A DNA stretch of 63,878 nt from an uncultured bacterium. GTDB taxonomy: Bacteria > Bipolaricaulota > Bipolaricaulia > UBA7950 > UBA9294. Each line of letters opens with the position of its first letter. The first letter of the stretch is position 1. Below the pieces are notes generated by a model, which saw nothing but the letters and a program-made list of their open reading frames with translations, made no database searches and was not told the DNA's origin. The position numbers were made by a program, and so were the translations under genes. Of the stretch, positions 1 through 63,878 are shown piece by piece. The stretch is taken from contig CAJVYM010000001.1 of NCBI GenBank assembly GCA_913009415.1, positions 1-63,878 of the forward strand, written 5' to 3'.

Positions 1-328
1 TTTCATCATCTTCCATGGACGCACCGTCAGAGGCTAGCCGGGATTGCCCATGAGAGCCGGAACCCTGTATTGATAGTGATAGATGGGGACTGCGTCCGCT
101 GCCTGCTGGATCTGCCACGGCTTGGTGCCGACTCGTTCTCCAAGCGGCAGCAAGAACAGGTCCAGCGCCCGCTCGAACGTGTGGTCGCGATGCTCCTCGC
201 CAAAGAGCAGGAACTCCTGCACCCATCGTACCAGGTGTGGTTGGTGCTTGGGGGGCTAAGTCCCGATCTCGTAGGAACTTCGCATAGCCTTCGAGCACTG
301 TTTTCAGTTTCTTTCCAATCTCGCGCAT
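1..328 (-). pseudogene. Integron-type tyrosine recombinase (IntI-like), N-terminal part only, apparently disrupted; runs off the window
   Basis: Reverse strand from ATG 328 reads MREIGKKLKTVLEGYAKFLRDRDLAP. After a frame change at the G6 run 250-255 it reads KHQPHLVRWVQEFLLFGEEHRDHTFERALDLFLLPLGERVGTKPWQIQQAADAVPIYHYQY. There is an in-frame TAG at 36-34. The VRWV...(K)PWQIQQA...Y pattern resembles the SAM-like N-terminal domain of integron integrases. The catalytic domain lies outside the window. Confidence 0.5.
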
Positions 329-378
329 ATTTAGACCCCAGATTATGTACAATCTCCATAACTACCGTAATCGTGACA

Positions 379-520
379 TTATGTTAACCCGTGGCCAGAG
401 TCCTGTCCAAGGATTCCTGAGTTTTCGGTTGACAGTGAGGGTTTGACGACTACAATAAGGAAGTGGTATGGGAGTTCTTTGCTGGCAAACGGAGATTTTG
501 TGTAGAATAAGAAGTTGGCC
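379..520 (+). other. attI-like platform ending in crossover box GTTGGCC (514-520)
   Basis: It lies between the divergent intI remnant and the first cassette. GTTGGCC sits 6 nt before the ATG of ORF 527. The same heptamer is the R' box of attC1 and the complement of the GGCCAAC R'' boxes. Confidence 0.45.
429..456 (+). promoter_or_regulatory. Sigma70-like promoter facing the cassette array (Pc-like)
   Basis: TTGACA (429-434), 16-nt spacer, TACAAT (451-456). Confidence 0.5.
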
Positions 521-526
521 TGAGAG

Positions 527-1456
527 ATGAAAGACCATATTCAGAGAGCCCTATTGGCGAAACGGGAGTCGAAGTATGTCGACTTCAAAGGCGAACTTGA
601 TTTCGCAGAGCCTCACACTTGGTGCGAGATCGTCAAGGACATCGTCGCCATGGCGAACTCTGGCGGAGGTGTGCTCCTCATCGGACTGGATAACAAAGGC
701 GTTCCCACCGGATTTGATCCCCAGCCGATTCTTGACATTGACGAAGCGATTGTGACGGACAAGATCGAGAAGTATACAGGCGTTCAGTTCGATGGTTTCA
801 CGATTTCGGAAGAGAAGAAGAGAGGGAATCGCCTTGTGGCGATCCTTGTCGAAGGCGTATCTATCCCCATCGTCTTCACCAAACCTGGGACGTATGCCGT
901 CAGTAACAAGAAGCAGAAGACAGCATTCTCTGCAGGAACAGTCTACTTCCGACATGGTGCGAAAAGCGAACCTGGCAACACAAATGACCTTCGAAAAGTT
1001 ATCGAGCGTCAACTCGATGCTATCAGGCGATCATGGTTGAAGGGGGTTCGCAAGGTGGTCAAAGCTCCACCGGGGAGCCAAGTCTATACTTTTCCATCTG
1101 GCGTTGATGTCCGTGAGTCAGCATCCTCAGATGCGCGGGCGATTCGGATCGTGGACGACCCAGACGCCCCCGCGTACCGCAAGCTTGACTACGACCTTAC
1201 ACACCCGTTTCGACAGAAGGAGGCGGTTGCCGAGATCAATCGCGGACTTGCGGGAAGGACGTCTGTCAACTCGTTCGATATCCAGTGTATCAATCGGGTT
1301 TATGAGATGTGGGACAAAGATGAACTCTGTCACATACCGAAGTTCTCATCGCCGCAGTACTCGCGGGAATATGTATCTTGGGTAATCAGGCAATATGAAC
1401 AAGACAACGATTTCTTCACGAAGACTAGATCTATCGACTACGAACAGAGACATTAG
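527..1456 (+). CDS. AlbA_2 / Schlafen-type putative DNA-binding domain protein (cassette 1)
   Basis: 309-aa ORF. The N-terminus ESKYVDFKGELD...IVKDIVAMANSGGGVLLIGLDNKG matches the AlbA_2 domain signature as I recall it. The stop is 1 nt before attC1. Confidence 0.75.
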   Translation: MKDHIQRALLAKRESKYVDFKGELDFAEPHTWCEIVKDIVAMANSGGGVLLIGLDNKGVPTGFDPQPILDIDEAIVTDKIEKYTGVQFDGFTISEEKKRGNRLVAILVEGVSIPIVFTKPGTYAVSNKKQKTAFSAGTVYFRHGAKSEPGNTNDLRKVIERQLDAIRRSWLKGVRKVVKAPPGSQVYTFPSGVDVRESASSDARAIRIVDDPDAPAYRKLDYDLTHPFRQKEAVAEINRGLAGRTSVNSFDIQCINRVYEMWDKDELCHIPKFSSPQYSREYVSWVIRQYEQDNDFFTKTRSIDYEQRH

Positions 1457-1457
1457 A

Positions 1458-1527
1458 GGCCAACAATTGAATGCACTTGACCAAGAATAGCTACGCGATT
1501 CTTGGCAAGTGATTCAGATCGTTGGCC
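1458..1527 (+). repeat. attC recombination site 1 (70 nt)
   Basis: GGCCAAC-N9-CACTTGaCCAAGAAT-loop-ATTCTTGGcAAGTG-N9-GTTGGCC. This is an imperfect hairpin with one extrahelical A in the 5' arm. Its outer boxes fit RYYYAAC / GTTRRRY-like cores. Confidence 0.7.
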
Positions 1528-1565
1528 GTAAAAAACAAGCGCGGGGCATATAAATAGGTAGGGAC

Positions 1566-2207
1566 ATGGAAATAAGTAAAATTACAGATCCCAATAATCC
1601 TAAAATCTCTCCCAAATATCGTGCAAGTGATTATCGATCTTTAAATCTGCATGCAGATAAAAACGATAATTGGGAAAGAGCTACAGATATATTTTATGAT
1701 CGAATTAACGGACGATTTCTTGCGCCAATTGATGCAATTGTTAATCATGATTCGTACGAAATTAGAGAGTTTTCCGGATTTTCAATTCTTGCAATTGATT
1801 GTCTTATTATTGAAACATTAAATCAATTTTATAAAGGAATGGACGAAACGAGAGGAAAAAATTGGATAGCGTTTAGAGACTTCTTTCGGAATAGTCGGCA
1901 TTTTATGGATGAATTCAGAACAGATAAGATGTGCGAAATATTTTATGGCCATTTTCGATGTGGTCTGCTTCATCAAGCTCAAACAAAAAAACAATCAAAA
2001 ATACGTTATGGCGAGAGTCGTATGATTCAGCTAGCAGATGAGTCAGATGTAAGAAAAGGACTTATAGTAGATAGAAAATTATTTCATAATGCGATTAAGT
2101 TGGAAATCAAAGATTATATTGAGAGACTAAAAAAACCGAATTCTAAAGATTGCAAAATGTTACGACGCAATTTTATAAAGAAGATGGATTTTATTACAAA
2201 AGTATGA
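1566..2207 (+). CDS. Hypothetical protein, AT-rich orphan (cassette 2)
   Basis: 213-aa ORF with much lower GC than its surroundings and a Lys/Asn/Ile/Phe-rich composition. It is bounded by attC1 and attC2. I recognise no family. Confidence 0.7.
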   Translation: MEISKITDPNNPKISPKYRASDYRSLNLHADKNDNWERATDIFYDRINGRFLAPIDAIVNHDSYEIREFSGFSILAIDCLIIETLNQFYKGMDETRGKNWIAFRDFFRNSRHFMDEFRTDKMCEIFYGHFRCGLLHQAQTKKQSKIRYGESRMIQLADESDVRKGLIVDRKLFHNAIKLEIKDYIERLKKPNSKDCKMLRRNFIKKMDFITKV

Positions 2208-2213
2208 ATATTC

Positions 2214-2285
2214 GGCCAACAAAGCGCTCCACTTGACCGCTATTCCGCTGCGCTCCATAGCGGCAAGTGAGCTTGGTCGTTAGAC
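2214..2285 (+). repeat. attC recombination site 2 (72 nt)
   Basis: GGCCAAC-N9-CACTTGaCCGCTAT-loop-ATAGCGGcAAGTG-N9-GTTAGAC. It has the same architecture and the same extrahelical A as attC1, and starts 6 nt after the ORF stop. Confidence 0.7.
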
Positions 2286-2355
2286 TCTTGCCCATACAGT
2301 TCCTTGCGAGCACAATAAATGTGGTAGTGGATTATGGAACACGTTCCCTAGGAGG

Positions 2356-2568
2356 ATGGAAATGCCCTCTACAGCCATTGCTACGGTGGAGAAAATGTTG
2401 GAGTCTTTGCCCCAAGAAGCGCAAGAACAGGTAGTGGAACACCTACGAGAATATATCATGGACTTGCAGGATGAGCTTCGGTGGGATACGTTGTTCAAGC
2501 ATGCTCAGGATAAACTCGTTGCGGCGGCTTCAGTACCTCAACGATTTCGTCCATATCCGCCAGCATGA
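2356..2568 (+). CDS. Small antitoxin-like protein, possibly 3'-truncated
   Basis: An AGGAGG RBS precedes the ORF. ATVEKMLESLPQEAQEQVVEHLREYIMDLQDELRWDTLF resembles small helical antitoxin-type proteins. No partner toxin ORF follows, and the C-terminus runs into the duplicated platform. Confidence 0.4.
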   Translation: MEMPSTAIATVEKMLESLPQEAQEQVVEHLREYIMDLQDELRWDTLFKHAQDKLVAAASVPQRFRPYPPA

Positions 2569-2603
2569 CATACCCAACTCCCAAAATCACCATCAAATAC
2601 TTG

Positions 2604-2748
2604 TTATGTTAATCCATGCACGATCTTGTGAGGGCTTTTTCCGCCATTCCCCTTGGCAGACTCTCGTCGAAGTATCATAATAAGGTTCGTTCGCTGGTGA
2701 ACGCTCGCCGGGGAGAATGGAGATTTTGGACAGAATAAGAAGTTCGGG
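2604..2748 (+). repeat. Second copy of the Pc/attI-like platform
   Basis: Shared blocks with 379-520: TTATGTTAAYCC; promoter hexamers TTGGCA-17-CATAAT (2653-2681) followed by AATAAGG; GCTGGYRAACG; and GGAGATTTTGNNNAGAATAAGAAGTT. The two copies diverge immediately after the GTT. Confidence 0.55.
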
Positions 2749-2757
2749 AGAAATAAG

Positions 2758-3228
2758 ATGAACCAATACAATGAAAAGCCTATCTCTTGCCTCGTTCGCC
2801 ACTGCCGAATGTACATTTATGCATCAGGCGGTAGCCCTGAGCCTATGGTCAACCAAAGCGCGGGAGATTTCTTTAACTTTAGCCTCTTACATCTCATATC
2901 AACAATGTTCATCACTACAGATTCACAAAGCGATCCCGAGGGAGGCGCCTTTCATCGCATTCTTGATCCCTTGGGGTATGGTACATTGCTGGGCCCTATA
3001 GACAATATACTTGATTCCCAAGTAGGGAATACAATACTAAGGCAATATATCAGGTCAAAGAGGAATAAATTGGCCGTACATGGTTCTCTGGAATTTTCCT
3101 CTCAGCCCCGTGAAGTACAGGATGTTACATTCGATAAGGAAGCACTTATGCAATTTGAGAAAAGGATGCAAGATCTTGATGAGGCTGTTGGTGTCTTAGA
3201 AGGAGAACTTGAAAAGATTGAAAAATAG
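2758..3228 (+). CDS. Hypothetical protein (cassette after the second platform)
   Basis: 156-aa ORF. Its ATG sits 13 nt after the GTT of the platform copy, mirroring ORF 527. The C-terminal half looks coiled-coil-like. No family recognised. Confidence 0.6.
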   Translation: MNQYNEKPISCLVRHCRMYIYASGGSPEPMVNQSAGDFFNFSLLHLISTMFITTDSQSDPEGGAFHRILDPLGYGTLLGPIDNILDSQVGNTILRQYIRSKRNKLAVHGSLEFSSQPREVQDVTFDKEALMQFEKRMQDLDEAVGVLEGELEKIEK

Positions 3229-3235
3229 ATGAATT

Positions 3236-3300
3236 CCCAAACTAGTGGCCGGAGAGGGACGCGGCAAAAAACGCCGCGCCCCTCAGCCAGCCCGTTACGA
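3236..3300 (+). repeat. attC-like hairpin 3 (65 nt)
   Basis: CCCAAAC...GGGaCGCGGC-loop-GCCGCGcCCC...GTTACGA. The left box is complementary in 6 of 7 positions to the GTTCGGG that begins this cassette. Confidence 0.4.
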
Positions 3301-3310
3301 GTACTCAGGA

Positions 3311-3577
3311 ATGATACACCAACGGCAACGGCAGGAGATGAACTGCTGGGAGTACATGAACTGCGGATGCCAGCCCAGCGGAGACAAAGCCGCGGAGCTC
3401 TGTGAATGTCCGGCGACCGTCGTCGGAGAGTATACCGACGGCAGATATAACAGAGGCACGTGTCTTGGCTGCCAGAGCTTTGGGATCGGCTTTAGCGTCT
3501 GGTCTTGCAATCCAACACATTCACCGGCCTTGTGTGTCTTTCTCATACCCCTGAACCCGCAGCTTGTACAACGTTAG
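3311..3577 (+). CDS. Small cysteine-rich protein with a two-CW-like N-terminal motif
   Basis: MNCWEYMNCG...AAELCECPA...GTCLGCQSF resembles the NCWE(F/Y)xxCG motif of two-CW domain proteins. An alternative start is ATG 3338. The 3' end lies inside repeat A. Confidence 0.35.
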   Translation: MIHQRQRQEMNCWEYMNCGCQPSGDKAAELCECPATVVGEYTDGRYNRGTCLGCQSFGIGFSVWSCNPTHSPALCVFLIPLNPQLVQR

Positions 3578-3645
3578 CGAGTTGGCGCGTCCACACGGAA
3601 AGGCTTTGAGATATGGGGTATGCGGAAACCTCGTGGCAAGCTACG
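3479..3645 (+). repeat. Direct repeat copy A (about 160 nt)
   Basis: Aligns by eye with 5612-5762. Example blocks: TTTGGGATCGGCTTTAG, GTCTGGTCTT, TCCAACACATTCACC, ATACCCCTGAA, AACGTTAGC, GGCAAG.CTACG. Confidence 0.7.
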
Positions 3646-3943
3646 GGAAATCCAACCCACAGAGATTAAATGATCTGCCGCCGGCGGGTTGCCCAAGGCT
3701 TACTGACACCTACGGCGAGGACTTCTTCTTCCGGGTAACCCAACACTGCCACAAACTTCTGACAGGGATAGCGAGGCCGCTCTGTGGGTACAGGGATCCC
3801 CGAAGCGCGTGCCGTGCCATCGTTTCTTGGAATCCAGACGCACGTGGTACCATTACGGATGCCTTGTGCGGTGAAACGTAAGGCAGGGAATCAAACCACG
3901 CCATCAACCTGACGCCCAAGGCCGGGGGCCTCGGCCGCAGGTT

Positions 3944-4061
3944 ATGTTCCCGTTCGGTAATATTTGTGTTAAAAAGACTCGTGTACAACAAAATGTTCCC
4001 GTTCGGTAATATTTTGCTTGACAGGCACTCCGTGGTACGGTATATTCCCGATCGGTAACAT
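3944..4061 (+). promoter_or_regulatory. hipBA promoter with three palindromic operators
   Basis: Three 20-mers: ATGTTCCCGTTCGGTAATAT at 3944 and 3993, and the inverted variant ATATTCCCGATCGGTAACAT at 4042. They are spaced exactly 49 bp apart. The promoter is TTGACA (4018-4023), 17 nt, TATATT (4041-4046). Confidence 0.6.
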
Positions 4062-4302
4062 GAATACTACTAAGAATCCAGAGCAGCTTGGCGCCTCTAT
4101 TCGCGCAAGGCGCAGACAGTTGAAGGTCACCCAGAAGGACCTGGCGATGACTTGTGGTACGGGTTTGCGCTTCATTATTGATCTTGAGAAGGGCAAGCGA
4201 ACCTGCCAAATTGGAAAGACCCTACAGGTTCTCAACGCCCTGGGGCTCGAACTGCAGATCGCTATCCCTGGCGGTGACACTGACCAAGGCGAGAAGCCAT
4301 GA
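4060..4302 (+). CDS. hipB: XRE-family HTH antitoxin HipB
   Basis: LGASIRARRRQLKVTQKDLAMTCGTGLRFIIDLEKGK is an HTH_XRE pattern. The stop overlaps the hipA start (ATGA). Confidence 0.8.
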   Translation: MNTTKNPEQLGASIRARRRQLKVTQKDLAMTCGTGLRFIIDLEKGKRTCQIGKTLQVLNALGLELQIAIPGGDTDQGEKP

Positions 4303-5555
4303 ACAACTTGATCGTTTATCTGAACGCCGAGAGAGTGGGAACCCTCGAACAAGACGATAGTGGCTTGATGCAATTCTCCTACAATCAGGCATGGCTGGAG
4401 AAGCCGGGCGCCATGCCCCTCTCCCGTTCACTGCCTCTCCAAAGCGAGGTGTTCTCTGGAAAAAAGGCTAGGCCTTTCTTTGCGGGCATACTGCCTGAAG
4501 ATCGACCACGAGAAAAGATAGCAGAGATTCTCGGGATCAGTAACACCAATGACTTTGCAATGCTAGAGAGGATAGGAGGCGAGTGCGCCGGCGCTGTCAG
4601 CCTGCTTCCTGAAGGCGTTGCTCCGATAGATCCGAAAAGTGCTCGGCATCGCGAACTGACCGAACCGGAGTTGCGACAACTCATAGCCGAGTTACCCAGT
4701 CGTCCCTTAATGGTTGGTAAGTATGGACTGCGACTCTCACTCGCCGGTGCGCAGGACAAATTGCCCATTATCGTTCATAATAACAGAATATGTCTCCCTC
4801 TTGGCGGTACTCCCAGTACTCACATACTAAAACCGGAGCCAGATCGTTTTCCGGGACTGGCCGCCAACGAGATTTTCTGTATGACTCTAGCGCAGGCAGT
4901 TGGTTTGAACACACCCAATACGGAATATCGTCTGATCGGAAAGAAATCGTGTATTCTAGTTCAAAGATATGACCGAGCGACTGATGAAGAAGGTCGTACG
5001 ACCCGACTCCACCAAGAGGACTTCTGCCAGGCATTGGGATTTCCACCGGAGCGAAAGTACCAGGCAGAGGGGGGGCCAACGCTTAGCGACTGCATTTCGC
5101 TGCTTCGGGACTGGTCCACTGCACCAGTTCTTGATATCCCCAGCTTTATAAACGGCCTGATTTTCAATGTGTTGATTGGCAACGCCGATGCTCACGGCAA
5201 GAACTACTCGTTATTGTATTCTGGTGGCGAACGACGGCTATCTCCCTATTATGATCTTGTCTCCACTCTTGCTTGGCCTGGCCTCTCCAAGAATCTCGCG
5301 ATGAAAATTGGTGGCTGCGAATCAGTCAACGCATTCACGATTGGTGAATGGAAGAAGATGGCAAAGAAGGCTGGTCTCGGTTGGCCGATGATACGAGAAC
5401 GAATGGCAGAAAGCTGCCACAGTGTTTTGAACGAGCTTGGCGAGGTCCAGGCACAGACCAGAGAATACAGCGATTCGATGGTTACACTACTTCATGAAAC
5501 CATAGGAAGTCGCGTGGCCAGAATGCTTGAAGCACTTTCCCAGCAAGACCACTAG
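4299..5555 (+). CDS. hipA: HipA-family serine/threonine kinase toxin
   Basis: 418 aa with a HipA N-terminal coupling region. It also has LAGAQDKLP and GNADAHGKNYSLLY kinase motifs. Confidence 0.9.
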   Translation: MNNLIVYLNAERVGTLEQDDSGLMQFSYNQAWLEKPGAMPLSRSLPLQSEVFSGKKARPFFAGILPEDRPREKIAEILGISNTNDFAMLERIGGECAGAVSLLPEGVAPIDPKSARHRELTEPELRQLIAELPSRPLMVGKYGLRLSLAGAQDKLPIIVHNNRICLPLGGTPSTHILKPEPDRFPGLAANEIFCMTLAQAVGLNTPNTEYRLIGKKSCILVQRYDRATDEEGRTTRLHQEDFCQALGFPPERKYQAEGGPTLSDCISLLRDWSTAPVLDIPSFINGLIFNVLIGNADAHGKNYSLLYSGGERRLSPYYDLVSTLAWPGLSKNLAMKIGGCESVNAFTIGEWKKMAKKAGLGWPMIRERMAESCHSVLNELGEVQAQTREYSDSMVTLLHETIGSRVARMLEALSQQDH

Positions 5556-5611
5556 TCGAACCACAGGATTCAGCCGACTCGCAAGCTCGCAGCTGATCCA
5601 AACGTAAGGCG

Positions 5612-5762
5612 TTTGGGATCGGCTTTAGGGTCTGGTCTTCCAGTCCAACACATTCACCAGCCTTGCATTTTCCTATACCCCTGAAACCGCCGCTTGAATA
5701 ACGTTAGCACGTGTTCACGCAGAGGCTTGGAGATGGGGCGAACTGCCGTTGGCAAGTCTACG
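5612..5762 (+). repeat. Direct repeat copy B
   Basis: Roughly four-fifths identical by eye to 3479-3645, with small indels. It lies between hipA and the DUF433 promoter. Confidence 0.7.
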
Positions 5763-5770
5763 CGTTGAGA

Positions 5771-5799
5771 TTGGATGGTAGGGTAGCCCGCTGTATAAT
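5771..5799 (+). promoter_or_regulatory. Sigma70-like promoter of the DUF433/DUF5615 pair
   Basis: TTGGAT, 17 nt, TATAAT, followed by a GGAGG RBS and ATG 5817. Confidence 0.5.
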
Positions 5800-5816
5800 C
5801 CTTGCGGAGGAAGATC

Positions 5817-6041
5817 ATGTCCAAGATCGCTGATCGCATCGTAGTCGACATGCAAGTGATGCACGGGAAGCCCGTCATCGCTGGAACCCGCATTCCTGTC
5901 TATGTCGTGCTCAACTTGCTAGCTGGCGGCTTCAGTCCGGAGCAGGTTCTCAAAGAATATCCTGATCTCATCCTCGAAGATGTCCAAGCGTGTCTGGCCT
6001 ATGCCGCGCGCTTGGCGGAGGAAGAAGTCGGGGTTTTCTGA
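5817..6041 (+). CDS. DUF433 domain protein (antitoxin-like)
   Basis: IVVDMQVMHGKPVIAGTRIPVYVVLNLLAGGFSPEQVLKEYPDL is the typical DUF433 pattern. Confidence 0.8.
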   Translation: MSKIADRIVVDMQVMHGKPVIAGTRIPVYVVLNLLAGGFSPEQVLKEYPDLILEDVQACLAYAARLAEEEVGVF

Positions 6042-6047
6042 AGCACC

Positions 6048-6410
6048 GTGATGAGGTTCTTGATAGACGAGAATATATCGCCATTGGTTGCTGAAGCCTT
6101 ACGGCAGCAGGGCTATGATGTGCAACATGTCCGCGAGATTGGGTTGAAAGGCCGACCCGACTCAGAGATCATGGCCTACACCCGGAGTGAGAGGCGATGC
6201 CTAGTTACTTTAGATGAGGATTTTGCCGATCTGCGTTTCTACCCCTTGGGCACGCATGCTGGGATCATTCGTCTCAAGCTCAAGTTCGCCCCATCCTCAA
6301 CGGTTATCACGTGTTTGACGCACCTCCTGCCACAGCTCCAGGCAGACCTCTTGGAGAAGGGAAGTCTGATTATCTCTGAGGGGACCACATATCGCATCCG
6401 AGTTCCCTGA
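6048..6410 (+). CDS. DUF5615 / Mut7-C-like PIN-type putative toxin
   Basis: MRFLIDENISPLVAEALRQQGYDVQHV...CLVTLDEDFADL. It is the usual partner of DUF433. Confidence 0.8.
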   Translation: MMRFLIDENISPLVAEALRQQGYDVQHVREIGLKGRPDSEIMAYTRSERRCLVTLDEDFADLRFYPLGTHAGIIRLKLKFAPSSTVITCLTHLLPQLQADLLEKGSLIISEGTTYRIRVP

Positions 6411-6591
6411 GGGCTTGGGTTGCCCTGTTTTCTTAGAAAGAGGGCGATGAAGCTATGTTCCACCCCAAGTTCTTGTCGCGATGCCCTCAGCGCTCCCAAA
6501 GACCTCAGGGATTCTGTTACTTCGCCAGATCGCTCGTTCTCCAAGCAAATCGTTGCACCGGCTCTGCCCCTGTGGTACCCTCTTGTTTGCC

Positions 6592-7581
6592 ATGCAGAGC
6601 CCCACGATGACTGATAACAACGTGCATCCCACAGCCTCATCCCTCCTTGTTGTCCCGCACGGGACTGACAGGGTAGCCGAGGGACGGCGGCGCGCGGCCA
6701 CGTTGCTCGCACGTTCCCCTCAAGAGAAGAGTCTCGTCCTCCGAGGAGGACATCCCGACCTGATAGAGCTTTCCGCACCGGAAGGGAAGGAAAAGATAGG
6801 GATCGCGCAGGTGCGCGAGGTGATCCACCAGGCGCAGTTTGCCCCCACGCAGGCCACACAAAAGGTATGTCTGCTGCCGCGTGCCGAGCAACTGACGATG
6901 GAAGCGGCAAACGCTCTTCTTAAGGTATTGGAAGAGCCGCCGCGCGGCCTTGTGTTCCTCTTCCTTGCCGAGAATCCGGGCGATCTCCTGTCGACAATCG
7001 TGTCGCGCAGCCAGGTTATCCGCGAGCGACCAAGCATCGATGTGGATAGCGTCTCCCGCCTGACCCAGGCCAGTTATGAGGAAAGGGAAGCTCATTACAT
7101 TGTTGACACAGTGGAAAATGAGAGCGAGCTGGAACAATTCATCGCTCATCCGATCGACCTTGCACACGCAAAGAAGGAAGCGGCTCAAGTGGCAGCGGAG
7201 GCAACAGGAACTGAACTTATCGCACTTGCCACAGGAGATGATCCGATCGTCAGGCGCGGGGCCACGTTACGGTTGCTGCGGCGGCTTACGCAAGGAGAGC
7301 ATGAGCTCGCCATCGTTTCCTCTATCGCCATCGCTCGCGCTGGGCGTGAGGCCGCCGCGCGCTTGCTCGGGCAGCTACTCACGGCATCATTCTCCGCGCT
7401 GCGTGAAGCAGTGGAGGAAGAAGGCAATCATCGTGCCGACCAGCCCAGGCTAGGGCTGGATCCAACCGCGTGGGGTGCCACTTGCCAGCGCATCCAACGG
7501 GCACAACGAGCGCTTGACCGCTATACTTTCCCCGACGGAGTCTTCCTGTCGCTCTTTCTTGGCATAGGCAGAGGTGGATGA
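6592..7581 (+). CDS. holB: DNA polymerase III delta' subunit
   Basis: GGHPDLIEL...IGIAQVREV...KVCLLPRAEQLTMEAANALLKVLEEPP. The start is uncertain (ATG 6592 or 6607); the longer ORF from 6481 lacks support. Confidence 0.8.
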   Translation: MQSPTMTDNNVHPTASSLLVVPHGTDRVAEGRRRAATLLARSPQEKSLVLRGGHPDLIELSAPEGKEKIGIAQVREVIHQAQFAPTQATQKVCLLPRAEQLTMEAANALLKVLEEPPRGLVFLFLAENPGDLLSTIVSRSQVIRERPSIDVDSVSRLTQASYEEREAHYIVDTVENESELEQFIAHPIDLAHAKKEAAQVAAEATGTELIALATGDDPIVRRGATLRLLRRLTQGEHELAIVSSIAIARAGREAAARLLGQLLTASFSALREAVEEEGNHRADQPRLGLDPTAWGATCQRIQRAQRALDRYTFPDGVFLSLFLGIGRGG

Positions 7582-8402
7582 TGGCTGAAGAAAATATATT
7601 TCTCGTGCGAGTCTTGAATCTGGAGCGAGACAGCGGGTACTTTCACGCACAGTCTGGGACGTTTGCCCCAGATGATCGCTGCATTGTTGACCACAACGGC
7701 CTGCACATGGGCATCGTGTTGAGCGTCCTCGCCGCTGGTGCGGGGGTCGGTGAGCAGCTTGAACAGCTGGTGCGCAAAGCGACGGCAAGCGATATGGACG
7801 CGTACGCCCATAACCAGGCCGAGGCCGAACGGGTGCTCTCTTCAACGCGAGAAGTGATCGTGAGCCACGATCTGCCGATGCATCTGGTTGCCGCCGAGTA
7901 CACGATCGACCGCGCGCACGTGCGCATCTACTTTACCGCCCCACATCGCGTCGATTTTCGTGCCCTGCTGCGCGATCTCGCCGGACGCTTCGGGGTGCGT
8001 ATCGAGCTTCGCCAGATGGGCGCGCGCGATGAGGCGAAGCTGAAGGGGGGAATCGGCCGCTGTGGCCGCGTTCTGTGTTGTCATCAGTTCCTGCACGATC
8101 CCACTCCCGTCCCGATGGAATTTGCCTACGATCAGGAGCTGTTCGTCCCGCCGGAGCGGATCACAGGGGTCTGCGGGCGGCTCATGTGCTGCCTTGCCTA
8201 CGAGCATGAGGCATACAGGGCGGAACTTGCACAGATGCCCAAACTTGGGATGTGGGTGAGTTACAAGGACAAGCGGGGAAAGGTGATCGCACACAACATC
8301 TTCAGGCACACCGTCACGCTCCTAACAAGGGAACGCGATCGGATCGAGGCCGATATCGCGGAGGTCAACCCCGCGTCTGCGACGCGGAAGCAGAAGGACT
8401 GA
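7578..8402 (+). CDS. ricT: PSP1 domain protein (RicT/YaaT-like)
   Basis: FGVRIELRQMGARDEAKLKGGIGRCGRVLCCHQFL...GVCGRLMCCLAYE. It shows the classic holB-yaaT synteny. Confidence 0.85.
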   Translation: MMAEENIFLVRVLNLERDSGYFHAQSGTFAPDDRCIVDHNGLHMGIVLSVLAAGAGVGEQLEQLVRKATASDMDAYAHNQAEAERVLSSTREVIVSHDLPMHLVAAEYTIDRAHVRIYFTAPHRVDFRALLRDLAGRFGVRIELRQMGARDEAKLKGGIGRCGRVLCCHQFLHDPTPVPMEFAYDQELFVPPERITGVCGRLMCCLAYEHEAYRAELAQMPKLGMWVSYKDKRGKVIAHNIFRHTVTLLTRERDRIEADIAEVNPASATRKQKD

Positions 8403-9750
8403 TCCTCCCACCTTTTCTCAGCAGACGCGCCAAGTTCTCATCGGAGAGTGTAGCTTCAATCTCGATTCCTTCCTTTGTATAGCCACAAACCGTGAGCCGC
8501 TCTCGCTGTGAGAGCAGGTGCACTTCCTGCATCATGTTATAGGGAATGAGGAGCGAGACATCGTGTTTCCCTTGCGATAGAATGCCCTGCACGCGCGCGA
8601 GGAGACCATCCATCTTTGTGCCATCTCGCGCAGAGATGAGTACGGGCTTGTGGAATGCTTCCGTCTTGATCTCACCAGCAGAGATGAGATCGATCTTGTT
8701 CAGAACGTCAATCACAGACGGGCGCGGCTCATCAGTTGTGAAGACCTCATGATCGAGGGTGGCGATGACGCTCTGGTAGTCCTCGTTGCAAGTAGGACGG
8801 GAGGAATCGACGACGTGAAGGAGGAGATCGGCATCGCGTACCGTTTCCAGCGTAGCGGCGAAGGCAGGGATGAGGTGGTGTGGAAGGTTGCGGATGAACC
8901 CCACCGTATCGGCAAACAGCGCCCACTGACCGGGTGCGATCTCGCCCCTCCTGACGGTTGTCGTCAGGGTGGCGAAGAGCTTGTTCTCAACGAGCACATC
9001 GGATGCGCAAAGCCTGTTGAGAAGCGTCGACTTGCCGCTATTTGTGTACCCAACGAGGGCGATGAGCGGAAATGGCCCAGATCGGCGCTTGTGGCTGCGC
9101 AGGGCGCGTTCGGCACGGGCCTTCTTCAGACGCCGTTCGATCGCGTGGATGCGCCGGTTGATCTTCTTGCGGTCGAGTTCCAGCTGCGTCTCGCCCGGTC
9201 CCCGCGTTCCGATACCTCCACCGAGCCGCGTTAAGGCGCTTCCCCAGCCGCGCAGGCGTGGAAGGAGGTAGCGCAGTTGCGCAAGCTCCACCTGCAGCCT
9301 CGCCTCCTTGGTCGCCGCACGCTGGGCGAAGATGTCCATTATCAGTTGCGCGCGATCGATCACCTTTGTCTTCATCTTCTCTTCGAGGTTTCTCGCCTGC
9401 GCGGGAGAGAGCTCGTCATCGAAGATGATGACATCCGCGTGAAGCTCGTACGCCGCTGCCTTCACCTCGGATACTTTCCCCTTGCCGATGAAGTAGCGCG
9501 GGTCGGGACGCGTGCGGTTCTGCACGACCTCGAGGAGCGAGGGAATTCCGGCGGTGTTGGCGAGAGCCGTGAGCTCGCGCAGTGATTCGTCGACATCATT
9601 ATCTGATGTCTGCACCGCCACCAGGACCGCCTTCTCGCTTCCGTAGATGCGGGCTCGCTTTCCGAGGCGATCCTCACTGAGGTGAGCCTCACCGAGGCGA
9701 TGCTCGGGAAGAGGGCGATCGCTAGCCGACGCGCTCAATGTCCCCTCCAA
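8365..9750 (-). CDS. hflX: GTPase HflX
   Basis: GTRGPGETQLELDRKKI and VALVGYTNSGKSTLLNRL motifs. Confidence 0.9.
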   Translation of the reverse strand: MEGTLSASASDRPLPEHRLGEAHLSEDRLGKRARIYGSEKAVLVAVQTSDNDVDESLRELTALANTAGIPSLLEVVQNRTRPDPRYFIGKGKVSEVKAAAYELHADVIIFDDELSPAQARNLEEKMKTKVIDRAQLIMDIFAQRAATKEARLQVELAQLRYLLPRLRGWGSALTRLGGGIGTRGPGETQLELDRKKINRRIHAIERRLKKARAERALRSHKRRSGPFPLIALVGYTNSGKSTLLNRLCASDVLVENKLFATLTTTVRRGEIAPGQWALFADTVGFIRNLPHHLIPAFAATLETVRDADLLLHVVDSSRPTCNEDYQSVIATLDHEVFTTDEPRPSVIDVLNKIDLISAGEIKTEAFHKPVLISARDGTKMDGLLARVQGILSQGKHDVSLLIPYNMMQEVHLLSQRERLTVCGYTKEGIEIEATLSDENLARLLRKGGRISPSASASQTRG

Positions 9751-10969
9751 TGCTTCGAAGCTTCTGCGCCATGTGTTCGTACCCCCGATCGATCTGCTCC
9801 AGGTTGTCGATTGTGCTCTCTCCCTGTGCGGCTAGGGCGGCAAGAACCAGCGCCGCACCAGCGCGGATGTCGGGCGCGCTCGCTGCCGTGGCATGAAGCT
9901 TGTCGACTCCGGTGATCACCGCCCTTCGTCCGCTCACCGTAATTCTTGCCCCCATTTGCCGTAGGGTTGCGGTGTAGGTGAACCTATGTTCGAAGATCCG
10001 CTCTTCCACACTGCTCTTCCCTTGAGCCAGGCTCAGTAGCGCGACAAGCGGCGGCTGTAGGTCGGTTGGAAAGCCCGGGTAGGGAGCGGTGATCGTATCG
10101 ATCGGGTGCGGGCGAGAGCCACGTGTGAGCCTGATCGCGCCATCTGTCTCCTCGATCTTACAACCCATCTCAGAGAGGATGGACAAGAGGAGGCGCAAGT
10201 GCTCGGGGACGACGCCGCGCACCGTCACATCGCCGCCGGTGATCGCCGAGGCGATGAGGTACGTACCCGCTTCCATCCGATCGGGAATCACGGCATGCCT
10301 CGTGCCATGAAGGGTGGGCCTTCCACGAACATGGAGCGATCCGTCCCTGTATTCGATCTCGCCGCCCATATCGTTTAGCAAAGCTACGAGGTCCATCACC
10401 TCCGGCTCCCAAGCGGCGTTCTCGATCACCGTCTCTCCCTTAGCAAGGCAGGCGCTCATCGCGATCTGTTCGGTTGCTCCAACCGATGGGAAGGGGAGGC
10501 TGATCCTCGCACCGCGGAGATGCTTGGCGACGAGCGTCACGGTATTCCCCTTTTCAGTCACCCGTGCTCCGAGGGCACGCAGGCCGTGGAGATGAAGGTC
10601 GACCGAGCGGGCGCCGATCTTGCATCCGCCGGGGAGAGGGACGAGCGCACGACCGAGGCGGGCGACGAGTGGACCGAGAACGAGGAAGGAGGCGCGCATC
10701 TGTTCGACGAATCCCGCTTGCGCCTCGGAATGGATCTCCCCTCCGCACGCGATCGATACTCTTTCGCCATCGCGTACAACGAGCTTTCCAAGCGACGAGA
10801 TGGTCGAGAGGATCGTTTGGACATCGCGCAGGCGTGGCACGTGGTCGATCGTGACCTCATCGTCTGTCAACAGCGAAGCAACGCATGCAGGAAGCGCTGC
10901 GTTCTTGGCTCCGGAGATGGTGATAGTCCCTAAAAGGGGGCGGTCGCCCCGGATAACAAAGTGCTCCAT
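9722..10969 (-). CDS. murA: UDP-N-acetylglucosamine 1-carboxyvinyltransferase
   Basis: MEHFVIRGDRPLLGTITISGAKNAALP and full-length MurA-like sequence. Confidence 0.95.
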   Translation of the reverse strand: MEHFVIRGDRPLLGTITISGAKNAALPACVASLLTDDEVTIDHVPRLRDVQTILSTISSLGKLVVRDGERVSIACGGEIHSEAQAGFVEQMRASFLVLGPLVARLGRALVPLPGGCKIGARSVDLHLHGLRALGARVTEKGNTVTLVAKHLRGARISLPFPSVGATEQIAMSACLAKGETVIENAAWEPEVMDLVALLNDMGGEIEYRDGSLHVRGRPTLHGTRHAVIPDRMEAGTYLIASAITGGDVTVRGVVPEHLRLLLSILSEMGCKIEETDGAIRLTRGSRPHPIDTITAPYPGFPTDLQPPLVALLSLAQGKSSVEERIFEHRFTYTATLRQMGARITVSGRRAVITGVDKLHATAASAPDIRAGAALVLAALAAQGESTIDNLEQIDRGYEHMAQKLRSIGGDIERVG

Positions 10970-12000
10970 CAGGTGGGAAGGTAACGCTGCGGGTCGATCG
11001 GGAACTCTCCGTTTCGCACCTCGAAGTGCAGGTGTGGCCCGGTGGAGAGGCCCGTGTTCCCAGACTCGGCGATCGGCTGCCCGACCTCAACGTACTGCCC
11101 TTTAGAGACGAGAATGCTCGACAGGTGACCGTAGACCGTGTAGTAGTTGTCGGAGTGCTGGAGGATGATCATCGTACCGTACCCCGAATCCTCGCCGGTG
11201 AAATACACTTTCCCTGGTGCCGCCGCATGCACGATCGTCCCTACGGGAACATCGATGTCGATCCCGTTGTGGCGCTGTCGTTCCCCGGTGACGGGGTTAT
11301 TGCGCCAACCAAAGGGAGAGGTAATCTTCCCTTCCAGCGGCCAGATGAACCGCGCCACCTTCCCGTGCGATAGGCGAATCACTGTTTGCCACAGGTCGGT
11401 CGTCGCCCCAGGAATGATGATCCCCTTCCCAGCGAATATCCGCCCGGGATCGGTGATTCCGTTTGCCTGCGTAATCTTGTCGATCGGCACACCGTAGGTG
11501 ATGAAAATATCGGTCAGCGTCTGCCCCCTCTTGATTACGTGAACTAACCCATTGGTTGTCGCGTACAGTGTCTCTCCCACTGTGATTTCGCTGGGTGAGA
11601 CGAGATTGTTATCGGCCATGAGCTGCGCTGTAGTGACATTCATCGTAGAGGCTATCTGGTCAAGCGTCTCATCCGCTGCCACGACGTGCGTGAGGATCCC
11701 CGCAGCCGTTGTAGCCGACTCGTTAACAGGTGCTTCAGCGCCCGCACTTCCGCTTGCTGACCCAGTACCCGTGCTCGGCGTAACAGACGTGGCCGTTTCA
11801 GTACCTGCTTGCGGACCAGTCAGCGGCAGCACAGCGAGCGGCGCAGTGGTCGTACCCGAAGGCGGCGTATTAGTTGCTGTTGTTCGGGTAGTTGGTTTCG
11901 ATCCGCCGGAATGGATGAGTATGGGGATCAGAATAACGGCAACAAGAAAAAGGAGAGCAATCAATACACGATCTCTACGAATCGGTTTTTTCTTAGTCAC
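10969..12000 (-). CDS. LysM-domain M23 family metallopeptidase
   Basis: An N-terminal TM segment, then two LysM-like segments (HVVAADETLDQIA, HVIKRGQTLTDIF). The M23 core includes HNGIDI...GNTGLSTGPHLHFEV. Confidence 0.85.
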   Translation of the reverse strand: MTKKKPIRRDRVLIALLFLVAVILIPILIHSGGSKPTTRTTATNTPPSGTTTAPLAVLPLTGPQAGTETATSVTPSTGTGSASGSAGAEAPVNESATTAAGILTHVVAADETLDQIASTMNVTTAQLMADNNLVSPSEITVGETLYATTNGLVHVIKRGQTLTDIFITYGVPIDKITQANGITDPGRIFAGKGIIIPGATTDLWQTVIRLSHGKVARFIWPLEGKITSPFGWRNNPVTGERQRHNGIDIDVPVGTIVHAAAPGKVYFTGEDSGYGTMIILQHSDNYYTVYGHLSSILVSKGQYVEVGQPIAESGNTGLSTGPHLHFEVRNGEFPIDPQRYLPT

Positions 12001-13255
12001 TGCTCATCAGCTCGAGGAATTGTTCGTTATCCTTCGTTGCCTCCATCTTGCTCTTCACAAACTCCAGCGCCTTCTGTGGGTCGTTCAAGTTACTCATCAT
12101 CTTACGCAGAATCCAGACGCGATTCAATACCTTCGCCGGCATGAGAAGTTCCTCCTTGCGCGTGCCGCTCTGCTCCACGTCAATCGCCGGGTAGATTCGC
12201 TTGTTAGACAGGTTGCGATCGAGGATCAATTCCATGTTTCCCGTTCCCTTGAACTCTTCGAACACGACCTGATCGAGCTTGCTCCCCGTATCAATGAGGG
12301 CCGTGGCGATGATCGTCAGGCTTCCTCCTTCTTCAATGTTGCGCGCTGCCCCGAAGAACTCCTTCGGCTTGTACAGCGCGGTCGGGTCCATTCCACCAGA
12401 GAGGAGCTTCCCGGATGAGGGGACGGAGAGGTTGTAGGCTCGAGCCAAGCGGGTGATCGAATCCATGAGGATGACGACATCCTTCCCCATCTCCACCAGC
12501 CTCTTGGCGCGGTTGGTGACGAGCTCAGCGATGCGCGTATGATGGCGCGGTTCCTGGTCGAACGTCGCCGCTATCACCTCGCCAGCCTCGATCGAACGGG
12601 TAAAGTCGGTGACCTCCTCTGGACGCTCATCCACCAGGAGAACGAACAGCGTCACCTCGGGATGATTGGCGTTGATCCCCCGCGCGATCTCCTTCAGCAG
12701 GGTCGTCTTACCGGCCTTCGGCGGCGAGACGATCAACCCGCGCTGTCCCTTGCCGATCGGGCAGAACAGGTCGATGATGCGTGTGGACAAGTCGGTTGGG
12801 TCGTGCTCCAACTTCAGCAGGTCGTCCGGGTGGAGCGGTGTTAACTCGCGGAAGTTGGGGCGACGGCGCGACTCCTCCGGGGGAGCTCCGTTGACCGCTT
12901 CCACCTTGATAAGAGCGAAATATCGCTCGTCGTTCTTCGGCGCTCGTATCACCCCATCGATGGTATCTCCATCGCGCAAGCCAAAGCGCTTGATCTGCGA
13001 TGGGGATACGTACGTATCGTTTCGCTCCGGCAGGCAGTTGCTGCTGCGCAGAAATCCGTATCCGTCAGGGAGGATCTCCAGCACTCCGCCATCGAATGTG
13101 AGCTTTCCCTCCCTTGCCAACTGAATCATGATCGACCGCTGCAGGTCTTCCTTGCCGAGTTGCATGCTGTTCCTCAGCTTGAATGTTTTCGCCAGCTCCT
13201 GCAACTGGTCCACGCTCTGCACACGTAATTCGCTCAGTTCCATCTTTTTCACCAC
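11993..13255 (-). CDS. rho: Transcription termination factor Rho
   Basis: Rho N-terminal and RNA-binding region ([14 protein letters not shown]). Walker A motif [10 protein letters not shown]. Confidence 0.95.
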
Positions 13256-13256
13256 C

Positions 13257-14255
13257 TTATAAATCTATGCCACGAAACACAATTAGAAATGTGCTTATCA
13301 GATATCCAATCAATAGAAACACAGCGTCTATCCCCATTCCCAACACCTTTCTCTTAGAACGATACGCGATCCCAATGATCGCAATCGTCGTCATTACAAT
13401 TCCCAGAACAGCGATCATCAACTGGTCGGACGACTCGTTTCCCAGTGCGGCGAACAGCGAGCCTCGACGAAACGCAACATCAGCGAAGAAGATCGTCACA
13501 ATATTAAACATATTCGATCCGAACAGATTCCCCATGATCATATCGTACGCTCCAATACGAAGCGCTCCGATGGACGTCGCCAGCTCGGGGAGTGACGTCA
13601 CGATCGCCACGAGGATTGCCCCCATGAGCGATCCCGGCATGGCTGAACCGACAGCGATGTTCTTGCTCGCGTGAATCAGAAAGATCCCGGAGACGATGAT
13701 CACAGCAGCCGAGGCGGCAAAACCGATGACCGCTCGACGGAGCGAGAGTGTCTCCTTGTCGCCCTTTTCCACAGCCCCTTCGCGCTTCTCCACGCGGAAG
13801 AGGAGGAAGACGGAAAAGACATACAACACCAGAATCGCCATGCTAAACGGGCTAATCCCGAGGACCTGCGCGCGCGGGAAGACGGAGATCCCGAGGATCA
13901 CCAGCGTGGTCAGCAAAATAGCCGCTCCACCACTGATAACGTGGTAGGATTTCACCTTCCGCAAGAACGGACCGCGTCCGAGGAGCATTATGTCAAGGAT
14001 GGCTATGATCACCACATTAAACAAATTGCTGCCAAGCGCGTTTCCGATGGCAATGTTGGGCACATCGATCGTCGCTCCAGTCACCGTCGTCGTCAACTCG
14101 GGAACCGAGGTTATCGTGGCCAGAAAAAGCAGGCCAATCCAGCCCTGGCCGATCCCGCTTCGTTTTCCGATTGCATCACCGAACTTCGCAAGGCGCACTC
14201 CGGCAAGGACGATCGCTAACGAACAGAGAAGAAAGATGATCCATTGGACTACCAT
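13257..14255 (-). CDS. CaCA-family sodium/calcium antiporter (YrbG-like)
   Basis: Polytopic membrane protein with duplicated alpha-repeat motifs GNALGSNLFN and GNLFGSNMFN. Confidence 0.85.
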   Translation of the reverse strand: MVVQWIIFLLCSLAIVLAGVRLAKFGDAIGKRSGIGQGWIGLLFLATITSVPELTTTVTGATIDVPNIAIGNALGSNLFNVVIIAILDIMLLGRGPFLRKVKSYHVISGGAAILLTTLVILGISVFPRAQVLGISPFSMAILVLYVFSVFLLFRVEKREGAVEKGDKETLSLRRAVIGFAASAAVIIVSGIFLIHASKNIAVGSAMPGSLMGAILVAIVTSLPELATSIGALRIGAYDMIMGNLFGSNMFNIVTIFFADVAFRRGSLFAALGNESSDQLMIAVLGIVMTTIAIIGIAYRSKRKVLGMGIDAVFLLIGYLISTFLIVFRGIDL

Positions 14256-14358
14256 CAGATAGTTAGACTCCTCGATTCAAACCTACGGGGTTAGAAACCC
14301 AACGGGTTCAGAACCCACCGAACGTGTGGAGCTTACGTGCGCTTTTGACGTGCGGCAG

Positions 14359-14784
14359 CTACTCGATCTTGCCGACCCGCCGCGCATGTCGACCGCCCTC
14401 AAACGGAGTGGAGAGCCACTTTTCGACGATCTTTTCCGCCATACCGCTTCCGATCACGCGTGCTCCGAAACAGAGTACGTTGGCGTCATTGTGCCTTCGG
14501 CTCATCTCGGCCGAGTACGGTTCACTGCAGCGCGCTGCACGAATCCCCTTTATCTTCCCCGCGGCCATCGCCATCCCGATCCCTGTACCGCATATGAGGA
14601 TCCCACGTTCCACCTCACCAGCGGCCACCGCACGCGCCACCGGTTTGGCGATGTCGGGATAATCGACGGACTCTTTCGAGTTCGTCCCCATATCGATAAC
14701 CTCATGCTCCTTGAGGACCGAATCGAACAGGGCATGCTTCAAATCCACTCCCGTATGGTCACAACCGATCGCTATTTTCATCAT
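14359..14784 (-). CDS. rpiB: Ribose-5-phosphate isomerase B
   Basis: MKIAIGCDHTGVDLK...ICGTGIGMAMAAGKIKGIRAA. Confidence 0.9.
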   Translation of the reverse strand: MMKIAIGCDHTGVDLKHALFDSVLKEHEVIDMGTNSKESVDYPDIAKPVARAVAAGEVERGILICGTGIGMAMAAGKIKGIRAARCSEPYSAEMSRRHNDANVLCFGARVIGSGMAEKIVEKWLSTPFEGGRHARRVGKIE

Positions 14785-14785
14785 C

Positions 14786-15421
14786 TCAGATCTTCTTGAA
14801 CAGCCACTTGATCATGTCCCCGTACATCTTGAATCGTTCACGCATCCCGTTTGAGAATCCACGCTTCTCTTCCTTGAGAACGTGAGTTACTCCCACCAGT
14901 TTCACCTTTTCCTTGGTCCAGCCTTCCTTCACCGCAAGCTTGGATAGCGCAAACTCGATCCCGTAGTTCATTTCGTGTACGTTTGCCTTCGCTCGCTGCC
15001 ACAGTTTCTTGGTCAACATACGTTGTCCAGAGGCGTATGGGTTGAGCTTCTGTGCGAAATCCGTGTTCTTCCGCCCGTTGGCAAAGATACCGACTACCAT
15101 GTCGACACCACTATCCGCGTAGGTATGAACGAACTTCTCGACATGCGCTTCCGTTAGCCCAACGAGATCCGCGTCGAGGAATAGGAGAACGTCGTTGCGG
15201 GCACGCTTGACTCCTTCATCGAGTGCCTTCGCCTTACCGCAGTTCGCCTCCAGTCTGACAACCTGCACCGGGTACTGGCGAGCCATCTCTGCCGTCCCAT
15301 CGTCCGATCCGTCATCCACGACGATCACCTCGTCAACCGCGGGGCAACCGACAAGGGGCTTTAGTACAGCTCCGATTCGGGAGGCTTCGTTATATGCAGG
15401 CACTACTGCGGAAACTTTCAT
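14786..15421 (-). CDS. Family 2 glycosyltransferase
   Basis: MKVSAVVPAYNEASRI...VIVVDDGSDDGT...DADL. The longer ORF back to 15610 overlaps dinG and lacks support. Confidence 0.8.
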   Translation of the reverse strand: MKVSAVVPAYNEASRIGAVLKPLVGCPAVDEVIVVDDGSDDGTAEMARQYPVQVVRLEANCGKAKALDEGVKRARNDVLLFLDADLVGLTEAHVEKFVHTYADSGVDMVVGIFANGRKNTDFAQKLNPYASGQRMLTKKLWQRAKANVHEMNYGIEFALSKLAVKEGWTKEKVKLVGVTHVLKEEKRGFSNGMRERFKMYGDMIKWLFKKI

Positions 15422-15473
15422 AGGTTCAGGACTTGCGCAATGAATCGAGGAGATAACTCTATTTGATACAGCT

Positions 15474-15502
15474 ATTCTACTCCCTTCCCCAAAAAAAGTC
15501 AA
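15474..15502 (-). promoter_or_regulatory. Sigma70-like promoter for the GT2/rpiB transcription unit
   Basis: Reverse strand reads TTGACT, 17 nt, TAGAAT. Confidence 0.4.
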
Positions 15503-15542
15503 TTTAGGGCGCAACGGAAGAGCATGCCAATTTGATGCGGTG

Positions 15543-18023
15543 TTAGCTTGCTTGATGGAGCCATGCTCCAACCTCGAAGACGAGATCGTCCAAGTTTGTA
15601 ATTCTTTCACCGGTCACAGGCAGAGCGGCGGAGAACAGCTTCCCATAACTTTTTCTTAGTATGCGATCATCAGCGATGATGACGACACCATGGTCGCTCG
15701 TGGTGCGAATCAGCCGACCCACACCTTGACGTAGCTTGAGGATCGCTCGTGGGATCGATAGATCGGAGAATGGGTCCTTGCCAACGGACGTCATCCTCTC
15801 GGCCAGTGCGGAGAAGACAGGATCGGTGGGGACGGGAAAAGGAAGGCGGGTGATGATGAGGATCTCGAGGGCATCTCTCGGGAGATCGACTCCCTCCCAG
15901 AAGCTGTCTGTCCCCAGCAGTACCGCCGATCCGACGCTCTCCTTGAAGCGTTCGATGAGCTTGCTGCGTGACCCATCGAGCCCCTGGGCGAGCACGAGCG
16001 TGCTCTCATCGAGCGCGTCGTGGACCGCGCGCAGCAGTTTGTACGAGGTAAACAGGATGAGGATCTTGCGCCCAACTTCGCTTACGATCCGCTGGACGCA
16101 CTCTGCCAAGGCGTTCACGTACGAGTCCGTCGATGTCACGGGTGGCAGGAATGCGGGGATCAAGAGCTTCATCTCGTCCTCATAGGAGAAGGGGCTGGGG
16201 ACCACGGCCGATTCCGCCTTCCCGGGAGCCTCCGAGAGGCCAAGTGAATCTTTGAGGTAGGTGAAGTCTCCTCCCTGTGATAGGGTGGCCGAGGTAAGAA
16301 CGAGGGATTCAACGCGCGGGTAGAGCGACTTCTGTAGAAAGGGGGCGACAGTTAGCGGCGATACGTGAAGGTACGGCTCATCGCCGATGAATTCGTACCA
16401 GTGAACGCTGTTATCATCCGAGGGAGAAAACACCTTGTGAAATGAAGCGACGATCTCCTCTCCCTCGGAGATCAACCCGTTTGCCTCATGCTCGATCTCT
16501 TGAGCATCTGCCGCATCGGCGAGGCTCTCGATCGATCTGGTAAGCGTTTCCAGCTCACGCATTACTCCCGCCATCTGCTCCTCAAACGGGGAGAGATCGG
16601 GGGAGCGTCCGCGGGCGGGCGAAAGGCCACGTGAGATCGCGGAGAAGAGGCGAGTATTGGCACCGTGTAGGGAGCCGAGCAGGTCGTGTACCTTCCTGAC
16701 CCTGGCGTCGGTCCGCGCAAAGGGCAGGCGAGCAAGCCATCCTCCAGAGCGCCTTCCCAGCGGGTGCTCGATCGCGCGCAGCAGCGAATCCACACTGTGC
16801 ACAGAGAGGCTAACCGTGAACGCCTGCCGCGCGGCGCTCTCCAGAGCGTGCGCTTCATCGACAATCAGGGATTCATAGTCGCCGAGGATCCCTTGATCGA
16901 TTTGCTGATCGGCCAGAAGGAGGGAGTGATTGACCACAACGAGGTCGGCCCGGCGCGCACGCCGGCGCGCAGCCACAGAAAAGCAGTCATCGTAAAACGG
17001 GCAGGACTGGCCCAGGCAGCGATGGGGATCATCGTACAGCCGCCGCCACAGCACCTTCGCTTCCCTCTCGGTGAGAAAAGCATTGTTCTCCTCGATATCG
17101 CCGGTCTGTGTTGCAAACAGCCAGCGCCCGACAGGAGCAAGGCAGGTCAGAAGGTCCCGCTCCAGACCCTCGACAAGCTCCCCCAGGACAATCTGCCAGC
17201 GGCGCAGGCAGATGTAGTTCTTCCTGCCCTTGAGCAGGGCCACCTGCAACTCGGGCAGAAGGCGAGAAGCGAGGAAGGGAAGGTCCTTATGGAACACCTG
17301 TTCCTGAAGCTGTTTCGTGCGTGTAGAGAGGACGATACGCGCTCCGTCGTGGTCGCGCAGGTGGATGAGTGCGGGGATGAGGTAAGAAAAAGTCTTCCCC
17401 GTGCCAGGGCCCGCCTCCACCACTGCTGTCCCTCCGTGTTCCAACACGTTCAATACGCGTTGCGCCATCTCCCTTTGCCCGGAGCGTGCCTCGAACCCAG
17501 GAAGGTCGCGGGCAAGCACGCCATCTGGTGCCAAGGCATCGGCAAGGGAATGTTTGGGCGGTGAAGCTGAGGGCACAGATTTCCTCGGCGCTTCAGCTTG
17601 TGGCTTGGCGAATGGGACCATGCGACGGATGAGATCGCTACTCGGAGAGGGGAGGAGCTTGGAAAGGAGGGTCAACAGGTCCGGCGATAGCTTCAGAAAT
17701 CCCTCGATCAGCGCAGAGAGAAGGGAGAAGAGTGTCCCTGGATCGCTTCCCTCCGCTATCCCGTAGTGCGAGCAGAGTTGCGCAAGGCCATGACCAGGGA
17801 GCGTTGGGTGAAGGGTACGCGCCAGCAGGCGCAGGTCAACTGTCTCCTCGTCGCCCGCATAGGAAACGAGCACAGCATCTTCTGTACCCTCAGGATTGTC
17901 CTCCACGAGGCGCCCGTGTACGAATAGAGATGTCGCGCCCCCAGAAACGACCCGCACGATCGCAAGGCCAATCCCTTTCCACGGTAAGTCCATCCTCTCA
18001 GAGAAGGTGCCGGAGGAGGTCAA
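15543..18023 (-). CDS. dinG: DinG/Rad3-family ATP-dependent DNA helicase with an N-terminal extension
   Basis: VVEAGPGTGKTFSYLIPAL, DEAH box (LIVDEAHAL), a Cys cluster (CLGQSCPFYDDC) and C-terminal helicase motifs. Confidence 0.85.
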   Translation of the reverse strand: MTSSGTFSERMDLPWKGIGLAIVRVVSGGATSLFVHGRLVEDNPEGTEDAVLVSYAGDEETVDLRLLARTLHPTLPGHGLAQLCSHYGIAEGSDPGTLFSLLSALIEGFLKLSPDLLTLLSKLLPSPSSDLIRRMVPFAKPQAEAPRKSVPSASPPKHSLADALAPDGVLARDLPGFEARSGQREMAQRVLNVLEHGGTAVVEAGPGTGKTFSYLIPALIHLRDHDGARIVLSTRTKQLQEQVFHKDLPFLASRLLPELQVALLKGRKNYICLRRWQIVLGELVEGLERDLLTCLAPVGRWLFATQTGDIEENNAFLTEREAKVLWRRLYDDPHRCLGQSCPFYDDCFSVAARRRARRADLVVVNHSLLLADQQIDQGILGDYESLIVDEAHALESAARQAFTVSLSVHSVDSLLRAIEHPLGRRSGGWLARLPFARTDARVRKVHDLLGSLHGANTRLFSAISRGLSPARGRSPDLSPFEEQMAGVMRELETLTRSIESLADAADAQEIEHEANGLISEGEEIVASFHKVFSPSDDNSVHWYEFIGDEPYLHVSPLTVAPFLQKSLYPRVESLVLTSATLSQGGDFTYLKDSLGLSEAPGKAESAVVPSPFSYEDEMKLLIPAFLPPVTSTDSYVNALAECVQRIVSEVGRKILILFTSYKLLRAVHDALDESTLVLAQGLDGSRSKLIERFKESVGSAVLLGTDSFWEGVDLPRDALEILIITRLPFPVPTDPVFSALAERMTSVGKDPFSDLSIPRAILKLRQGVGRLIRTTSDHGVVIIADDRILRKSYGKLFSAALPVTGERITNLDDLVFEVGAWLHQAS

Positions 18024-18432
18024 TCCTCTTTACCTGCCCCACCAAACGCCCGTACTTGTCAACAACGGGAAGGTTCTTGATGTTCTTGCGGATGATGATC
18101 TCCGCGGCCTGCAGGTCGTCATCATCCTCAGTCACCACGATCATGTCGCGCTGCATGTACTTCTCGACCGGGTCGCCCGAGATCTGCTCAAGTTTCTTGG
18201 AGATCTGGTTCATGTCGGGGATGAACGAGGCGGTATGGAGCATGTCAAAGTACCCGGGAAGGCATGCTCTGATGATGTCCTTCTCCGATATGAAGCCAAT
18301 GACCTTGTCCTCTTCATCGACGATCGGCATATTCGGAACCCCGGCGCTATCGAGGATAAAGATCAATTCTCGTATCGATACGTCCTTCTCGCACGATGTC
18401 AGGTCCTTGGTCATGATGTCGCGAACCTTCAT
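17998..18432 (-). CDS. CBS domain pair protein
   Basis: 144 aa with two CBS-like repeats (VRDIMTKDLTSC..., VEKYMQRDMIVV...). Confidence 0.8.
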   Translation of the reverse strand: MKVRDIMTKDLTSCEKDVSIRELIFILDSAGVPNMPIVDEEDKVIGFISEKDIIRACLPGYFDMLHTASFIPDMNQISKKLEQISGDPVEKYMQRDMIVVTEDDDDLQAAEIIIRKNIKNLPVVDKYGRLVGQVKRIDLLRHLL

Positions 18433-18447
18433 TTCGGGAGCCTCCTG

Positions 18448-19404
18448 TTACAGCTTGTTGATGGAGATTGTCTCCATGTGCTTCTCGATCTGGTCTAGAT
18501 CTGAGCAGATCTTCTTGTCGCTCTCCGCGCTCATCATGCCCGCCGCCATGCCAAAGCGCAGGGCATTCTCCAGGCGTTCACCCTTATTGAGCATGTGCAC
18601 GATTCCACCGAGCAACACGTCATCCGCCCCGACGAAGTTCTTAAACTCGGTCGTCTTTGCGGGGGCCAGTATCTCCCAGACCCCATCCGCGGTGATCGCA
18701 ATGTCGCCCGTGACCTCGTGGGAGACGATGACGATACCCGTTCCATCGGCCACCGCTCTCTTCCCGGCATCGATGATCTCGCTGCGCGTGCTAAGCGGAA
18801 GGCCATTAATAACCGGTGTTTCACGAATATCCGGCTTGACGATGTACGGTGCGGCAAGGAGCCCGCGGCCTAACGCGTCTCCCGCTGCGCTGATAACAAC
18901 CCTCGCTCCCGCCTCTTTTGCCATGCTCGCCAAGACCCGATACAGGTCCCCGTCGACTCCGGGAGGAAGGCTTCCCGCGAGGATGACCCACGTAGCGCGG
19001 TTGAGCATCCGCTTGTAGCGACGGAGGAAGCGGGCGACTTCCTCCGGAGTGATGGCTGGGCCTGGTTCATCGATCATTATTGGGACGTATTCGTGTCCAC
19101 GTTCGAGCACGATCACGTTGGTGCGCGTTTCTCCATTTACCCACACGAAGTTCGTCGTCACCCCTTCATCGCGCAGATCGCGCACGACGACATGCCCCAC
19201 ATACCCGCCGACAAAACCCATCGCCACGTTCTCCACTCCCAGGCGAGAAAGGAAGATGCTGATGTTGACTCCCTTTCCCCCGGCCGATGTGTCGCTCTTC
19301 CTCGCCCGCGTCAGGAATTCATCCTGCGTTTCCTTCGCCATCTTCAGCTGATCGACCCAATAGATCTTGTCGACCGCTGGATTGGGTGTGACTGTGATGA
19401 TCAT
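18448..19404 (-). CDS. PfkB-family hexose-phosphate kinase (1-phosphofructokinase-like)
   Basis: MIITVTPNPAVDKIY...GGKGVN...GADDVLLGG. Confidence 0.85.
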   Translation of the reverse strand: MIITVTPNPAVDKIYWVDQLKMAKETQDEFLTRARKSDTSAGGKGVNISIFLSRLGVENVAMGFVGGYVGHVVVRDLRDEGVTTNFVWVNGETRTNVIVLERGHEYVPIMIDEPGPAITPEEVARFLRRYKRMLNRATWVILAGSLPPGVDGDLYRVLASMAKEAGARVVISAAGDALGRGLLAAPYIVKPDIRETPVINGLPLSTRSEIIDAGKRAVADGTGIVIVSHEVTGDIAITADGVWEILAPAKTTEFKNFVGADDVLLGGIVHMLNKGERLENALRFGMAAGMMSAESDKKICSDLDQIEKHMETISINKL

Positions 19405-20723
19405 TGCGCTCCTTGTGACACCATAGAATCCACCCGCTTTCCGATCAGCGCGGCTGTCGTTGCATCCTCGATAAACACCTGCACAAACTCACCAACGGTC
19501 CCTTCACCAGCAATCACGACCGTACGATGAGCATCCGTGCGCCCATAGGCCCTACCAGCACGCGTCTTCCCTTCTATGAGGACCTCCAGGCGACTTCCTA
19601 TTCGCTCCCTATTCTGCGAGAGAGCGATCTCGCGTTGCAAATCGAGGACGGCGTGCAGGCGAGCGCTCTTCGCCTCAGGCGTGACATTATCAGGAAGAAG
19701 GGCGCTCCTCGTCCTCGGGCGCGGTGAGTACATGGCGACGAAGATCGACCCGAATCTTGCCTCGTCGATCAGTTCAAGAGTATTCGCGAAGTCATCTTCC
19801 GTCTCCCCGGGGTAGCCGACGATCAGATCGGTCGTGATGTTGATCTCTGGAATCACACTGCGCGCCTGTCTAAGGATCGAGAGGAAATCACGCCGCGTGT
19901 AGCCGCGGTTCATCTCGGCCAGGATGCGATCGCTCCCCGATTGACAGGCAAGATGAATATGGTTGCAAATGTTGTCATGAGCGCCGATCTGCTCTATTAC
20001 CCGCGGCGTCATGTCCTTGGGATGCGAGCTGGTGAAACGGATACGCGGCGTCCCGACATCGGCGATGCGCCCCAACAGGTCTGCGAAACTCCCGTACTCA
20101 GGTCGATCTGTCCCGTAGGAATCAACGTTCTGCCCAAGGAGGAGGATCTCGGGATAGCCATCGCGCGTGGCTTGTTTCACCTCGCGAAGGATCGCCTCCG
20201 GCTCACGGCTTCGCAGCGGACCGCGTGCGTAGGGGACGACGCAATAGGAGCAGAAATTCGAGCATCCCTGCGTTATTGTGACCATCGCCGTAACGGGACT
20301 CTGTCTGTGGGATGGGACCTCATCGATTCCGCGCGGTGAGGCGATGTGGGTGATGCGCTCGCTCTGTTTCCCTGCTGCTGTATGTACGAGTTCAGGGAGT
20401 GATGCAATGTCGCTCGACCCAAAGGTAAAGTCGATCGCCGAGAAGCGCTTCAGAAGATCCTCTCCTCGTACCTGAGCCATGCACCCACCGACACCGAGGA
20501 GGACGTTGCGTTTGCGTTTTTCTTCGACAACTGCGCCGATGCGGCCGTACACCTTCTCCTCCGCCTTCTGCCTGACCATGCAGGTGTTGAATATGACAAC
20601 ATCGGCCTCGGCAAGCGACTCGGTGAGGGCAAATCCATCTCGCTTCAGGACACCAACAATCCCCTCCGATTGATGGATATTCATCTGGCATCCCCAGGTC
20701 TCTACGTACAGGCGTTTGTTCAT
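19401..20723 (-). CDS. miaB: tRNA-2-methylthio-N6-dimethylallyladenosine synthase
   Basis: MNKRLYVETWGCQMN, a radical SAM motif CSNFCSYCVVP and a TRAM-like C-terminus. The start is set at ATG 20723. Confidence 0.9.
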   Translation of the reverse strand: MNKRLYVETWGCQMNIHQSEGIVGVLKRDGFALTESLAEADVVIFNTCMVRQKAEEKVYGRIGAVVEEKRKRNVLLGVGGCMAQVRGEDLLKRFSAIDFTFGSSDIASLPELVHTAAGKQSERITHIASPRGIDEVPSHRQSPVTAMVTITQGCSNFCSYCVVPYARGPLRSREPEAILREVKQATRDGYPEILLLGQNVDSYGTDRPEYGSFADLLGRIADVGTPRIRFTSSHPKDMTPRVIEQIGAHDNICNHIHLACQSGSDRILAEMNRGYTRRDFLSILRQARSVIPEINITTDLIVGYPGETEDDFANTLELIDEARFGSIFVAMYSPRPRTRSALLPDNVTPEAKSARLHAVLDLQREIALSQNRERIGSRLEVLIEGKTRAGRAYGRTDAHRTVVIAGEGTVGEFVQVFIEDATTAALIGKRVDSMVSQGAQ

Positions 20724-20844
20724 TGGGATCGTTCCAATATACCTCATCGATCGAGGCCGATCAACGCCCGTCGCTATTTTATCGGACGCATCGCCCCATT
20801 TCCGTTGGGCTGTGAGACACATTTTGCGTATCATCCACGTGACA

Positions 20845-23800
20845 ATGATCATCCATCGCAGCGACCGATACATCCTTTCAGAGATGGTGGGCCCGTTTCT
20901 CGTCTCACTGGGCGGGTTGCTGTTGTTCATCCTCCTCAACCTGATCCTTTCCCTCTCCGACTTGATGGTCGATCGTGGGGTGGGGATCGATTCTCTCATC
21001 CACCTGCTCGTGTTGAAGCTACCGAGCCTCCTCGTCCTTGCCCTTCCGGTAAGCGGACTGTTCGCCACCTTCCTCGGATTGGGGCGGCTGGTGCACGACA
21101 GGGAAGTGATCGCCTTCGAAGCGGCGGGAGTCTCCCTGCGAAGGATCCTCCTCCCACTCGTCGTCGCTGCTACCCTCGTTGCTGGAGCCGATTTCGCACT
21201 GTACAACTGGGCGGTCCCCTCATCGGAGCATCTCTACCAACAGACACTGCGTGGGATCATCTTTCGCGGGGGAGTGCCGCACGTTCGCGCAAATACCTTC
21301 TTTAAAGGGCAGGAGGGTGAGTTCTTCTACGTGCGGAGCTACAACGAGAAGACCGGAGTTCTAAACGAGGTCCTCGTCTACGATGTGACGGGGAAGCTGT
21401 TCCCGCAGGCGAAATCGGCGGTGACAATCCTCACCGCCAAGACCGGGCGATGGGAGGGAGACGCGTGGACCCTGGATGATGGCAAGGTGTACGGCTACGA
21501 TCACGACGGAACGCTTAATTACACCGGCAGCTTCTCCACACTTAAGATTGCGGCGGGGCAGGTTGGGGCTAACTTTCTTTTCGGATCGCGCACCCCCTCG
21601 GAGATGAGGATCGGCGAACTGCGCCATCAGATCGCCCTCCTGCGAAAGAGCGGCGCTGACGTGGACGATCTGATCGTGGAGTGCAACCTCAAGGTCGCAA
21701 TGCCATTTGCCACCATCGTCTTCGTCCTGTTCGGGGGGGCAGCAAGCCTCCTCTTCGGCTGGCGGAGCCGAGCCGTGGGGATCGTCATCGGATTTGTCCT
21801 GGTGGGCCTCTTCCAGGGGACACTGTTGTGGACGCAGACACTCGGACGACGGGGGATCATCTCGCCTCCCTTGGGGGCCTGGCTTCCGAATGTATTGTTC
21901 GGCGTGGTCGGCATCGTCCTGTTCCTGCGGCTCGACCACCTGCATCACCGCCTATTGTGGAGGCACGTGCGGCGGATCATCCCCTTCTTTCTCGTCATGA
22001 TCGCATGCGTGGGCATCGCACACGCGCAGGATCCGCCAGCAACAGTCGCTTTGCCGAATGAGGGCCTGCAGACAGTAAGCCAGACGGCCCTGCTCGACAT
22101 AAGGTGCGATGCCCTGACCGTCTCCTCAGATCATCGCCATGTGAGCGCACGCGGAAACGTGCGCCTCGTCTACGGAAAGACCGTTCTCTCTGCCGACAGC
22201 GCGCTCGTTGATGCACAAGCAGGTGACAAATGGCGACTGCAGGCGTCGGGGAACGTCGAGCTGACGGTTGAGAATGGCTTCACCCTTTCCGGTGAGAAGA
22301 TCGATGCTGTCCTCTTGTTTGCCAACGGGGCACTGAGCACGCAACAGGCGACAGCGAGTGTATTCAGCGGTAAGAGCAGCTTCGTCAACTCCAACGGGGA
22401 AACTCACACCCTGATCTACAGCGGAGATGATGGAACGATCGTGTACAACAAGGACGGGACACTGGCTCGCATCGAGATGACCGACGCTACTCTGACCACT
22501 TGTGACTGCTGCGGAGGTGCAGCAGTCGCGCAGCCCTACTCCATTGAGACCGGAAGACTCATCCTCTACCCGGATCAGCTCATCGTCGCGTTCAACCTCA
22601 CCGTGCGTTCGTTCGGGGTCGGTGTGTTCTGGCTGCCTGTCTACGTGCAGCCCCTCAAGGAGACCCTCGACAGCCCCCTCTTCCCAGCGATCGGGAACAG
22701 CAGCCTCCACGGCTGGTTTTTCAAGTGGAACCTCCCGTTTTACATAAACAAGGATAACTACGGCGCCATCCTCGTAGACTACTTCACCCGCTTTCAGGAG
22801 GTTGGCCTGGGGGCGGTCCTGCGCTACGCCTTCGCCGGGCAGCGGGGATCGATCAAGGGCTACTACTTCCCGGCCAAGGTTGGCGATAGCAAGCTTGAAT
22901 TCACGCTTTCTCACACCGCTGATCTTCCGGGCGACTGGAAGATGACCGGCGGTGTGAGCTACCGCAAAAAAGGTGCGTCACACGTTCTCACTTTCTCCTC
23001 CTCCGCCAGCGGGCCGATCGACCAGTGGAAGCTCACCCTCTCCGCCTCCCGCAGCAGGGCCGAGCAGGACGACCAGGTGCGCATCAATGAGCGTCTTCCC
23101 GAGCTGACCCTGGCCCGTTCCACGTTCACGTGGGGCAGTTTCTCATTTACGCCGCAGGTTAGCGTGGGATGGTTTCGTGAGTGGAAAGGGGACGCACTGA
23201 CGGGTTCTTCACTGCGCACGGATGGGTCGATTACGATGAATGTAACGCCCATTACGTTTCTCGGGTTCACCCTCAAGCCGAGCGGATCGCTGCGGTTGAC
23301 GAGCTACGAAGCAGGGGCGATGACCCGCCGCCGGGAGGCACATTCCTTCTCCGTTTCCGCCACACGCTCCGGGATGAACATCACGTACGCATACCAGGAG
23401 ATCAACGGGGAGAGCCCGTTTGCCTTCGATCACTTAGTGGCGAAGAATCACATCGCCCTTAACCTGGCGACGGGAACCGAGCTCGCCTTACGGGTGAGCG
23501 GAGGGATCGATCTCACGCACGGAACCTTAGACCCGCTGCAGATACGCGCCGACTGGTCCCCGGGGGCGAAGATCACCCTTGCCGCCACCTACGACATCCC
23601 AGCTTCTGCGTTTACCCACGTCGATCTCTCGGGGAATGCCACATACGGCAACGTGAGCGTGGATTGGGCTATTCCCTATGACGCGACAAACGGGAGCTTT
23701 GACCCCGCCACGTTCAAACTGCATGCAGGAAGCTCTGAGGCGGGGACAATATCCCTGTCGGGAGAGTTCGATCTCAATACGGCGGAGCTCTCTAGCCTCA

Positions 23801-24042
23801 CTTTAAACACAGAGGTGACGTACGGCGCAGGGTGGGGGATCAGCCTGGGCGGGCAACTGGACATGGGAACACAGACGATCGTCAACCCGAGCTTCGGCCT
23901 GTTTCGTGATCTGTACAACTGCCTGCGCGTTGGCATCGAGCGCAGGAACGGACAGGTGTGGATATACACCTCGATCCTCGCCTTCCCCGAGGCGATCCTG
24001 CGCTACGCACCCAGCTCGACGCAGATCGAAGTGGGGAAATAG
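20845..24042 (+). CDS. Single-ORF fusion of an LptF/LptG-family permease with an OstA/LptD-like protein
   Basis: The first ~385 aa resemble YjgP/YjgQ permeases (DRYILSEMVGPFL..., six TM segments, periplasmic insert). Next comes a signal-peptide-like TM segment, IIPFFLVMIACVGIAHAQD. An OstA-like repeat region follows. The C-terminus is LptD-like (LFPAIGNSSLHGWFFKWNLPFYI...AVLRY...YNCLRVGIERR). Confidence 0.7.
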   Translation: MIIHRSDRYILSEMVGPFLVSLGGLLLFILLNLILSLSDLMVDRGVGIDSLIHLLVLKLPSLLVLALPVSGLFATFLGLGRLVHDREVIAFEAAGVSLRRILLPLVVAATLVAGADFALYNWAVPSSEHLYQQTLRGIIFRGGVPHVRANTFFKGQEGEFFYVRSYNEKTGVLNEVLVYDVTGKLFPQAKSAVTILTAKTGRWEGDAWTLDDGKVYGYDHDGTLNYTGSFSTLKIAAGQVGANFLFGSRTPSEMRIGELRHQIALLRKSGADVDDLIVECNLKVAMPFATIVFVLFGGAASLLFGWRSRAVGIVIGFVLVGLFQGTLLWTQTLGRRGIISPPLGAWLPNVLFGVVGIVLFLRLDHLHHRLLWRHVRRIIPFFLVMIACVGIAHAQDPPATVALPNEGLQTVSQTALLDIRCDALTVSSDHRHVSARGNVRLVYGKTVLSADSALVDAQAGDKWRLQASGNVELTVENGFTLSGEKIDAVLLFANGALSTQQATASVFSGKSSFVNSNGETHTLIYSGDDGTIVYNKDGTLARIEMTDATLTTCDCCGGAAVAQPYSIETGRLILYPDQLIVAFNLTVRSFGVGVFWLPVYVQPLKETLDSPLFPAIGNSSLHGWFFKWNLPFYINKDNYGAILVDYFTRFQEVGLGAVLRYAFAGQRGSIKGYYFPAKVGDSKLEFTLSHTADLPGDWKMTGGVSYRKKGASHVLTFSSSASGPIDQWKLTLSASRSRAEQDDQVRINERLPELTLARSTFTWGSFSFTPQVSVGWFREWKGDALTGSSLRTDGSITMNVTPITFLGFTLKPSGSLRLTSYEAGAMTRRREAHSFSVSATRSGMNITYAYQEINGESPFAFDHLVAKNHIALNLATGTELALRVSGGIDLTHGTLDPLQIRADWSPGAKITLAATYDIPASAFTHVDLSGNATYGNVSVDWAIPYDATNGSFDPATFKLHAGSSEAGTISLSGEFDLNTAELSSLTLNTEVTYGAGWGISLGGQLDMGTQTIVNPSFGLFRDLYNCLRVGIERRNGQVWIYTSILAFPEAILRYAPSSTQIEVGK

Positions 24043-24055
24043 AAGGAGGCGTACA

Positions 24056-24934
24056 TTGTCGATCATCGATGGAAGAGCGATCGCCCGCAAGTATCAGGAA
24101 ATCTTGCGTCACGCGGTTGCAGTTCTTGCAAACGATGCGGTCATCCCCGCGATCGCTCCGATCCTCGTCGGTGAGGATAGTGCCGCGCGCGTATACTACC
24201 GCGCCAAGGCCAGACTGGCCGAGAAACTGGGGATCAGATTCTGTGGGATCAAACTTCCAGAAGGTACACGCGAGGAAGACGTAATAGATGCGGTCAATGG
24301 ACTGAACGCCGATCCGCAAGTTGACGGCATATTCGTCGAGCTGCCGCTGCCTGCACACATCTCGCGAGAGAAGATCGCCCGTGCCATCTCACCTGAGAAA
24401 GACATCGATGGGATCAACCCCGTGAGCATGGGGCGGATGCTTGTAGAAAGTGCGAGTGCGGCAACCTACCGTCAATTGAACGCACGGCAAAGCGTCCTCC
24501 TTCCCGCAACGCCGCAAGCGGTGATGAAGCTTATAATCGAATCAGGGATTGATATCGTCGGGCAGGAAGCCGTCGTAATCGGGCGCAGTCTCTCGGTAGG
24601 AAGGCCGCTTGGCCTCCTCCTCCTCACAGAAGGGGCAACCGTCACCATCTGTCACTCCAAGACGCGTTCCATGGAGACGATCACACAGCGAGCCGATATC
24701 CTGTGCGTCGCTGTCGGTCGCTTGCGTTTCCTCACTTCAGACATGGTGAAACAGGGCGCGGTGGTGATCGATATTGGCATCAACGTAACGCCCGAGGGAA
24801 TAGTTGGCGACGTTGACTACGAGAGGGTCGCCCCGCGGACAAGGCTAATCACACCTGTTCCTGGAGGCGTTGGACCGATGACGACCACGATAATCATGGC
24901 AAACGTCGTAAAGTGTGCATCCAATCGTACATAA
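24056..24934 (+). CDS. folD: Bifunctional methylenetetrahydrofolate dehydrogenase/cyclohydrolase
   Basis: A TTG start sits 6 nt after a GGAGG RBS. The sequence reads SIIDGRAIARK...GINP...PGGVGPMT. Confidence 0.9.
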   Translation: MSIIDGRAIARKYQEILRHAVAVLANDAVIPAIAPILVGEDSAARVYYRAKARLAEKLGIRFCGIKLPEGTREEDVIDAVNGLNADPQVDGIFVELPLPAHISREKIARAISPEKDIDGINPVSMGRMLVESASAATYRQLNARQSVLLPATPQAVMKLIIESGIDIVGQEAVVIGRSLSVGRPLGLLLLTEGATVTICHSKTRSMETITQRADILCVAVGRLRFLTSDMVKQGAVVIDIGINVTPEGIVGDVDYERVAPRTRLITPVPGGVGPMTTTIIMANVVKCASNRT

Positions 24935-24962
24935 CGCTCTCCATTTTTCAACACTTGCGCAC

Positions 24963-24991
24963 TTGACAGGAGCGTTCCCTGGACATATACT
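24963..24991 (+). promoter_or_regulatory. Sigma70-like promoter
   Basis: TTGACA, 17 nt, TATACT, upstream of the DUF5320 gene. Confidence 0.5.
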
Positions 24992-25025
24992 GTGCATATG
25001 CTATAAATAATAACGGAGGTGGATC

Positions 25026-25337
25026 ATGCCATTAGGAGATCGCACAGGACCGAGGGGCCTAGGCCCGAGAACCGGTCGTGGATTGGGTTATTGCAGTGGG
25101 AGTCCTGTCCCGGGTTACATGAACAGTTGGGGCGGACGCGGTGGCGGAGGGTTTGGCCGCGGCTATGGAAGAAGCGTTGGTTGGGGCTACGGTGCTCCGT
25201 ACGCGCCACCCGTGTACAACGCTGACCCGCAAACGCGGGCAACAACATTGCGTGCCCAGGCCGACGAGCTGAAGATCGCACTGGATAACATCCAACGCGA
25301 GCTTGACAACATAGAAAAGAGCGATGTGGCTAAGTAG
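25026..25337 (+). CDS. DUF5320 domain protein
   Basis: MPLGDRTGPRGLGPRTGRGLGYCSG, a Gly-rich middle and a coiled-coil C-terminus. This is the typical DUF5320 layout. Confidence 0.8.
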   Translation: MPLGDRTGPRGLGPRTGRGLGYCSGSPVPGYMNSWGGRGGGGFGRGYGRSVGWGYGAPYAPPVYNADPQTRATTLRAQADELKIALDNIQRELDNIEKSDVAK

Positions 25338-25344
25338 CAGCACA

Positions 25345-25376
25345 AGGCCCCGCGTACGTGGCGGGGCCTCTTTTTC
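25345..25376 (+). terminator. Rho-independent terminator
   Basis: AGGCCCCGC-gtacgtg-GCGGGGCCT followed by a T5 run. Confidence 0.75.
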
Positions 25377-26087
25377 TAGGGTAATTTACACACTTGCAAG
25401 GTAAACACCCTAACCATCACAGCTATACCCCCCACCAGAAGAGGAAATTTCCCGCTGATTGTTAGAACTTGACGGTGCCCTCCGGCAGCGGTAAAGCTGT
25501 CGAAAGAAAAAAAGGAAGCAACCGTATGGACAAAGGCCGCGTGTCACAGGCGCTTGGCCAAGTGAGGGCAGAGAGAGTGGATCAAGGGTCGGGTAGGCTT
25601 CCCCGGTCCGTGGTCGTGGCGATGAGCCTTTGCTGTTGTATGCCAACGTTTCAGTAAGTATCTCGCTTCGTTCTTGGTCCGCGCCTTGCCGAGATTGTGG
25701 CGGAGTGGAATAATAGGCTTGGCTACGCCGCAAGAACGGATTGGCAGAGGAGAAAAAATACGAAGGTGAAAGCTCGTGCGTGCGAGGAATTCAGAGCCTT
25801 GATTCAAGATGCGATAGAAGAAGCGTCGGCAGATTCTGTTGGTGCTCCAGATCAGAGATTTGAACTATGAAGAAAGGTTCAAGATAGATTCCAGCACTCA
25901 CTTAAGCACTTCAAAGAAGAGCAACGAATTCCGGCGGAAGAACTGGTAGAGAGAGTTGAGACAGAAGCGCGAATAGTGACGGGTGAAGAGTAGAGAAACG
26001 TTCTAAGTTCTGTGCGCTAGGGCAAGGCCAGACAGGGGTTGAGAGTCGTCATCCGAATTTCGATTAGGTGGCGATGCCGGTCCTTTT

Positions 26088-26116
26088 TTGATACCAGAAA
26101 TCATTCGTGCTATTCT
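26088..26116 (+). promoter_or_regulatory. Sigma70-like promoter
   Basis: TTGATA, 17 nt, TATTCT, followed by an AAGGAGG RBS and ATG 26145. Confidence 0.4.
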
Positions 26117-26144
26117 GGGGATATTCTAGCTGCAAGGAGGATAT

Positions 26145-27110
26145 ATGATCCTAGCAATATTCGGGGCGTCCTTGTTGACCGCAATCATAGGTGCGCGCCT
26201 TCTCATTCCCAGACTGCACCGAGCGGGAATCACAGGCAGGGACATGCACAAGCCCGGGAAGCCAGCTGTCGCTGAAATGGGCGGGCTAGCGATCGTTGCC
26301 GGCACCGGAGTAGGGATCTCGGTCGCCCTGGCGATGATGAGCTTCTTCCACGTGTTCCATGATGCAAACGTAGTGCTGCTCCTTGCCGCGATGGCTACGA
26401 TCCTCCTTACGGCGCTCATTGGGATTATCGATGATCTTCTCGGGATGCGGCAAATAGTGAAGGCGTTCTTGCCGGCGGTCGCCGCGCTTCCTCTGGTTGC
26501 CGTGCGGGTGGGACACACGACGCTATCGATCCCTTTTGTGGGGCAGATCAACTTTTGGATCTTCTATCCCCTCCTCTTGGTCCCTGCCGGCGTGATGGTG
26601 GCAGCAAACGCGGTGAACATGCTCGCCGGGTTCAACGGAATGGAAGCGGGAATGGGGATTATCGCCCTGGGGTCTCTCGCAGTGATTGCGGCTGTGATCC
26701 ACGAGACAACGGCGTTGATTATCCTTCTTGCTGGAGCAGGAGCGCTTCTTGGAGTGCTATTCTTCAATTGGTATCCGGCGAAGATCATGATTGGTGATGT
26801 GGGCACGCTTTCCATCGGGGCCCTCATTGCCACGGCTGTAATTGTGGGTAACTTCGAGACGGCCGGTGTGATCGTAATCGTCCCCTATGCAATCGATTTT
26901 TTGTTCAAGGCGGCGCATGGATTTCCAAAGAGCTTTGGGGAATTACAAGCGGATGGCAAACTACACTGCCCGGCGAGTAGCACTGTAGGGTTGGGCCAGT
27001 TCATCATGAAGATCACCGGCGGCATGAAGGAGTGGGCGCTGACATCATTGCTCATGGGTATAGAACTGATATTCGGGGTGTTGGCGATTGCTGTTTATGT
27101 GTGGAGGTAG
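26145..27110 (+). CDS. Family 4 glycosyltransferase (MraY/WecA-type polyprenyl-phosphate sugar-phosphate transferase)
   Basis: Polytopic membrane protein with IIDDLLGMRQ and NAVNMLAGFNGMEAG motifs. Confidence 0.85.
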   Translation: MILAIFGASLLTAIIGARLLIPRLHRAGITGRDMHKPGKPAVAEMGGLAIVAGTGVGISVALAMMSFFHVFHDANVVLLLAAMATILLTALIGIIDDLLGMRQIVKAFLPAVAALPLVAVRVGHTTLSIPFVGQINFWIFYPLLLVPAGVMVAANAVNMLAGFNGMEAGMGIIALGSLAVIAAVIHETTALIILLAGAGALLGVLFFNWYPAKIMIGDVGTLSIGALIATAVIVGNFETAGVIVIVPYAIDFLFKAAHGFPKSFGELQADGKLHCPASSTVGLGQFIMKITGGMKEWALTSLLMGIELIFGVLAIAVYVWR

Positions 27111-27381
27111 ATAGTGAATGGTAAACGGCAAGGGATAACGGGGTTTATGGATTAAGTAACGTGTGTTGGGCGATAACGAGATTCATATAATTCGTTGGGT
27201 TTGCAGCGTGCAGGAAGAATAGCTTGATTGGAATGACATTTTTTAGGAAATACTTACTAAGATATTCGTGCAGATGGAAGAGCAGTCCGACGAATCTCGT
27301 GGTCAATGACTGAAAGGGAACAATTAACTTTTAAAGAACTCAACGAACCCACGACTTGCCGTTGGATGGAAGGAGGAGTAG

Positions 27382-28356
27382 ATGCGTATTGTTGTTACAG
27401 GTGGAGCAGGATTCATCGGATCGCACGTTGTCGATGCCTACGTCGATGCCGGACATGAGGTGCTGGTGATCGATAACCTATCGACCGGAAATGCTAAGAA
27501 TATGAATGCGACAGCGAGGCTGGAACAGATCGATATTCGTGATGCGCAGGCTGTGGCCCAGGTATTCGCCAGCTTCCGCCCACATGTTGTCAACCATCAT
27601 GCTGCCCAAATCGACATCCGCCGGTCCGTGGAAGATCCGGTCTTCGATGCCGAAGTGAACGTCATTGGCTCGGTCAATCTGATGCAGCAGGCAGTGCGCA
27701 ATCGCGCTGAGGGCTTTATCTTCGCCTCTTCTGGCGGGGCGATCTACGGGGAGACACCGCATCCGGCGGTGGAAACAGCGGCGAAGGCACCGATCAGCCC
27801 CTACGGAGCGGCGAAGGCTGCGGTGGAGAATTACCTGTTTGCCTACCGCAAAACCTTCGGATTGAACTCTGTGGTCCTGCGCTATGCAAACGTGTATGGC
27901 CCACGCCAAGATCCAGCCGGTGAAGCGGGGGTGGTGTCGATCTTCACAAGCGCTCTTATCGCTGGAGGCGGCGTAACCATATTCGGTAGTGGTTACCAGG
28001 TGCGAGACTACGTGTTTGTGGTGGACGTTGCCCGAGCAAACCTGCTGGCGCGCGATCGGTTGTTTAGCGACATGCAAACTCCACGCAACCCTGATGAGAG
28101 CGCATTCAACATCGGCTCTGGGCGCGCCACGTCGGTGAACGCGCTGTACGAGGAGCTGGCAAAGATCATCCCGGCGAGTATTGCCGCGGTCCATGCGAAG
28201 AGCCGTCCCGGTGAGCTGATGGAGAGCAGGCTGGATATCACGCGCGGGCACGCTGTGCTGGGCTTTTCTCCACGAGTAAAGCTCGCCGATGGGTTGCTAC
28301 AAACCGTCGCTTGGCAGAAAAATACCAAAGGAACTTCCGGGACACGCACCCGCTGA
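27382..28356 (+). CDS. NAD-dependent sugar epimerase/dehydratase (GalE-like)
   Basis: MRIVVTGGAGFIGSHV...YGAAKAAVE (YxxxK). Confidence 0.9.
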   Translation: MRIVVTGGAGFIGSHVVDAYVDAGHEVLVIDNLSTGNAKNMNATARLEQIDIRDAQAVAQVFASFRPHVVNHHAAQIDIRRSVEDPVFDAEVNVIGSVNLMQQAVRNRAEGFIFASSGGAIYGETPHPAVETAAKAPISPYGAAKAAVENYLFAYRKTFGLNSVVLRYANVYGPRQDPAGEAGVVSIFTSALIAGGGVTIFGSGYQVRDYVFVVDVARANLLARDRLFSDMQTPRNPDESAFNIGSGRATSVNALYEELAKIIPASIAAVHAKSRPGELMESRLDITRGHAVLGFSPRVKLADGLLQTVAWQKNTKGTSGTRTR

Positions 28357-28607
28357 GTTCGCTAAATTTGTGGATGCAGAAATGATGGTCATGGAGCACG
28401 CGCCCGCTGACAATTGAAACGAACCATTGATGCTTCATCTCAGGGATCTTTGTGCCTTCTGCGGCACATGCTCATGATCACGGGTTGAGCCCGGAGATGG
28501 TCTGTAGGGAAAGCCTACGCAACAGGCTGCAATAACTGTGTGTTTGCGGTAAGGAGTTCGTTGCTACTCTAAACAGCAGAAGCTTCGAGTGCCAAGGGGA
28601 GGTGAGC

Positions 28608-29642
28608 ATGCCAAGGCGAAGCGCAAAGGATGATCTTACGCGGGTGCAAGAGCTGGCCGCGTTCGATCAGAAGATCGCTTCATCCTTTCTAGCTGAGCGC
28701 ACTTTTGTAGCGTCGGGCGGCGTGACCGACGTTTCCGCGGGGGGGGTGGAGCAAATAACCAACGCTAACCCTCTCACCGCTCAATTATCAAATCTTTCCT
28801 TGTTGGCTGGCTTCGATGAGGCGGGTCGCGGCGCCCTTGCCGGCCCAGTTGTGGTCGGCTGCGTCCACTTCCCATTCTTCTCTGCAACTGCGCATCAATC
28901 CATTTCTGCGTCACCCTCATTGCATGATGCTCCTGTAGGTGCGTTCTTGGGCGTATGCGAGAACGTGGCAGACGAGCTGCCCCGCTACGAAATCGAAGCA
29001 ATATCTCTTGTAGCGTCGGAGCTTGTCTCCGACGTTTCCGTCACCAAGCGATCGAATGCTTCGCTCAATCACTCCCTCTCTCCGCGCCCCTCTTTCCTTG
29101 CCGACCTTTCCGGTCTCGACGACTCCAAACGACTGACCGCACGACAGCGCGAGGCACTCTGCCCACGCATCAAGGCTAGTTCCATGTGGGGAGTTGGAGC
29201 CGCCAGTGCTGGCGAGATCGACAAACTGGGAATCGTTCCCGCCGTATCGCTTGCGTCCCGGCGCGCCTATCGTGCAATGGGCATGAAAGTTGCGATATTG
29301 TTATGCGATCGGGGCATCACGGTGTTGAAAGATTCACAGGTTGAGCCAGTGGATCATTTGACAGCCCAAGCCTTGGAGTCTCCGACCATTGAATCACCCG
29401 ATCACTCAGTCACCCAGTCCCACGAATTATCCTTCACGCGTGGTGATTCTCGATCCTTTCACATCGCCGCTGCCTCCATCATCGCCAAGGTGAGGCGAGA
29501 CCAAATGATGGTAGATTTCGATAAGCATTTTCCTGGCTATGATTTTGCTAAGCACAAGGGATACGGCACCGCCACGCATCTTGCCGCCCTGCGTAAACTG
29601 GGCCCATCATCTATCCACCGTAGGAGCTTTCATGTGAAGTGA
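28608..29642 (+). CDS. rnhB: Ribonuclease HII with an N-terminal extension and two internal insertions
   Basis: GFDEAGRGALAGPVV, LDDSKRLTARQRE, HIAAASIIAKVRRD, KHKGYGTATH and HRRSF. The length is about 345 aa, against about 200 for typical RNase HII. Confidence 0.85.
   Translation: MPRRSAKDDLTRVQELAAFDQKIASSFLAERTFVASGGVTDVSAGGVEQITNANPLTAQLSNLSLLAGFDEAGRGALAGPVVVGCVHFPFFSATAHQSISASPSLHDAPVGAFLGVCENVADELPRYEIEAISLVASELVSDVSVTKRSNASLNHSLSPRPSFLADLSGLDDSKRLTARQREALCPRIKASSMWGVGAASAGEIDKLGIVPAVSLASRRAYRAMGMKVAILLCDRGITVLKDSQVEPVDHLTAQALESPTIESPDHSVTQSHELSFTRGDSRSFHIAAASIIAKVRRDQMMVDFDKHFPGYDFAKHKGYGTATHLAALRKLGPSSIHRRSFHVK
28707..28733 (+). repeat. Small palindromic element, copy 1 (inside rnhB)
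   Basis: T-rich lead, then GTAGCGTCGG-N9-CCGACGTT. Confidence 0.6.
29010..29036 (+). repeat. Small palindromic element, copy 2 (inside rnhB)
   Basis: GTAGCGTCGGAGCTTGTCTCCGACGTT. It matches the reverse complement of 34517-34543 at 26 of 27 positions. Confidence 0.65.
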
Positions 29643-29742
29643 GAGCAGGCTATCAGCAAGCAGCCATCAGCCTAAAGTTCCAAAGCTTGATATATGACCA
29701 CGCTGCGGCTAGTTCTTGTTCTAGCTGATAGCTGGCTGCTTA

Positions 29743-29771
29743 TTGACTCATTGGGCTTAAGAGCCTATACT
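29743..29771 (+). promoter_or_regulatory. Sigma70-like promoter of the SLH gene
   Basis: TTGACT, 17 nt, TATACT. Confidence 0.5.
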
Positions 29772-29806
29772 GCTTACCAATTCCTTTACGAGAGGGGGTC
29801 ATTACG

Positions 29807-30391
29807 GTGAAGAAGATACTGTTTGTCATCCTGGGTGTAGCGGTTCTCTCAACAGCCGTGGGAGTACTCGCTTGGGCGCAGACGGGAGACGGCCACGTAA
29901 CGCCGCCCAATGCCGGCGGCCTGTTTACCGACGTGCCAAAGAACCACTGGGCGTACGACGATCTGAAGTACCTGTCGGATCGGGGGATCATTACCGGTCT
30001 TCCCGGCGGAAAGTTCAACGGCGACCAAGCGCTCACGCGCTACTCTGCTGCGGCGATGATCGCGCGCGCTCTCAAGTACATGCAAAACAACCCCGAGAGC
30101 GTCACCCCGAAGGATCTCGACACGCTAAAGGACCTGATCTTCAAGGTCTCAGACAACCTGTCCACCCTGCAGAAGCAGGTAAATTCGCTTTCAGGAACCA
30201 ACGCATCGGCGCTCGAGAGCCGTGTTTCTCAGAACGCGCAGGCCATCTCTAAGTTACAGAGCCAAACGGCCAATCAGGGAACGACCAATGTCTCCAAACT
30301 GGAAAATCGTGTGAACGCTAATTTTATAATCTCATTAACAGCGTTATTAGTGGGAATTATTGGAGTGGCTCTGGCAACGATGGGCCTCTGA
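29807..30391 (+). CDS. SLH-domain, coiled-coil, C-terminally anchored envelope protein (Omp-alpha-like)
   Basis: A signal peptide, then the SLH motif FTDVPKNHWAYDDLKYLSDRGIITG. A heptad-like middle follows, then the C-terminal TM segment IISLTALLVGIIGVALATMGL. Confidence 0.8.
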   Translation: MKKILFVILGVAVLSTAVGVLAWAQTGDGHVTPPNAGGLFTDVPKNHWAYDDLKYLSDRGIITGLPGGKFNGDQALTRYSAAAMIARALKYMQNNPESVTPKDLDTLKDLIFKVSDNLSTLQKQVNSLSGTNASALESRVSQNAQAISKLQSQTANQGTTNVSKLENRVNANFIISLTALLVGIIGVALATMGL

Positions 30392-30407
30392 ATGTGATAT
30401 TTATCAC

Positions 30408-30436
30408 TTGACTTTGTCCCTTTTGCGTACTATGAT
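30408..30436 (+). promoter_or_regulatory. Sigma70-like promoter of the porin-like gene
   Basis: TTGACT, 17 nt, TATGAT. A GTGAT-N4-ATCAC inverted repeat abuts the -35. Confidence 0.5.
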
Positions 30437-30566
30437 GGTGATAGATCTAGTGGAGAGGCGGAACAACAGATAGTAAGGGGGTGATGACCAAAAACTGAAG
30501 TATGTGAGAGAGCACGCTTCTTGTCAAAAGCTTAAAAGTTTAAACCTGTAAGGAGGTAGTAAAAGA

Positions 30567-31781
30567 ATGAAAAAGGCTCTCGTACTCATCCTTGCTTTTT
30601 GCATTGGGTTTAGGAATAGTCGCATTTGCGGGCCCTCTGAGCGGTGAATGATCATCTAGCATTACCATTAACCGTCATTTACGGCATTTGATTCCACAAT
30701 TACGGTTGACTACACGGTCGGCGGTTGGACGTTCGAATCCTTGACGGGATTTATACTCACGGGTTGGGACACGCAGGAATTCACCGCCAACGGTGTCCTC
30801 GGTGCGTTCACCCTCGGTTCGGACCTTATCTTTGATCCGAGCGATGCTTTGTTCACTACATGGGACTCGACCGGCAGCGTCTCTATCGCTGGCGTTTCCT
30901 TTAACGGTGAGTTTCGGCTAAACGGCGATGGGACGCCGCTGACAGACTCCAATGGCTATCCGATCGGTGCTGCAAACGGCGCGGGTTGGTCGTTCGGCGC
31001 CACTGGTACGGCCGGGGACCTATCGCTCGGAGCGAACGTCTACTTCAACTCTGACTTGAACGCTTATGGTGTCCTTGAGGTCCAGACGTCTAGCGACTGT
31101 TTCTGTTTCTCGAGCGTAGACTTCACGGTCAGCTTCCCGTTTACCTGCATTGACCTCGTCACCGCGACCTTCGGCTTCTCGACGACCGGCTTTGATGGCA
31201 TCACGTTCGAGGCTACCGGCATTGCCGTTCCTGGCATTGCTTGGTTGACCTTCGATGCCGACCTCACATTTAACACCGGTAAGACTGGTAAAACACTGAC
31301 CATTACCCCGAATATCAACCTCGGTTCCTTCACGTGCGTTACCCTTTACTATTATCTTGACTACGCTGGCGGTACAACCGGTGGCGTTTCAGCCACTGGT
31401 GGTACTCTTAGTTCACCCTGGGATATCACTGGCATAAGCTTCTATGGCCTGGCCGTGACTCATACCTGGGGCGACGTAACGTTCAGCGATATCTCGCTGT
31501 TCGATCCTGTTTACTATGCCACGAACATTGATACTAGCTGGCCGAACACAGACTACTGGGAAGAGTTCTCCATCTCTAGCTCGGCAGATTCCTGCTGCGG
31601 CGGTGGGTTCAGCTTCAGCTTGGATACCTACTTCGCTTCCAACAGCAAGCTCTTTGACTGGGCGGAGACGGATGCCAGCATCAGCTACGGCCTCGGCTCT
31701 AACTTCACCGTTAGCACCGGCCTGAACGTCACCGATGCCGGGTTCACAACATGGACCCTTGGCTTCGACGTCACCTGGTAG
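30567..31781 (+). pseudogene. Beta-barrel porin-like protein (Omp-beta-like) with a disrupted signal-peptide region
   Basis: An AAGGAGG RBS and ATG 30567 encode MKKALVLILAF. The remaining signal peptide, ALGLGIVAFAGPLSGE, is in another frame. The long Gly/Thr/Phe/Asp-rich ORF opens at 30672 and ends ...TLGFDVTW. Confidence 0.55.
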
Positions 31782-31813
31782 TAAAAACTTAGCTTAAAAG
31801 AGCTTTCTTCTAG

Positions 31814-31843
31814 TGGGCCCCGATTCCTCGGGGCCCATTTTTT
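31814..31843 (+). terminator. Rho-independent terminator
   Basis: TGGGCCCCG-attcct-CGGGGCCCA followed by T6. Confidence 0.8.
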
Positions 31844-32014
31844 CCATTGCCCTGCGGTGAAAGGATCCTTGCCTCTGCGAGTGTCTGTGTGCTTCACCCG
31901 GTCTATTTGGATACTCGATTGTTGATAGCGGTAGATGAAAAAAAACAGCTTGTCCACTTTTTCAAATCCACTATCTTGACAGAGCAGGGGTGGTAATAGT
32001 ACATTAGTACTGTG

Positions 32015-34168
32015 ATGTATAGGAATAAGCGATGGCCAGGGTCTCACGTATTGACGGCGGTTCTTGTTATCCTGTTTTCAGCGTTGCTGGCCGTGTGTGT
32101 AGGAAGCGTTGTGCTGTCGCAGGATATCAATCTGGAGCCGTACGCAACGCTCTCTTTCACTAACGATATCGTTGGGATCACCGAGCAAGAATTCGATGCA
32201 ATACTCCCAGTGGATGTTTCGTTCTCGGTTGGAAGCGTGGATATCGGTCTCAACGGCAATCTGGATGCCGTTTCTAGCCAGACGAGACTCGATACGCTGT
32301 CTGTTCTGCGTGCTGAAGTTGCAGCTCTTCCGGCGAGCGCTCTCAAGGATGCTCTGAATCTGAGCCTTTCCCAGGCGGATGCTGCAATCGATACGATTAG
32401 AAACAGTGGTAGTGGAATCTCGATCGATGCACTGTACAATCAGATGAAGATCATCGAGAGCGCTCTTGACAAGTACTTCATTGATCTCGTTGATGACTCC
32501 GTAGATCTCCTACCGATAAGCAAGGCGAGGCTCCTTGTGATCGCTAAGCCGATCGAGCAACGCTACGACTACCTGAAGTACATCACAAATAAGATAAGGC
32601 TCTATGCGCGGGATAAAGTGAAGGCTGAGTTTGCCGCGCTCCTGCGACTGAGCGTGCTTGATCTTGCGGCTGGAGATGGCGCTGCGTATTGCAGTGGTCT
32701 ACTTGGGATCATTGCGCGCGCCTCGGAGTGCCGCGGGACGACGATCAAGGAGGAAGAGGCGGATCGGATCAGGTACAAGGCGGATTTGCTTCTGCGTAAG
32801 GTTGCAGAGAACGGGGTGAACAGGGCGTGTGATGTCGATCTCTCAACGACGATCGCTGGTATCGACGTCGACGGAGCACTCAGTTGGGAGGATGCGAACT
32901 ATCGTGCCCCGAGTAAGGACGTACACACCTATGGGCTTGAGGTTGCGGCAGGATACGCTAGTGACGATTGGGACGTTTCGATCGACTACCAGCAGGAGCG
33001 GCGAGACTACACCGATCGGTTGAAGGATAATGGCGATAGAACAAAGCATAGCTTAGATATTTCTGTCTCACGCGATCTTGATCCACGTAATGTCGACCTC
33101 TCCGCTTCGTTTGACGATGAGTTCTATCCAAACGATATCGACCAAGAGATCGAGGCGGCGCGGGTGACAGAAGTGCGTGTGGGGATTTCCGATCTCCTGC
33201 ATCGGGTATACGAGCTACACCTTACAGCTACGGTGGAGAATCGACTGGTGAAGGATCTGGGAGAAGATGGAGCATTGGGTGCGCTCGCCATCGAGGACAG
33301 AGGTGAGGCGGCGGACTGCCTGGAAGATTTCGTCGATCATCTCCTCGACGCAGAGTGGAATGGTGATATGGATCGTGACGCTTCGCAGTCATTGATCGCC
33401 ATAGCGCGCGAGCTCCTCCCCCGTCGGCGAATCTACGACATCGACATCCCGTTGTCTGTCGGGTTCCCATTTGGTGGCGGCGATATGACTGCCGACATCG
33501 AGTGGGAGCGCAAGACTTACCCCGCGGACAGCCCCCTCGATCACGAGACATCGACTGGAAATGTGAGCTACACCAGGGATGAGTCTGCGCTCACGGTGAG
33601 TGGCTATCTCAAGCGTGAGGAACTCATATATCCGCATGCGACAAAGAAGAATCGCTCCCTCCGGGAATGGGAGGGATCAGTCGAGAATGATTTATCCTGC
33701 GGCGACCTCACACTAACGCTCTTTCATCAACTGACGGCGTATCCACTAGCAAGGCTGAAAGATCAGTCGGTTCAGAGGCTCGATCTTGACCTGAGCATTG
33801 ATTTTGCCGACGTGAGCGCCGTCCTACAATGGACGAACAAGGTGACCGAGCACTTAAACGACGCAGGCAAGCCGATCGTGCAGGTGACAGAAATGGGCTT
33901 TAACGCCGATTGGGACGTCGCGCAAGGGACGCTCAGCGCATCCTTGAGCGATGAACGGGAATGGAACACCGACCATGCCGACACGAACACAATAGAGAGG
34001 ACTCTCGTCAAGGAGACGTATCAGGCTGAGCTTTCGTGGGACGGCAAGATAGCAGACGATCTGGACCTTGGCCTTTCCTTGACGTGGGAGAGCGTGATTG
34101 GCTTGGTGGATCCGAGCAAGGACAGTACCAACATCGCCCTTCAGATCCAACTTGACCTTGCGCTTTAA
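32015..34168 (+). CDS. Large secreted or envelope-associated hypothetical protein
   Basis: About 717 aa with an N-terminal hydrophobic signal/anchor (VLTAVLVILFSALLAVCVGS). The N-terminal half is helical; the C-terminal half is Asp-rich with alternating beta-like patterns. No family recognised. Confidence 0.75.
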   Translation: MYRNKRWPGSHVLTAVLVILFSALLAVCVGSVVLSQDINLEPYATLSFTNDIVGITEQEFDAILPVDVSFSVGSVDIGLNGNLDAVSSQTRLDTLSVLRAEVAALPASALKDALNLSLSQADAAIDTIRNSGSGISIDALYNQMKIIESALDKYFIDLVDDSVDLLPISKARLLVIAKPIEQRYDYLKYITNKIRLYARDKVKAEFAALLRLSVLDLAAGDGAAYCSGLLGIIARASECRGTTIKEEEADRIRYKADLLLRKVAENGVNRACDVDLSTTIAGIDVDGALSWEDANYRAPSKDVHTYGLEVAAGYASDDWDVSIDYQQERRDYTDRLKDNGDRTKHSLDISVSRDLDPRNVDLSASFDDEFYPNDIDQEIEAARVTEVRVGISDLLHRVYELHLTATVENRLVKDLGEDGALGALAIEDRGEAADCLEDFVDHLLDAEWNGDMDRDASQSLIAIARELLPRRRIYDIDIPLSVGFPFGGGDMTADIEWERKTYPADSPLDHETSTGNVSYTRDESALTVSGYLKREELIYPHATKKNRSLREWEGSVENDLSCGDLTLTLFHQLTAYPLARLKDQSVQRLDLDLSIDFADVSAVLQWTNKVTEHLNDAGKPIVQVTEMGFNADWDVAQGTLSASLSDEREWNTDHADTNTIERTLVKETYQAELSWDGKIADDLDLGLSLTWESVIGLVDPSKDSTNIALQIQLDLAL

Positions 34169-34516
34169 GGGACGGATAAGATACGAAACGTCGCACACAA
34201 GCCATGCGTGGCAGACTGTAGCGCTACAAAGTCACCATTTGCACAAGCGTTTACAAGCTTGAAATCAATACCGGCAAAGGCGACCAGCTGCTTTAGCTGA
34301 GCAAACTTAGTTATCGTGGCTGTTCTCGTAAATCAAAGTGTGAGTATACGACTGCAACTCCGCATGAATTACCGTTTCCCGCCCTCAGATCGTCATAAAG
34401 GCTCTCCGGCGGATATCTCCAGCTAGTTTTGGGGGGAGGAAAGCGGAGATTCACAGAAGCCAAATCAGCTTGTTGTCTGTACTGGCTACATGAGTTTCTC
34501 AAGGATCGTCAACTTC

Positions 34517-34543
34517 AACGTCGGAGGCAAGCTCCGACGCTAC
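34517..34543 (-). repeat. Small palindromic element, copy 3 (intergenic)
   Basis: The reverse complement reads GTAGCGTCGGAGCTTGCCTCCGACGTT, preceded by a T-run as in the rnhB copies. Confidence 0.65.
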
Positions 34544-34817
34544 GAAAAAAAGTGTAGCGCCGTACCCTTGCCTGCCTGTCCTTCGGATGGTGCAAGAACG
34601 ATGTATATCCGGAGATGAATGACTCAATGTGGCAGACGAGCTGCCACGCTGCAAGAAGCGGGTTTTGTGTAGCGTTGCACCTTGTGTGCAACGTTGTTCC
34701 TATGAGCACCGACGATTCCCAATCTGTGGAGCTTTCCACCGAATTTCCTTAACTTGAGGACGCGTTACTCACTCCAAACAGCGAGGAGCTAAATCGGGGC
34801 TTTGCTTCTCAATGCCT

Positions 34818-34840
34818 CGCAGCTTGCTGCGGTTTTTTTT
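34818..34840 (+). terminator. Putative rho-independent terminator
   Basis: CGCAG-CTTG-CTGCG hairpin, then G and T8. It lies 650 nt after the previous stop and 177 nt before metG. Confidence 0.5.
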
Positions 34841-35016
34841 CACTGGCGGAGTCAACTGGTCTAACAGGATGAGCGGCAAGTGGTGCGCAGCATGCCCCTG
34901 AATCCGATCAGATGGTTCGCTTCCTGTAAGCAATCCTTTCAAACTTGCGCCTTCGATAGAAGATAGCAGCATTTGAGGGTATAATGCGTTTCTAATTCTG
35001 CTCATTGGATGAGGTT

Positions 35017-36963
35017 ATGGACAAGAAACGAGTGCTGGTGTGCAGTGCGTGGCCGTATGCCTCGGGGGTTCCACACCTCGGGAACCTCGTCTCGTCGCTC
35101 CTTTCAGGCGACGTGTTCACCCGCTACTACCGCCTGCGTGGGCACGATGTCCTCTACGTCTCCGGAAGCGATGCGCACGGTACGCGTATCGAGTACGAGG
35201 CTAAGCAGCTCGGGATCACCCCGGCGCAGCTCGCCGAGAGTAACCACAAGAAGATACGCGTGGTGATCGATGGCTTCGGGATCGAGTTCGATAATTACAC
35301 GACGACAGAGTCCCCGGTGCATAAGGATTTCGTCCAAAAGATTTACCTGGATATGGAGAAGAACGGGTACATCACCACCAAGGAGGAGGATCGCGCGTAC
35401 TGTCGCAATTGTAAGGTCTTTCTTGCCGATCGGTTCATCTCCGGCACCTGTCCTCGCTGCGGTGCTCTCGGGGCGCTGGGAAATCAGTGCGACAGTTGCG
35501 GTGCGATGCTCGAGCCGGAGGAATTGATCGACCCTATCTGTAGTTTTTGCGGGAAGGGGGACATTGAGTTTCGTTCTACGAAGCATTGGTACCTTGATCT
35601 GGCCAAGCTATCACCGCAGTTGCAGGAGTACGTGAAGTCGCGTAACTTCCAAGGCAATGTCCAACAGTTTACGCAGCAGATGATCACGGATGGGTTGAAG
35701 CCGCGGGCGATGACGCGCGACATCGACTGGGGGATCCCCGCTCCGTTTGAGGGAGCTGAAGGGAAGGTAATCTACGTGTGGGGCGAGGCGGCGCTCGGGT
35801 ATGTATCGGCCGCGATGGAACACTTCGCTGGGAATGATGACTGGAAGGAGTTCTGGTTCGGCGATGATGTGCATCAGATCTACGCCATTGGCAAGGACAA
35901 CATCCCCTTCCACACGCTGATCTTCCCCGGGCAGCTCATCGCCTCTGGCCGCGGGTACCACCTGCCAGATCAGATCGCCGCTACCGAGTACCTGAACTGG
36001 ATCGGCGGTGACAGCTTCTCCAAGAGCCGCGGAGTGGGCCTATACTGCGATGACGCGCTTGCGGTGATGGACGCCGAGCTGTGGCGCTTCTATCTGCTGT
36101 ACAACCGCCCCGAGGGGCGCGATGTGAACTTCTCCTGGGAGGAGCTGGCGAAGGCGGTCAACGGCGTCTTCATCTCCAACGTGGCGAACCTGATTAACCG
36201 CGTGTTGTCGTTTGTGCAGGATCGCTATGATCGCATCGTTCCGGATGTCGACGTCGATAGCGAGGTGGCGAGCAGAATCGGCGAGGCGATTCATTCATAC
36301 GTGAAGGCTATAGCGCGAGCTAGCCTGAGCCACGCTCTGCGTGAAGCCTGTTCGCTTGCGGTCTACGGAAACGAGTACTTCCAACGGAAGGCCCCCTGGG
36401 CAACGAAGGATGCTGTTGCAGTAGGAAGTGCGTTCCATCTAGTGAAGGCGATGGCGATCATGCTTTCTCCGTTCGTCCCCCGCTATGCGACGAAGGTGCT
36501 TGAGATAATGGGCGTGGGGGAGGCGAGCTGGGAGGAAATCGATGATGTCCATAAAGGTGCGGCGATCGGATCGTCGCGCGTCCTCCTGGAGCGGATCGAT
36601 GTGGAGAGGATAAAGGCCGAAGTTGAGAGCCTTGCCCAGGAGCGGGTATCATTCGATGACTTCTCTCGCTTGGATATGCAGGTGGGGAAGATCGTCTCTG
36701 TGGAGGAGATCGCTGGGGCTGACCGCCTGTACCGGTTACAGATCGACGTTGGCAAGCGCACGCTCACCAGTGTGGCGGGGATCAGGGCGCGCTACTCAAC
36801 CGAGGATCTTATCGGTCGCCAGGTGGTCATTGTCGTGAACCTGGAGCCGACGGTGATCCGCGGCGTGAAGTCGGAAGCGATGCTCCTTGCTGCGGGGAAA
36901 GGAAAGGGGATCTCCCTCCTTGCCCCGGATCGTGATGTCCCACCGGGAAGCGCGATTGGCTAA
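35017..36963 (+). CDS. metG: Methionine--tRNA ligase with a C-terminal tRNA-binding domain
   Basis: PYASGVPHLGNL (HIGH-type), a zinc knuckle (CPRCG...CDSCG), FSKSRG (KMSKS-type) and a C-terminal Trbp111-like domain. Confidence 0.95.
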   Translation: MDKKRVLVCSAWPYASGVPHLGNLVSSLLSGDVFTRYYRLRGHDVLYVSGSDAHGTRIEYEAKQLGITPAQLAESNHKKIRVVIDGFGIEFDNYTTTESPVHKDFVQKIYLDMEKNGYITTKEEDRAYCRNCKVFLADRFISGTCPRCGALGALGNQCDSCGAMLEPEELIDPICSFCGKGDIEFRSTKHWYLDLAKLSPQLQEYVKSRNFQGNVQQFTQQMITDGLKPRAMTRDIDWGIPAPFEGAEGKVIYVWGEAALGYVSAAMEHFAGNDDWKEFWFGDDVHQIYAIGKDNIPFHTLIFPGQLIASGRGYHLPDQIAATEYLNWIGGDSFSKSRGVGLYCDDALAVMDAELWRFYLLYNRPEGRDVNFSWEELAKAVNGVFISNVANLINRVLSFVQDRYDRIVPDVDVDSEVASRIGEAIHSYVKAIARASLSHALREACSLAVYGNEYFQRKAPWATKDAVAVGSAFHLVKAMAIMLSPFVPRYATKVLEIMGVGEASWEEIDDVHKGAAIGSSRVLLERIDVERIKAEVESLAQERVSFDDFSRLDMQVGKIVSVEEIAGADRLYRLQIDVGKRTLTSVAGIRARYSTEDLIGRQVVIVVNLEPTVIRGVKSEAMLLAAGKGKGISLLAPDRDVPPGSAIG

Positions 36964-37020
36964 GGCGTTGAAAAGGGCGGTAGTCCCCGCTAAAATCAGT
37001 ACGACTGAGGTGTGAATTCT

Positions 37021-37335
37021 ATGTATGCAGTAATCGAAACGGGTGGTAAGCAGTATTTACTGGAGAATGGCGATCTGTTCGATCACGAGCTGATCGACGG
37101 CGTTGCGGCCGGCGAGACGGTCACCTTTGACAAGGTCCTTCTTGTTGTCGATGATGGAGAAGTTCAAGTTGGAACTCCGTATCTGGACGGTGTGAAGCTG
37201 GTCGGCGAAGTGCACGAGCAGGGACGTGGCGACAAGGTTATCGTCTACAAGTACAAGAGCAAGAAGGGGTACCGCCGAAAACAGGGGCACCGCCAATCGT
37301 ATATGAAGACGAAGATTACGGCGATCGAAGCGTAG
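37021..37335 (+). CDS. rplU: 50S ribosomal protein L21
   Basis: MYAVIETGGKQY... Confidence 0.95.
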   Translation: MYAVIETGGKQYLLENGDLFDHELIDGVAAGETVTFDKVLLVVDDGEVQVGTPYLDGVKLVGEVHEQGRGDKVIVYKYKSKKGYRRKQGHRQSYMKTKITAIEA

Positions 37336-37346
37336 AGGAGCAATAC

Positions 37347-37670
37347 GTGGGAGAGATCATCATTTCGCGCGATGAGCACAATCGCATTCTCGATCTGACC
37401 GGGCAGGGGATCGATGAGGACACTCCCGCTGGCGCTGCGGCGCTGCGGTTCCTGCAGGCGACCGTCTCTTCGATGACCGACTATCTGCATCTCGCACCGG
37501 ACTACTCGCTTGGAAAGCGGGTGCAGTTGTCGATCGATCGCAGTGCTCCTCACGTTAACCGTGAGATCGATGCGATAATGGAGACGCTTGTCATTGGATT
37601 GAGACAGCTTGCGGTAGAGTATGCACAGGATCTTGTCGTGCACGAAGCGACAGTAGGGATACAGGTTTAG
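37347..37670 (+). CDS. Prp (DUF464)-like protein between L21 and L27, apparently lacking the catalytic dyad
   Basis: It has the position and size of the ribosomal-processing cysteine protease. Where I expect GHA...(D)IVCAAVS, the sequence reads GQGIDEDTPAGAAALRF. Confidence 0.55.
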   Translation: MGEIIISRDEHNRILDLTGQGIDEDTPAGAAALRFLQATVSSMTDYLHLAPDYSLGKRVQLSIDRSAPHVNREIDAIMETLVIGLRQLAVEYAQDLVVHEATVGIQV

Positions 37671-37682
37671 CAAGGAGTAAGA

Positions 37683-37955
37683 ATGGCACATAAGACGAGC
37701 ACTGGCTCGACGAACAACCTACACGATAGTCCAGGCCAGCGCCGGGGAGTTAAGCGCTTTGGTGGAGAATGGGTGAACCCAGGAACGATCATCGTCCGGC
37801 AGTGCGGGACGAAGTTTGCGGTGGGGAAGAACGTCGGTTTGGGACGTGATTACACCATTTATGCCACCGTTCCCGGGTACGTGCAGTTCACCGGAAAGAA
37901 GAAGAAATACGTGAACGTCCTTCCTGCCCAGCAGGGTGCTGCCCAGGAGGGTTAG
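37683..37955 (+). CDS. rpmA: 50S ribosomal protein L27
   Basis: [12 protein letters not shown]...GVKRFGGE. There is no N-terminal propeptide. Confidence 0.95.
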
Positions 37956-37999
37956 TCCTCTCGTGTTCACCTCTCTTGTGAGTCTCAGAGCGTCTATTC

Positions 38000-39274
38000 A
38001 TGTTTATTGATGAGGCAGTAGTCCGTGTCCAGGGAGGGCGCGGCGGCAACGGCGTTATTCGATTCATATCCAACAAGCACAACTGGAAGGGAGGCCCGGA
38101 CGGTGGAAGCGGCGGAGACGGCGGGGATGTGGTCATTCGCAGCTCGCTGAGCATTTCTACGCTCTACCAGTTCCGCAACCGACCGAAGTTCGTCGGAGGG
38201 CAGGGCGGAGATGGCGGGAGCAACAACAAGCAGGGTGCTCGCGGAAAGATCGCGGTGATCCTCGTCCCGATTGGTGCGATCGTGCGCAACGCGCGTACCG
38301 GAGACGTAATAGCCGACCTAGTGAACCCGGACGAAGAGGTCGTTGTCGCCCAAGGTGGTGAAGGCGGACGCGGAAACAACAGTTTCGTCACCTCGTCCAG
38401 GCAGGCCCCCCGCATCTGTGAGCGAGGCTTGGCGGGAGAGATACGCACGCTGCGCATGGAGTTGCGGCTCATCGCTGATGTTGGGATCATCGGATACCCG
38501 AACGTCGGGAAGTCAAGCTTGATCTCCCGTATTTCCGGGGTTCAGGCGAAAGTTGCCGACTATCCGTTTACGACAATCACCCCCAATCTCGGTGTCGTCG
38601 ACGTCGACGGCCTGCACCAGTTTGTCGCCGTGGACATCCCTGGATTGATCGAGGGCGCACACGAGGGCAAGGGATTGGGAGACAGGTTCCTGCGGCATGT
38701 CAAGCGCACGCGTGTGTTGATTCACATGATCGATCTGGCTAAGCTGGAGGGGCGAGATCCGCTTAAGGATTATCGTCGCATTAACGAAGAGCTGCGCTCG
38801 TCAAGCGAGGAATTGGCAAGCAAGCCACAGATTGTCGTGGGAAACAAGGTTGATCTGTTGGATGATGATACGGTTCAGCAGGAGAAGAAAAGGTTCACTG
38901 CGATTGGGATAGATATTATTCCAATCTCTGTAGCTACAGGATCTGGATTGCGCGGCGTGGTAAACCTGGCATACAACAGGTTACAGTCAATCGGCGCCGC
39001 TGTCCTCGATAGAAAGAGTGCACTGAAACGCCGCGTCTATCGCTTCCACGACGAGGAAGGGTTTCGCGTTGAGCAGGAAGGTGAGGCGTTCGTCGTTAGG
39101 GGACAGACCGTGGAGCGTCTGGTGGCAAAGCTTGTCCTTGACAGCCATGACGCGCAGGAGTACCTGAGTGATCGACTGGATAGGATGGGAGTGTTTCAGG
39201 AACTGGGGCGGCACGGATTCGCGCCGGGAGACCCGCTGCGCATTGGAGAGGTGGAACTTGAACTTGATCGGTAG
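38000..39274 (+). CDS. obg: GTPase Obg
   Basis: MFIDEAVVRVQGGRGGNG, GYPNVGKSSLI and a C-terminal OCT-like domain. Confidence 0.95.
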   Translation: MFIDEAVVRVQGGRGGNGVIRFISNKHNWKGGPDGGSGGDGGDVVIRSSLSISTLYQFRNRPKFVGGQGGDGGSNNKQGARGKIAVILVPIGAIVRNARTGDVIADLVNPDEEVVVAQGGEGGRGNNSFVTSSRQAPRICERGLAGEIRTLRMELRLIADVGIIGYPNVGKSSLISRISGVQAKVADYPFTTITPNLGVVDVDGLHQFVAVDIPGLIEGAHEGKGLGDRFLRHVKRTRVLIHMIDLAKLEGRDPLKDYRRINEELRSSSEELASKPQIVVGNKVDLLDDDTVQQEKKRFTAIGIDIIPISVATGSGLRGVVNLAYNRLQSIGAAVLDRKSALKRRVYRFHDEEGFRVEQEGEAFVVRGQTVERLVAKLVLDSHDAQEYLSDRLDRMGVFQELGRHGFAPGDPLRIGEVELELDR

Positions 39275-39875
39275 GATCGGCCTGTTTGGGGGGACGTTCA
39301 ACCCGCTACATAGCGCGCACCTGCTCGTGGCAAAGTCTGCCTACGAGCAGTTTGGGCTATCGAAAGTGGTCTTCATCCCCAGCGGGATTCCACCGCACAA
39401 GGAGATCATGACCAACGTGACCAAGGAGGACCGCTATGCGATGGTGAAGAGGGCGATCGCTCCGTTTCCTTACTTCTCCGTATCGCGGATCGAGATCGAT
39501 CGAGATGGCCTGTCCTACACGATCGATACAATTCGGGCGCTGCAGGGCGCTTATCCGCAGGGGCTGTGTTTCATCGTTGGAGCCGATCTTCTGTCGCAGA
39601 TTGAAACGTGGAAGGAGCCCGACAAGCTTCTTGAGAGCGTCCCTTTTGTTATCGCACCACGGAACGGGATCTCCAAGGACATTTTTGCGGCTCCGCCGTT
39701 TGATAAGGCGAGGCTTTCCTTTCTAGAGATGGACGAGGTCGATCTCTCCTCAACGTGGGTACGCGATCAGATCAGAAGAGGAGAGGGAATTCCAGATTGT
39801 GTGCCGGAGCCCGTGGCGAGCTATATCGAAGAGCACGGCTTGTATCAACACCGAGAACCGGTGCCAGCGAAGTAA
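39258..39875 (+). CDS. nadD: Nicotinate-nucleotide adenylyltransferase
   Basis: IGLFGGTFNPLHSAHL. A TTG start is proposed 7 nt after GGAGAGG; the upstream part of the listed ORF overlaps obg. Confidence 0.85.
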   Translation: MNLIGRIGLFGGTFNPLHSAHLLVAKSAYEQFGLSKVVFIPSGIPPHKEIMTNVTKEDRYAMVKRAIAPFPYFSVSRIEIDRDGLSYTIDTIRALQGAYPQGLCFIVGADLLSQIETWKEPDKLLESVPFVIAPRNGISKDIFAAPPFDKARLSFLEMDEVDLSSTWVRDQIRRGEGIPDCVPEPVASYIEEHGLYQHREPVPAK

Positions 39876-39887
39876 TAGGAGGTAGGT

Positions 39888-40400
39888 ATCAAAAGAAGTT
39901 TACGCATTAACGAGCGGATTCGTGAGCCGAAAGTGTTAGTGATTGATGACAAGGGTGATAACCTGGGAATAATGGCTACATCCGACGCAGTGGCGCTTGC
40001 AAAGGAGCGTGGACTCGATCTGGTAGAAGTTGCATCGCAGTCTGAGCCGCGAGTGTGTAAAATCGTCGACTACGGGAAGTATCACTACCAGCAGGCGAAG
40101 CGCGACCGCAAGCAGAAGCATCGTTCACGTCTGAAGGAAATGAAGTTCACGATCAAGATCGGTGAGCATGACTTTCAGACCAAGATGAAGCGTGTACGCA
40201 AGTTTCTGACGCAAGGGGACATGGTACGCGTGTCGATCTTCTTCCGTGGGCGGGAGATCGTGCATGCCTCGCGCGGACACGATCTCTTAAAGCGAGTGGC
40301 AGACGAGCTGAGCGATATCGCCCGTGTTGACGAACAGCCGAAGGCGAGAGGAAAGATACTGCAAATGCTACTGGTTCCAAACCAGAACCAGAAAACCTGA
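39888..40400 (+). CDS. infC: Translation initiation factor IF-3, with a probable AUC start
   Basis: The conserved N-terminus IKRSLRINERIREPKVLVIDD begins at ATC 39888, 5 nt after AGGAGG. An in-frame TAG lies at 39876. Confidence 0.8.
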   Translation: MKRSLRINERIREPKVLVIDDKGDNLGIMATSDAVALAKERGLDLVEVASQSEPRVCKIVDYGKYHYQQAKRDRKQKHRSRLKEMKFTIKIGEHDFQTKMKRVRKFLTQGDMVRVSIFFRGREIVHASRGHDLLKRVADELSDIARVDEQPKARGKILQMLLVPNQNQKT

Positions 40401-40413
40401 TAAGGAGGAGAAG

Positions 40414-40608
40414 ATGCCTAAGCAAAAGACACATCGAGCGGCGAGCAAGCGCTTCCGACGCTCGAAGAGTGGGAAGCTCTTCCATCACATGTCTAACTAT
40501 TTTCACAAGAATGTGAAGAAGCGTTCTAAGTCGGTTCGCCAGGCCCGCCAGGATCAAGCGATCTCCGGTGGACAAGCAAAGAATATCAAACGAATGATTG
40601 GTAGTTAA
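40414..40608 (+). CDS. rpmI: 50S ribosomal protein L35
   Basis: MPKQKTHRAASKRF... Confidence 0.9.
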   Translation: MPKQKTHRAASKRFRRSKSGKLFHHMSNYFHKNVKKRSKSVRQARQDQAISGGQAKNIKRMIGS

Positions 40609-40623
40609 TTCAGGAGGAAGAAG

Positions 40624-40986
40624 ATGCCACGAGCACGTGGGGGAAACAAGAGACTACAGAGCCGCAAGAAGATCATGCGGCTGGCCAAGGGGTTTAAAGG
40701 TAAACGTGGGACATCGCACCGCATCGCAAAGCAAGCGGTGATGAAGGCGCTGCGCAACAGCTATATCGACCGACGTCGTCGCAAGCGCGACTTCCGAAGG
40801 TTATGGATCGTGCGGATCGGCGCTGCGGCAAAGCAGAACGGTCTGTCATACTCGGCGTTCATCGGTGGAATGCAGAAGCGCGGGATCGGTCTGAATCGAA
40901 AGATGCTCTCCGAAATAGCGGTGCACGATGCTGAAACGTTCTCCGCGTTGGCGACTATGGCCAAGGAGGAAGCGGTCAAGGGGTAG
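40624..40986 (+). CDS. rplT: 50S ribosomal protein L20
   Basis: MPRARGGNKRLQSRKKIMRLAKGFKG... Confidence 0.95.
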   Translation: MPRARGGNKRLQSRKKIMRLAKGFKGKRGTSHRIAKQAVMKALRNSYIDRRRRKRDFRRLWIVRIGAAAKQNGLSYSAFIGGMQKRGIGLNRKMLSEIAVHDAETFSALATMAKEEAVKG

Positions 40987-40988
40987 GG

Positions 40989-41792
40989 ATGGATTCACAA
41001 GAGATCGCCCTTCGCCTGCGTGAGTTTTGGGAGGCCGAGGGGTGTCCGGCCATCCCCACCTATGGATCGATCCCCGCCGGCGGACTGACTTTCGATGTCT
41101 TTTTCGGAATTCTTGCCCCTGATCCGTGGTGTGCCTGCCAGGTGGTGAGTATCGTAGATCCATCCGTGGCGCTCTACGACGATGATCCACTTCGGCCGAT
41201 CATCGATTCTTGCCTGCAGGTGACGCGGCAAGATCCATCGGGCGACCTGCGGAAGAGGTTCATCGAGAGCCTGCGGGTGCTTGAGATAGATCCGCGGGAC
41301 AGGGATGTGCGCTTTGTCGCCCACGGCTATGATCTCTCCCATCTGGCAGCACGGGCTGCGGGCTGGCGTGTGTTGATCGACGGGATTGAGGTTGGTAGCC
41401 TGTTCTATGTGCGGCAGTTGGGGGGGATCGATCTTAAATTCGCTCCGATTGTCGTTGAGTATTTTCTTAGGCGCATGGAGTTTGCTGTGGGTATTGAAGG
41501 TGAAAAAATGCCGACAGAACGTGGGCGGCAGATTGCATCTTACGTTCTGGAGCACGCTAATCCCGAACGGATTGGCTCGTTTCTGTCCCTGCACGCTGAT
41601 GAATGTGAACAAGCACTCGGAGGTGGCCTCTACTATCAGGCGTACGATCATGTTCTCGCCTCTGTGTACCTATTGTCGGTCCTTACTGCGCGGGATGGGC
41701 TAAGCGCGAAGGAATACGCCACCCGTACCGCGCGCATAGCCGACCTTGCCCGAGGCTGCGCGAGGGCCTACGTGGAGGCGACTGATGCCTGA
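40989..41792 (+). CDS. GlyQ-like protein (glycine--tRNA ligase alpha-subunit homologue with divergent catalytic motifs)
   Basis: It appears collinear with GlyQ (EFWEAEGC, APDPW, DVRFV, GWRV, QLGG). The motifs I recall as invariant (QPSRRPTDGRYGENPNR, GWEVW, TQFTYFQQ, YGLER) are replaced. Confidence 0.65.
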   Translation: MDSQEIALRLREFWEAEGCPAIPTYGSIPAGGLTFDVFFGILAPDPWCACQVVSIVDPSVALYDDDPLRPIIDSCLQVTRQDPSGDLRKRFIESLRVLEIDPRDRDVRFVAHGYDLSHLAARAAGWRVLIDGIEVGSLFYVRQLGGIDLKFAPIVVEYFLRRMEFAVGIEGEKMPTERGRQIASYVLEHANPERIGSFLSLHADECEQALGGGLYYQAYDHVLASVYLLSVLTARDGLSAKEYATRTARIADLARGCARAYVEATDA

Positions 41793-43689
41793 TCTCCTGC
41801 TTGAAGTCGGGACTGGCGAGATGCCGATCGATGTGCTCTCAGCGCTTGCTTCGGACCTTTCTCGGCGCGCAGGTGAAGCTATTTCGGAGAATGGGCTGCT
41901 GGGAGACGGGATCCGCGTCCTGTACACGCTTCGCCGACTGGTGTTCATCATGCGAAATGTTACTGGCCAACGTTTGGGAGGCGAAGAGGTGATCAACACC
42001 ATTTCTCGCGTCCTAGGGGGAATTATGGCGGCACTGACAAGTGAAAGAGCGATACGCAGGGATGCCTCGCCCGCTGACTTCATCCTGCCGATCCGCTACC
42101 TCGTCTGCCTGTATGGTGAACAAGTCATACCTGTTCGCGCCCGAAACGTGACTGCAGATCGCGTGACGCGCGGCCACTGGCGCACCCATCGGGAAGAGAG
42201 CATTGCGCTGCCCTCACCGGCCGGTTACGAACAGGCGCTTGCTGGGGGTGGGGTTGTCGTTGACCCGGAGAGGCGCAAGCAGATGGTGAGCAATGCTGTC
42301 ACCGCCGCTGCGCATGAGGAGAACGTATCCGCGCAGATCGACGATGATCTACTGGTGAAGATCGCTGATGCCGTTGAGTACCCACAACCGGTGATCGGCA
42401 GAGTGAATCTTCCCTCCGATCTCCGGGTAACGTTTGCGAACGCTGCTCTACGCGAGGCGGGCTTCGTTCCTCTCGATGCAGGGCAGGGAAGTGACATTCG
42501 ATTTGTCGGATTTGCCGATGGGGCGATGGAGCAGGACGTTGTGCGTGTGGGCTACGAGCGCGTGGCGCGAAGTGCACTGCGCGGTTGCAAGCTCCTCTTC
42601 TCGCGTGATCGTAAGGCGTCATTAGCAGACCATGTACGCAGTCTGCGTGGGATCGACGGCGAACTGGGCTTGGGATCGCTGTGGGAGAAGACCGAGCGAT
42701 TGCGCACGCTTGCGGGGCAGATCGCACAGGCGATCGATGCCTCGCCAGGAACGGTCGATCGCGCAGCGTTTCTTTCTCAAGCGGACCGGGCAACGTGGAT
42801 CGTGCGTGCGTTCCCATCATTGCATGGGATCGCTGGAGCGACCTACGCCGTGCTCGATGGTGAAGAATCGAGCGTCTGTATCGCCCTCGAAGAGGGAGCA
42901 CTTTCAATCTCAAACGGGATCCCGGGGGCATCGGAAGGGCTTGCTATCGCCATTGCGCGAAGCTACGACGATCTCTGTAGCCGCCTCTTGACGGGAAGCG
43001 ATATGCACGATCCACAGGTGATAGGCGTGGTGGACGATCTGATTGCTCTGATGGTCGGAGGGAAAGTCGATCTTGACCTTCTGTCATTGCTCGCTCCGGT
43101 GAGTGAGCAGTTCAACATTTTCGCGCCCGTGATGAAGACGGAAGAACTGGGAAAGAGGCTTCGTACCTGTCTCGAAGAGCGTCTTGTTGAATACATTGAG
43201 ACGAGTGAAAAGATCACATCGCCAATCGCCTCCGCGATCCCACAGGAAGTGAGAGCAAACCCCTACCGTAGCAGCGCTTGCGCACGGGCATTGCACGAGG
43301 CAAGTGGCGGAGAGGATTTTTCCTTACTGCTCGGCTCGTTTGAGAGGCTGCGGGCGCTCTTGCCCGCAGGAAGCACACGCGCCTTCGACCCCGCCCTCTT
43401 TGAAGGCGAGAGTGAGAGGGCCTTATGGCGCGCATACCTGAAGGCGGAGGGGAAGCTCGAAGCCTTCCTTACGAAACTTGACTACGCACAGGCGATAGAT
43501 CAGCTCATCACATTGGGCAGTGCGATCGATCGCTACACGAAAGATATAGATACACATGCAGGACCTAAAAGCATGGGGAACAACCGCCTGGGGCTTATCG
43601 CCAGCGTTTTGGACCAGTTCGCGCACGTCTGCGATCTTGCGGCGCTGCTGGCAGCACACGGATATGCCCTGAGCGACGAGAAAAGATGA
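41785..43689 (+). CDS. GlyS-like protein (glycine--tRNA ligase beta-subunit homologue, divergent)
   Basis: MPDLLLEVGTGEMP...RRLVF...VIPVRARNVTADRVTRGH parallels GlyS. The start overlaps the end of the GlyQ-like gene by 8 nt. Confidence 0.65.
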   Translation: MPDLLLEVGTGEMPIDVLSALASDLSRRAGEAISENGLLGDGIRVLYTLRRLVFIMRNVTGQRLGGEEVINTISRVLGGIMAALTSERAIRRDASPADFILPIRYLVCLYGEQVIPVRARNVTADRVTRGHWRTHREESIALPSPAGYEQALAGGGVVVDPERRKQMVSNAVTAAAHEENVSAQIDDDLLVKIADAVEYPQPVIGRVNLPSDLRVTFANAALREAGFVPLDAGQGSDIRFVGFADGAMEQDVVRVGYERVARSALRGCKLLFSRDRKASLADHVRSLRGIDGELGLGSLWEKTERLRTLAGQIAQAIDASPGTVDRAAFLSQADRATWIVRAFPSLHGIAGATYAVLDGEESSVCIALEEGALSISNGIPGASEGLAIAIARSYDDLCSRLLTGSDMHDPQVIGVVDDLIALMVGGKVDLDLLSLLAPVSEQFNIFAPVMKTEELGKRLRTCLEERLVEYIETSEKITSPIASAIPQEVRANPYRSSACARALHEASGGEDFSLLLGSFERLRALLPAGSTRAFDPALFEGESERALWRAYLKAEGKLEAFLTKLDYAQAIDQLITLGSAIDRYTKDIDTHAGPKSMGNNRLGLIASVLDQFAHVCDLAALLAAHGYALSDEKR

Positions 43690-44069
43690 AATATAGGCTT
43701 ACAAGCGCGCGCATCGAAGTCTGTGGAATCGAAGTCATAGGTTTCCACGGTTACTACGATGCAGAACGGACGAAAGGGAATCGCTTCTCGATCGATCTGC
43801 GGGCGGAGGGGGATTTTCATTCCTCTCTTACAAGCGATCGATTGGAGGAATCCATCGACTATTCACAGATGGTGCAAGTCGTTTTCGATGTCAATCGGGC
43901 AAAAGACAATCTTCTCATCGAGTCCTTCGCCGATCGGATCGCAAACGCCATGCTTGAGAGGTTCCCGCGCATGCAAAAGATTGCTGTACGGGTGGAGAAA
44001 CTTCACCCGTACGGCCTGGGAACAGTGAGATGTGCAGCGATAGAGCTGGAGAAAGAGAGGGAGAACTAG
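43686..44069 (+). CDS. folB: Dihydroneopterin aldolase
   Basis: IEVIGFHGYYDAERTKGNRFSIDL...DYSQ. Confidence 0.85.
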   Translation: MKYRLTSARIEVCGIEVIGFHGYYDAERTKGNRFSIDLRAEGDFHSSLTSDRLEESIDYSQMVQVVFDVNRAKDNLLIESFADRIANAMLERFPRMQKIAVRVEKLHPYGLGTVRCAAIELEKEREN

Positions 44070-44563
44070 ACGACCTCGTCTATCTGGGACTGGGGTCTAA
44101 CATGGGTGAGAGGCGCGAGCAGATAGATGATGCTCTCGGGTTTCTCGTTAAGAGCGGCGTGCGCGTTGTGCGGCGCTCCCCTTTCTATGAGACGGAGCCG
44201 GTCGGGTACTCCGATCAGCCGTGGTACCTAAACGCGGTTGTTGCAATGAGGACCGATCTTTCTCCCACGGAGCTCCTCTCTCTGTGCAAGGAGGCCGAGC
44301 GTCGAGGAAATAGAGTACACTCTTTCCGCTTCGGCCCACGCACGATCGATGTTGACATCTTGCTCTACAAGGGGCAGATCCACCGTGACAACACCCTTCA
44401 GATTCCCCACCCCCGCATGCACGAGCGCCGATTCGTCCTTGTACCGCTTGTCGAGATTGCCCCCGGGATTACAGTCCCGGGAGAACAGACGCAATACGCC
44501 GACATACTGGCGGGGCTCGATGAGAAAAAGAAGGTGGCAAAATCAAAGGAACACGCATTCTGA
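44030..44563 (+). CDS. folK: 2-amino-4-hydroxy-6-hydroxymethyldihydropteridine diphosphokinase
   Basis: VYLGLGSNMGER, FYETEPVG, GPRTIDVDILLY and PHPRMHERRFVLVPL. The start is uncertain. Confidence 0.85.
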   Translation: MCSDRAGEREGELDDLVYLGLGSNMGERREQIDDALGFLVKSGVRVVRRSPFYETEPVGYSDQPWYLNAVVAMRTDLSPTELLSLCKEAERRGNRVHSFRFGPRTIDVDILLYKGQIHRDNTLQIPHPRMHERRFVLVPLVEIAPGITVPGEQTQYADILAGLDEKKKVAKSKEHAF

Positions 44564-45786
44564 TAACGGTCGATACGACCGAGAAACACGTCAAACGAAC
44601 GCGCGTAGCGATCGTCGAAGACGACAAGTTGATGGAGATCTACTACGCGCATCCGACGCAAGAGAACATTGTCGGCAACATCTACAAAGGGAAGGTGGAG
44701 GACGTCCTCCCCGGGCTTGGCTCGGCGTTCGTCAACGTGGGGGAGAAGAAGAGCCTCTTCTTGTCGAAGGGCGAGATCAACGACCAGATCATGATCGAAA
44801 AGGGGTTCAAGCCGTGGCATGGCGCTGCTCCGATCAACAAGCTCCTGCGTGCTGGCCAGACGCTCACCTTGCAGGTGAGGCGCGGGGGAATCGGGTCAAA
44901 GAACCCGCAGGGAACGACTAAGATCAGTCTCCCGGGGCGGTTCTGGGTCTTCCTTCCCACCGAGGATCGGTTGGGAGTCTCCCGCCGTGTGGATAGCGTG
45001 CGCACGCAGCGCCGTCTGCGCCGCATCGCGCGCGAGCTGAAGAAAGAGGGGCAGGGGATGATCGCGCGCACGGCGGCGCAAGCGGCGAGCAAGGAGGAAC
45101 TGACCCGCGACTACGAGCTCCTCGCGCAGACCTGGGAGAGCATCGAGTCTGCAGCGAAGACTTCGTCAGCACCGCAGCTCCTGTACAAGGGAATGGGCCT
45201 CGTTCAGACGATCCTCCGCGACCGTCTCCTTTCCGACGTGGCTGAGGTGATCGTCGATTCCGAGTTCTTCTACGAGAAGATACAGTATTTCCTAGAATAC
45301 ATGCACATGGAGAATTACAAAGAGCAGATTACCCTCTACACGGGTAAGGATCATCTCTTCGATCACTATCATCTGGAGGAGCAGATCCAAGAGACGCAGT
45401 CGCGGCGTGTCGGGCTTGCCGGCGGTGGGTCGATCGTGATCGACGAGACAGAGGCATTGATCGCCATTGACGTGAACACCGGCGGGGATGTGCAGCACCG
45501 CAATCAGCGCTCGGCGATCCTCAACACGAACCTGGAGGCGGCGTACGAGATCGCGCGGCAGCTACGGCTGCGGCAGATGAGCGGGATCGTTGTGGTCGAC
45601 TTCGTGGACATGGACGACGCCAAGGACGAGCAGACGCTAATTGATAAGGTGAAAGAGGAGCTGAAGAAAGACAGGATTTCGGCGGATTTCGTTGACCTGA
45701 CAGGACTGGGCCTGGTGGAGATAACGCGAAAACGTGCCGGGGAGAGCCTCGCTGACATGCTGGAGAGCGCGCAGTTTGAGGCTTGA
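44557..45786 (+). CDS. rng: Ribonuclease G/E family endoribonuclease
   Basis: S1 region GNIYKGKVEDVLPGLGSAFVNVG, and AIDVNTG. The conserved N-terminus (ITVDTTEKHVKRTRVAIVED) lies upstream of the first ATG/TTG, so a non-canonical start (ATT/CTG/ATA at 44557-44565) is inferred. Confidence 0.75.
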   Translation: MLITVDTTEKHVKRTRVAIVEDDKLMEIYYAHPTQENIVGNIYKGKVEDVLPGLGSAFVNVGEKKSLFLSKGEINDQIMIEKGFKPWHGAAPINKLLRAGQTLTLQVRRGGIGSKNPQGTTKISLPGRFWVFLPTEDRLGVSRRVDSVRTQRRLRRIARELKKEGQGMIARTAAQAASKEELTRDYELLAQTWESIESAAKTSSAPQLLYKGMGLVQTILRDRLLSDVAEVIVDSEFFYEKIQYFLEYMHMENYKEQITLYTGKDHLFDHYHLEEQIQETQSRRVGLAGGGSIVIDETEALIAIDVNTGGDVQHRNQRSAILNTNLEAAYEIARQLRLRQMSGIVVVDFVDMDDAKDEQTLIDKVKEELKKDRISADFVDLTGLGLVEITRKRAGESLADMLESAQFEA

Positions 45787-45827
45787 TCGGGTGAGATGGA
45801 GACGCTAGAATAGGGAGGCTTTGAGTT

Positions 45828-45900
45828 GGGCGAATAGCTCAGTTGGGAGAGCGTTCGGGTCACATCCGAAAGGTCGCAGGTTCGAGCCCTGCTTCGCCCA
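45828..45900 (+). tRNA. tRNA-Val (anticodon CAC)
   Basis: A manual cloverleaf folds as follows. Acceptor GGGCGAA/TTCGCCC. D arm GCTC-AGTTGGGA-GAGC. Anticodon arm TTCGG-GTCACAT-CCGAA. T arm GCAGG-TTCGAGC-CCTGC. Discriminator A. CCA is not encoded. Confidence 0.9.
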
Positions 45901-45946
45901 TTTCTTTTCCTTGCAGCGGCGCACTCCACCATTTCCGATCGATACT

Positions 45947-46957
45947 ATGCGTCTTGTAGGAGGCACGGAAGTGCGGGCACTGGTGACTGGAGGAACGGGC
46001 TTCATCGGTTCTGCTATCGTGCGCGAGCTGTTGCACGCTGGTTACGACGTGCGCGTCCTTGTCCGCCACGGGTCTGACACGAGAAACCTCGACGGGCTCG
46101 ATATTGAGCGCGTCACCGGAGACATCACCGCTCCCGCATCGCTTAGGCGTGCGATGCGCGGCTGCACGCACGTCTTTCATGCCGCCGCCCTCTACTCGTT
46201 TTGGGTCACAGTGCCGGGACTCATCGAGCGAGTGAACGTAGATGGGACGAGAAACGTGCTACAGGCGGGGCTGGAAGCGGGGATAGAGCGTGTGGTCTAC
46301 ACGAGCTCGGTCGCCGCGCTCGCTGTCCCGAGCAGGGGAGAGCCGGTCGATGAATCGACACCGGTCGACCCGAGCGCGATCATCGGCGCGTACAAGAAGA
46401 GCAAATACGCTGCGCAGCAGGTGGCGCTCGAATATGCGGCAAAGGGCCTGCCCGTGGTGATCGTCAATCCGTCGTTTCCCGTGGGGCCGCGCGACATCAA
46501 GCCGACCCCGACCGGCCAGACGATCCTCGACTTCATAAACCACCGCCTCCCCGCCTACGTCGATACCGGGATCAACGTTGTCGATGTGGAAGACGTCGCG
46601 CGCGGGCATCTGCTGGCAGCGGAGAAGGGGCGTGTTGGGGAGCGCTACATCCTCGGGGGAACGAACATGCCGATGAAGGGATTCCTCGGCATTCTGGAGA
46701 AGATAACCGGTATCCCTGCGCCGCGCGTGCGACTGCCATACGCTCCGCTCCTTGCTTTGTCGTACCTTAACGCCGCCTGGTGCCGGGTGATGAAGACCAC
46801 TCCGCGAATGACGCCGGACACGATCCGCATGTCGCGCCACTACATGTACTACAATCCGACGAAAGCAATCAAGGAACTCGGCATGCCGCGGACCGCACCG
46901 GAGGTGGCGCTGAAGAAAGCCGTCGACTGGTTCATCGCGCACGGGAAAGACCGATAA
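45947..46957 (+). CDS. NAD-dependent epimerase/dehydratase family protein
   Basis: ALVTGGTGFIGSAIV...YKKSK. The start is ATG 45947, or GTG 45971 (8 nt after AGGAGG). The listed ORF start at 45821 overlaps the tRNA. Confidence 0.85.
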   Translation: MRLVGGTEVRALVTGGTGFIGSAIVRELLHAGYDVRVLVRHGSDTRNLDGLDIERVTGDITAPASLRRAMRGCTHVFHAAALYSFWVTVPGLIERVNVDGTRNVLQAGLEAGIERVVYTSSVAALAVPSRGEPVDESTPVDPSAIIGAYKKSKYAAQQVALEYAAKGLPVVIVNPSFPVGPRDIKPTPTGQTILDFINHRLPAYVDTGINVVDVEDVARGHLLAAEKGRVGERYILGGTNMPMKGFLGILEKITGIPAPRVRLPYAPLLALSYLNAAWCRVMKTTPRMTPDTIRMSRHYMYYNPTKAIKELGMPRTAPEVALKKAVDWFIAHGKDR

Positions 46958-47231
46958 AGTGAGCGATTCACCACGAAGGGGGCAAACAACGAGGAATCCA
47001 ATCAGGCCGTCGATATCACGTGCATTGCGAGAAGAACCACCATATTCATCTATCCTGTCACTTTCATTCTTTGTGGCGAGTCTTGCTAGTCTTGGCATCC
47101 TTTGCGCGCAAGAAGATCTTCGCCCCCCGCTTTCCGCGCTCTGCGTTCTTCTTATCGGCCACCGTTTGCTTGATTTATGCCGCCGATTTACCTACTGTTT
47201 TGCGCTACGTTCAAGCTGTTAGGGAGGAATC

Positions 47232-48401
47232 ATGAAGATTCATGAATACCAGGCCAAGGAGTTATTCTCGTCCTTTTCCATCCCCGTTCCCGCGGGAAAG
47301 ATTGCCTCCACTCCGCGCGAAGCGAGTGAAGCGGCCGCCAGTCTCTCCGGACCGGTGGTGGTAAAGGCGCAGATCTACGCTGGTGGAAGGGGTAAGGCAG
47401 GGGGGGTGAGGCTCGTCGATTCGCCGCAGGAAGCAGAGGGTGCAGCGGAGAAGATCCTGGGGCACCCGCTCGTCACGCATCAGACCGGTCCCGCCGGGCG
47501 GATGGTAAATCGTGTCCTTGTCGAGGAGGCAACTGCTGTCAAGACGGAGATCTATCTTGGGATAACGATCGATCGGTCACGACGCCTCCCGGTGATCATG
47601 GCCAGCCCCGCCGGGGGGATGGAGATCGAGCAGATCGCCATGGATTCCCCCGAGAAGATCTTCAAGGAGTGGATCTTCCCCGAGATCGGCCTGCGTGGGT
47701 TTCAAGCGTACCGACTTGCCCTCAAGCTCGGGCTGAGCGCTCCTGAGACGAAGCAGGTGGCGAGGGTCATCAGCAACCTGTACCGCCTGTTCGTGGAGAG
47801 GGACTGCATGCTGGTGGAGATCAACCCGCTGGTCATCGATAGTGGTGGCAGTGTGATCGCGCTCGACGCGAAGATCAACTTCGACGACAGCGGCCTCTTC
47901 CGCCACCCGGAGATCGAGAAGCTGCGCGACCCCAACGAGGAGAACCCGCTCGAGCTGGAAGCAAAGAAGAACAACCTGAACTACATCAAGCTCGATGGAA
48001 ACGTCGGTTGCCTGGTCAACGGCGCGGGCCTGGCCATGGCCACGATGGACCTGATCAAGCTCGCTGGGGCGGCTCCCGCGAACTTCCTCGATGTTGGTGG
48101 AAGCGCGAATGAAGAGATGATCGAGAAGGGCTTTTCGCTCCTGCTGTCTGATCCCGATGTGCGGGCGGTGTTTATCAACATCTTCGGTGGGATCCTGCGA
48201 TGCGACATCCTCGCCCGCGGAATCGTCGCCGCAGTCAAGCGACTGGAAGTCAAGGTTCCGGTTATCGTGCGCCTGGAGGGGACGAACGTTGAACAGGGGA
48301 GGGAGATCCTCGCTAAGTCGGGGCTCGAGTTTCTCCGAGCGAGTGACCTCGATGAGGCCGCGACGCTCATCGCTCGTGCGCTGCAGGGGGAGGAGAAATG
48401 A
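47232..48401 (+). CDS. sucC: Succinate--CoA ligase beta subunit
   Basis: [12 protein letters not shown]... full-length SucC pattern. Confidence 0.95.
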
Positions 48402-49264
48402 GTATTCTAGTAGACAAGAACACGCGCGTATTGGTCCAGGGGATCACCGGTAGGGAAGGAAGCTTCCACACGCAGCAGATGCTCGCCTACGGGACGAATG
48501 TCGTTTGCGGTGTCACCCCGGGAAAGGGTGGACAGGAAGTACACGACGTTCCGGTGTTCAATACGGTCGCCGAGGCGATAATGGAGGCCAAGCCAAATGC
48601 GGCGATGATCTTCGTCCCTCCGAGATTCGCCGCCGACGCCATTCTTGAGGCGGCGGAGGGCGGAATCGAGCTTGTCATCTGCCTGACTGAAGGGATCCCG
48701 GTGAATGACATGGTACGCGTTCGCCGCTACCTCGATATCCACGGCACGAATCTGATCGGACCGAACACGCCGGGCGTCATCTCTCCGGGCAAGGCCAAGC
48801 TTGGGTTGATGGCTGGATACATCCATCGTGAGGGTGGCGTGGGGGTGATGTCCCGTAGCGGAACTCTCACTTACGAAGCGGTTAATCAGCTCTCGCAACG
48901 CGGGATTGGACAATCGACGTGCGTCGGGATCGGGGGGGATCCGATTGTCGGCCTGTCGTTCACCGACCTGCTTGCGCTGTTCGAGAAGGACGAACAGACC
49001 GAGGCCGTGGTGCTGATCGGGGAGATCGGCGGTAACGCCGAGGAGCAAGCGGCGCGTTACATCGCAGACAAGTTCACTAAACCGGTCGTTTCGTTCATCG
49101 CTGGGCGCACTGCGCCTCCGGGACGACGCATGGGGCACGCGGGAGCGATCGTCACCGGTGGTACGGGGACGGCGGCGGCGAAGATCGCTGCCTTAAGCGA
49201 TGCGGGAGTAACGGTTGTGGAGAGCCCGGCCCAGATTGGGTCTGCAATAGCTGCGCTCATCTGA
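48398..49264 (+). CDS. sucD: Succinate--CoA ligase alpha subunit
   Basis: [12 protein letters not shown]...SRSGTLTYE...MGHAGAI. Confidence 0.95.
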
Positions 49265-49275
49265 AGAAAATCACC

Positions 49276-49306
49276 TTGACACGTGACAAGAAAAGTGTTA
49301 TACAAT
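49276..49306 (+). promoter_or_regulatory. Strong sigma70-like promoter of the korC-to-malic-enzyme operon
   Basis: TTGACA (49276-49281), 17 nt, TATACA/TACAAT (49299-49306). Confidence 0.6.
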
Positions 49307-49321
49307 TTGCCTGCTGGTGTT

Positions 49322-49337
49322 TGTGATCGTGAGCACA
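49322..49337 (+). promoter_or_regulatory. CRP/FNR-type palindrome in the leader
   Basis: TGTGA-tcgtga-GCACA matches 9 of 10 positions of TGTGA-N6-TCACA. It lies just downstream of the -10. Confidence 0.3.
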
Positions 49338-49390
49338 AGCACAAACAACCTGCAATACACAAGTTGTCTGCGACAATAAGGAGCGAATCG

Positions 49391-49933
49391 ATGCGAATGG
49401 AGATTCGGTTTGCGGGTTTCGGTGGCCAAGGAGTGATCTCCGCCGCCAAAATCTCTGGACGAGCCGCTGCGATCAATGACAAGCTGAACGCTGTCCTAAC
49501 TCAATCGTACGGTCCAGAAGCACGCGGCGGTGCGTGTAACGCTAATGTAGTTATCTCGGAAGAGAGGATTGCTTACCCAGAAGTAACACTTCCTAATCTA
49601 TTAGTGATCCTATCTCAGGAAGCGTACACCACCTTTGGTTCAACTATCGCTCCGGGAGGAACGTTGATCGTCGATCAGGACCTGGTCGACGTGGGGGAGG
49701 TTCCAACTGGCGTTCACCTGTACACGGTGCCGGCCACGCAACTGGCGGAAGGGTTGGGAAACAGGATCGTCGCCAATGTGGTCATGCTGGGAGCGGTCGT
49801 CGCTATCACCGGTGTGGTGAGCAAGGATGCGATGTTGGAGTCGGTGCGCGCCTCGGTTCCCGCGCGGTTCCTCGAATTGAACGAGCGTGCGTTCGAGATC
49901 GGCTACGACTACGGGAGGAAGCTGAAATCATGA
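49391..49933 (+). CDS. korC: 2-oxoacid:ferredoxin oxidoreductase gamma subunit
   Basis: MRMEIRFAGFGGQGVISAAKI...QSYGPEARGG. An AAGGAG RBS precedes it. Confidence 0.85.
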   Translation: MRMEIRFAGFGGQGVISAAKISGRAAAINDKLNAVLTQSYGPEARGGACNANVVISEERIAYPEVTLPNLLVILSQEAYTTFGSTIAPGGTLIVDQDLVDVGEVPTGVHLYTVPATQLAEGLGNRIVANVVMLGAVVAITGVVSKDAMLESVRASVPARFLELNERAFEIGYDYGRKLKS

Positions 49934-51885
49934 GCCGAATCGGCGTCTTTGTTTGCCACTGTGGGATGAACATCGAGGAGACGGTCGACACGCGCTTGGT
50001 AGCGAAAACGCTGAAGGAATACCCGGGTGTCGTTCACGCTGAAGACTATGATTACATGTGCTCCGAGATCGGGCAGCAAAAGATCCGTGAGGCGATCGTG
50101 GAACACAATCTGGATGGAGTGGTTGTCGCTTCCTGCACGCCGAATATGCATCAAGAGACGTTCCGCAACGCGGCGGAAGAGGCGGGACTGAACCGATATC
50201 GTTTGGAAGTGGCTAACATCCGTGAGCAGGTCAGTTGGGTCCACTCCGATCGTCAGGTGGCGACGGAGAAGGCGATTCGCATGGCGCGCGCTGCGGTGGA
50301 AAAGGTGCGCGGCGACGATGACCTGGAGCCGATTGCCGTCGAACATGAGACGAGATGCCTCGTGATTGGCGGCGGGATCAGCGGTATTCAGGCGGCGGTC
50401 GATGTCGCCAACAGCGGACACGAGGTCATCCTGGTGGAGAAGGACCCGAGCATTGGCGGGCATATGGCTCAGCTGTCGGTCACATTCCCCACCCTGGATT
50501 GTGCTCAGTGCATCCTCACGCCGCGCATGGTGGAGGCGTCACGTCACCCAAACATTGAGCTTCTCACCTACAGTGAGGTCGTGAAAGTCGCCGGCTTCAT
50601 GGGAAACTACGAAGTGACGATCCGCAAGAACCCGACCTACGTCGATACGGACAAGTGCAACCTGTGCGACAAATGCTCCGAGGTTTGCCCGGTGAGCGTG
50701 AAAGAGGAATTCAACGAGGGCCTGTCCGAACGCAAGGCGATTTACCTGCCGTTTGAGCAGGCCATCCCCTCATCCTACGTGCTGGACGAGAACGCCTGCC
50801 TGGGAGTGAAGCCGATCCGTTGTGGTCTGTGCCAGGACGTGTGCGACGTCGGGGCGATCGATTACGATATGGCCCCCGAGATGATCACCCAAAAGGTAGG
50901 AGCGATCATCGTCGCCACCGGCTACGACCTGTACGATCCCAGCCACCTCACCGAGTACGGTGGAGGAAAGTATCCCGACGTTGTGACCTCACTTCAGTTT
51001 GAGCGAATGGTTCATCCATCCGGACCGATGAAGGGGCAGCTCCGTCGTCCCTCCGACGGGAGGCCAGTGAAGCGGATCGCCTTCGTCCACTGCGCTGGCT
51101 CGCGCGATCCGGGGCGACACAACCCCTATTGCTCCCGCATCTGCTGCACCTACACCGCCAAGCAAGCGCTTCTGTTCAAGAAGGGAGTGCCCGATGGTGT
51201 AGGAAGCGTGTTCTACATCGATATCCGCACCGATGGGAAGGGATATGAGGAGTTTGCGCAGGGGATCATCTCCGGCAAGCGTATTCGCTACATCCGGGGA
51301 AAAGTCGCCAAGGTGGTAGATGAAGGAGATCATCTCACCGCGTGGGGTGCGGACACCCTGAGCGGAAAGCGGATGGAGATCGATGTCGATCTGGTGGTGC
51401 TAGCCATGGCCATGGTCCCCAGCGAGGGGACGGCTGAACTGGCGAAGACGCTTCACATCAATGTTGACGAGAACGGCTTCCTCAAAGAGGCTCATCCCAA
51501 GCTGCGTCCGGTGGAGACAACAACCGCAGGAGTGTTCATCGCTGGTACCGCGCAGGGGCCGAAGGATATCCCCGATTCGGTGGCCCAGGGGAGCGCTGCG
51601 GCAGCGAAGGCGATCGCCATCCTGGCAGCCGATAAGCTATCTCACTCTCCCGAGGTGGCGGCGGTCAACGAGGAACTGTGCTCGGGGTGCGGAATCTGCG
51701 CGACCGTGTGTCCGTACGACGCAATCAAGATCGAGCGGTCGGGGATAGCGGTTGTGAACGACATCCTCTGCTTTGGGTGTGGCATCTGTGCCGCTTCCTG
51801 CCCTGCAGGAGCAATCGAGGTCAAGAACGAGCGGCACATGCAGATCGAAGAGATGATCGGTGTCGCGTTGGGAAGTGAGAAATGA
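49930..51885 (+). CDS. hdrA: Heterodisulfide reductase subunit A-like flavoprotein
   Basis: N-terminal VFVCHCGMNI, FAD fold VIGGGISGIQAA, several Cys clusters and a C-terminal 2x[4Fe-4S] region (CSGCGICATVCP, CFGCGICAASCP). Confidence 0.9.
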   Translation: MSRIGVFVCHCGMNIEETVDTRLVAKTLKEYPGVVHAEDYDYMCSEIGQQKIREAIVEHNLDGVVVASCTPNMHQETFRNAAEEAGLNRYRLEVANIREQVSWVHSDRQVATEKAIRMARAAVEKVRGDDDLEPIAVEHETRCLVIGGGISGIQAAVDVANSGHEVILVEKDPSIGGHMAQLSVTFPTLDCAQCILTPRMVEASRHPNIELLTYSEVVKVAGFMGNYEVTIRKNPTYVDTDKCNLCDKCSEVCPVSVKEEFNEGLSERKAIYLPFEQAIPSSYVLDENACLGVKPIRCGLCQDVCDVGAIDYDMAPEMITQKVGAIIVATGYDLYDPSHLTEYGGGKYPDVVTSLQFERMVHPSGPMKGQLRRPSDGRPVKRIAFVHCAGSRDPGRHNPYCSRICCTYTAKQALLFKKGVPDGVGSVFYIDIRTDGKGYEEFAQGIISGKRIRYIRGKVAKVVDEGDHLTAWGADTLSGKRMEIDVDLVVLAMAMVPSEGTAELAKTLHINVDENGFLKEAHPKLRPVETTTAGVFIAGTAQGPKDIPDSVAQGSAAAAKAIAILAADKLSHSPEVAAVNEELCSGCGICATVCPYDAIKIERSGIAVVNDILCFGCGICAASCPAGAIEVKNERHMQIEEMIGVALGSEK

Positions 51886-52307
51886 GTGACAATACGGGAT
51901 TTGAACCGAAGATAATTGCGTTTCTGTGTAAGTGGACAACCTACGCCGCCGCCGATCTGTGCGGGGTCAGCCGGATGCCCTATCCGCCCAACATCTCCAT
52001 CATCAGTGTCAACTGTACGGGTGAGGTGACGGCGGACATGATCCTATCCTCTCTTGCGAAGGGGGCCGACGGCATCCTTATCGGCGGCTGCCGGCCCGGC
52101 CACTGCCGCTACGAGGGTGGAAACATCAAGGGATCAAACCGGGTTTACCTGTTGAAGCGAGCTCTAAGAGAGTTCGGAGTTAACACCGAGAGAATCCGCG
52201 AGGTGGGTATAGCCGGTGCGCAGGGGTTGGTCTTCCAACGAGCGGTAGAAAAATTCACCGCCGATATCCGCGCCCTGGGACCGAGCCCGGTGGTGTCCAA
52301 TGTCTAA
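51882..52307 (+). CDS. mvhD: MvhD-like (methyl-viologen-reducing hydrogenase delta subunit family) protein
   Basis: KIIAFLCKW..YAAADLCG...GADGILIGGCRPGHCRYEGGN. Confidence 0.85.
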   Translation: MSDNTGFEPKIIAFLCKWTTYAAADLCGVSRMPYPPNISIISVNCTGEVTADMILSSLAKGADGILIGGCRPGHCRYEGGNIKGSNRVYLLKRALREFGVNTERIREVGIAGAQGLVFQRAVEKFTADIRALGPSPVVSNV

Positions 52308-53196
52308 TAAGAAAACGCTGGCGTTCTACGCGGCGAGCGGCTGCGGCGGTTGTAGCCAATCGTTGATGTTGAGCCCCAGCCTGGCCGCGATGCTGGAGGG
52401 CGTTGATATTGCCTTCTGGGCGACGCAGGGAGCTGATCTCACATCAGATGACATCTCTGGATTTGATGATAAGGGGATTGACGTCCTTATCTACGCAGGT
52501 CCACTACACGACGAAAGTTCCATAGACACTGCCAAGCTATTGCGCCGCAAGGCAAAGAGGATCGTTTCCTACGGGGCGTGCGCTCATCTCGGCGGCCTAT
52601 GTGGGCTGACAAACGTCTACCCCGGTGCGCAGTTGCGCGCACTATCTAAGACCGATGGAGAAGGATTCGTGCAGCCGCTCTCAGCGGTGATCGATGTCGA
52701 CTACATCCTCCCCGGGTGCCCTCCTCCAGAGGCGATGGTAACGCGGATGGTGGAAGAACTATTCCTCTCAGACGATGTACCAGAGATTGGAACCGTGTTT
52801 GCTAGCTCCAAGGGAGTTTGCGCGGAGTGCGGTCGTGAGCACGTACGCAATCCGCTCACTGCAATTCGAAGGTTCCACACCGATCCCCCCGATCCGAGTG
52901 TCTGCCTGATCGATCAGGGCTACATCTGCCTGGGACCGGTGACCAGGGGCGGCTGCGAGGCGGTCTGCTTGCGATCGAACCGTCCGTGCACCGGATGCGC
53001 TGGGCCGGTAGCGGGGGTACTCGACCAAGGGGGAGCGATCCTGCACGCGCTCGCCTCCCTCGTCTCCTTCTCGGGAGACGGTAATGAAGAAAAGGAGCAT
53101 CAGGTGCTCGATTCGATACCAGATGTCGTGGGTACGGCCTACAAGTATTCCGCCGCTTCCTCGCTTCTAAAAAAGAGGGTGAACGATGGCAAGTAA
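52300..53196 (+). CDS. NiFe-hydrogenase small-subunit-like FeS protein (MvhG-like)
   Basis: GCGGC, YGACAHLGG and LPGCPPP proximal-cluster motifs. Further Cys clusters: CAEC, CLGPVTRGGCEAVC, CTGCAGP. Confidence 0.8.
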   Translation: MSNKKTLAFYAASGCGGCSQSLMLSPSLAAMLEGVDIAFWATQGADLTSDDISGFDDKGIDVLIYAGPLHDESSIDTAKLLRRKAKRIVSYGACAHLGGLCGLTNVYPGAQLRALSKTDGEGFVQPLSAVIDVDYILPGCPPPEAMVTRMVEELFLSDDVPEIGTVFASSKGVCAECGREHVRNPLTAIRRFHTDPPDPSVCLIDQGYICLGPVTRGGCEAVCLRSNRPCTGCAGPVAGVLDQGGAILHALASLVSFSGDGNEEKEHQVLDSIPDVVGTAYKYSAASSLLKKRVNDGK

Positions 53197-54490
53197 CGTG
53201 ATCGCTCTCATCCCTCACTTCGACGAGGTGGTGCTGACGGATAACAATAAGCTCGCTGCCCGCGTTGCAATCCCGCAAACGGGCGATGGCTTTTCATCGT
53301 ACATGCGTGGCCGGCTGGCGGAGGATCTCCCGCTGTACGTTCAGCGGCTCGATACCCATTGCGCCGTCTCGCAGCACCTGGCCGCGGTGAGCGCGCTCGA
53401 TCGCTGTTACGGTGCGTCCCCGCCGGAGAAGGCGGTGAGGATCCGTCGGGCACTCGCCTATGCTGGTGTGTACTACCACCATCTGGAGCAGCTATTCTTG
53501 AGCCGACCGAGCGGAGATGTCGGTATTGCCGGCCTTGTTACTACCGATGAAACGTTGGCACCGACCGACATCTTTGAAACGCTCGGGCGCGCGCGTGATG
53601 TGATCGACATTCTGGGTGGACGCGGGATCACCCCCGAGTGCGGGATCGCTGGTGGAGTGACGAAGGGACCCACGGATGACGAGCTTCCGCGCGCCAAGGA
53701 TATCTCCTCGCATCTACTGGAGTTCGCTCTGCAGGCCGAGAAAGGGTTCCGAGGTTCGGGGGCGATATGGGTGACCGAGCATGATCTCAGCGTCCCTGCC
53801 TATTCTCTAGGTACAGTGAACGATGTGGCAGAGGCGAGCCTGTACGATGGAGCGCTTCGCATTGTCGATCCGGAAGGAACTGAAACCGCTGTGGGTGGCA
53901 CGAAGGAGATCCTCCCGATACTCCTAGCCTGGAAGGAGGATCTGCCGCTTCGCGTCGGTCCGCTCGCTCGACTGAACGTCGGTTCCGGTGCGTCCACCCC
54001 GCAGGCGAAAGCCCTTCAGAAGTACCTGTTCGACGCGCTTGGAGAGCCGCCGATCGACCGCGTTGCCGCCGGACACTGGGCGATGGTCATCGAGCTGGTG
54101 GAGTCAGCGGAGCTCTTGGTTTCGGCGCTAACTACGCTGGAAACCGGGGACTCTGTGATCAACTCCGCGTTAAATGATCCCTGTGAAGGGATTGCCGCGA
54201 TCGAAGGAGCGAGCGGCACGCTGCTCCATCACTACGTGATCGACGAGCAGGGGATCGTCCAGGAAGCGCGGATCGTATCCCCAGAGTCGCTGCGCGCAAC
54301 GGAGGTGAACGCCGCTCTATCTTCGGCCATCAGCGATGGCGCTTCCGGTGTAACGGAGGGCGTGATCGAGCAGATCGTGAGCGTAATCGGCTCTTACCAG
54401 CCGGCGTACGTTCCTTCTGCGGCGTTCCCACTTCGCATCACCCTGCACGACAAAGGCGGAAAGGTAGCGAAGGAATGGAGGAGACCATGA
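53186..54490 (+). CDS. NiFe-hydrogenase large-subunit-like protein lacking most Ni-Fe cysteine ligands (MvhA-like)
   Basis: RLDTHCAVSQHLAAVSALD aligns with RICGICDVQHHLAAAKAVD, so the first Cys is Asp. EGASGTLLHHYVID aligns with the EAPRGxLxH motif. The C-terminus SYQPAYVPSAAF stands in place of DPCxxCxxH. Confidence 0.7.
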   Translation: MASNVIALIPHFDEVVLTDNNKLAARVAIPQTGDGFSSYMRGRLAEDLPLYVQRLDTHCAVSQHLAAVSALDRCYGASPPEKAVRIRRALAYAGVYYHHLEQLFLSRPSGDVGIAGLVTTDETLAPTDIFETLGRARDVIDILGGRGITPECGIAGGVTKGPTDDELPRAKDISSHLLEFALQAEKGFRGSGAIWVTEHDLSVPAYSLGTVNDVAEASLYDGALRIVDPEGTETAVGGTKEILPILLAWKEDLPLRVGPLARLNVGSGASTPQAKALQKYLFDALGEPPIDRVAAGHWAMVIELVESAELLVSALTTLETGDSVINSALNDPCEGIAAIEGASGTLLHHYVIDEQGIVQEARIVSPESLRATEVNAALSSAISDGASGVTEGVIEQIVSVIGSYQPAYVPSAAFPLRITLHDKGGKVAKEWRRP

Positions 54491-54915
54491 CCAAGGCCAA
54501 GCAGACTGCGCAGGAGGAGTTCGCCCTCCTTGAGCTATCGATGGATGAGATCGTCGATAAGGTCGAGGAGCTGTCGGGCGAGAACGTATTCGACTGCTAC
54601 CAATGTGGCATGTGCTCTGCCGGATGCCCGCTTGCAGAAGAGATGGATCTCCTGCCAAATCAGGTGTTGCACGCACTGCAGATGAAGGATCCCGAGGCGA
54701 TGAGCGCAAACTCGATGTGGATCTGCGCCAGTTGCTACACGTGCCAAGTGCGCTGTCCAAAGGGAGTCGATCTTGCCAAGGTGATGGAGGCGATGCGTCA
54801 GATCTACCTACGCAAGAGGATGGACCACGTATCGCTCGATGGCCTCAGTCATCGGGAGATCCGTCGCCTGCCGCAGATCGCCATCGTCGCATCGTTTAGA
54901 AAGAAGACTGGGTGA
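54475..54915 (+). CDS. hdrC: Heterodisulfide reductase subunit C-like 2x[4Fe-4S] protein
   Basis: CYQCGMCSAGCP and CASCYTCQVRCP. Confidence 0.85.
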   Translation: MEETMTKAKQTAQEEFALLELSMDEIVDKVEELSGENVFDCYQCGMCSAGCPLAEEMDLLPNQVLHALQMKDPEAMSANSMWICASCYTCQVRCPKGVDLAKVMEAMRQIYLRKRMDHVSLDGLSHREIRRLPQIAIVASFRKKTG

Positions 54916-55796
54916 ATAAATTGGAGAAATTAACATATTTTCCTGGCTGTACGTTGAAGGACACCGCGAGCGATTTTGAGATCTCGGGGATGGCGGTGAT
55001 GGAGGCGCTCGGCTACGTTTTGGAAGAGCTGGAACGCTGGAACTGCTGCGGCACGGTCTTCTCCCTCACCGATGACGACCTGATGCATCAGATCGGGCCG
55101 GTGCGCGACCTGATCCGCGCCCAGGAGGCGGGTTCGGAGGAGATCATCACCCTCTGTTCGATGTGCTACGCCACGCTGAAGCGGTCGAGCCTATTCGTGA
55201 ATGGAAATCAGGAGAGGTTGGACAAGATAAACGCCTTCATGAACAAGGAGATCGACTACGAGGGGAAGGTGAGTGTACATCATCTGCTCGAGGTCCTGCG
55301 CGACCGCATCGGTTGGGAGAAGGTCGAGGAGAGGGTTACAAACCCACTGGAAGGCCTGTCCGTCGCCCCGTTCTACGGGTGCACGCTGCTGCGCCCACAG
55401 GAGATCGCGATCGATGATCCGGATGCTCCAACGGTGCTGCAGGACCTTACCCAGGCGCTGTGGGCGACTCCGATCGACTACGCATATTCCGTCGAGTGCT
55501 GCGGGGCGTACCAGGTGGTCGATCACCGCGACGTCGTCATCGAGCGGACACACCGCATCATGAGCGCGGCGCGGAGAGCGGGGGCTGATGTCATTGTCAC
55601 CAGTTGTCCCCTCTGCCACTTTAATTTGAGCGATACTCAGAAAGAACTTGTCCGGACGATCCCCGATTACGAGGAGATGCCGATTATCTACTTCACCCAG
55701 CTGATGGCGCTCGGGTTCGGCGTCGAGGCAGGAAAGATTCCCGCCTCGCTCAAGGCCAAAGTGAAGCGACTTCAGACGGTCAAGGGGGAGGGATGA
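54912..55796 (+). CDS. hdrB: Heterodisulfide reductase subunit B-like protein (two CCG domains)
   Basis: YFPGCTL, WNCCGT, ECCGAY and SCPLCHFN. Confidence 0.85.
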   Translation: MNKLEKLTYFPGCTLKDTASDFEISGMAVMEALGYVLEELERWNCCGTVFSLTDDDLMHQIGPVRDLIRAQEAGSEEIITLCSMCYATLKRSSLFVNGNQERLDKINAFMNKEIDYEGKVSVHHLLEVLRDRIGWEKVEERVTNPLEGLSVAPFYGCTLLRPQEIAIDDPDAPTVLQDLTQALWATPIDYAYSVECCGAYQVVDHRDVVIERTHRIMSAARRAGADVIVTSCPLCHFNLSDTQKELVRTIPDYEEMPIIYFTQLMALGFGVEAGKIPASLKAKVKRLQTVKGEG

Positions 55797-55797
55797 G

Positions 55798-56517
55798 ATG
55801 ATAAGTGAGAAACAGGAGAAGGAAATGATCCGCATCCATGTCATGGGCAAGACCTACGAGGTCCCTGCCGGTCTGACGATTATGGATGCGATGGAGTACG
55901 CCGGCTACCGGTTCACCCGCGGCGCGGGCTGCCGATCGGGGTTCTGCGGGGCATGTTCCACCGTCTACCGCTACGAGGGGGATTACCGGCTGCAGTTCGC
56001 CCTCGCCTGCCAGGAGACGGCGGCCGATGGGATGTACCTGGTGCAGCTTCCGTTCACCCCGGCTCCCCGCGCCAAGTACGACATCGAGAAGATAAATCTC
56101 AAGGAGAACGTCCTCCTCCAATACTATCCGGAGATCGCGCGCTGCGTCTCCTGCAACACGTGCACCAAGGCCTGTCCGCAGGATATTGAGGTGATGGACT
56201 ACATTCAAGCGGCCCTGCGCGGGGACATCGCGAAGACGGCGGAGCTATCGTTTGACTGTATCCAGTGCGGCCTGTGCAGCATGCGCTGCCCGGCGGACAT
56301 CAAGCACTACCACATGGCTCAGATGGCGCGGCGGATCTATGGGCGCTACATGTCCCCCGTCCCGCAACACCTGGAGAATCGCCTGCAGGAGATCGCCGAT
56401 GGTGCCTTCGATGCCGAGCTGGACAAGTTGGTGAACATGAGTCGGGAGGAGCTGGAGGAAGCGTACGCCGCCCGAGTGAGCGAGGAAGCATCTGCAGGGA
56501 GTGAGAGAAGTGAGTAA
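55798..56517 (+). CDS. Succinate dehydrogenase/fumarate reductase iron-sulfur-subunit-like protein
   Basis: 2Fe-2S motif GCRSGFCGACS...C, then CVSCNTCTKACP and CIQCGLCSMRCP. Confidence 0.8.
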   Translation: MISEKQEKEMIRIHVMGKTYEVPAGLTIMDAMEYAGYRFTRGAGCRSGFCGACSTVYRYEGDYRLQFALACQETAADGMYLVQLPFTPAPRAKYDIEKINLKENVLLQYYPEIARCVSCNTCTKACPQDIEVMDYIQAALRGDIAKTAELSFDCIQCGLCSMRCPADIKHYHMAQMARRIYGRYMSPVPQHLENRLQEIADGAFDAELDKLVNMSREELEEAYAARVSEEASAGSERSE

Positions 56518-58171
56518 GAAGGGATTAATTGGCGGGTACCCCGCGTACATGCGGGAGTCGATCGAGAAGGTGGAGGCGACCAGGAGCAGGCGGCTGAAGG
56601 AAGGTCCACCGCCCCCGATGAGCCCGAAAGAGAGGGAAGCGATCCTGGAGCGCAACCACCCCGATTACAAGCCGGAAGGAAAGAGGAAACTGGCGCTCGG
56701 TCCATCGGCGGGAGAACCAGTTCCGCATGAAGTAGCTGACATCATCGAATCGCATTCGGTAATCGATCCGCGCGCCGTCGATCTGTCTAAGGTGGACTAC
56801 GACGTAGACGTCCTGGTGATCGGCGGAGGCGGGGCGGGAACCGTAGCGGCAATCTTCGCCCACGAGCAAGGGATCCCGGTCGACCGCATCCTGATCGTCA
56901 CTAAACTGCGCCACGGGGACTGCAACTCGATCATGGCCCAGGGCGGGATCCAGGCCGCCGATCGGCCGCAGGATTCACCGGCGATCCACTACCTGGATGT
57001 GATGGGCGGCGGACACTACGCCAACAAGCCGGAACTGGTGCGGGCATTGGTGAACGACGCGCCGGGGATCATCCGCTGGCACGAGGACATCGGAGTGATG
57101 TACGACAAGGTCGATGGCGAGTACGTAGAGGCGCACGGCGGTGGGACGTCGCGCATGCGTATGCACTCAGCCAAGGACTACACGGGAAAGGAGACGTTCA
57201 ACTCCATCCGCGATCAGGCACGCAACCTGGATATCCCGGTCCTCGAGTTCTTCCCGGCGGTGGAGTTGCTCCTCGATAAGCGTGGGCACGCTGCAGGGGC
57301 GGTGGTATACAACATTGAGACGGAGGAGTATCGCATCATCCGGGCCAAGGCGACCGTTCTTGCCACCGGCGGATTCGGACGCATTCACATCCAAGGGTTT
57401 CCCACCACTAACCATTACGGTGCGACCGCCGATGGCCTCGTCATGGCCTACCGCGCCGGGGCGAACATCATCGACATGGACTCGGTGCAGTACCACCCGA
57501 CTGGTGTTGCCTACCCGGCAGCGATCCTGGGCCAATTGGCCACGGAGAAGCTGCGCACCCAGGGGGCGATGCCGGTGAACGTGGATGGTGAGGCGTTCGT
57601 CTTCCCGCTCGAACCGCGCGACGTGGAGTCGTCGGCGATCATCGAGGAATGCTGGGTGAAGAACAACGGGATCGAGACGCCGAGTGGTCTGCGTGGGGTG
57701 TGGCTCGATACACCGATGATCGATCAGGTTCACGGCAAAGGGACGCTCAAGAAGGCACTGGCCGCGATGTGGACGATGTGGCACCGGCACGACATCGACA
57801 TCACCGTCGATCCGGCGCTGGTCTATCCGACGCTGCACTATCAGAACGGCGGTGTGGAGATCGACGCCAACGGCTACACCAAGGTTCCCGGGCTGTTCGC
57901 CGGTGGAGAGTGTGAGGGTGGAGTGCACGGTAAGAACCGGTTGATGGGTAACTCCCAGCTCGATTACAACGTGTTCGGTCGTCGCGCCGGGATTTCCGCC
58001 GGCAAGTGGGCGAAGAGCGCGAAGGTTGACGAATTGTCGCTTCAGCATGTGATCGACTATGAGAAGGAGCTGGAGAGAGCGGGGATCGATACCGATCGCA
58101 AGGCGCCGATCATCCTCCCCGACTACCGGCCACAGGCCGTGCGTGAGCACACCCTAGGGCATCTGCTATGA
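56501..58171 (+). CDS. Fumarate reductase/succinate dehydrogenase-type flavoprotein with an N-terminal extension of about 100 aa
   Basis: DVLVIGGGGAGTVAA, IMAQGGIQA (no His at the position used for covalent FAD), VQYHPTG, and GLFAGGECEGGVHGKNRLMGNS. The start is ambiguous (GTG 56501/56510). Confidence 0.8.
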   Translation: MREVSKKGLIGGYPAYMRESIEKVEATRSRRLKEGPPPPMSPKEREAILERNHPDYKPEGKRKLALGPSAGEPVPHEVADIIESHSVIDPRAVDLSKVDYDVDVLVIGGGGAGTVAAIFAHEQGIPVDRILIVTKLRHGDCNSIMAQGGIQAADRPQDSPAIHYLDVMGGGHYANKPELVRALVNDAPGIIRWHEDIGVMYDKVDGEYVEAHGGGTSRMRMHSAKDYTGKETFNSIRDQARNLDIPVLEFFPAVELLLDKRGHAAGAVVYNIETEEYRIIRAKATVLATGGFGRIHIQGFPTTNHYGATADGLVMAYRAGANIIDMDSVQYHPTGVAYPAAILGQLATEKLRTQGAMPVNVDGEAFVFPLEPRDVESSAIIEECWVKNNGIETPSGLRGVWLDTPMIDQVHGKGTLKKALAAMWTMWHRHDIDITVDPALVYPTLHYQNGGVEIDANGYTKVPGLFAGGECEGGVHGKNRLMGNSQLDYNVFGRRAGISAGKWAKSAKVDELSLQHVIDYEKELERAGIDTDRKAPIILPDYRPQAVREHTLGHLL

Positions 58172-58455
58172 AGGGTGAGACCGTGGAAAAGGAAAGCGTG
58201 GGCAAGCGCTGGAAGACGAAAAATGGATCGATCACCATCGTCGATGACCTGTGCAAGGAGTGCGGTCTGTGCATCGAATTCTGCCCGATCCAGGTCCTAG
58301 GAAGATCAGAGCACTTTAACGAGAAGGGGTATCACTATCCGGAGATGCTCGCACCGGAGAAGTGCGTAAACTGCGGATACTGCCAGCTTCTCTGCCCGGA
58401 TTTTGCTATCTGGAGCGAACGCGATGATAAACAGGAAGGTGAAAGGGATGAGTAA
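58168..58455 (+). CDS. korD: 2-oxoacid:ferredoxin oxidoreductase delta subunit (2x[4Fe-4S])
   Basis: CKECGLCIEFCP and CVNCGYCQLLCP. Confidence 0.85.
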   Translation: MKGETVEKESVGKRWKTKNGSITIVDDLCKECGLCIEFCPIQVLGRSEHFNEKGYHYPEMLAPEKCVNCGYCQLLCPDFAIWSERDDKQEGERDE

Positions 58456-59596
58456 GAAGGATATCCTTGCCGGGGAACATTTCCTGAACGGCGATGTCGC
58501 CTGCGCCGAGGGGGCGATAGCCGCCGGTTGTCGCCTGTTCGCCGGTTACCCGATCACCCCGCAATCGGAGATCACGGAGACGATGGCCTATCGCCTACCG
58601 AAGATCGGCGGCTATTTCCTTCAGATGGAGGACGAATTGGCATCGATCGCCGCCGTCCTCGGCGGGGCGTGGGGAGGGATGAAGGCGATGACCGCTACCT
58701 CCGGTCCCGGGTTCTCTCTGATGATGGAGAACCTCGGCCTGGGAATCATGACCGAGACTCCGTGCGTGATCGTCGATGTGCAGCGCGGTGGGCCGAGCAC
58801 CGGTCTTCCCACAGCGACATCTCAGGGTGACATGATGCAGGCGCGCTGGGGGACGCATGGTGACCACGAGATCATCGCCTACGCCCCCGCCTCGCCGCAG
58901 GAGATGTTCGATCAGACGGTGAAGGCGTTCAATCAATCGGAGCGCTTCCGCCAACCGGTACTGGTGATGGCCGATGAGGTGGTGGGGCACATGATGGAAC
59001 GGGTGATCATCGATCCCGACAAGATCGAGATCTACCCGAGGCGAAAACCGAGCGTCCCCTACGAGAAATTCCTCCCGTACAAAGGGGGGCCAGATATGGT
59101 ACCGGAGATGGCCTGTGCCGGCGAGGGATACCGGGTGCATGTAACGGGATTGACACACGATGAGCGCGGCTACCCCGACCTGTCGGTGGAGAGCCAGGAC
59201 AAATTGATGCACCGCCTGATAGGAAAGATCCGGGATAATGCCGATCAGATCATCGAAGTGGAGGAGGAGAACATCCATGGAGCGGACGTCGTCCTCGTCA
59301 CCTACGGGATCGCTGCGCGTACGGCTCTGCGCGCGATGGAACTAGCAGAGGAGAAGGGGATCAAGGTCGGGATGTTGCGCCTGATCACGGTGTGGCCGTT
59401 TCCACTAAAGGAGGTGCGCAAGATCGCCGGTGATGTGAAGGGATTGATCGTCCCGGAGCTGAACCTGGGGCAGATCGTGCGCGAAGTGGAAAGGGCCGCT
59501 GCCGGGCAGTGCCCGGTGCGCCTCGTCGGCCACGCCGGTGGGGGGTTGCATCGACCGGAAAACATCCTCAGTGCGATCGAGGAGGTGGCACGATGA
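58448..59596 (+). CDS. korA: 2-oxoacid:ferredoxin oxidoreductase alpha subunit
   Basis: FLNGDVACAEGAIAAGCRLFAGYPITPQSEI... Confidence 0.9.
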   Translation: MSKKDILAGEHFLNGDVACAEGAIAAGCRLFAGYPITPQSEITETMAYRLPKIGGYFLQMEDELASIAAVLGGAWGGMKAMTATSGPGFSLMMENLGLGIMTETPCVIVDVQRGGPSTGLPTATSQGDMMQARWGTHGDHEIIAYAPASPQEMFDQTVKAFNQSERFRQPVLVMADEVVGHMMERVIIDPDKIEIYPRRKPSVPYEKFLPYKGGPDMVPEMACAGEGYRVHVTGLTHDERGYPDLSVESQDKLMHRLIGKIRDNADQIIEVEEENIHGADVVLVTYGIAARTALRAMELAEEKGIKVGMLRLITVWPFPLKEVRKIAGDVKGLIVPELNLGQIVREVERAAAGQCPVRLVGHAGGGLHRPENILSAIEEVAR

Positions 59597-60477
59597 GACA
59601 CGTAGCGACCAAACCGGAACCGCAGATCGTGAAGGACGTGCACCATCCGCTGGAGCACTATTTTCGAAGCGAGCGCCTCCCGCACATCTGGTGCTCGGGG
59701 TGCGGTCTGGGGACAGCGATGTCCTGCCTGGCGGCGGCGTTTGGGCATCTCAAACTCGATGTAGATGATGTCTCCGTCGTCTCGGGGATCGGCTGTTCCG
59801 GCCGCCTCGCCGGCTACATGCGCCCTGACTCCTACCATACGACGCACGGACGCGCCCTCCCGTTCGCTACCGGACTGCGCGTGGCGCTGGAGAAGACCAA
59901 GCCAGGGCACAAGGTAGTGGTGTTCAGCGGGGACGGCGATCTGTTCTCCATTGGGGGGAACCACTTCATCCAAGCTGCTCGCCGCAACATCGACTTAAGT
60001 GTGTTCTACGTCAACAACTTTAATTACGGAATGACCGGAGGGCAGGTGGGACCGACGACACCGATGGGAGCGAAGGGAACGACGGCCCCGTACGGGATGT
60101 TCGAGCACCCGTTCAACCTTCCCTACCTCGCTGCATCGTCGGGGGCGCCGTACGTCGCACGCTGGACGACGCTACACGTGCATCGCCTGCAAAAGGCGAT
60201 GGAGGAAGCGATCCAGAAGAAGGGGTTCACCTTCGTCGAGATCATCGCCCCCTGTCCGACAAACTATGGCCGGAGAAACGGGCTTCCCACCGGGCTCGAT
60301 GAGATGCGCTACTACCGCGAGGAAGCGGTGATCGAGAACTTCGCCGATCCCAAGGATGCGGAGATCATACCCGGCAAACCGTTCATTGTCGGTACTTTTG
60401 TCGACGAAGATAAACCCGACTACCTGGAAATCTACCAGAAATTTGTAGCCGATCACTTCGAGGTGGCAGCAAAGTGA
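59593..60477 (+). CDS. korB: 2-oxoacid:ferredoxin oxidoreductase beta subunit (TPP-binding)
   Basis: WCSGCGLG...GIGCSGR...SGDGDLFSIGGNH. Confidence 0.9.
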   Translation: MRHVATKPEPQIVKDVHHPLEHYFRSERLPHIWCSGCGLGTAMSCLAAAFGHLKLDVDDVSVVSGIGCSGRLAGYMRPDSYHTTHGRALPFATGLRVALEKTKPGHKVVVFSGDGDLFSIGGNHFIQAARRNIDLSVFYVNNFNYGMTGGQVGPTTPMGAKGTTAPYGMFEHPFNLPYLAASSGAPYVARWTTLHVHRLQKAMEEAIQKKGFTFVEIIAPCPTNYGRRNGLPTGLDEMRYYREEAVIENFADPKDAEIIPGKPFIVGTFVDEDKPDYLEIYQKFVADHFEVAAK

Positions 60478-61334
60478 ACGATGAAGAGCTAATTCGGCAA
60501 CTGGTCGCTGCAATCCGCAAGGCGGAGACGGTCCTTGGAAAAGACGTCGTTCTCGCGCTGAAGGAGGCGAGCGAGGCCGAGAGCGGCACGGCGCGTGTAC
60601 AGTTGGAGACAATGCTTGAAAACGTCACTGCCGCGCGCGACGGATCAATCCCCATGTGTCAGGACACGGGGATTCAGACGTTTATCGTGCGCGTTGGCGC
60701 GAAGTACCCCGGGCTATCATCACTGCGGTCTCAGATCATCCAAGCGGTGCGCCGCGCGACGGTCGAGATCCCGCTTCGTCCAAACACAGTGCATCCGTTC
60801 ACCGGGGAGAACCCGGGCGACAACGTCGGAGAGCACGTCCCCTACATCAGCTGGGAGATCGTCGATGGCGATCGCTGCGTCATCGAACTCCTGCCCAAGG
60901 GCGGGGGGAGCGAGAACTGCGCCGCGCTGGGGATGCTCTCTCCCGGGGTGGGGATCAAGGGAGTGAAGCGATTCATCGTCGATCATGTAGTCGGCTGCGC
61001 GGGAAAGCCGTGCCCGCCAGGGATCGTCGGCGTGGGAATCGGCGGCGGCGCCGACCTGTGCCTCAAGCTAGCCAAGCTCTCCCTGCTGCGCCCAGTCGGT
61101 GCTCGCCACCCTGAAGAGAACGTTGCTTCGCTCGAGGTGGAGTTGCGCGACCTGATCAACGGTAGCGGCATCGGGCCGATGGGGATGGGCGGCAAGACGA
61201 CCTGCCTCGATGTGCACATCGAGTACGCACACCGGCACCCGGCATCGCTTCCGGTGGGGATCGTCTACCAGTGCTGGGCCGATCGGCGAGCCCGCGTGAC
61301 GATCGATGCCGGCGGGAAGATCGAGGTGATCTGA
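60474..61334 (+). CDS. Class I (Fe-S) fumarate hydratase, alpha/N-terminal subunit
   Basis: IPMCQDTGIQTF...LPKGGGSEN. Confidence 0.9.
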   Translation: MNDEELIRQLVAAIRKAETVLGKDVVLALKEASEAESGTARVQLETMLENVTAARDGSIPMCQDTGIQTFIVRVGAKYPGLSSLRSQIIQAVRRATVEIPLRPNTVHPFTGENPGDNVGEHVPYISWEIVDGDRCVIELLPKGGGSENCAALGMLSPGVGIKGVKRFIVDHVVGCAGKPCPPGIVGVGIGGGADLCLKLAKLSLLRPVGARHPEENVASLEVELRDLINGSGIGPMGMGGKTTCLDVHIEYAHRHPASLPVGIVYQCWADRRARVTIDAGGKIEVI

Positions 61335-61335
61335 T

Positions 61336-61926
61336 ATGAAACGGATACTACAAACTCCCATCTCCGAACAGGAGGCGCGCGACCTGCACGTGGGGGATGT
61401 GATATACATCACCGGGGCGATGTTTACCGCCCGCGACGAGGCGCACCTGAAGATGCTCGAGGAGGGGGAACCGTTCCCCGTCTCCGGCCTTGCCCTCTAT
61501 CACTGCGGCCCGGTGGTAAGAAAAGATACTGCCGGCTGGAAGATCGTCTCCGCTGGCCCGACGACGTCGGCGCGGATGGAGATCTTCGAAGACCGTTTCT
61601 TGGAGAGGTTTCCCGTGCGCGCCATCATCGGCAAGGGTGGAATGGGGGAGAAGACACTGGCCGCACTGCGTAAGGTGGGGGCCGTCTACACCCACTACAC
61701 CGGAGGAGCGGGGGCGCTCGCCGCGCAAGCGATCAGCGATATCACGGACGTTCATTGGCTCTCGGAACTGGGGATGCCGGAGGCAGTGTGGGTCCTCTCC
61801 GTCAAGGAGTTTGGCCCCTTGACCGTAACTATGGATGCCCACGGAGAGAGCCTGTACACTACTCTGGGTGAAACCGTACACGAGAACATGCAGGCGATAC
61901 ACGATCGGATCGAAAGGGGGGAGTGA
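61336..61926 (+). CDS. Class I fumarate hydratase, beta/C-terminal subunit
   Basis: GDVIYITGAMFTARDEAH...IIGKGGMG. Confidence 0.9.
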   Translation: MKRILQTPISEQEARDLHVGDVIYITGAMFTARDEAHLKMLEEGEPFPVSGLALYHCGPVVRKDTAGWKIVSAGPTTSARMEIFEDRFLERFPVRAIIGKGGMGEKTLAALRKVGAVYTHYTGGAGALAAQAISDITDVHWLSELGMPEAVWVLSVKEFGPLTVTMDAHGESLYTTLGETVHENMQAIHDRIERGE

Positions 61927-63284
61927 TGGGCGAGGAGAGACTTAGCGTAGAAGAGATGAAGCGCAGAGCGGAGATTCCAGCCAAGAAGGCACCGTCGTGG
62001 CACGCCTTCTACCGCGGGAAGATCGAGACGACGCTCAAGTGCGCGGTGAGTGAAGTGAGTGATTTTGGAATCTGGTACACCCCGGGCGTTGCTGCTCCGT
62101 GCAAGGAGATCGAGGCCGACCAGAGCAAGGTGTTCGACTACACCAACAAGGCGAACACCGTTGCCGTCGTCTCCGACGGCTCGCGCGTCCTTGGCCTGGG
62201 GAACATCGGCCCGCACGCGGGGCTCCCGGTGATGGAGGGGAAGGCGCTCCTGTTCAAGTACTTGGGCGGGGTGGGAGCGTTCCCGATCATGCTCGACACT
62301 CAGGATCCGGAGGAGATCATCCAGGCGGTGAAGTGGATCGCTCCCGGGTTCGGCGGCGTGAACCTGGAGGACTTCGCTAACCCCAAGTGCTTCTACATCC
62401 TCGACCGTCTGCGCAAGGAGCTCGACATCCCGGTCTGGCACGATGACCAGCAGGGGACGGCGTCGATCACCCTCGCCGGTGTAATCAATGCTCTCAAGGT
62501 CGTGGGCAAGGACATAAACAAGGTCACCTACTGCGTGATCGGGACCGGTGCGGCGAACATCGCCTTCGTGCGCATTCTCCTTTCTGCCGGTGTCCCCGAG
62601 GGGAACGTGATCATGGTCGACAGCAAGGGGATCCTCCATCCCGGCCGCGAAGACCTGGAGAAGAACCAGGACAAGAACCCGTACAAGTGGCACTACGCGC
62701 AGGTGACGAACGCCGAGCACCGCACCGGCGACATGACCGAGGCGATCGCGGGAAGCGACGTGTTGATCGCCGCATCTAAACCCGGGCCAGGGACGATCAA
62801 GCAAGAATGGCTGCGCGCGATGAACAAAGACGCCATAGCGTTCATCATGGCCAACCCCACCCCGGAGATCTGGCCATGGGAGGCCAAGGAAGCGGGAGTG
62901 CGCATCGTCGGCACGGGAAGATCGGACTTCTCAAACCAGGTGAACAACTCCATCGGCTTCCCGGGGATCTTCCGCGGAACGCTCGACGTGTTCGCCAAGA
63001 CGATCACCGACGAGATGGCGATCGCCGCCGCGTACGCCATCGCCGAGACGGCGGAGAAGAAGGGAATTAACGACAACTACATCGTCCCCACAATGATGGA
63101 GACAGAGGTGTTCGTAAACGAGGCGGTCGCTGTCGGAATGAAGGCGATCGAACAGGGGATCGCCCGCCGCATCCTCACCGCGGACGAACTGCGCCACGAG
63201 GCAGAGACGAAGATTCGCCACGCACAAGCGGAGACAAAGATCCTCATGGACGCCGGCCACATCGCCCCTCCGCCGCGTGATTAA
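61923..63284 (+). CDS. NAD(P)-dependent malic enzyme (short form)
   Basis: YTPGVAAPC...[16 protein letters not shown]...GVNLEDF...HDDQQGTA. Confidence 0.9.
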
Positions 63285-63312
63285 CCAAGACAGATTAAGT
63301 ACAAAGATCATA

Positions 63313-63341
63313 AAGCCGGCTCGCAGGCCGGCTTTCCTTTG
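63313..63341 (+). terminator. Rho-independent terminator closing the operon
   Basis: AAGCCGGC-tcgcag-GCCGGCTT followed by a T-rich tail. Confidence 0.7.
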
Positions 63342-63473
63342 TCATTGAGTCCTGATGTCTTGGGTCGTGCGAGCAATGGTGATTTTGCACAGGCAGTGAC
63401 AGTGCCGAAAAGCCCTTCTCCCTTGCTCGGTCTCAGCAATTGCGCTATAGTCAGACCGTGCGAGGAAGGGACG

Positions 63474-63696
63474 ATGATCAAACAGAATCGATCGTTTGAG
63501 ATAGCGGAGATCGCAAAACTCGGGGGAGGTGTTCCGCGGGTATCCCGGCATACGTGCAGTGTATCTGTTCGGGTCGGCGGCGTCCGGACATGCGCATCCG
63601 GATGGCGACATCGACCTCGCCGTCATCCCTGCCGATACTTCGGTAAAGCTTGGAATAAACTGCCCTGCCGCAAGCGGACGGGGTAGTTTATTATGA
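63474..63696 (+). pseudogene. MNT-type nucleotidyltransferase (antitoxin-like) remnant, frameshifted and truncated
   Basis: MIKQNRSFEIAEIAKL, then after a frame change at the G5 run 63522-63526, VFRGYPGIRAVYLFGSAASGHAHPDGDIDLAVIP. The ORF ends about 50 aa short of a typical family member. Confidence 0.5.
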
Positions 63697-63878
63697 AATA
63701 CGCAGATCATGACGCAAGATTCAAGAATCAAGGGCTGACCCTAAAAAACATGGTAACGTCCCAAAGGTGTCGGGCGCATTGGTCTTAAGTTGTAACAGTA
63801 CATTACCGAGCTTAGGATGATTTTGTAGAGTGTACCTCCATAACAAACCAAACAAGATACTCGATAAAGAATCATTCA

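Follow-up and report, generated by a model that had tools for sequence, protein, structure and literature searches.

A 17-gene operon in the window, the whole stretch of 63,878 nucleotides analysed here, encodes an MvhA-like large subunit that lacks three of the four cysteines of the Ni-Fe centre. Our best explanation, which we hold with somewhat more confidence than doubt, is that this protein descends from the large subunit of an Mvh-type (group 3c) [NiFe] hydrogenase but is now catalytically dead and nickel-free, with H2 activation gone. On the same, rather better than even, footing we propose that it is retained to give structural support to MvhG, the iron-sulfur wire of a ferredoxin-linked Hdr-fumarate reductase.

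The mvhA-like ORF is preceded, at a distance of 5 nt, by the Shine-Dalgarno sequence AGAGGGTG. Among solved structures, the top sequence match of its product is MvhA from the Hdr-Mvh complex (5odc_F, E=1.4e-27), and the AlphaFold model (pLDDT 90, pTM 0.92) finds the same chain as its top Foldseek match with a TM score of 0.79. The PDB matches comprise group 1-3 hydrogenases only. A group 4 (NuoD-like) affiliation was rejected, as no NuoD-type chain occurs among the matches up to E=1; the operon contains no membrane subunits. The Pfam family PF00374 (NiFeSe_Hases) covers just residues 35-100 with 29.7 bits, and the NCBIfam VhuA equivalog reaches 93.7 bits, below its cut-off of 800. The overall length, described as retained in the earlier note, is not fully so: four or five loop deletions leave the protein some 40-50 residues short of true MvhA (473-486 aa). 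A genomic look-up of the window protein returned no record, and the cysteine-less state recurs in 16 clusters (90% identity) on more than 10 independent contigs. A pseudogene or an assembly artefact is contradicted by this recurrence across independent assemblies and by the dN/dS values given below. A selenocysteine or split-subunit (VhuA/VhuU-like) reading was also discarded, there being no in-frame stop and a C-terminal region that is present without Cys.

The earlier note had described a large subunit that seems unable to bind a NiFe centre, paired with an intact FeS small subunit, and fold, motif loss and cluster ligands all bear this out. In a residue-by-residue alignment, the L1 equivalent RLDTHCAVSQH lies on RICGICQVAHH, whereby the first Cys becomes Asp56, as had been proposed, and the second is Cys59. 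The C-terminal DPCxxCxxH is indeed replaced by the cysteine-free QPAYVPSAA; Ala407 and Pro410, which stand in for Cys3 and Cys4, are both invariant in the clade. The RxEGH motif was rightly reported as absent, being reduced to PHFDE by a five-residue deletion, with its glutamate gone. The EAPRGxLxH-like block said to be kept is present as EGASGTLLH, but its catalytic arginine is Ser343, at a position that varies across the clade. None of the alignments brought the cysteines back, and the affiliation of the protein is with group 3 hydrogenases, not with a non-hydrogenase family. The sequence thus supports a true MvhA homologue that is predicted to be unable to bind the canonical Ni-Fe centre.

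Could a metal nevertheless be held by other ligands? The window L1 shows a D-x-H-C-x4-H pattern, and Asp56, His58, Cys59 and His64 might in principle serve a protein that is still a hydrogenase. We rejected this alternative metal site because its residues are unconserved in the clade: Asp56 is Gly in four clusters, His58 also varies, and P0013-16, P0125, P0126 and the locus L016 have Ser, Ile or a gap in place of Cys59. Not one Cys column is shared by the whole clade, and no polar or ligand constellation at the old Ni-Fe site is conserved within it. With both L2 ligands, the catalytic Arg and the Glu gone, and with the hycI gene of intact operons absent here, an unconventional hydrogenase is hardly credible. 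The maturation protease gene that had been found missing next to the large subunit is in fact missing, as are hyp genes, from the entire 64-kb window. Since the residues needed to hold Ni-Fe are lost, H2 is not expected to feed the pathway here, contrary to the automatic annotation; the JGI name for such genes is ‘F420-non-reducing hydrogenase large subunit’.

The partner subunits keep their cluster ligands (Table 1). MvhG has 12 cluster cysteines and one more, and all 13 are invariant in 9 of 9 orthologues, which agrees with the intact cluster motifs noted earlier; the five cysteines of MvhD are equally invariant (9/9). In HdrA, the Cys columns are all common to the lineage with an intact hydrogenase, and the window sequence has no gaps of at least four residues. 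A new NAD(P)H-binding domain in HdrA as a substitute for H2 input was considered and dropped, as HdrA shows no domain that the intact lineage lacks. The NCBIfam scores of the Hdr subunits all lie below the cut-offs (HdrA2 794 against 1100, HdrB 164 against 345, HdrC 64 against 160), and FrdA scores 292 bits against TfrA with its cut-off of 718.

The flavoprotein FrdA bears on the direction of the pathway. His44 of E. coli FrdA, the site of covalent FAD attachment, aligns to Asn142, and this residue as well as the catalytic HPTG, Arg, His and Arg are kept in all orthologues. His44 variants of E. coli FrdA and the soluble fumarate reductases lack covalent FAD; they reduce fumarate but do not oxidize succinate efficiently. 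Consequently the invariant Asn142 argues against an operon running oxidatively from 2-oxoglutarate via succinate, fumarate and malate to pyruvate, in which Hdr would confurcate electrons from succinate and reduced ferredoxin to a mid-potential acceptor through MvhD, MvhG and the MvhA-like subunit. Such a direction would explain a malic enzyme instead of a malate dehydrogenase and fits published reconstructions of Bipolaricaulota as sugar and amino acid fermenters (PMC6092417); soluble confurcation would moreover permit succinate oxidation without a respiratory chain. With no identifiable acceptor site either, we regard oxidative operation as quite unlikely.

Table 1. Features of the operon, listed by position in the window.
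Feature	Position	Strand	Evidence
sucC, sucD, succinyl-CoA synthetase	47232..49264	+	ORFs; Pfam ATP-grasp_2, Ligase_CoA, CoA_binding in orthologous loci
korG, gamma subunit, 4-subunit 2-oxoacid:ferredoxin oxidoreductase	49391..49933	+	Pfam POR; orthologues 180 aa
hdrA, FAD + FeS subunit, candidate bifurcating flavoprotein	49930..51885	+	NCBIfam HdrA2, E=1.6e-238
mvhD, [2Fe-2S] adaptor	51882..52307	+	Pfam FlpD, E=2.7e-40
mvhG, small subunit, three [4Fe-4S]	52300..53196	+	5odc_E, E=1.6e-43, all Cys aligned
mvhA-like, large subunit with Ni-Fe cysteine motifs lost, 434 aa	53186..54490	+	PDB, fold, Pfam, NCBIfam matches
PHFDE, RxEGH remnant, 5-residue deletion	53213..53227	+	alignment
RLDTHCAVSQH, L1 equivalent, aa 54-64	53345..53377	+	residue-by-residue alignment
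EGASGTLLH, EAPRGxLxH equivalent	54203..54229	+	alignment
QPAYVPSAA, L2 equivalent, aa 405-413	54398..54424	+	alignment
hdrC, 2x[4Fe-4S]	54475..54915	+	Pfam, NCBIfam; eight Cys invariant
hdrB, two CCG domains	54912..55796	+	Pfam CCG x2; TIGR03288, E=6e-48; ten Cys invariant
frdB, fumarate reductase FeS subunit, [2Fe-2S] + 2x[4Fe-4S]	55798..56517	+	Pfam Fer2, Fer4; twelve Cys invariant
frdA, fumarate reductase flavoprotein, predicted non-covalent FAD	56501..58171	+	NCBIfam TfrA best, E=5.9e-87
korD, korA, korB, delta/alpha/beta subunits	58168..60477	+	Pfam families
fumA, fumB, class I fumarate hydratase	60474..61926	+	Pfam Fumerase, Fumerase_C in orthologous loci
maeA, malic enzyme, final operon gene	61923..63284	+	Pfam malic, Malic_M
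terminator-like GC-rich hairpin closing the operon	63312..63335	+	ten-pair stem, then T-rich tail

The genes are arranged in the order sucCD, korG, hdrA, mvhDG, mvhA-like, hdrCB, frdBA, korDAB, fumAB and maeA and are translationally coupled, with 15 of the 16 junctions overlapping or 1 nt apart. The mvhA-like gene itself is overlapped by mvhG over 11 nt, and hdrC overlaps its stop by 16 nt. This order is identical in every related Bipolaricaulota (Acetothermia) contig fetched, where the contig is long enough. The Kor set is complete, with gamma (POR), delta (2x[4Fe-4S]), alpha (POR_N, PFOR_II) and beta (TPP_enzyme_C) subunits, and its context with sucCD and frdAB suggests 2-oxoglutarate as the substrate. 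The partnership with Hdr that had been described for the module stands, but within a single operon it brings together a fumarate reductase and a predicted 2-oxoglutarate:ferredoxin oxidoreductase, and it is not a heterodisulfide system of the methanogen type.

A matching operon with an intact hydrogenase exists in the same phylum. In the locus L019 the order is korG-hdrA-mvhD-mvhG-mvhA-hycI-hdrC-hdrB-frdB-frdA-korDAB-fumA, that is, the same from korG to fumA as in the window; L022 shares it as far as hdrC, which is followed by a cut gene at the contig end. The intact MvhA of this form of the operon (483 aa) carries RICGVCPEAHH and DPCLACATH, and in both loci the hycI protease gene lies directly 3' of mvhA, a spot that is empty in the window operon. 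Near relatives of this MvhA are labelled Bipolaricaulota or Acetothermia, and the cultured strain J31 has an MvhA with 88% identity to the L019 protein. Between the intact form and the window, HdrA, FrdA and KorA are 60%, 59% and 64% identical, whereas the large subunits share only 28% and MvhG only 39%. Because this operon with intact MvhA and HycI exists, we infer that an H2-dependent Mvh-Hdr-fumarate reductase was the ancestor of the window form.

Two larger cysteine-less MvhA-like families, A and B, occur in MAGs of Desulfomonilaceae and of other Deltaproteobacteria-type (Desulfobacterota-type) lineages. The earlier note knew of no cysteine-less equivalent for Mvh-type enzymes; a full-text literature search, which did not extend to Pereira et al. 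2011 on Hdr/Mvh in sulfate reducers, likewise found no description of a cysteine-less MvhA, but these two families show that equivalents do exist. As in the window, the genes next to the dead subunit encode MvhD, an HdrA-type flavoprotein and an MvhG whose cluster motifs are all present. The further neighbours differ, being HdrL (a GltD-HdrA fusion), a molybdopterin oxidoreductase and an aldehyde:ferredoxin oxidoreductase-type gene in place of Frd and Kor. The indels differ as well, the loops being kept and the whole C-terminus past L2 being gone. Neighbour-joining places the window clade and families A/B together (bootstrap 92/100 and 200/200). We distrust this grouping because the window clade is farther from A/B in raw distance (2.05, 2.09) than from intact group 3c (1.67-1.75), shares no indel with A/B, and matches the intact Bipolaricaulota operon in gene order. 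The grouping is likely to be long-branch attraction, and the cysteines of families A and B were probably lost independently of the window clade.

The mvhA-like gene is under purifying yet relaxed selection. Its dN/dS ranges from 0.17 to 0.31; for L004-L012, a pair without saturation, the value is 0.206, compared to 0.013-0.077 for the neighbours. The protein evolves 3-10 times faster than its neighbours and is the fastest in the operon, with 44-67% identity versus 80-94% for hdrA, hdrB, hdrC, mvhD and frdAB at most loci; MvhG is intermediate at 64-77%. In the intact lineage the rate of MvhA is about that of HdrA (86% vs. 89% identity). Loop loss is progressive, from L016 to the window clade and on to P0013-16. 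Relaxed constraint, rapid change and progressive loop loss would all suit a decaying relic, in which the mvhA-like gene, and perhaps mvhG, are functionless leftovers carried along by the operon structure. Against this, dN/dS is around 0.2 and hence well under 1, 81 columns are invariant in the clade, and no frameshift or stop was found in the gene in the 16 clusters and L016, which span 37-100% identity. Retention is ancient, given that synonymous sites are saturated between most members, and the start and stop codons overlap both neighbours. Decay is therefore very unlikely.

In the structural role that we favour, the MvhA-like protein would be a folding partner of MvhG and cap its proximal cluster. 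The three [4Fe-4S] clusters of MvhG, together with MvhD, would remain an electron arm on HdrA, and HdrABC, MvhD, MvhG, the MvhA-like subunit and FrdAB would form a soluble fumarate reductase, encoded with a reductive C4-to-C5 branch of malic enzyme, fumarase, succinyl-CoA synthetase and 2-oxoglutarate:ferredoxin oxidoreductase. Judging from the intact relatives, H2 was ancestrally oxidized at MvhA and its electrons were bifurcated at the HdrA flavin, one part going via HdrCB and FrdBA to fumarate and the other to ferredoxin for 2-oxoglutarate synthase. The present lineage appears to have lost the H2 input. For the electron donor of the module, which the earlier note left open, the most likely candidate to drive fumarate reduction would be reduced ferredoxin or another redox protein that docks to HdrA or the MvhG arm. 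FrdA, without the covalent-FAD histidine and with its catalytic residues kept, is consistent with this direction, and HdrA without a gained input domain is consistent with the structural role.

Several observations speak against a purely structural role. Many Hdr systems keep MvhD alone, so that a merely structural pair of MvhG and MvhA-like subunit could have been deleted outright; its long retention with every cluster ligand, also in families A/B, hints at a role in electron transfer or with a substrate. A fumarate reductase running on ferredoxin alone would also waste about 0.5 V and render a bifurcating flavoprotein pointless. Moreover, the clade-specific polar residues Tyr51, Gln53, Thr149 and Glu151 are invariant, Arg152 is nearly so, and all five are located close to where the active site used to be and to the interface with the proximal cluster, so that they could form a new site. 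Loss of Ni-Fe and of four or five surface loops may have opened a site by the MvhG proximal cluster to a new substrate or cofactor; in that case a new bifurcating fumarate reductase would have MvhG and the MvhA-like subunit as its true donor or acceptor module.

We consider such a new pocket possible, though rather unlikely. The ligands of the proximal, medial and distal MvhG clusters are all invariant; loops are deleted relative to true MvhA; and the best-conserved segments, GRLAEDxPLYVQR, GGRGxTPERxxPGG and QPAxxP, correspond to the parts that in real enzymes enclose the active site and the proximal cluster. The combination of a dead large subunit with an intact small one occurs again in families A/B, and precedents are found in NuoD (quinone, complex I) and MbsL (polysulfide at the cluster, MBS), the sulfur reduction of MBS being catalysed by the cluster (PMC7684303). 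On the other hand, the positions of the former ligands and Arg are variable or invariant Ala/Pro, the fastest evolution in the operon would be unusual for a new catalytic site, and the gene context suggests no candidate substrate. The stronger version, also unlikely, is that the emptied pocket or the exposed proximal [4Fe-4S] reacts with a substrate other than H2 or carries a new cofactor, feeding or draining the mid-potential electrons of a new flavin-based bifurcating fumarate reductase. If so, this module would have arisen at least twice, since it is seen again in the HdrL-linked Desulfobacterota-type families.

How does the arrangement compare with known systems? The methanogen MvhADG-HdrABC complex (PDB 5ODC) has the same set of HdrA, MvhD, MvhG, MvhA, HdrC and HdrB, but the window lacks the Ni-Fe ligands, the catalytic Arg and Glu and the protease gene, and its set is partnered with FrdAB and Kor. 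The thiol:fumarate reductase TfrAB of Methanothermobacter resembles the window in that TfrA is the best NCBIfam match of FrdA, though far below the cut-off, in the predicted non-covalent FAD and in the coupling of CCG chemistry to fumarate reduction; the FeS and CCG functions fused in TfrB are here split over FrdB, HdrC and HdrB. Unlike for both of these systems, CoM and CoB are not expected in the window bacterium. Cysteine-less subunits derived from group 4 hydrogenases are NuoD/Nqo4 of complex I, MbxL/MbsL and Ehr. They too lost the Ni-Fe ligands and have a small subunit with an intact proximal cluster, whereas the MvhA-like protein belongs to another hydrogenase group, is soluble and has no conserved Tyr/His-type quinone-site residues. 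HylA of the Hyl formate dehydrogenase complex is likewise a dead hydrogenase subunit inside a flavin-based bifurcating complex, an [FeFe]-hydrogenase homologue without H-cluster motifs that is thought to serve electron transfer (PMC6085437); however, its fold is unrelated to the [NiFe] type, and it keeps FeS clusters while the MvhA-like subunit has no conserved Cys. In tubeworm symbionts and Thioflavicoccus, korABCD and tfrAB are interspersed with flxABCD-hdrABC, and direct electron delivery to both enzymes was proposed (PMC6315080). The donor there is the NADH dehydrogenase FlxABC; the window has MvhG and a dead MvhA, with no NAD(P)H-binding module.

In annotation pipelines and metabolic reconstructions, genes of this type pass as Mvh hydrogenases, and published models of Bipolaricaulota invoke Mvh-Hdr for H2 recycling; lineages with the cysteine-less form are predicted to have no H2 entry at Mvh-Hdr. 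Conversely, hydrogenase surveys filtered by Cys motifs silently lose such proteins. The operon exposes an unrecognized, operon-encoded system of Mvh-Hdr, fumarate reductase and Kor, which appears to merge the two-enzyme route of methanogens (Tfr and Mvh-Hdr) into one thiol-independent unit, and a single phylum holds both of its forms, the intact H2-using and the nickel-free. The evolution of complex I is a known case in which the Ni-Fe site was lost and the FeS partner kept; this pattern now extends to soluble Hdr-linked group 3 enzymes, among which it probably arose more than once. The system is thus a natural experiment on the role of a hydrogenase large subunit besides catalysis.

By sequence and by predicted structure, the product of mvhA* (MvhA*, the cysteine-less MvhA-like protein) is a hydrogenase large subunit. 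Its best solved relative by sequence is 5odc_F, the MvhA chain of the methanogen Hdr-Mvh complex (E=1.4e-27), followed by VhuA, by the large subunit of HydABCSL, a bifurcating enzyme, and by HoxH; the sequence matches to solved structures include no chain of complex I or of group 4. The AlphaFold model (26 sequences; pLDDT 90.1, pTM 0.92) likewise has 5odc_F as its top structural match, with a TM-score of 0.79. The ATG of the gene has a ribosome-binding site, AGAGGGTG, five bases upstream. Catalytic motifs were compared in HMMER and MAFFT alignments, and these confirm that the Ni-Fe ligand motifs are missing, in the way that the earlier note had described: the first cysteine of the N-terminal motif (L1) is an aspartate, the C-terminal motif (L2) has no cysteine and the RIEGH-type motif is absent. 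The claim that the EAPRGxLxH block and the overall length are retained holds only in part; the block can be aligned, but it has lost the catalytic arginine, and four or five loop deletions leave the protein some 40-50 residues short of true MvhA.

The gene represents a conserved clade and is no accident. Searching 5.8 billion proteins by word index gave 16 clusters (44-100% identity, 428-435 aa); the matches that come next share 28-30% identity and are true MvhA and HoxH proteins. Only three clade representatives, at 520-770 bits, came out of an exhaustive profile search over 1.84 billion representatives, and below a gap one more distant member scored 208 bits. All clade members have lost the L1 and L2 cysteine motifs; Cys59, the ligand cysteine surviving in the window protein, is not kept in its relatives. 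The clade has no conserved cysteine column, and the invariant Ala407 and Pro410 fill both former L2 cysteine positions. The relatives located in reference genomes all belong to MAGs of Candidatus Bipolaricaulota (Acetothermia), some of them labelled Thermotogae. The labels of protein P0021 (NCBI ‘Caldiserica bacterium’) and of contigs L010, L011 and L013 (‘uncultured Thermotogae’) are at odds with near-identical Bipolaricaulota relatives and are probably binning or naming errors.

In the sole pair of loci with unsaturated synonymous sites, L004-L012 (dS 0.34), dN/dS is 0.206 for mvhA*; mvhG has 0.077 and the remaining six genes 0.013-0.060. Other pairs give 0.17-0.31 for mvhA*. These ratios rule out a pseudogene. 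Across loci, MvhA* is 44-67% and MvhG 64-77% identical, and HdrA, HdrB, HdrC, MvhD, FrdA and FrdB are 80-94% identical in most loci; the same comparison in the lineage with intact MvhA gives 86% for MvhA, 82% for MvhG and 89% for HdrA. Because its dN/dS is low, yet its identity lies far below that of its neighbours and of intact MvhA, mvhA* is maintained at lowered constraint. This constraint fell several-fold once the catalytic site was lost, and MvhG was affected mildly.

The cluster cysteines of MvhG are all in register with 5odc_E, the MvhG chain of the methanogen complex, so that its motifs are intact, as the earlier note had read them, and its overall picture of an MvhA homologue without a Ni-Fe site beside an intact FeS partner is supported. 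Invariant cysteines were counted over 9 orthologues for MvhG, MvhD and FrdB and over 10 for HdrB and HdrC. In HdrA the cysteine columns are the same in the window lineage and the working-hydrogenase lineage, and in the alignment with the intact lineage the window sequence is free of gaps of 4 residues or longer. A dead large subunit is encoded next to an FeS chain that is intact from MvhG through MvhD to HdrA; HdrBC and FrdAB are intact too, and Kor is encoded in the same coupled operon.

This operon comprises 17 genes in the order sucC-sucD-korG-hdrA-mvhD-mvhG-mvhA*-hdrC-hdrB-frdB-frdA-korD-korA-korB-fumA-fumB-maeA, which recurs in all related contigs of sufficient length. Fifteen of the 16 junctions are overlapping or 1 nt apart, and mvhA* shares 11 nt with mvhG and 16 nt with hdrC. 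In contig L001, korB and maeA are split into two gene calls each; both are whole in L002 and L003, the MvhA* of all three contigs is identical, and the splits probably stem from frameshifts in the assembly, not from biology. FrdA keeps its catalytic residues (the HPTG His, two Arg and a second His). His44 of E. coli FrdA, which holds FAD covalently, aligns to Asn142, invariant across orthologues. In this enzyme family non-covalent FAD permits the reduction of fumarate but no efficient oxidation of succinate; because Asn142 replaces the FAD-binding His, we read the operon as a reductive branch from malate to 2-oxoglutarate. The first 100 or so residues of FrdA (residues 1-99) form an N-terminal extension that matches nothing in Pfam or the PDB. 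Its orthologues, that of the intact operon included, have 553 aa against 556 aa in the window, and from these similar lengths the extension is probably common to them; the Hdr module may dock there.

Features of the window, of MvhA* and its partner subunits, and of related loci (nucleotide positions unless marked aa)
Feature	Location	Strand	Description
mvhA*	53186-54490	+	434-aa ORF
L1	aa 54-64		RICGICQVAHH in true MvhA, RLDTHCAVSQH here; Cys1 = Asp56, Cys59 retained
L2	aa 405-413		DPCxxCxxH in true MvhA, QPAYVPSAA here; neither Cys left
RxEGH			PHFDE here; 5-residue deletion
EAPRGxLxH			EGASGTLLH here; Ser343 replaces catalytic Arg
mvhG	52300-53196	+	full-length alignment to 5odc_E, E=1.6e-43; 13 invariant Cys
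MvhD			5 invariant Cys
HdrC			8 invariant Cys
HdrB			two CCG motifs; 10 invariant Cys
FrdB			12 invariant Cys
FrdA extension	56501-56800		N-terminal
Operon	47232-63284		17 genes
Hairpin	63312-63335		strong, terminator-like, 3' of maeA
korB, L001	16408-17273		two gene calls
maeA, L001	18722-20049		two gene calls
Intact operon, L019	3894-17444		
Intact operon, L022	6042-12629		
23S_rRNA_IVP gene, L019	10418-10795		PF05635
Family A gene, L015	8001-9311		
Family A gene, L018	5787-7091		
Family B gene, L017	8001-9407		
Schlafen/AlbA_2 protein	527-1456		
ORF	1566-2207		without family
HipA-type kinase	4299-5555		
LptF/LptG-like ORF	20716-24042		1108 aa
FolD ORF	23906-24934		
ORF	30741-31781		346 aa, no Pfam match
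ORF	32012-34168		718 aa, weak porin-like match only
Epimerase ORF	45821-46957		
tRNA-Val (CAC)	45827-45901		at 5' end of epimerase ORF

Elsewhere in the window, positions 1-5600, with the genes for the Schlafen/AlbA_2 protein and the HipA-type kinase and the ORF without family between them, could represent an islet of mobile or defence genes; G+C of the first 4 kb is 0.47-0.48 versus 0.55-0.61 elsewhere. The LptF/LptG match of the 1108-aa ORF is limited to residues 51-405, with no family match for the other ~700 residues, and its end overlaps the FolD ORF; either the extension is real, large and unexplained, or the ORF has been over-extended. The 346-aa ORF is followed by the 718-aa ORF. The epimerase must begin further 3' than its listed start, because the orthologue in L005 has 327 aa.

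Two of the closest true MvhA proteins, P0019 and P0022, come from an operon of other Bipolaricaulota (loci L019 and L022) that matches that of the window: korG-hdrA-mvhD-mvhG-mvhA-hycI-hdrC-hdrB-frdB-frdA-korDAB-fumA. It is complete in L019 and can be followed in L022 up to hdrC and one cut gene, where the contig ends. A small 23S_rRNA_IVP gene lies between hdrC and hdrB in L019 and is missing from the window operon. The intact MvhA has 483 aa with RICGVCPEAHH and DPCLACATH; its relatives carry the names Bipolaricaulota, Bipolaricaulaceae or Acetothermia, and one of them, from the cultured strain J31, shares 88% identity with it. A gene for a HycI-type maturation endopeptidase lies directly 3' of intact mvhA; the earlier note had rightly stated that no such gene is adjacent to mvhA*, where hdrC overlaps instead. 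Because a matching intact operon exists in the same phylum, we infer that the window form arose within the phylum from an H2-using Mvh-Hdr-Frd-Kor system by loss of the protease gene and of the metal ligands. Between the two operons HdrA, HdrB, HdrC, FrdA, FrdB, KorA, KorB and FumA are 52-65% identical, versus only 39% for MvhG and 28% for MvhA. By alignment, reduction of the large subunit was stepwise, because in the deeper member L016, which is followed by hdrC-hdrB-frdB-frdA, the cysteines are gone (RIDNNSSVSQH; SYQPNLSPEE) but a loop of ~25 residues, deleted in the window clade, is still present.

The earlier note knew of no equivalent among Mvh-type enzymes. This stands for the open-access literature searched, where we found no description of a cysteine-less Mvh-type subunit or of an Mvh-Hdr-Frd operon, but not for the databases, since the profile search surfaced two further cysteine-less MvhA-like families, A and B. 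At a threshold of 90% identity family A falls into at least 290 clusters, with labelled members from Desulfomonilaceae, Desulfomonile and ‘Deltaproteobacteria’ MAGs, annotated ‘hypothetical protein’ by NCBI and hydrogenase large subunit by JGI; its motifs are WQExP, RILxILSPAHH and ESPxGLIxH, and the C-terminus stops before L2. In family B the L1 equivalent reads AVSSVSAVAHH. Genes of both families lie directly 3' of those for MvhG (its cluster motifs complete), MvhD and a GltD-HdrA fusion of ~1120 aa (HdrL), with HdrB downstream in all three loci; the longer loci, L015 and L017, add HdrC, a ferredoxin and a molybdopterin oxidoreductase, and L015 an aldehyde:ferredoxin oxidoreductase-type gene. 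Because indels and gene context differ, the cysteines were probably lost independently in the window clade and in families A and B. Neighbour-joining trees group all fast-evolving families together, the window clade with A and B. Scattered single group 3-like large subunits with a partly degenerate L1 or L2 (P0129, P0131, P0132, P0137, P0143, P0154, P0206, P0233, P0241, P0258 and P0272; for example NICGIAPSAHH with DPWLPY, or RIWDISPASHH) suggest that the Ni-Fe site has eroded repeatedly in other lineages, though some may be truncated gene calls.

How might the complex work? The ancestral enzyme would have oxidised H2 and bifurcated the electrons at the HdrA flavin, one branch leading to fumarate (about +30 mV) and the other to ferredoxin (about -500 mV), used by 2-oxoglutarate synthase. 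In Methanothermobacter, thiol:fumarate reductase and Mvh-Hdr are separate enzymes; the ancestral complex would have merged their tasks into one. The intact L019/L022 operon combines a complete Mvh hydrogenase and its HycI protease with HdrABC, a fumarate reductase, a 4-subunit 2-oxoacid:ferredoxin oxidoreductase (Kor) and fumarase; it is a candidate for such an H2-dependent bifurcating fumarate reductase, seemingly undescribed, and a cultured relative with the intact operon opens the ancestral reaction to direct test. The window lineage would have lost the H2 input, and neither a replacement dehydrogenase module in its operon nor a new HdrA domain was found. We favour, with moderate confidence, a reading in which MvhA* would be a structural partner that allows MvhG to fold and shields its proximal cluster, while fumarate reduction would run on reduced ferredoxin or another redox protein. 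Could the emptied Ni-Fe pocket or an exposed proximal cluster act instead on a new substrate, as in NuoD and MbsL? The invariant MvhG ligands would fit this main rival, as would the recurrence of a dead large subunit with intact MvhG in other families, but the old Ni-Fe site has no conserved polar constellation and MvhA* evolves fast, and we consider a new substrate unlikely.

Cysteine-less large subunits are known from the group 4 descendants NuoD, Mbx/Mbs and Ehr. MvhA* resembles these in having no metal site but differs in being group 3c, Hdr-linked and soluble; new here, and not found described, is such a loss in group 3c and in the context of fumarate reductase and 2-oxoglutarate synthase. 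A bifurcating formate dehydrogenase contains HylA, a dead subunit of the [FeFe]-hydrogenase type, and surveys of bifurcating enzymes retain only MvhA sequences with the Cys motifs (PMC6085437). In tubeworm symbionts kor and tfr genes are interleaved with an Hdr module whose donor module is the NADH dehydrogenase FlxABCD (PMC6315080). Metabolic reconstructions of Bipolaricaulota have taken Mvh-Hdr as an H2-recycling hydrogenase, and MvhA* bears both on the annotation of H2 metabolism and on modular bifurcating enzymes.
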